Assembly (NCBI GenBank): GCA_032718475.1
Contig: JAUCBJ010006204.1
Location: 1 to 32,128, forward strand
Reading direction: 5' to 3'
Origin: Nemertoderma westbladi
Taxonomy: Eukaryota > Animalia > Xenacoelomorpha
Length of the DNA stretch: 32,128 nucleotides
This document shows, piece by piece, positions 1-32,128 of the stretch. The first letter of the stretch is position 1. The number at the start of each line of letters is the position of its first letter. Position numbers and translations under genes: made by a program. The notes under the pieces were generated by a model. That model was given only the letters and a program-made list of their open reading frames with translations. It had not been told where the DNA came from and ran no database searches.

Positions 1-763
1 ATATTGTCATACTATGCCAGGTTTATACATTTTCAGTGTGTGAAGGTAGGCCCATACATTCTATGTTATCTTTTATAAGTGCGCTACATTATTATATGGA
101 TAGAGAGGATAGGTATGGTATGCCTTAGTATAGTTATACAATGCCCACAGTAATTATCAGCAGCTTTAGTAAACCTTCCCTATTGGCCAACCTGTCCACA
201 ATATCTAATATTACTCAACCAGTGTTTCTCCTTGTTTATAAGGTGTATATCTCTCTGATTGGCTCACATGCAATGTTTATTTATCTCATATGTACTTTCC
301 TGTGGGTTTATATTGCCTTACATATTTCCTATATGATATAGCGGCTGTTATAGCTAGTTATCTGACAGTGACACTGAAGCGTTAGGGAAGCACAGCCGGT
401 TTCAGTATGTTTAGAGTTGGATCTTTCATTAATGTATTAACATCATAACAATTAAGATTACTGATTAAACCACATAAATCTACTTATCAACATTATTGCA
501 ATTATCATTATTATTAACGTTACCGTATACATTAACATAGTGCATTAATTATATTCATCTTGTTATCTTAGTGTAATTTAGAAATGCTATTGAGATTATA
601 TTGACAATTATTATTATTATATTTCATTTATATTTATACATGTTCTTTTAGCTAAGGTTAGATGCTTACATACATATGACAAATGACACAACTCAAAGGT
701 CCATCCTGTTTCGTTTATTGATTTAGTTTATAAACATATCAACGACCGAGTTGTGCGTTGATA

Positions 764-1751
764 TGTACGGATGCATATGTCTCGACGAGGGGTGTACGGA
801 TCCATATGTCTCAAAGAGGGGTGTACGGATCCATATGTAGGGGTGTACGGATGCATATGTCTCATTAAGGGGTGTATGGATCCATATGTCTCGACGAGGG
901 GTGTACGGATCCATATTACCCAACGAGGGGTGTACGGATGCATACGAGGGGTCTACGGATACATATGTCTCGACGAGGGGTGTACGGATCCATATGTCTC
1001 AACGAGGGGTGTACGGATCCATGTCTCAAAGATGGGTGTACGGATCCATATGTCTCAACGAGGGGTCTGCGGATACAATGTCTCGACGAGGGGTGTACGG
1101 ATCCATATGTCTCAACGAGGGGTGTACGGATCCATATGTCTCAAAGACGGGTGTACGGATGCATATGTCTCAACGAAGGGTGGACGGATCCATATGTCTC
1201 AAAGAGGGGTGTACGGATCCATATGTCTCAACGAGGGGTGTACGGATCCATATGCCTCAAAGAGGGGTGTACGGATCCATATGTCTCAAAGAGGGGTGTA
1301 CGGATGCATATGTCTCGACGAGGGGTGTACGGATCCTTATGTCTCGACGAGGGGTGTACGGATCCATGTCTCAATAAGGGGTGTACCGATACATATGTCT
1401 CAACGAAGGGTGGACGGATCCATATGTCTCAAAGAGGGGTGTACGGATCCATATGTCTCAACGAGGGGTGTACGGATCCATATGTCTCAAAGAGGGGTGT
1501 ACGGATCCATATGTCTCGACGAGGGGTGTACGGATCTATATGTCTCGACGAGGGGTGTACGGATCCATATGTCTTGACGAGGGGTGTACGGATCCATATG
1601 TCACAACGAGGGGTGTACGGATCCATATGTTTCGACGAGGGGTGTACGGATCAATATGTTTCGACGAGGGGTGTGCGGATCCATATGTCCCAACGAGGGG
1701 TGTACTGATCCATATGTCTCGACGAGGGTGTACGGATCCATATGTCTCAAC
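764..1751. repeat. Minisatellite, 29-bp unit (GTACGGATCCATATGTCTCAACGAGGGGT), about 34 copies, intronic
   Basis: GTACGG recurs at 1441 and 1470 (period 29). Units carry substitutions and small indels. The ORFs at 771-1799 are its translations. Confidence 0.95.
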
Positions 1752-1939
1752 AAAGTGAAGGAGGAATTTATGATTGCTTTAAAAACTTGGGGCTTTTAGC
1801 GAAGGACACCATGCATAAAAACGCAATTGCTATAAGGGCGTTCAATAGCAACAATAGAAGGTACTATCAAACGACAATAATTTACAACATTTAGTGGGTT
1901 GAACAATAACACAATGTAATAATTATACGTAATGACCAC

Positions 1940-2020
1940 CTGAGACTTTAAGTCCTGGTTGTCTTCCATGAGACGTTCAAGTCTCGCCTGTACGGCAACT
2001 AAAGCTCCTTGGATGTCATC
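1940..2020 (-). CDS. DAAM: DAAM formin coding exon D (coiled coil: DDIQGALVAVQARLERLMEDNQDLKSQ)
   Basis: Acceptor ttctgccag|GAT, phase 0, continues exon C (RQEK|DDIQ) as in the DAAM 'QEKEEMM' coiled coil. 81 nt. The donor CAG|gtggtc is weak, so the 3' boundary is less certain. Confidence 0.75.
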
Positions 2021-2593
2021 CTGGCAGAACGGCGATTAATGGAAATTACAATTAATTTAATGAGATTACACAATATTAGTGTCCTACCACCCCCCACCCA
2101 TCTATCATAAAGTAGGGACGTTTAGTGCAGAATACTGAAACTAATTTCAAAGAATTTACGTTTTCCATCATACATTAATTACACAGTTGTTATGGACTTC
2201 AGCTTACAAAACAGTAGGCTATACTTTAAGTTTTGAGCATCCATTTCTTTATCGCTTCTACTGTTGTATTGCTGTCGAATAATTGATTTTATTGAATAGG
2301 AATAATTTATAATATGATAATTATATATATTAATTAATTTTTCGATGCTTTTGTTCTTAGCAAAAAATTTAAAATAAATTATAGTTTCAGTATTCAGCAC
2401 TAGAGACGCTAAAGTATATCGATTTTGCATTTCAAGCGATATGATAATCTGTATAAATTTAGGTAGAGTTACTTAAATTAAGGCGCTATTTTTAAGACAA
2501 TGGCTATGTCATTTAGTTGTTAGTATTTAAATAAATAAATATTTATACAAACTACTATATAGCCACATATTATTTAATCCCTTACGTACTAAC

Positions 2594-2695
2594 CTTCTCT
2601 TGTCGTATTGATTCAATCTCCTTCGATTGTTCATCAACACGAGCTACTAGTTCCTCTCTTTCCTTGGCTAGTTCATCTATCTTATCCTTATAAAC
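2594..2695 (-). CDS. DAAM: DAAM formin coding exon C (VYKDKIDELAKEREELVARVDEQSKEIESIRQEK)
   Basis: Acceptor ctactcgccag|GTT and donor AAG|gttagt. 102 nt, phase 0/0, heptad-like coiled coil following NEEEIK. Confidence 0.87.
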
Positions 2696-2945
2696 CTGGC
2701 GAGTAGAAATAAATAAATAATGAAACAATTTAACAGAAATAGAAAGGAGAATCCGTTATTACATTTCTATACAAATCTAGTCTCTGGCAAAAATAAGAGT
2801 AATAGTTTACAGGATTTAAATTAATTTCTAGACGTCCTATTAATATCGTAAAAATAATACATGAACTTCAGAATTTGTAAATTTAATGATAATTTGTAAT
2901 AGAAGTAAATCGAAGTAAAGCCTCGAAATATCAAATTATGCTAAC

Positions 2946-3103
2946 CTTAATTTCTTCTTCATTTACAAGAAGGTCGATAACGTTTTTAATGTTTAGATCA
3001 AGAGGGGCAGTATCAGGACAAGAACCATCTTCTGTTGTTAGAACTACTTGTTGAACCAAACGATCAAACAACTGCCAGTGTTTAGGTGAAGAACCGTGGT
3101 CAA
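2946..3103 (-). CDS. DAAM: DAAM formin coding exon B ((V)DHGSSPKHWQLFDRLVQQVVLTTEDGSCPDTAPLDLNIKNVIDLLVNEEEIK)
   Basis: Acceptor (c)23tttag|TT and donor AAG|gttagc. 158 nt, phase 1/0. Matches the recalled DAAM motif W-x-L-x-DR-x-x-QQ-x-V...PD..PL..NIKNV...LVNE.E.K. Confidence 0.92.
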
Positions 3104-6100
3104 CTAAAGGGGGGGGGGGGGGGGGGGGGGGACCATGGTAAATTAAAAGGGGAAGAACCATGATCAACTAAAGGGGGGGGGGAGAACCATGGTCAACTAA
3201 AGGGGGGAAGAACCATGGTCAACTAAAGGGGGGAAGAACCATGGTCAACTAAAGGGGGGAAGAACCATGGTCAACTAAAGGGGGGAAGAACCATGGTCAA
3301 CTAAAGGGGGGGGGGGGGCATGGTAAATTAAAAGGGGAAGAACCATGATCAACTAAAGGGGGGGGGAGAACCATGGTCAACTAAAGGGTGGAAGAACCAT
3401 GGTCAACTAAAGGGGGGAAGAACCATGGCCAACGAAAGGGGGGAAGAACCATGGTCAACTAAAGGGGGGGGGGAACCATGGTCAACTAAAGGGGGGAAGA
3501 AACATGGTCAACTAAAGGGTGGAAGAACCATGGTCAACTAAAGGGGGGAAGAACCATGGTCAACTAAAGGGTGGGAGAACCATGGTCAACTAAAGGGGGG
3601 AAGAACCATGGTCAACTAAAGGGTGGGAGAACCATGGTCAACTAAAGGGGGGGGGGGGGGGGGGGCATGGTAAATTAAAGGGGGAAGAACCATGGTCAAC
3701 TAAAGGGGGGGAGAACCATGGTCAACTAAAGGGGGGAAGAACCATGGTCAACTAAAGGGGGGAAGAACCATGGTCAACTAAAGGGTGGAAGAACCATGGT
3801 CAACTAAAGGGGGGGGAGAACCATGGTCAACTAAAGGGTGGAAGAACCATGGTCAACTAAAGGGGGGGAGAACCATGGTCAACTAAAGGGGGGAAGAACC
3901 ATGGTCAACTAAAGGGTGGAAGAACCATGGTCAACTAAAGTGGGGAAGAACCATGGTCAACTAAAGGGGGGAAGAACCATGGTAAATTAAAGGGGGAAGA
4001 ACCATGGCCAACGAAAGGGGGGAAGAACCATGGCCAACGAAAGGGGGGAAGAACCATGGTCAACTAAAGGGGGGAAGAACCATGGTCAACTAAAGGGGGG
4101 AAGAACCATGGTCAACTAAAGGGTGGAAGAACCATGGTCAACTAAAGGGGGGAAGAACCATGGTCAACTAAAGGGGGGAAGAACCATGGTCAACTAAAGG
4201 GTGGAAGAACCATGGTCAACTAAAGGGGGGGAGAACCATGGTCAACTAAAGGGGGGAAGAACCATGGTCAACTAAAGGGTGGAAGAACCATGGTCAACTA
4301 AAGTGGGGAAGAACCATGGTCAACTAAAGGGGGGGAGAACCATGGTCAACTAAAGTGGGGAAGAACCATGGTCAACTAAAGGGGGGAAGAACCATGGTAA
4401 ATTAAAGGGGGAAGAACCATGGCCAACGAAAGGGGGGAAGAACCATGGCCAACGAAAGGGGGGAAGAACCATGGTCAACTAAAGGGGGGAAGAACCATGG
4501 TCAACTAAAGGGGGGAAGAACCATGGTCAACTAAAGGGTGGAAGAACCATGGTCAACTAAAGGGGGGAAGAACCATGGTCAACTAAAGGGGGGAAGAACC
4601 ATGGTCAACTAAAGGGTGGAAGAACCATGGTCAACTAAAGGGGGGGAGAACCATGGTCAACTAAAGGGGGGAAGAACCATGGTCAACTAAAGGGTGGAAG
4701 AACCATGGTCAACTAAAGTGGGGAAGAACCATGGTCAACTAAAGGGGGGGAGAACCATGGTCAACTAAAGTGGGGAAGAACCATGGTCAACTAAAGAGGG
4801 GAAGAACCATGCTCAACTAAAGGGGGGGAGAACCATGGTCAACTAAAGGGGGGAAGAACAATGGTCAACTAAAGGGTGGAAGAACCATGGTCAACTAAAG
4901 TGGGGAAGAACCATGGTCAACTAAAGTGGGGAAGAACCATGGTCAACTAAAGGGTGGAAGAACCATGGTCAACTAAAGGGGGGAAGAACCATGGTCAACT
5001 AAAGGGGGGAAGAACCATGGTCAACTAAAGGGTGGAAGAACCATGGTCAACTAAAGGGGGGAAGAACCATGGTCAACTAAAGGGGGGAAGAACCATGGTC
5101 AACTAAAGGGTGGAAGAACCATGGTCAACTAAAGTGGGGAAGAACCATGTTCAACTAAAGGGGGGAAGAACCATGCTCAACTAAAGGGGGGAAGAACCAT
5201 GGTCAACTAAAGGGGGGAAGAACAATGGTCAACTAAAGGGTGGAAGAACCATGGTCAACTAAAGTGGGGAAGAACCATGGTCAACTAAAGGGTGGAAGAA
5301 CCATGGTCAACTAAAGGGGGGAAGAACCATGCTCAACTAAAGGGGGGAAGAACCATGGTCAACTAAAGGGGGGAAGAAACATGGTCAACTAAAGGGGGGA
5401 AGAACCATGGTCAACTAAAGGGGGGAAGAAACATGGTCAACTAAAGGGTGGAAGAACCATGGTCAACTAAAGGGGGGAAGAACCATGGTCAACTAAAGGG
5501 GGGAAGAACCATGGTCAACTAAAGGGGGGAAGAACCATGGTCAACTAAAGGGGGGAAGAAACATGGTCAACTAAAGGGTGGAAGAACCATGGTCAACTAA
5601 AGGGTGGAAGAACCATGGTCAACTAAAGGGGGGAAGAACCATGGTCAACTAAAGTGGGGAAGAACCATGGTCAACTAAAGGGTGGAAGAACCATGGTCAA
5701 CTAAAGGGGGGAAGAACCATGGTCAACTAAAGGGGGGAAGAACCATGGTCAACTAAAGGGGGGAAGAACCATGGTCAACTAAATGGGGGAAGAACCATGC
5801 TCAACTAAAGTGGGGAAGAACCATGGTCAACTAAAGGGTGGAAGAACCATGGTCAACTAAAGGGGGGAAGAACCATGGTCAACTAAAGGGGGGAAGAACC
5901 ATGGTCAACTAAAGGGGGGAAGAACCATGGTCAACTAAAGTGGGGAAGAACCATGGTCAACTAAAGGGTGGAAGAACCATGGTCAACTAAAGGGGGGAAG
6001 AAACATGGTCAACTAAAGGGTGGAAGAACCATGGTCAACTAAAGGGGGGAAGAACCATGGTCAACTAAAGGGGGGAAGAACCATGGTCAACTAAAGGGGG

Positions 6101-6393
6101 GAAGAACCATGGTCAACTAAAGGGGGGAAGAACCATGGTCAACTAAAGGGGGGGGGAAGAACCATGGTAAACTAAAGGGGGGGAAGAACCATGGTAAACT
6201 AAAGGGGGGAAGAACCATGGTCAACTAAAGGGGGGAAGAACCATGGTCAACTAAAGTGGGGAAGAACCATGGTCAACTAAAGGGGGGAAGAACCATGGTC
6301 AACTAAAGGGGGGAAGAACCATGGTCAACTAAAGGGGGGAAGAACCATGGTCAACTAAAGGGTGGAAGAACCATGGTCAACTAAAGAGGGGAA
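3088..6393. repeat. Minisatellite, 26-bp unit (minus strand TTGACCATGGTTCTTCCCCCCTTTAG), about 125 copies, derived from the intron/exon B junction
   Basis: CCATGG at 3187 and 3213 gives period 26. The unit is the last 10 nt of the intron plus the first 16 nt of exon B (CAC->CAT). Confidence 0.95.
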
Positions 6394-6425
6394 TAATATG
6401 TAACTCATATTTACGAGTAAGGAGA

Positions 6426-6658
6426 CAGAGCCGAGCATGGACTCCAATACAAGAATATTTGATGTATTTTATGCGACTTACATAGCCTGGATAGCCCATT
6501 CAATGCTGCCCATGCCTTCCCTACCTATTCGAAGGTCTTAACGTGATTTTCGGAACCAATCCCGTGTAGCCCACATGATTAAGCACACCATCTTAGAGCT
6601 TGTTCTCATACTATCAGACATATCCTGACGATTGTCGAAGTTAACTGTCCAAAATTTC
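6426..6658 (-). mobile_element. Degenerate RTE-clade LINE fragment (RT C-terminal part)
   Basis: Aligns by eye to about 30115-30400, e.g. gctgcccatgccttccctacctattcgaaggt vs gctgcccatgcctttcccttacgtattcgaaggt, and aagttaactgtc in both. Confidence 0.75.
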
Positions 6659-6889
6659 ACATAGGGGGTGGGGGTTTCGACGCAATCGAAATTCATCCTC
6701 TCTCCAGGGGAAAGTTGATTCAAATAACAGCTGCTTGTTCTCAAAAATTAAATTGTAGCCTGTTCTATTTGTCTTTCGTTTATTGTTTTGGTTAGAATAA
6801 CGTGCCATTGTAACCAGCTCCTTTCCCCAAATTGATGTTTTAACATTGTGACAGAATATTAATTCCCTAAGATTGATTCAATTTCAAGT

Positions 6890-6917
6890 CCCCCCCCCCC
6901 CCCCCCCCTTTTTTTTT
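6890..6917. repeat. Homopolymer run C19 followed by T9
   Basis: Directly visible. Confidence 0.9.
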
Positions 6918-6974
6918 GGACACTAGAAGCACCTTGTTCCAATTAACTGAACAAATCTGTAAACGTCTTATGTA

Positions 6975-7520
6975 CCTGTGACACCAGCAGCTCACAAGTC
7001 ACAATTGTCGATGAACCATCGTATAGTTATCGGATTGCTAGAATAATTTCCTCCGGAATCCCATATGCCAGTATGCCGAACATACGTGGTCGGGAGACTG
7101 AGGTCGAAGGCTTTAAAGAAGTCAACAAAGATTACAGCCAGATGCCTGTCTTTCTTTGTTGGTAACTCTTCGAGATTCTGTTTTATTCTATGGGACTTCA
7201 AAATCCCGGGGAGAATATTCAATATTGCTCATATCCGAAAGTCTTCACCTGACTTCCGGATCCATGATCCCAAGTAGCAGAACTCATCCACATGCTCACG
7301 CAAGCCATCCCATCAGAGGATGTCAAGGTGGATGTCATAAGGGATGTCAAGGTTCACAATTTTGGTCTTCTTGGAGTTTACAAAAAGACCAACACTAGAA
7401 GCAACCTGCTACAATGAACAGAGGAGCCTTTGGGCTCCCTCTAGTGATTCTGATAGTACCCCTACGTCATCAGCAAAGTCTAGATCAGTTAGGTACTTGC
7501 AGGATTTCCTCGACTTCTGG
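6975..7520 (-). mobile_element. Degenerate, rearranged RTE LINE fragments of the same family as 29916-31690
   Basis: Encodes KKDRHLAVIFVDFFKAFD (about 7085-7160) and the KYLTDLDFADD block (tcatcagcaaagtctagatcagttaggtacttg, identical to about 30505). It is cut at 7520 by the 47-bp array. Confidence 0.88.
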
Positions 7521-10500
7521 ACTTGCCCTGCTTACTACCCTTCACTGTTCCTTCCTGGTGCTGTCCTTGCCCTGCTCACTCCCATCCTTCACTGTTCCGT
7601 ACTGGTGCTGTCCTTGCCCTGCTCACTCCCACCCTTCACTGTTCCTTCCTGGTGCTGTCCTTGCCCTGGTCACTCCCATCCTTGACTGTTCCGTCCTGGT
7701 GCTGTCCTTGCCCTGCTCACTCCCATCCTTGACTGTTCCGTACTGGTGCTGTCCTTGCCCTGCTCACTCCCACCCTTCACTGTTCCTTCCTGGTGCTGTC
7801 CTTGCCCTGCTCACTCCCATCCTTGACTGTTCCGTACTGGTGCTGTCCTTGCCCTGCTCACTCCCACCCTTCACTGTTCCTTCCTGGTGCTGTCCTTGCC
7901 CTGCTCACTCCCACCCTTCACTGTTCCCTCATGGTGCTGTCCGTCCCTGCTCACTCTCATCCTTCACTGTTCCTTCCTGGTGCTGTCCTTGCCCTGCTCA
8001 CTCCCATCCTTCACTGTTCCGTACTGGTGCTGTCCTTGCCCTGCTCACTCCCACCCTTCACTGTTCCTTCCTGGTGCTATCCTTGCCCTGGTCACTCCCA
8101 TCCTTGACTGTTCCGTCCTGGTGCTGTCCTTGCCCTGCTCACTCCCATCCTTGACTGTTCCGTACTGGTGCTGTCCTTGCCCTGCTCACTCCCACCCTTC
8201 ACTGTTCCTTCCTGGTGCTGTCCTTGCCCTGCTCACTCCCATCCTTGACTGTTCCGTACTGGTGCTGTCCTTGCCCTGCTCACTCCCATCCTTGACTGTT
8301 CCGTACTGGTGCTGTCCTTGCCCTGCTCATTCCCACCCTTCACTGTTCCTTCCTGGTGCTGTCCTTGACCTCCTCACTCCCACCCTTGACTGTTCCGTCC
8401 TGGTGCTGTCCTTGCCCTGCTCACTCCCATCCTTGACTGTTCCGTACTGGTGCTGTCCTTGCCCTGCTCACTCCCACCCTTCACTGTTCCTTCCTGGTGC
8501 TGTCCTTGCCCTGCTCACTCCCATCTTTGACTGTTCCGTACTGGTGCTGTCCTTGCCCTGCTCACTCCCACCCTTCACTGTTCCGTCCCGGTGCTGTCAT
8601 TGCCCTGCTCGCTCCCACCCTTCACTGTTCCCTCCCGGTGCTGTCCTTGCCCTGCTCACCCCCACCCTTCACTGTTCCGTACTGGTGCTGTCCTTGCCCT
8701 GCTCACTCCCATCTTTCACTGTTCCGTCCTGGTGCTGTCCTTGCCCTGCTCGCTCCCACCCTTCACTGTTCCCTCCTGGTGCTGTCCTTGCCCTGCTCAC
8801 CCCCACCCTTCACTGTTCCGTACTGGTGCTGTCCTTGCCCTGCTCACTCCCATCTTTCACTGTTCCGTACTGGTGCTGTCCTTGCCCTGCTCACTCCCAC
8901 CCTTCACTGTTCCTTCCTGGTGCTGTCCTTGCCCTGCTCACTCCCATCCTTGACTGTTCCCTCCTGGTGCTGTCCTTGACCTGCTCACTCCCACCCTTCA
9001 CTGTTCCCTCATGGTGCTGTCCTTCCCTGCTCACTCCCATCCTTCACTGTTCCGTCCTGATGCTGTCCTTGACCTGCTTACTCCCACCCTTCACTGTTCC
9101 TTCCCGGTGCTGTCCTTGACCTGCTTACTCCCACCCTTCACTGTTCCTTCCTGGTGCTGTCCTTGCCCTGCTCACTCCCACCCTTCACTGTTCCTTCCTG
9201 GTGCTGTCCTTGCCCTGCTCACTCCCATCCTTGACTGTTCCCTCCTGGTGCTGTCCTTGACCTGCTTACTCCCACCCTTCACTGTTCCTTCCCGGTGCTG
9301 TCCTTGACCTGCTTACTCCCACCCTTTACTGTTCCTTCCTGGTGCTGTCCTTGCCCTGCTCGCTCCCACCCTTCACTGTTCCCTCCTGGTGCTGTCCTTG
9401 CCCTGCTCACCCCCACCCTTCACTGTTCCGTACTGGTGCTGTCCTTGCCCTGCTCACTCCCATCTTTCACTGTTCCGTCCTGGTGCTGTCCTTGCCCTGC
9501 TCACTCCCACCCTTCACTGTTCCGTCCTGGTGCTGTCCTTGCCCTGTTAACTTCCACCCTTTACTGTTCCGTCCTGGTGCTGTCCTTGCCCTGCTCACTC
9601 CCACCCTTCACTGTTCCTTCCTGGTGCTGTCCTTGCCCTGCTACTCCCATCCTTTACTGTTCCATCCTGGTGCTGTCCTTGCCATGCTCACACCCACCCT
9701 TCACTGTTCCTTCCTGGTGCTGTCCTTGCCCTGCTCACTCCCGCCCTTCACTGTTCCGTCCTGGTGCTGTCCTTGCCCTGTTAACTCCCACCCTTCACTG
9801 TTCCTTCCTGGTGCTGTCCTTGCCCTGCTCACTCCCACCCTTCACTGTTCCTTCCTGGTGCTGTCCTTGCCCTGCTACTCCCATCCTTTACTGTTCCATC
9901 CTGGTGCTGTCCTTGCCATGCTCACACCCACCCTTCACTGTTCCTTCCTGGTGCTGTCCTTGCCCTGCTCACTCCCACCCTTCACTGTTCCACCCTGGTG
10001 ATGTCCTTGCCCTGCTCACTACCACCCTTCACTGTTCCACCCTGGTGATGTCCTTGCCCTGCTCACTCCCACCCTTCACTGTTCCTTCCTGGTGCTGTCC
10101 TTGCCCTGCTCACTCCCACCCTTCACTGTTCCACCCTGGTGATGTCCTAGCCCTGCTCACTCCCATCCTTTACTGTTCTATCCTGGTGCTGTCCTTGCCC
10201 TGCTCACTCCCACCCTTCACTGTTCCTTCCTGGTGCTGTCCTTGCACTGCCTACTCCCACCCTTCACTGTTCAGTCCCGGTGCTGTCCTTGCCCTGCTCA
10301 CTCCCATCCTTTACTGTTCCTTCCTGGTGCTGTCCTTGCCCTCCTCACTCCCATCCTTTACTGTTCCATCCTGGTGCTGTCCTTGCCCTGCTCACTCCCA
10401 TCATTGACTGTTCCGTCCTGGTGCTGTCCTTGCCCTGCTCACTCCCACCCTTCACTGTTCCTTCCTGGTGCTGTCCTTGCCCTGCTACTCCCATCCTTCA

Positions 10501-13500
10501 CTGTTCCGTCCCGGTGCTGTCCTTGCCCTGCTCACTCCCACTCTTCACTGTTCCTTCCTGGTGCTGTCCTTGCCCTGCTCACTCCCACCCTTCACTGTTC
10601 CTTCCTGGTGCTGTCCTTGCACTGCTCACTCCCACCCTTCACTGTTCCACCCTGGTGCTGTCCTTGCCCTGCTCACTCCCACCCTTCACTGTTCCTTCCT
10701 GGTGCTGTCCTTGCCCTGCTCACTCCCATCCTTTACTGTTCCTTCCTGGTGCTGTCCTTGCCCTCCTCACTCCCATCCTTTACTGTTCCATCCTGGTGCT
10801 GTCCTTGCCCTGCTCACTCCCACCCTTCACTGTTCCTTCCTGGTGCTGTCCTTGCCCTGCTCACTCCCATCCTTTACTGTTCCTTCCTGGTGCTGTCCTT
10901 GCCCTCCTCACTCCCATCCTTTACTGTTCCATCCTGGTGCTGTCCTTGCCCTGCTCACTCCCACCCTTCACTGTTCCTTCCTGGTGCTGTCCTTGCACTG
11001 CTCACTCCCACCCTTCACTGTTCCACCCTGGTGCTGTCCTTGCCCTGCTCACTCCCACCCTTCACTGTTCCTTCCTGGTGCTGTCCTTGCCCTGCTCACT
11101 CCCATCCTTCACTGTTCCTTCCTGGTGCTGTCCTTGCCCTGCTAACTCCCATCCTTCACTGTTCCTTCCTGGTGCTGTCCTTGCCCTGCTCACTCCCACC
11201 CTTCACTGTTCCTTCATGGTGCTGTCCTTGCCCTGCTAACTCCCATCCTTCACTGTTCCTTCCTGGTGCTGTCCTTGCCCTCCTCACTCCCATCCTTTAC
11301 TGTTCTATCCTGGTGCTGTCCTTGCCCTGCTCACTCCCACCCTTCACTGTTCCTTCCTGGTGCTGTCCTTGCACTGCTCACTCCCACCCTTCACTGTTCC
11401 ACCCTGGTGCTGTCCTTGCCCTGCTCACTCCCACCCTTCACTGTTCCTTCCTGGTGCTGTCCGTGCACTGCTCACTCCCACCCTTCACTGTTCCTTCCTG
11501 GTGCTGTCCTTGCCCTGCTCACTCCCATCCTTCACTGTTCCTTCCTGGTGCTGTCCTTGCCCTGCTCACTCCCACCCTTCACTGTTCCGTCCTGGTGCTG
11601 TCCTTGCCCTTTTCCCTCCTGGTGCCTTCCTTGCCCTGCTCACTCCCACCATTCACTGTTCCACCCTGGTGCCTTCCTTGCCCTGCTTACTCCCACCCTT
11701 CACTGTTCCCTCATGGTGCTGCCCTTGCCCTGCTCACTCCCACACTTCACTGTTCCTTCCTGGTGCTGTCCTTGCCCTCCTCACTCCCATCCTTTACTGT
11801 TCCATCCTGGTGCTGTCCTTGCCCTGCTCACTCCCACACTTCACTGTTCCTTCCTGGTGCTGTCCTTGCCCTCCTCACTCCCATCCTTTACTGTTCCATC
11901 CTGGTGCTGTCCTTGCCCTGCTCACTCCCACCCTTTACTGTTCCGTCCTGGTGCTGTCCTTGCCCTACTCACTCCCATCCTTCACTGTTCCGTCATGGTG
12001 CTGTCCTTGACCTGCTCACTCCCATCCTTCACTGTTCCTTCCCGGTGCTGTCCTTGCCCTCCTCACTCCCATCCTTTACTGTTCCATCCTGGTGCTGTCC
12101 TTGCCCTGCTCACTCCCACCCTTCAATGTTCCTTCCCTGTGCTGTCCTTGCCCTGCTCACTCCCACCCTTCAATGTTCCTTCCCTGTGCTGTCCTTGCCC
12201 TGCTCGCTCCCATCCTTCACTGTTCCTTCCTGGTGCTGTCCTTGCACTGCTCACTCCCACCATTCACTGTTCCTTCCTGGTGCTGTCCTTGCCCTGCTCA
12301 CTCCCACCCTTCACTGTTCCTTCCTGGTGCTGTCCTTGCCCTGCTCACTCCCACCCTTCACTGTTCCTTCCCTGTGCTGTCCTTGCCCTGCTCACTCCCA
12401 CCCTTCACTGTTCCTTCCTGGTGCTGTCCTTGCACTGCTCACTCCCACCATTCACTGTTCCTTCCTGGTGCTGTCCTTGCCCTGCTCACTCCCACCCTTC
12501 ACTGTTCCTTCCTGGTGCTGTCCTTGCACTGCTCACTCCCATCCTTCACTGTTCCTTCCTGGTGCTGTCCTTGCCCTCCTCACTCCCATCCTTTACTGTT
12601 CCATCCTGGTGCTGTCCTTGCCCTGCTCACTCCCACCCTTCAATGTTCCTTCCCTGTGCTGTCCTTGCCCTGCTCACTCCCATCCTTCACTGTTCCTTCC
12701 TGGTGCTGTCCTTGCCCTCCTCACTCCCATCCTTTACTGTTCCATCCTGGTGCTGTCCTTGCCCTGCTCACTCCCACCCTTCAATGTTCCTTCCCTGTGC
12801 TGTCCTTGCCCTGCTCACTCCCATCCTTCACTGTTCCGTCATGGTGCTGTCCTTGCCCTGCTCACTCCCACCCTTCACTGTTCCTTCCTGGTGCTGTCCT
12901 TGCCCTCCTCACTCCCATCCTTTACTGTTCCATCCTGGTGCTGTCCTTGCCCTGCTCACTCCCACCCTTCAATGTTCCTTCCCTGTGCTGTCCTTGCCCT
13001 GCTCACTCCCATCCTTCACTGTTCCTTCCTGGTGCTGTCCTTGCCCTCCTCACTCCCATCCTTCACTGTTCCTTCCTGGTGCTGTCCTTGCCCTCCTCAC
13101 TCCCATCCTTTACTGTTCCATCCTGGTGCTGTCCTTGCCCTGCTCACTCCCACCCTTCAATGTTCCTTCCCTGTGCTGTCCTTGCCCTGCTCACTCCCAT
13201 CCTTCACTGTTCCTTCCCGGTGCTGTCCTTGCCCTCCTCACTCCCATCCTTTACTGTTCCATCCTGGTGCTGTCCTTGCCCTGCTCACTCCCACCCTTCA
13301 CTGTTCCTTCCTGGTGCTGTCCTTGCACTGCTCACTCCCACCCTTCACTGTTCCCTCCTGGTGCTGTCCTTGCCCTGCTCACTCCCACCCTTCAATGTTC
13401 CTTCCCTGTGCTGTCCTTGCCCTCCTCACTCCCATCCTTTACTGTTCCATCCTGGTGCTGTCCTTGCCCTGCTCACTTCCACCCTTCACTGTTCCTTCCT

Positions 13501-15897
13501 GGTGCTGTCCTTGCCCTACTCACTCCCATCCTTTACTGTTCCATCCTGGTGCTGTCCTTGCCCTGCTCACTCCCACCCTTCAATGTTCCTTCCCTGTGCT
13601 GTCCTTGCCCTCCTCACTCCCATCCTTTACTGTTCCATCCTGGTGCTGTCCTTGCCCTGCTCACTCCCACCCTTTACTGTTCCCTCATGGTGCTTTCCTT
13701 GCCCTGCTCACTCCCATCCTTTACTGTTCCATCCTGGTGCTGTCCTTGCCCTGCTCACTCCCACCCTTCAATGTTCCTTCCCTGTGCTGTCCTTGCCCTG
13801 CTCACTCCCACCCTTCAATGTTCCTTCCCTGTGCTGTCCTTGCCCTGCTCGCTCCCATCCTTCACTGTTCCTTCCTGGTGCTGTCCTTGCACTGCTCACT
13901 CCCACCCTTCACTGTTCCTTCCTGGTGCTGTCCTTGCACTGCTCACTCCCACCATTCACTGTTCCTTCCTGGTGCTGTCCTTGTCCTGCTCACTCCCACC
14001 CTTCACTGTTCCCCCCTGGTGCTGTCCTTGCCCTGCTCGCTCCCACCCTTCACTGTTCCTTCCTGGTGCTGTCCTTGCACTGCTCACTCCCATCCTTCAC
14101 TGTTCCTTCCTGGTGCTGTCCTTGCCCTCCTCACTCCCATCCTTCACTGTTCCTTCCTGGTGCTGTCCTTGCCCTGCTCACTCCCACCCTTCACTGTTCC
14201 ATCCTGGTGCTGTCCTTGCCCTGCTCACTCCCACCCTTCACTGTTCCTTCATGGTGCTGTCCTTGCACTGCTCACTCCCATCCTTCACTGTTCCTTCCTG
14301 GTGCTGTCCTTGCCCTCCTCACTCCCATCCTTCACTGTTCCTTCCTGGTGCTGTCCTTGCCCTGCTCACTCCCACCCTTCACTGTTCCATCCTGGTGCTG
14401 TCCTTGCCCTGCTCACTCCCACCCTTCACTGTTCCTTCATGGTGCTGTCCTTGCCCTGCTCACTCCCACCCTTCACTGTTCTTTCCTGGTGATGTCCTTG
14501 CCCTGCTCACTCCCATCCTTCACTGTTCCTTCCTGGTGCTGTCCTTGCACTGCTCACTCCCACCCTTCACTGTTCCTTCCTGGTGATGTCCTTGCCCTGC
14601 TCACTCCCATCCTTCACTGTTCCTTCCTGGTGCTGTCCTTGCCCTGCTCACTCCCATCCTTCAATGTTCCTTCCTGGTGCTGTCCTTGCACTGCTCACTC
14701 CCACCCTTCACTGTTCCTTCCTGGTGCTGTCCTTGCACTGCTCACTCCCACCATTCACTGTTCCTTCCTGGTGCTGTCCTTGTCCTGCTCACTCCCACCC
14801 TTCACTGTTCCCCCCTGGTGCTGTCCTTGCCCTGCTCGCTCCCACCCTTCACTGTTCCTTCCTGGTGCTGTCCTTGCCCTGCTCACTCCCACCCTTCACT
14901 GTTCCTTCCCTGTGCTGTCCTTGCCCTGCTCACTCCCACCCTTCACTGTTCCTTCCTGGTGCTGTCCTTGCCCTGCTCACTCCCACCCTTCACTGTTCCA
15001 CCCTGGTGCTGTCCTTGCACTGCTCACTCCCACCATTCACTGTTCCTTCCTGGTGCTGTCCTTGCCCTGCTCACTCCCACCCTTCACTGTTCCTTCCTGG
15101 TGTTGTCCTTGCCCTGCTCACTCCCACCCTTCAATGTTCCTTCCCTGTGCTGTCCTTGCCCTGCTCACTCCCACCCTTCAATGTTCCTTCCCTGTGCTGT
15201 CCTTGCCCTGCTCACTCCCACCCTTCACTGTTCTTTCCTGGTGCTGTCATTGCCCTGATCACTCCCACCCTTCACTGTTCCTTCCTGGTGCTGTCCTTGC
15301 CCTGCTCACTCCCACCCTTCAATGTTCCTTCCTGGTGCTGTCCTTGCCCTGCTCACTCCCACCCTTCACTGTTCCTTCCTGGTGCTGTCCTTGCCCTGCT
15401 CACTCCCACCCTTCAATGTTCCTTCCCTGTGCTGTCCTTGCCCTGCTCACTCCCACCCTTCACTGTTCCTTCCTGGTGCTGTCCTTGCCCTGCTCACTCC
15501 CACCCTTCAATGTTCCTTCCCTGTGCTGTCCTTGCCCTGCTCACTCCCACCCTTCACTGTTCTTTCCTGGTGCTGTCATTGCCCTGATCACTCCCACCCT
15601 TCACTGTTCCTTCCTGGTGCTGTCCTTGCCCTGCTCACTCCCACCCTTCACTGTTCCTTCCTGGTGCTGTCCTTGCCCTGCTCACTCCCACCCTTCAATG
15701 TTCCTTCCCTGTGCTGTCCTTGCCCTGCTCACTCCCACCCTTCACTGTTCTTTCCTGGTGCTGTCATTGCCCTGATCACTCCCACCCTTCACTGTTCCTT
15801 CCTGGTGCTGTCCTTGCCCTGCTTACTCCCACCCTTCACTGTTCCTTCCTGGTGCTGTCCTTGCCCTGCTCACTCCCATCCTTGACTGTTCTGTCCT
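7521..15897. repeat. Minisatellite, 47-bp unit (CTTGCCCTGCTCACTCCCACCCTTCACTGTTCCTTCCTGGTGCTGTC), about 178 copies
   Basis: Clear 47-nt period, with a strongly pyrimidine-rich + strand. The + strand consensus has no stop codon, which explains the overlapping kb-long ORFs. Confidence 0.97.
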
Positions 15898-16067
15898 TGT
15901 GATGTCTTTCGCACCAGAACTATTGCTGGATGGTGCCTCCAACTTATTCGATTACGCCGTACGAAACAGTAATTCACGTGCTAATGCCTCACATTACTGT
16001 ACATTATTTACCAACATACTTTCTTAAATTCACACTAGGCCAACTTAACATTTGTTTGTTTTCACAG

Positions 16068-16340
16068 AAATCGTTGTGTTCCGAATTATTTCAAGAACTA
16101 GCTTTTGCGTTGCGTTGCAAAGGTACCAAGAAGGTTGGGCCGGACGGCCCCTTGGAGCGATTACCGGAGATACCGGAGGGTGACTACGTTGTCAGAACCC
16201 GACCTAGACTCCCTTCCAACTCGTCAAACAATTATAATAACTACGAGAGTCCTCTAGCGGTGGGAATGAGCACCACAAATTACGAACCCAATTCACCTCC
16301 ACCCTACTTGGCTAGTCGCCTCATGGATAGCACAGTATAG
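16068..16340 (+). CDS. Putative terminal coding exon of an antisense gene; resembles the cytoplasmic tail of a kainate-type ionotropic glutamate receptor
   Basis: Branch-like cttaac (16044-16049), T-rich tract and cacag| acceptor, then 90 open codons to TAG. Starts KSLCSELFQELAFALRC, like the recalled kainate post-M4 motif S-x-CS-x4-EL-x4-C. Contains PPPY and ends DSTV* (class I PDZ ligand). Confidence 0.6.
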   Translation, partial: KSLCSELFQELAFALRCKGTKKVGPDGPLERLPEIPEGDYVVRTRPRLPSNSSNNYNNYESPLAVGMSTTNYEPNSPPPYLASRLMDSTV

Positions 16341-16363
16341 GAGTCAGTATGGTGGAGGGGATT

Positions 16364-16387
16364 GGGGGGGGGGGGGGGGGGGGGGGG
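16364..16387. repeat. G24 homopolymer in the putative 3' UTR
   Basis: Directly visible; capable of forming a G-quadruplex. Confidence 0.9.
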
Positions 16388-16714
16388 CTTGTAACATGGA
16401 GCAGTGCCATACAGGGGCTAGAACATCGTCTGTACCAACTTGTTCAAGGGCGCCCTTGGAGAGACTAGTTAACATGGATTCTCTGACAACGGATGCGTTC
16501 ACTGCAAGTAATAATTAAGTCCGTTTGATCTGTGAGTAATTTATCGCTACGCTAACAGACTGCCAATTCGGGAATTATCCGTATCCATTTTTTTTGGTAA
16601 CGCCATTTTAATGAGAAAAATAACTATATAATTTAATAACTTCAGGTATTTCGCAATCTACGTGTTGTTTATTGCTTTGAACTATGTACCGGTACCATAA
16701 GTTTACTGTATATA

Positions 16715-16720
16715 AATAAA
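16715..16720 (+). terminator. Candidate polyadenylation signal AATAAA for the antisense terminal exon
   Basis: AATAAA about 375 nt after the stop at 16340. The AT-rich context makes a chance match possible. Confidence 0.35.
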
Positions 16721-17682
16721 CCCTACCGGTACTGATATTTTACATTAATCTCACCATGTCCTATAATTAGTTTCTTAAATTCAGGTTAGCCTACCCTAAC
16801 TGTATTAAAGGAGTTATTCTTCGACATGCAGTGTAAAGCTTCTAATAGGTTTCTTAATAATCTCAATTAATTTATTTTCTCATTAATTAATAATGCTAAT
16901 TTTATAGCTTTTGGATAAGCCTGTGGAATGTAAACTTTAAGGTTGCCATTTATACTTTGCACTCAGCTATACAGTAGTTATTAGAATATTTAATCAACGC
17001 AGTTATGTAGTGATTAATTTTTTTTATTTGTTGAAATGAACTTGTTTCGTTAGTTAAAAAAAGTACTGTTCGAAATACATGTCAAAGTAATTACCATATC
17101 ATTAATAACATTAAAATATGCATCCATGATCCATGCTCAAGCAGCCATGATATCCAAAGGTTATTAAATTTTCTAGAATATTATAATAGAAATATTATTA
17201 CATTATATCTAGAAATATTCTAAAATATTCTATCTAGAACGTTACCTAGGCCTTTTTTACTATTTCGCTTTCGCTTATAGTTATTTCACAACGGACGAAA
17301 CTTAACGATTGGGCGCTACAGTTTGTGATTCTTTTATTAAAACGATATTTATGCATTTTTAAATATTTAAACGGGAGCAGACTTTTCGGGATCGGGACCG
17401 GGATTAACACCATTGGGATCGCGTTTTTCGGAATCGGGATTGTAATTTTGTTTTAAATTTCCTTAAAGTTGTTTGGGGTTTTCGGTAACACTCACTTTAT
17501 CTTACACTTCTGAAATAGTGGTAAGATAAAGTTATATTAAAATGTATTTGCAATTGATTACTGGATGGTTTCTGACATAAAAATTCGATATAAACAAAAC
17601 ATTTCCTTTCAGCTGGAACTATTTATCGGATATTAAAGAAATTTACTTCACTATTTATAGTTCGGGATCCCGGTTCAGAAAT

Positions 17683-20600
17683 GTCGGGATCGGGACTGGG
17701 GTTACAGTTTCAACGGGATCCCGTTCCAATAAAGTCGGGATCGGGACTGGGGTTACAGTTTCACCGGGATCCCGTTCCAATAAAGTCGGGATCGGGACTG
17801 GGGTTACAGTTTCACCGGGATCCCGTTCCAATAAAGTCGGGATCGGGACTGGGGTTACAGTTTCAACGGGATCCCGTTCCAATAAAGTCGGGATCGGGAC
17901 TGGGGTTACAGTTTCACCGGGATCCCGTTCCAATAAAGTAGGGATCGGGACTGGGGTTACAGTTTCACCGGGATCCCGTTCCAATAAAGTCGGGATCGGG
18001 ACTGGGGTTACAGTTTCACCGGGATCCCGTTCCAATAAAGTCGGGATCGCGACTGGGGTTACAGTTTCACCGGGATCCCGTTCCAATAAAGTCGGGATCG
18101 CGACTGGGGTTACAGTTTCACCGGGATCCCGTTCCAATAAAGTCGGGATCGGGACTGGGGTTACAGTTTCAACTGGATCCCGTTCCAATAAAGTCGGGAT
18201 CGGGACTGGGGTTACAGTTTCACCGGGATCCCGTTCCAATAAAGTAGGGATCGGCACTGGGGTTACAGTTTCACCGGGATCCCGTTCCAATAAAGTCGGG
18301 ATCGGGACTGGGGTTACAGTTTCACCGGGATCCCGTTCCAATAAAGTAGCGATCGGCACTGGGGTTACAGTTTCAACGGGATCCCGTTCCAATAAAGTAG
18401 GGATCGGGACTGGGGTTACAGTTTCACCGGGATCCCGTTCCAATAAAGTAGGGATCGGGACTGGGGTTACAGTTTCACCAGGATCCCGTTCCAATAAAGT
18501 CGGGATCGGGACTGGGGTTACAGTTTCACCAGGATCCCGTTCCAATAAAGTCGGGATCGGGACTGGGGTTACAGTTTCACCGGGATCCCGTTCCAATAAA
18601 GTCGGGATCGGGACTGGGGTTACAGTGTCACCGGGATCCCGTTCCAATAAAGTCGGGATCGGGACTGGGGTTACAGTGTCATCGGGATCCCGTTCCAATA
18701 AAGTCGGGATCGGGACTGGGGTTACAGTTTCACCGGGATCCCGTTCCAATAAAGTCGGGATCGGGACTGGGGTTACAGTTTCACCGGGATCCCGTTCCAA
18801 TAAAGTCGGGATCGGGACTGGGGTTACAGTTTCACCGGGATCCCGTTCCAATAAAGTCGGGAGCGGGTCAGGGGTTACAGTTTCACCGGGATCCCGTTCC
18901 AATAAGATCGGGACTGGGGTTACAGTTTCACCGGGATCCCGTTCCAATAAAGTCGGGATCGGGACTGGGGTTACAGTTTCACCGGGATCCCGTTCCAATA
19001 AAGTCGGGATCGGGACTGGGGTTACAGTTTCACCGGGATCCCGTTCCAATAAAGTCGGGATCGGGACTGGGGTTACAGTTTCACCGGGATCCCGTTCCAA
19101 TAAAGTCGGGATCGGGACTGGGGTTACAGTTTCACCGGGATCCCGTTCCAATAAAGTCGGGATCGGGACTGGGGTTACAGTTTCACCGGGATCCCGTTCC
19201 AATAAAGTCGGGATCGGGACTGGGGTTACAGTTTCACCGGGATCCCGTTCCAATAAAGTAGGGATCGGGTCAGGGGTTACAGTTTCACCGGGATCCCGTT
19301 CCAATAAAGTCGGGAGCGGGTCAGGGGTTACAGTTTCACCGGGATCCCGTTCCAATAAAGTCGGGAGCGGGTCAGGGGTTACAGTTTCACCGGGATCCCG
19401 TTCCAATAAAGTCGGGATCGGGACTGGGGTTACAGTTTCACCGGGATCCCGTTCCAATAAAGTCGGGATCGGGACTGGGGTTACAGTTTCAACGGGATCC
19501 CGTTCCAATTAAGTCGGGAGCGGGTCAGGGGTTACAGTTTCACCGGGATCCCGTTCCAATAAAGTCGGGAGCGGGTCAGGGGTTACAGTTTCACCGGGAT
19601 CCCGTTCCAATAAAGTCGGGATCGGGACTGGGGTTACAGTTTCACCGGGATCCCGTTCCAATAAAGTAGGGATCGGGACTGGGGTTACAGTTTCACCGGG
19701 ATCCCGTTCCAATAAAGTCGGGATCGGGACTGGGGTTACAGTTTCACCAGGATTCCGTTCCAATAAAGTCGGGATCGGGACTGGGGTTACAGTTTCACCG
19801 GGATCCCGTTCCAATAAAGTCGGGATCGGGACTGGGGTTACAGTTTCAACGGGATCCCGTTCCAATAAAGTCGGGATCGGGACTGGGGTTACAGTTTCAC
19901 CGGGATCCCGTTCCAATAAAGTAGGGATCGGGACTGGGGTTACAGTTTCACCGGGATCCCGTTCCAATAAAGTCGGGATCGGGACTGGGGTTACAGTTTC
20001 ACCGGGATCCCGTTCCAATAAAGTCGGGATCGGGACTGGGGTTACAGTTTCACCGGGATCCCGTTCCAATAAAGTCGGGATCGGGTCAGGGGTTACAGTT
20101 TCACCGGGATCCCGTTCCAATAAAGTCGGGATCGGGACTGGGGTTACAGTGTCACCGGGATCCCGTTCCAATAAAGTCGGGATCGGGACTGGGGTTACAG
20201 TTTCGCCGGGATCCCGTTCCAATAAAGTCGGGATCGGAACTGGGGTTACAGTTTCGCCGGGATCCCGTTCCAATAAAGTCGGGATCGGAACTGGGGTTAC
20301 AGTTTCAACGGGATCCCGTTCCAATAAAGTCGGGATCGGGACTGGGGTTACAGTTTCACCGGGATCCCGTTCCAATAAAGTCGGGATCGGGACTGGGGTT
20401 ACAGTTTTACCGGGATCCCGTTCCAATAAAGTCGGGATCGGGACTGGGGTTACAGTTTCAACGGGATCCCGTTCCAATAAAGTCGGGATCGGGACTGGGG
20501 TTACAGTTTCACCGGGATCCCGTTCCAATAAAGTCGGGATCGGGACTGGGGTTACAGTTTCACCGGGATCCCGTTCCAATAAAGTCGGGATCGGGACTGG

Positions 20601-23600
20601 GGTTACAGTTTCAACGGGATCCCGTTCCAATAAAGTCGGGATCGGGACTGGGGTTACAGTTTCACCGGGATCCCGTTCCAATAAAGTCGGGATCGGGACT
20701 GGGGTTACAGTTTCACCGGGATCCCGTTCCAATAAAGTCGGGATCGGGACTGGGGTTACAGTTTCAACGGGATCCCGTTCCAATAAAGTCGGGATCGGGA
20801 CTGGGGTTACAGTTTCACCGGGATCCCGTTCCAATAAAGTCGGGATCGGGACTGGGGTTACAGTTTCACCGGGATCCCGTTCCAATAAAGTCGGGATCGG
20901 GACTGGGGTTACAGTTTCAACGGGATCCCGTTCCAATAAAGTCGGGATCGGGACTGGGGTTACAGTTTCAACGGGATCCCGTTCCAATAAAGTCGGGATC
21001 GGGACTGGGGTTACAGTTTCACCGGGATCCCGTTCCAATAAAGTCGGGATCGGGACTGGGGTTACAGTTTCACCGGGATCCCGTTCCAATAAAGTCGGGA
21101 TCGGGACTGGGGTTACAGTTTCACCGGGATCCCGTTCCAATAAAGTCGGGATCGGGTCAGGGGTTACAGTTTCACCGGGATCCCGTTCCAATAAAGTCGG
21201 GATCGGGACTGGGGTTACAGTTTCACCGGGATCCCGTTCCAATAAAGTCGGGATCGGGACTGGGGTTACAGTTTCACCGGGATCCCGTTCCAATAAAGTC
21301 GGGATCGGGACTGGGGTTACAGTTTTACCGGGATCCCGTTCCAATAAAGACGGGATTGGGACTGGGGTTACAGTTTCACCGGGATCCCGTTCCAATAAAG
21401 TCGGGATCGGGACTGGGGTTACAGTTTTACCGGGATCCCGTTCCAATAAAGACGGGATTGGGACTGGGGTTACAGTTTCACCGGGATCCCGTTCCAATAA
21501 AGTCGGGATCGGGTCAGGGGTTACAGTTTCGCCGGGATCCCGTTCCAATAAAGTCGGGATCGGAACTGGGGTTACAGTTTTACCGGGATCCCGTTCCAAT
21601 AGTCGGGATCGGGACTGGGGTTACAGTTTCACCGGGATCCCGTTCCAATAAAGTCGGGATCGGGTCAGGGGTTACAGTTTCAACGGGATCCCGTTCCAAT
21701 AAAGTCGGGATCGGGACTGGGGTTACAGTTTCACCGGGATCCCGTTCCAATAAAGTCGGGATCGGGTCAGGGGTTACAGTTTCAACGGGATCCCGTTCCA
21801 ATAAAGTCGGGATCGGGACTGGGGTTACAGTTTCACCGGGATCCCGTTCCAATAAAGTCGGGATCGGGTCAGGGGTTACAGTTTCACCGGGATCCCGTTC
21901 CAATAAAGTCGGGATCGGGACTGGGGTTACAGTTTCACCGGGATCCCGTTCCAATAAAGTCGGGATCGGGTCAGGGGTTACAGTTTCAACGGGATCCCGT
22001 TCCAATAAAGTCGGGATCGGGACTGGGGTTACAGTTTCACCGGGATCCCGTTCCAATAAAGTCGGGATCGGGACTGGGGTTACAGTTTCACCGGGATCCC
22101 GTTCCAATAAAGTCGGGATCGGGTCAGGGGTTACAGTTTCAACGGGATCCCGTTCCAATAAAGTCGGGATCGGGTCAGGGGTTACAGTTTCACCGGGATC
22201 CCGTTCCAATAAAGTCGGGATCGGGTCAGGGGTTACAGTTTCAACGGGATCCCGTTCCAATAAAGTCGGGATCGGGACTGGGGTTACAGTTTCACCGGGA
22301 TCCCGTTCCAATAAAGTCGGGATCGGGTCAGGGGTTACAGTTTCAACGGGATCCCGTTCCAATAAAGTCGGGATCGGGTCAGGGGTTACAGTTTCACCGG
22401 GATCCCGTTCCAATAAAGTCGGGATCGGGTCAGGGGTTACAGTTTCACCGGGATCCCGTTCCAATAAAGTCGGGATCGGGTCAGGGGTTACAGTTTCACC
22501 GGGATCCCGTTCCAATAAAGTCGGGATCGGGACTGGGGTTACAGTTTCACCGGGATCCCGTTCCAATAAAGTCGGGATCGGGTCAGGGGTTACAGTTTCA
22601 ACGGGATCCCGTTCCAATAAAGTCGGGATCGGGACTGGGGTTACAGTTTCACCGGGATCCCGTTCCAATAAAGTCGGGATCGGGTCAGGGGTTACAGTTT
22701 CACCGGGATCCCGTTCCAATAAAGTAGGGATCGGGACTGGGGTTACAGTTTCACCGGGATCCCGTTCCAATAAAGTCGGGATCGGGACTGGGGTTACAGT
22801 TTCACCGGGATCCCGTTCCAATAAAGTCGGGATCGGGACTGGGGTTACAGTTTCACCGGGATCCCGTTCCAATAAAGTCGGGATCGGGTCAGGGGTTACA
22901 GTTTCACCGGGATCCCGTTCCAATAAAGTCGGGATCGGGACTGGGGTTACAGTTTCACCGGGATCCCGTTCCAATAAAGTCGGGATCGGGACTGGGGTTA
23001 CAGTTTCACCGGGATCCCGTTCCAATAAAGTCGGGATCGGGACTGGGGTTACAGTTTCACCGGGATCCCGTTCCAATAAAGTCGGGATCGGGACTGGGGT
23101 TACAGTTTTACCGGGATCCCGTTCCAATAAAGACGGGATTGGGACTGGGGTTACAGTTTCACCGGGATCCCGTTCCAATAAAGTCGGGATCGGGTCAGGG
23201 GTTACAGTTTCGCCGGGATCCCGTTCCAATAAAGTCGGGATCGGGACTGGGGTTACAGTTTCACCGGGATCCCGTTCCAATAAAGTCGGGATCGGGACTG
23301 GGGTTACAGTTTCACCGGGATCCCGTTCCAATAAAGTCGGGATCGGAACTGGGGTTACAGTTTTACCGGGATCCCGTTCCAATAAAGTCGGGATCGGGAC
23401 TGGGGTTACAGTTTCATCGGGATCCCGTTCCAATAAAGTCGGGATCGGGACTGGGGTTACAGTTTCACCGGGATCCCGTTCCAATAAAGTCGGGATCGGG
23501 ACTGGGGTTACAGTTTCACCGGGATCCCGTTCCAATAAAGTCGGGATCGGGACTGGGGTTACAATTTTACCGGGATCCCATTCCAATAAAGTCGGGATCG

Positions 23601-25409
23601 GGACTGGGGTTACAGTTTCACCGGGATCCCGTTCCAATAAAGTCGGGATCGGGTCTGGGGTTACAGTTTCACCGGGATCCCGTTCCAATAAAGTCGGGAT
23701 CGGGACTGGGGTTACAGTTTCACCGGGATCCCGTTCCAATAAAGTCGGGATCGGGACTGGGGTTACAGTTTCACCGGGATCCCGTTCCAATAAAGTCGGG
23801 ATCGGGACTGGGGTTACAATTTTACCGGGATCCCGTTCCAATAAAGTCGGGATCGGGACTGGGGTTACAGTTTCAACGGGATCCCGTTCCAATAAAGTCG
23901 GGATCGGGACTGGGGTTACAGTTTCACCGGGATCCCGTTCCAATAAAGTCGGGATCGGGTCTGGGGTTACAGTTTTACCGGGATCCCGTTCCAATAAAGT
24001 CGGGATAGGGACTGGGGTTACAGTTTCACCGGGATCCCGTTCCAATAAAGTCGGGATCGGGACTGGGGTTACAGTTTCACCGGGATCCCGTTCCAATAAA
24101 GTCGGGATCGGGTCTGGGGTTACAGTTTCACCGGGATCCCGTTCCAATAAAGTCGGGATCGGGACTGGGGTTACAGTTTCACCGGGATCCCGTTCCAATA
24201 AAGTCGGGATCGGGTCTGGGGTTACAGTTTTACCGGGATCCCGTTCCAATAAAGTCGGGATAGGGACTGGGGTTACAGTTTCACCGGGATCCCGTTCCAA
24301 TAAAGTCGGGATCGGGACTGGGGTTACAGTTTCACCGGGATCCCGTTCCAATAAAGTCGGGATCGGGTCAGGGGTTACAGTTTCACCGGGATCCCGTTCC
24401 AATAAAGTCGGGATCGGGACTGGGGTTACAGTTTCACCGGGATCCCGTTCCAATAAAGTCGGGATCGGGTCAGGGGTTACAGTTTTACCGGGATCCCGTT
24501 CCAATAAAGTCGGGATCGGGACTGGGGTTACAGTTTTACCGGGATCCCGTTCCAATAAAGTCGGGATCGGGACTGGGGTTACAGTTTCACCGGGATCCCG
24601 TTCCAATAAAGTCGGGATCGGGTCAGGGGTTACAGTTTCACCGGGATCCCGTTCCAATAAAGTCGGGATCGGGACTGGGGTTACAGTTTCACCGGGATCC
24701 CGTTCCAATAAAGTCGGGATCGGGACTGGGGTTACAGTTTCACCGGGATCCCGTTCCAATAAAGTCGGGATCGGGACTGGGGTTACAGTTTCACCGGGAT
24801 CCCGTTCCAATAAAGTCGGGATCGGGTCAGGGGTTACAGTTTCACCGGGATCCCGTTCCAATAGTCGGGATCGGGACTGGGGTTACAGTTTCACCGGGAT
24901 CCCGTTCCAATAAAGTCGGGATCGGGTCAGGGGTTACAGTTTCACCGGGATCCCGTTCCAATAAAGTCGGGATCGGGACTGGGGTTACAGTTTCACCGGG
25001 ATCCCGTTCCAATAGTCGGGATCGGGACTGGGGTTACAGTTTCACCGGGATCCCGTTCCAATAAAGTCGGGATCGGGACTGGGGTTACAGTTTCACCGGG
25101 ATCCCGTTCCAATAAAGTCGGGATCGGGACTGGGGTTACAGTTTTACCGGGATCCCGTTCCAATAAAGTCGGGATCGGGTCAGGGGTTACAGTTTTACCG
25201 GGATCCCGTTCCAATAAAGTCGGGATCGGGTCAGGGGTTACAGTTTTACCGGGATCCCGTTCCAATAAAGTCGGGATCGGGACTGGGGTTACAGTTTTAC
25301 CGGGATCCCGTTCCAATAAAGTCGGGATCGGGTCAGGGGTTACAGTTTTACCGGGATCCCGTTCCAATAAAGTCGGGATCGGGACTGGGGTTACAGTTTT
25401 ACCGGGATC
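17683..25409. repeat. Minisatellite, 51-bp unit (GTCGGGATCGGGACTGGGGTTACAGTTTCACCGGGATCCCGTTCCAATAAA), about 151 copies
   Basis: 51-nt period, very homogeneous. Each unit contains the palindrome CGGGATCCCG. 49-bp variant units occur near 21600, 24862 and 25013, and a 45-bp unit near 18905. Confidence 0.97.
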
Positions 25410-26494
25410 ATTATCATCATTCATTATTATCATTATCATTATCATTATATTTATTTCTCCAATCAAACAATAAGAAATTGCAATACACTTTCATAATTAA
25501 ATCAATACTTATAAATGATGACTGAAGCTGGCTGACTGCTAATAGCCTGGAGCTAGTGGACGCAATCAGCCAGGTGTTAAGCTAAGTATCAGACATGAAA
25601 TATTATTTTACTACCTTGGGTATTTATATTATGACACATTTTTTTATATCCTTAAATACTCTCCGGCCCAAAAAATGAAATATTTATAGAACCATTAACT
25701 AAATTTATTGTGATACTATTGACCGATACCTACTTGGTTGAGACTAAAATTTGAAATTGAAAGAGTGGATGATGGCGATTTTATTTAAATAGGAATGATG
25801 TTTAATTAATTGACCAAAACAGAGTAGATTCAGAGAAAAGTTATTGATAATTTATTTATACAATTTGAAGTAAAAATAGTTAGGATGTTACGCGCGGCAA
25901 TTTTTGTGAAGTCTTATATAGGTCAGGAAGTTAAATTTTAAATTTTGCACAAGAGTATCCAGTATATAAAAAAAAATAAAAAATAATAATAAATAAATAG
26001 GGAGAAGTGTCAAATTTGTAAATTTTATTTGCAATAAAAATATTTTATAGGTGCTGTAGGAGGTGCTTTTTCAGGTTTTTTGAAAACATTGCTATTGTTT
26101 TTTTTTTCCTAATCATCACCGGGATCTCGTTCCAAATAGACGGACCAAGATAACTAAGAGAGCGTTGAGTTGAGCTGAGACGTACTAGTGGAAGTTGAAT
26201 ATTCCCTTGGGTGGCTGATCTTGTATTATAATTATGGCAGTCTTTAATTTTATTGAAAAATAGCTTTGAGATATTTGTAGGGGCTAAATTGTTGTTACAT
26301 CTGTATACAAACCTACCTATTTCGTACTTATAAAGCAAATCTAAGGGAAGGATATTTAATGATTTGTAAATGGGATTTGCCGATGAACGATGGTGGCTGA
26401 AGGTAATACATCGTAATAATTTATTGATTTTTATTCTGAGTGGTTTAATAATGCTTTCATAAGTTCCCCCCCAAAGTATGATTCCGTAAATTAA
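25410..26494 (-). mobile_element. 5'-truncated CR1/L2-group LINE 3' end inserted in the 51-bp array
   Basis: Minus strand reads LIYGIILWGGTY...(frameshift)...IYKSLNILPLDLLYKYEIGRFVY...HNYNTRS...SLSYLGPSIWNEIP...KKHLL*, a typical ORF2 C-terminus. An AT-rich 3' UTR and an (ATG/ATA)n-type tail at 25410-25447 follow. Confidence 0.85.
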
Positions 26495-27189
26495 GTTCCA
26501 ATAAAGTCGGGATCGGGTCAGGGGTTACAGTTTTACCGGGATCCCGTTCCAATAAAGTCGGGATCGGGACTGGGGTTACAGTTTCAACGGGATCCCGTTC
26601 CAATAAAGTCGGGATCGGGACTGGGGTTACAGTTTCACCGGGATCCCGTTCTAATAGTCGGGATCGGGACTGGGGTTACAGTTTCACCGGGATCCCGTTC
26701 CAATAAAGTCGGGATCGGGACTGGGGTTACAGTTTCACCGGGATCCCATTCCAATAAAGTCGGGATCGGGACTGGGGTTACAGTTTTACCGGGATCCCGT
26801 TCCAATAAAGTCGGGATCGGGTCAGGGGTTACAGTTTTACCGGGATCCCGTTCCAATAAAGTCGGGATCGGGTCAGGGGTTACAGTTTTACCGGGATCCC
26901 GTTCCAATAAAGTCGGGATCGGGACTGGGGTTACAGTTTTACCGGGATCCCGTTCCAATAAAGTCGGGATCGGGTCAGGGGTTACAGTTTTACCGGGATC
27001 CCGTTCCAATAAAGTCGGGATCGGGACTGGGGTTACAGTTTTACCGGGATCCCGTTCCAATAAAGTCGGGATCGGGTCAGGGGTTACAGTTTTACCGGGA
27101 TCCCGTTCCAATAAAGTCGGGATCGGGACTGGGGTTACAATTTTACCGGGATCCCATTCCAATAAAGTCGGGATCGGGACTGGGGTTAC
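26495..27189. repeat. Continuation of the 51-bp minisatellite, about 13-14 copies
   Basis: Same unit and orientation as 17683-25409. Confidence 0.96.
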
Positions 27190-28420
27190 TACTACTACTA
27201 CTAGGATCGGCATGCTGCATTGCAGCTGCATTTTTAAGAATGCTGTGTCGAAATTGCCCCGCCACAACTCCCTAATTGCCCCGCCACAACTCCCTATCAC
27301 CTATGACATTTGCTAGATCATCCGCATCTTCAAGGCCAGTGTCCTTTAAGATGCGTCTCAAGAAAGTCATGGGCTGTCCACCATGCTTATTCACTCCATG
27401 AGGCTGCCAAAGTACAAGATTATGCACTGGCTGGTCCTCACGGCGAAAGCAATGTCCTGCAAAGCGGAGGCGACTTTGTTCAGTGTCAAGCTTGGGGGAA
27501 CCAATGAGACACCTCCAATGTTATAGAGTGTCTGATTGGAGATGTGTGCATTGTACTTGACACAATGAACACGGCGTAGCCTTCTTGTGAATGTGCCATC
27601 CAAAGATTTGGTATCCTCAGCAGTTAGAGCCCAGCATGGACTCCCATAGAGGAGTACTGGAACTACTGCTGCTCTAAATAATCGGACCGTAAGTTTCCGA
27701 TTAATTATCTGCGACTTCCAAATCCTGGAAAGCCTATTCAAGGCTGCCCATGCCTTTCCCTTACGTATTCGAAGGTCCGCACCTGACTTCCGGATCCATG
27801 ATAACAGGTAACAGAAATCGTCCACACATGCTCAAGCATACCATCTTTTGAGCATATGCTCATCCAGTCAGAGAATTGCTGAGGACTTTCAAAGTTAACT
27901 GTCAAAATTTTGGTCTTTCTGGAGTTAATAAAAAGACAAACACTAGAAGCAGCCCGTTCTAATGAGCTGAGGAGCCGTTGAGCTCCCTCTAGTGATTCTG
28001 AGAGTATTCCTAAGTCATCAGCAAAGTCTAGATCAGTTAGGTACTTGGCAGGATTTCCTCGAAATCTCGGGCCAGTAGGTGGAGTTACCATCACCCCATC
28101 ATCATTATGATGATCTAAGGACATGCGTAGAACATAGTCAACCACAGTTATGAACAAGAATGGTGCAAGTGTGTCTCCTTGGAGGACTCCCCATAATACT
28201 TCAAATGGTTCAGTGTCACCGTCAACAGTAGACACAAATGTTGTCGAACCATCGTATAATGATCTGATAGCTGCAAAAATTTCATTACGAATCCCATATA
28301 ATGAAAGTATGCTAAACATACGTGAGCGAGAGACTGAATCAAGGGCCTTGAAGAAGTCAACAAAGATAACAGCCAGATGCCTGTCTTTCTTTTTTGATAA
28401 CTCTTCAATTATCCTTCTAA
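27190..28420 (-). mobile_element. RTE-clade LINE 3' portion, frameshifted, with (TAG)5 tail
   Basis: Motifs VDFFKALD, GVLQGDTLAPFLF, LTDLDFADD, LLYGSPCW and C-terminal KDTGL...DRELWR. Ends in a TAG repeat tail at 27187-27203. Confidence 0.92.
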
Positions 28421-29503
28421 AATCACTTCAGCAACTTGCTTGGGCAGCCACCAAACATCGAGGTCAGCCCTACAAGGAAAATATATGACAAGACACTACC
28501 TATAGAAACAGGGGACTTCACACCTGCCGAACTCCAAAGAAGCATTAAAAGCATGTCCAATAATAAAGCGAGTGGATTAGATGAAATCCCAGCGGAGGTA
28601 TGGAAAACAGGAGTGCTAAACAGACCATTATTGAATGTTTGCAACCGGTTGTTAAAAGGGGAAAAGCCACCACCAATTTGGACTAAAGGTCAACTAAAGC
28701 CTCTCCCCAAGAAAGGAGACCTCGGCATACCAACAAACTATCGTGGGATCTGTCTGCTTGTGGTAGCTGCCAAAATATACAATAAAATGATTCTATATAG
28801 GATTAGGCCTCACATAGAGAAACTACTGCGTAAGAGCCAAAACGGATTTCGACCAAGTAGATCAACAATAGCTCAGATACTTGCACTACGGAGACTGATT
28901 GAAGGTATTAAGTCAAAGAATCTCCCCGCAGTCATGACTTTTGTGGACTTCAAAAAGGCATTCGACTCCATCCATAGAGGTAAAATGAAGACGGCCACAA
29001 AGGGTGAAGACCTGGGATTCACACTTCAAGAACGCAGAAGTAGTAGATATCCGGCAACTACAGTCACAGACACCGACTTTGCGGATGACATCGCCCTGCT
29101 CTCTAATACGCTAGCAGATGCACAGCTTCTACTAAATTAAGTGGAGAGGGCTGCTAAGGAGGTTGGATTGCATATAAATGCTACAAAGACCGAATTCATG
29201 ACCTTTAATGTTGAGGGGAACTTGACAACCATTGATAATAATCAACTAAGGAAGGTCGATGACTTCCAGTACCTTGGATCATGGATAGAGAGTAGCAAAA
29301 AGGACATAGAAGTCAGGAAAGCAAAGGCTTGGGTAGCTCTATCAAAAATGGATACCATCTGGAAATCAGATCTCTCCAGGCACCTGAAGACTAAGTTCTT
29401 TCGAGCCACAGTGGAAAGTGTATTTTTATACGGGGGTGAGACCTGGACACTGACCAAATCACTTGAACAACGAATTGATGGTTGCTACACAAGACTACTA
29501 AGA
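28421..29503 (+). mobile_element. Second RTE family LINE fragment in opposite orientation, internally deleted, with an in-frame stop
   Basis: NHFSNLLGQPP, KASGLDEIPAEVWK, PKKGDL...NYRGI, QNGFR, FVDFKKAFDSI, DFADD, YLGSW, LYGGETW. The GVLQG motif is absent (jump near 28989), and there is a TAA at 29138-29140. Confidence 0.92.
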
Positions 29504-29915
29504 TTTTGCCGTCTACGGGGAAACTGGGGCTGTGCCGCTTTCAGTTTCACGAAAGCTGACAATTGTAAAATTTTGGGTAAGAACTTTGACTCTCCCGGAG
29601 ACGAGACTGACTAAACGTATGTATCAGGTACTTTACGAGGATGCACTGCAGGGGTCAGCGACAAACTGGGTTTCAATGGTAAGGGATGTATTAAATGGCC
29701 TGGGCCAAAGTTGGGCATGGGAGTCTCAAAATGTTGGGGATGCCAAATTATTCTTAAATAACGTAAGGGTAGTTTTAATGGATCAATTCATACAAGGGTG
29801 GTGGGCTGATATATCAAACTCTTCCAAAGGACAATATTACGTTAAAAATAAATTCGGAACAGAAGAATATCTACATTTATTAAAGGACAATAATGGCTTA
29901 CGTCAAACCCTCGCA
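29504..29915 (+). mobile_element. C-terminal ORF fragment of a further non-LTR retrotransposon (RTEX/L2-like; clade uncertain)
   Basis: AVYGETGAVPL...IVKFW...NWVSMVRDVL..LG...W...DQFIQGW..DI..SSK..YY...EEYL is a motif string typical of post-RT regions of invertebrate LINEs. Confidence 0.7.
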
Positions 29916-31690
29916 ACTGGCTGGTCCTCACGGCGAAAGCAATGTCCTGCAAAGCGGAGGCGATTTTGTTCTAGTGTCAAGCTTGGGGGAACCAATGAGA
30001 CACCTCCAATGTTATATAGTGTCTGGTTGGAGATGTGTGCATTGTACTTGACACAATGAACCCGGCGTAGCCTTCTTGTGAATGTGCCATCCAGAGATTT
30101 GGTGTCCTCAGCAGTTAGAGCCCAGCATGGACTCCCATAGAGGAGTACTGGAACTACTGCTGCTCTAAATAATCGGACCTTAAGTTTCCGATTAATTCTC
30201 GGTGACTTCCAAATCCTGGAAAGCCTATTCAAGGCTGCCCATGCCTTTCCCTTACGTATTCGAAGGTCCGCACCTGACTTCCGGATCCATGATCCCAGGT
30301 AACAGAAGTCGTCCACATGCTCAAGCATACCATCCTTTGAGCTTATGCTCATCCGATCAGAGACTTGCTGAGGACTTTCAAAGTTAACTGTCAGAATTTT
30401 GGTCTTTCTGGAGTTAATAAAAAGACCAACACTAGAAGCAGCATGTTCTAATGAGCTGAGGAGCCGTTGGGCTCCCTCTAATGATTCTGAGAGTACTCCT
30501 AAGTCATCAGCAAAGTCTAGATCAGTTAGGTACTTGGCAGGATTTCCTCGACTTCTGGAGCCAGTAGGTGGAGTTATCATCACCCCATCATCATTATGAT
30601 GATCTAAGGACATGCGTAGAACATAGTCAACCACAATAATGAACAAGAATGGTGCAAGTGTGTCTCCTTGGAGGACGCCCCATAACACTTCAAATGGTTC
30701 TGTGTCACCGTCAACAGTAGACACAAATGTTGTCGAACCATCGTATACTGATCTGATTGCTGCAATAATTTCATCAGGAATCCCATATAATGAAAGTATG
30801 CTGAACATACGTGAGCGAGAGACTGAATCAAAGGCCTTGAAGAAGTCAACAAAGATAACAGCCAGATGCCTGTCTTTCTTTTTTGATAATTCTTCAATTA
30901 TCCTTCTAAGTGCCAAAATGGGCTCCATGGTCCCACGACCTTTACGGAACCCATTCTGATTTCCACGGAGCAGTCTCTCAATGGGATCCCTGATGCGATT
31001 TAATAGAATCCTATTGTATAGCTTTGCAGCAATCGAGATCAACGAGATTCCCCGAAAAGATCCATTGAGTGTTAGGTTGCCCTTCTTGGGAACTGGCACC
31101 AACTTATTTGTTTTCATTTCTTGTGGGACTCTCTGTTGTCCGGTACATGTCTACTATGATGGTAGAGTAGATGAGCTCCAAACACTCTGGTATTTTAAAG
31201 ACCTCACGGGCGAACACCATCTACTCCACTGGCATAATTGGCCTTGTTGCGCTTTGCAGCAATATTGACTTCGGCAAAGGAAGGAAATGGGCATATATCT
31301 GAGAGAACAGACTTAGATACGATATGTCACAAGTTCTTACAATGATGCTGCCTTAACTTCCGCCACATCCTTGGCGGTGTTAGTCTTCTTTTTGAGTCGG
31401 GACACATCTGTGCATTAGTGATGTCATCTCGGCAGTTTTGATCAGTATAGAGAGTGTTATTTTTTATGCTTCGAGGGTTTACAGGAACTGTTTCTGCAGC
31501 TGATGCCATAATCTTTGAAGGCAGTGTAGCCCTCACAATGATCTGTTGCCTCAGATGCAAGAACCTCAAACCTGTTGCTCCGCTCAGCTCTAATGTGATT
31601 CTGGATCTCACACTGGACTGTTAGAGAAGACCAATCATGCCGTGGCAAGGCAGATTTCTTAGTTCTGCTGTACTTAGTTTAAAGTAGAAG
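29916..31690 (-). mobile_element. RTE-clade LINE: degraded linker plus a largely open RT ORF; lacks the endonuclease and the 3' end
   Basis: ORF 29903-31117 has PKKG, QNGFR, VDFFKAFDSV, GVLQGDTLAPFLF, DFADD, YLGSW and RLRFAGHC. Frameshifted upstream linker motifs (HDWSSL, NRFEVL) extend to about 31690. Confidence 0.93.
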
Positions 31691-31692
31691 GT

Positions 31693-31743
31693 GATTAAAT
31701 AACAACTGTCAGTGTTTAGGTAAAGAAAAAATGGTCAACTAAG
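31693..31743 (-). pseudogene. Decayed duplicate of the exon B acceptor and its first ~45 nt (pseudo-exon)
   Basis: ccttag|TTGACCATTTTTTCTTTACCTAAACACTGACAGTTGTT vs the real tttag|TTGACCACGGTTCTTCACCTAAACACTGGCAGTTGTT. Carries a +1 indel and TGG->TGA. Confidence 0.85.
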
Positions 31744-31848
31744 GAGAAACATTATAAGATCGAGCTCTTAGTAATGAGAGAATAAATAATACGATAATTA
31801 TTAACCCGCATACCCAAAAACCCGAGTAGTTATAACCTGATATCTTAC

Positions 31849-32033
31849 CGGGAAGTAACAATAAATGTAACAACGTAGAGAGGAAGTGTGGATAAGCCCC
31901 GGTTAGCTGCAGCTGTTCCCGTAGTAACCGGAACATCTCGTCGGCGTCCTTCGTGTTAACGTGGACCACATTGTAGCGTTTAGCGAGTTCTCTCTCGTCC
32001 TCATTTCGGACCATCTCGAACAACTCGATGTGT
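31849..32033 (-). CDS. DAAM: DAAM formin coding exon A (FH3 region: HIELFEMVRNEDERELAKRY...TGAYPHFLSTLLHLLLLP)
   Basis: Acceptor ctactttacag|A and donor G|gtaaga. 185 nt, phase 2/1. Matches recalled DAAM1 'RHLDFFEMLRNEDE...HIDTKSA..MF...AYPHFMSIL'. Confidence 0.93.
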
Positions 32034-32128
32034 CTGTAAAGTAGTAGAAAACGTCTAGCACCATCCAACAGAGTTCGTATAATAGTGGGGGTCACCGCGA
32101 CTAGGAGACTGCAGTAGACCTCTAGCAC

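What the first reader, a model, noticed from the sequence alone, without database searches (positions are those of the whole stretch)
3088..6393. A 3.3-kb satellite made of about 125 complete copies of the host gene's own 3' splice site
Seen: on the transcribed (minus) strand the unit TTGACCATGGTTCTTCCCCCCTTTAG is the exon B junction itself. Each unit has a branch-point-like TTGAC (yUnAy, A at -23), a pyrimidine tract (TTCTTCCCCCCTTT) and TAG. The intron is phase 1 and 26 = 2 + 24, so splicing to any canonical upstream copy reads G|TT GAC CAT GGT TCT TCC CCC CTT TAG (VDHGSSPL*): the next acceptor is the stop. Only the last AG (3104-3105) yields intact protein. Inference: the array could be a decoy or poison acceptor field coupling repeat number to NMD and DAAM dosage, a U2AF/SF1 sink, or neutral sequence silenced by exon definition.
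Basis: partly seen in the sequence, partly recalled or inferred. Interest (0 to 1): 0.85.

Follow-up and report, generated by a model that had tools for sequence, protein, structure and literature searches.

The report
Splice-acceptor mirage repeat in DAAM intron
In an animal's DAAM (actin-building formin) gene, a 26-base piece spanning the end of an intron and the start of the next exon is repeated 125 times, and only the last splice signal gives an unbroken protein frame, so this is likely a harmless, oversized example of a repeat type already described in lancelets as a "mirage".

Summary
At 3104-6380 (minus strand) lie 125 units of a 26-bp repeat: 16 nt of exon B start plus 10 nt of intron end of a DAAM formin gene. 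115 of 125 units end in AG. All 115 upstream AG junctions give a premature stop; only the AG at 3104-3105 gives a frame collinear with homologues.

This is the 'mirage' minisatellite type described in lancelets (PMC3087553). The scan noted at least 12 such arrays on other DNA of this genome, most larger (unchecked notes).

The poison or sink reading is unsupported: the in-frame stop is arithmetic, the branch-like motif is exon-derived and common, and 70% of the intron is tandem arrays, mostly unrelated to splice sites.

Two additions. A dead copy of the acceptor and exon B start sits 110 nt behind the donor and is present in a second sample. The true acceptor is preceded by an AG-to-AA unit and a C23 tract; the AG-to-AA change recurs four times upstream.

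No RNA covering the junction was examined, so use of the last AG is inferred.

The parts
31849..32033 (-). DAAM exon A (FH3 domain), ends in phase 1 at a GTAAG donor
   Evidence: Pfam Drf_FH3 E 6.6e-15, profile 92-151; best named homologues are DAAM1/2; boundaries
31701..31742 (-). Dead copy of the acceptor (AG 31739-31740, 110 nt after the donor) plus first ~38 nt of exon B; would read VDHFFFT*
   Evidence: 42 nt, 85.7% identical to 3107-3067, E 1.6e-7, 0 of 2000 shuffles as good; translation; contigs of a second sample cover 31640-32128 with 0 differences
29900..31200 (-). Decayed LINE-like reverse-transcriptase element; a second copy at about 27250-28410 (limits approximate)
   Evidence: Pfam RVT_1 E 4.8e-12 for 30500-30964; both copies share similarity with the remnant at 6422-7520
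26495..27189 (.). 51-bp tandem array, 13.7 copies, no exon similarity
17663..25409 (.). 51-bp tandem array, 152 copies, no exon similarity
7522..15906 (.). 47-bp tandem array, 179 copies, no exon similarity; 157 GTRAG words on the transcribed strand
6422..7520 (-). Rearranged remnant of the same LINE-like family (72-84% identical pieces)
6381..6421 (-). Unique U-rich acceptor at the array's 5' edge (10 U, 6 C in -23..-4); likely founder of the intron part of the unit
   Evidence: 3-nt TTC microhomology with exon B positions 14-16 seen in the sequence
3104..6380 (-). Mirage array: 125 units of 26 bp (16 nt exon B start + 10 nt intron end), 115 ending in AG
3642..3699 (-). Internal copy of the AG-to-AA unit plus long C tract; candidate leak acceptor at 3641 (696-nt exon)
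3301..3352 (-). Internal copy of the AG-to-AA unit plus long C tract; best candidate leak acceptor at 3300 (355-nt exon)
3104..3167 (-). Terminal cassette: AG-to-AA unit giving TTAAT at -40, then C23 and TTTAG; AG 3104-3105 is the only frame-preserving acceptor
   Evidence: one contig covers 3097-3204 without a difference in run X1, which may be the source of the window
2946..3103 (-). DAAM exon B, 158 nt, end of the FH3 domain; His codon CAC where all 111 26-nt units have CAT
   Evidence: Pfam Drf_FH3 155-186, E 0.0066, below the curated cut-off; collinear with homologues
2594..2695 (-). DAAM exon C (predicted), 102 nt
   Evidence: AG/GT borders; frame open through exons A-D, 175 aa
1940..2020 (-). 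DAAM exon D (predicted), 81 nt
   Evidence: AG/GT borders; frame open through exons A-D

Best explanation
This is a mirage-type minisatellite: a 26-bp piece spanning the intron/exon B border of a DAAM gene is repeated 125 times, only the last AG keeps the reading frame, and the spliceosome likely ignores the 115 upstream AGs, so the array is likely near-neutral intron filler. Shown: the unit's make-up, the counts, the frame logic, the dead copy near the donor and the three unrelated arrays in the same intron. Inferred origin: a small duplication at a 3-nt TTC microhomology, then expansion by slippage or unequal exchange, including one 16-unit block duplication, in a genome prone to local tandem expansion. 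Inferred splicing: the acceptor is chosen by pairing across exon B with the donor at 2945, which favours the nearest AG (158-nt exon); only 3 decoys give exons of 300 nt or less. The AG-free 62 nt with an open TTAAT would help the last site, and any leak would meet a premature stop and likely be degraded, which makes the array cheap to carry.
For: Unit = exon start + intron end; 115 of 115 upstream AG junctions stop, 1 open. In 49 of 55 homologues with both exons aligned the spacing at the junction is within one residue of the window's last-AG junction (25 equal, 20 one shorter, 4 one longer). Exons A-D are an open frame of 175 aa, and exons A and B are each covered by one contig per covering run at 85% likeness, so no intact close paralogue was seen. 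20,117 of 28,745 intron nt are tandem arrays and the other three units match no exon. Units 62-78 recur as units 78-94. Exon sizes by acceptor are 158, 222, 251, 277, 303 nt and up. PMC3087553 (passages) defines mirages and reports no interference with splicing; PMC3902484 (passage) agrees; PMC2630376 (passage) says the distal site wins in the human CBS 68-bp junction duplication.
Against: No RNA covering the junction was examined, so use of the last AG is not shown. The true acceptor has the poorest U tract of all acceptors compared (2 U, 18 C, against 7-11 U), and the dead copy 110 nt from the donor looks like a good short-intron acceptor (10 U, yUnAy at -17); how the donor passes it over is unexplained. 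All 10 AG-less units lie in the 3' 42% of the array, which could reflect selection. The roughly 300-nt limit of exon definition is recalled from vertebrate work, comes from no call, and may not hold in this animal.
Confidence: 0.7

Rival explanations
1. Selected repair of the array's end: the array was harmful until an AG-to-AA change removed the nearest competitor and created an exposed branch point, and the C tract lengthened (perhaps read by poly(C)-binding proteins). The last two units would then be a functional signal that marks the true acceptor. This can hold together with a neutral array body.
For: True AG has 62 AG-free nt against 24 in 99 of 116 acceptors. Its -40 adenosine is predicted open (0.70-0.74) while the decoy median is 0.04-0.05; only 4 of 115 decoys reach 0.5. 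Divergence from the modal unit by fifths is 0.64, 0.68, 0.76, 1.0, 2.68. PMC4797308 (abstract) shows C-rich tracts enhancing acceptors through alphaCP/PCBP in mammals; PMC7784297 (passages) links an open branch site to the chosen 3' site in plants.
Against: An AG-to-AA unit with an open adenosine recurs at four internal acceptors (4375, 3960, 3641, 3300), so it cannot alone mark the last AG. Burial of the -23 adenosine is not special: 233 of 400 middle-shuffled units bury it to 0.1 or less, and it stays buried (0.03) when position 8 is as in exon B. The AG losses come from two kinds of change spread by duplication, so they are few independent events. Divergent array edges are a general feature of mirages (PMC3087553).
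Confidence: 0.13
2. Poison or decoy field: part of the splicing goes to array AGs, gives VDHGSSPL* and NMD, so repeat number tunes DAAM dosage; or the array RNA soaks up U2AF/SF1.
For: 115 of 115 decoy junctions give a stop more than 55 nt (at least 154) before the next junction. 108 of 115 decoys have a yUnAy adenosine at -15..-45. Summed contig depth at the array end relative to unique sequence differs between samples (X1 about 56-62, X2 about 4-5), a weak hint of length variation.
Against: A stop within a few units is almost unavoidable in a TAG-ended repeat whose length is not a multiple of three. The branch-like motif is exonic in origin and common (58 of 115 windows) and predicted paired in most units. 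The same intron holds three arrays without acceptor content. The tool states that summed depth is no copy number, and X3 of the same sample as X2 gives 0.1-0.3. Published mirages gave no aberrant mRNA.
Confidence: 0.08
3. The array exists but its length or internal order is partly an assembly product.
For: No listed contig spans the array; neither X1 contig at the exon B junction has 31 letters on both sides (1800-3126 and 3097-3204). Relative depth of array contigs is much lower in the second sample.
Against: 31 distinct unit variants with a 16-unit higher-order duplication and a divergence gradient. The two X1 contigs overlap and tile 1800-3204 without a difference, and array-unit contigs occur in a second study (X2, 3178-3250, 0-2 differences).
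Confidence: 0.05
4. The gene is damaged: the donor mostly uses the near dead copy or array AGs and this DAAM copy is weakly expressed or decaying.
For: A good-looking acceptor 110 nt from the donor leads into a frameshifted copy, with a GTGAG donor-like word at 31611 behind it.
Against: Exons A-D keep an open frame with canonical borders. The second sample shows no listed substitution in exon A or in exons B-D where covered. No second copy of exon A or B was seen at 85% likeness (records can be filtered out).
Confidence: 0.04

Closest known systems
Amphioxus 'mirage' minisatellites (Adh3, globins BflGb6 and BflGb9, troponin C, PGBD5). Seen: passages of PMC3087553 and PMC3902484; the original Adh3 paper was not seen.
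   Same: [quoted passage not shown]
   Different: 125 units against 3 and 6 in the two BflGb6 haplotypes; a further dispersed dead copy 28.6 kb upstream; remodelled last two units; normal splicing shown by RT-PCR there, not tested here; host here not identified.
[quoted passage not shown] Seen: introduction passage of PMC2630376; Romano et al. 2002 seen only as a reference title.
   Same: Duplicated intron/exon junction; the distal site is strongly favoured and normal mRNA results.
   Different: Two copies against 116 AG junctions plus a dispersed one; mechanism tested there, not here.
Human F7 intron 7 37-bp VNTR. Seen: abstract of PMC1557585.
   Same: Minisatellite whose edge unit spans an exon-intron border, giving many identical but silent pseudo-sites; the site next to the exon is used.
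   Different: Donor side rather than acceptor side; far fewer than 125 units is my recollection, not stated in the abstract.
Other junction arrays noted by this scan in the same genome (aconitase, mitoguardin, TFG, dynein, Nup210, beta-catenin, carbonic anhydrase, CUL3; donor type in lysyl-tRNA synthetase, MPDZ, CLUAP1, TFCP2). Unchecked AI notes.
   Same: Same architecture; several notes say an assembled transcript joins to the exon-adjacent site.
   Different: By their titles most are larger (about 150-840 copies).

Membership tests
Mirage minisatellite (PMC3087553) | Head-to-tail minisatellite-like array inside a gene | tested here: met
   125 units, period 26, 92% matches
Mirage minisatellite (PMC3087553) | Unit spans the host gene's own exon-intron border | tested here: met
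   16 nt of exon B start (15 of 16 identical) + 10 nt of intron end (9 of 10 identical to the 5' flank acceptor); exon identity
Mirage minisatellite (PMC3087553) | Many but not all units keep the AG/GT signal | tested here: met
   115 of 125 units end in AG
Mirage minisatellite (PMC3087553) | Concerted evolution with edges excluded from homogenisation | tested here: met
   Mean distance to the modal unit 0.64-1.0 in the first four fifths, 2.68 in the last; met at the 3' edge only
Mirage minisatellite (PMC3087553) | Regular splicing of the mRNA is not disturbed | not tested
   No junction RNA examined; frame and homologue collinearity only
Mirage minisatellite (PMC3087553) | Length instability between haplotypes or cells | tested here: inconclusive
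   Depth ratios differ between runs but summed contig depth is no copy number
Regulated poison acceptor (AS-NMD) | Alternative site gives a premature stop more than 55 nt before the next junction | tested here: met
   115 of 115; the 55-nt rule is recalled
Regulated poison acceptor (AS-NMD) | The alternative site is really used, and more so under NMD block | not testable with these tools
   Needs raw RNA reads with and without NMD inhibition
Recursive-splicing ladder | Each acceptor is followed at once by a donor (AG|GT) | tested here: not met
   Junctions read AG|TT; no GTRAG word in the array

The most novel reading that the evidence does not exclude
A gene survived more than a hundred copies of its own 3' splice site by converting a decoy AG into a branch point (AG to AA, giving an exposed TTAAT) in front of a lengthened poly(C) tract, read through a poly(C)-binding route rather than a U-rich tract. 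Later re-duplication of this cassette into the array created four leak acceptors, so that array length and make-up set a small NMD-bound loss of DAAM mRNA that differs between individuals. With the dead copy beside the donor, the locus would record two nested rounds of acceptor sliding that grew a 110-nt intron to 28.7 kb.
Probability: 0.1. Interest if true: 0.65.

Novelty: new member of a known kind. Interest (0 to 1): 0.3.

Why it matters
By itself this locus adds one more large member to a known repeat type. Its value is as a natural test of 3' splice-site choice: 115 near-identical decoys, one diagnostic base (CAC in the exon, CAT in all 111 26-nt units) that lets short reads tell the true junction from leaks, and four predicted leak sites. 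The larger open question belongs to the genome, not this window: if the scan's notes hold, this animal amplifies exon borders into kb-scale arrays in many genes. Three searches of the paper library on tandem repeats at splice sites returned only single-gene reports for this type; most subscription papers are not in that library.

Tried and rejected
No whole genome is held, so no genome-wide count of the unit or of paralogues was possible.

Sequencing runs for 1900-3110: 6 listed, no RNA holder listed; this is no evidence on expression. Run X4 held 0.16 of the words, near the roughly 0.21 that exons B-D make up, and showed little repeat depth, so it may be an RNA run. I laid it only on the exon A stretch, where nothing lay on exon A, and did not lay it on exons B-D; this test was missed. 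X5 lay only on short repeats and the poly(G) run.

No protein identical to exon A or spanning the A/B junction turned up in three homologue searches and one representative search (best identity 69%), so there is no transcript-derived support, and the host is not placed beyond 'animal'.

Homology between the intron end at 31743-31788 and the array's 5' flank (6385-6427) was tested and not supported: 817 of 5000 shuffles scored as well, and unrelated intron ends of the gene scored higher (13-14 against 10; also 721 of 2000). A target-site duplication by the LINE is therefore not claimed.

Structural masking as a designed feature was rejected. Eight units fold at z = -4.05 against dinucleotide shuffles, but that control destroys periodicity. 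Against tandem shuffled units the fold is only modestly stronger (8 of 400 and 23 of 400 as stable) and burial of the -23 adenosine is common (233 of 400). Accessibility of the AG itself does not single out the true site (23 and 102 of 115 decoys as open).

Rfam: 0 matches at gathering score in 2900-7600. Recursive splicing rejected (AG|TT junctions). The 29-, 47- and 51-bp units match no exon in the window. Earlier-findings look-ups near this place, by sequence and for palindrome/branch-point words returned nothing. Paper searches were seen as listings only, apart from PMC7784297. No supplementary files were read; the BflGb6 alignment in the supplement of PMC3087553 may bear on how terminal units differ in lancelets.

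Full report
Host gene. The minus strand carries four exons of a DAAM formin: A 32033-31849, B 3103-2946, C 2695-2594, D 2020-1940, with AG/GT borders and an open frame of 175 aa when joined. Exon A matches Pfam Drf_FH3 positions 92-151 (E 6.6e-15) and exon B positions 155-186 (E 0.0066, below the curated cut-off). Named homologues are DAAM1/2 of arthropods and echinoderms at 54-69% identity; the host is not placed further. The A-B intron is phase 1 and 28,745 nt long. Its position is likely ancient: many short homologue ORFs lose similarity right after the same LLP and go on with RK, CK, RE or CE, as read-through into a phase-1 donor would give (inference). Of 120 homologues, 55 aligned to both exons; the spacing at the junction equals the window's last-AG junction in 25, is one residue shorter in 20, one longer in 4 and different in 6.

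The array. It spans 6380-3104 with 125 units. A unit is 16 nt of exon B start (15 of 16 identical; the difference is the third base of the His codon) plus 10 nt of intron end (9 of 10 identical to the unique acceptor at the array's 5' edge). A TTC triplet stands at both break points, which fits birth by a small microhomology-guided duplication (inference). 45 units are modal, 115 end in AG and 10 do not; units 62-78 recur as units 78-94. Of 116 AG junctions, 115 meet a stop before the end of exon B, at least 154 nt before the next junction, and only 3103 is open.

The true acceptor differs from the units. The second-last unit has AA for AG, the last has a C23 tract, and the last AG has 62 AG-free nt before it against 24 for 99 of 116 acceptors. 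Its yUnAy adenosines are at -40 and -36. It has the fewest U of the acceptors compared (2, against 7 in the modal unit and 7-11 at exons A, C and D). In local folding its -40 adenosine is open (0.70-0.74), the decoy median is 0.04-0.05, and 4 of 115 decoys reach 0.5 (4375, 3960, 3641, 3300), all behind an AG-to-AA unit. A control weakens this: 233 of 400 middle-shuffled units also bury the -23 adenosine, and it stays buried when position 8 is as in exon B. Masking is thus a by-product at most, and the AG-to-AA feature is not unique to the last site. What is unique to the last AG is the intact exon and a donor 158 nt away; other acceptors give 222, 251, 277, 303 nt and up. Choice by exon definition is my inference; the size limit of about 300 nt is recalled from vertebrate work.

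110 nt behind the exon A donor lies a decayed copy of TTAG plus the first ~38 nt of exon B (31742-31701; 42 nt, 85.7%, E 1.6e-7; 0 of 2000 shuffles). It would read VDHFFFT*. Contigs of a second sample cover 31640-32128 without a difference (X2, X3), so it is not peculiar to this assembly. The simplest history is that the intron was once about 110 nt, the border was duplicated, the downstream copy stayed functional, and LINE-like pieces (RVT_1) and satellites piled up between the copies. The order of events is inferred. Homology of the two intron ends was tested and not supported (817 of 5000 shuffles), so only the exon-side copy is established, and the near copy could also be a later stray duplicate.

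Context. 20,117 of 28,745 intron bases are tandem arrays; the 47- and 51-bp units, and the 29-bp array after exon D, match no exon. Local tandem expansion is thus general here and needs no splicing function.

Reality of the array. In run X1, which may be the source of the window, two overlapping contigs tile 1800-3204 without a difference, though neither has 31 letters on both sides of the junction. In X2, from another study, one contig covers 1800-3086 and separate short contigs match array units at 3178-3250 with 0-2 differences. The unit therefore exists in two studies; its link to exon B in the second and the total length are not shown. Summed depth at the array end over unique depth is 56-62 in X1, 4-5 in X2 and 0.1-0.3 in X3. 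The tool says such sums are no copy number, and X2 and X3 are one sample, so this is only a hint.

Comparison with what is known. [quoted passage not shown] PMC3902484 (one passage) says the same for Adh, troponin C and PGBD5. PMC2630376 (passage) reports that the distal site wins in the CBS 68-bp junction duplication, and PMC1557585 (abstract) the donor-side analogue in F7. The four structural features of mirages are met here; undisturbed splicing was not tested and length instability is inconclusive. The scan's notes list 12 distinct junction-array loci on other pieces of this genome among the 16 rows shown; I took the label 'mirage' from them and checked it in the papers, but did not check their loci.

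Verdict. Real, correctly described, and a new member of a known kind. It most likely works as tolerated intron filler (0.70). A selected role for the last two units (0.13) and a dosage-tuning poison field (0.08) remain open for want of junction RNA. Interest 0.3: many larger cases were already noted in this genome; the dead near copy and the four predicted leak sites make this one a convenient test locus.

Noticed in passing
window 31701-31742 (-): Decayed copy of the acceptor and exon B start 110 nt after the exon A donor; it shares CAT with the array units where exon B has CAC. A GTGAG donor-like word follows at 31611.
   Followed up: yes
window 31455-31669: Pieces of a very high-copy short repeat (summed contig depth up to 500,000 against about 27 for unique sequence in X2) begin just behind the dead copy.
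   Followed up: no
window 7522-15906: 47-bp array, 179 copies, with 157 GTRAG donor-like words on the transcribed strand, directly upstream of the LINE remnant and the acceptor array; no exon match in the window.
   Followed up: partly
window 17663-25409 and 26495-27189: Two arrays of one 51-bp unit with a 10-bp palindrome; part of the unit recurs at 17386-17406 and 26116-26135, perhaps the end of a DNA transposon (guess).
   Followed up: partly
window 764-1751: 29-bp array, 35 copies, in the intron after exon D; no exon match.
   Followed up: partly
array units of 26, 51, 29 and 47 bp: Longest palindromes are 8, 10, 6 and 0 bp; shuffled units reach as long in 31, 55, 408 and 1000 of 1000. A weak hint that self-complementary units expand more readily.
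   Followed up: partly
window 3086-3087: The X2 contig stops at 3086, one base before the place where exon B and the array units diverge; this could be an allele or a graph branch.
   Followed up: no
window 27250-31200: Two same-strand decayed LINE-like copies with an opposite-strand RT-like stretch between them (about 28430-29400, by eye); the second copy ends in a short TAG run next to the 51-bp array.
   Followed up: partly
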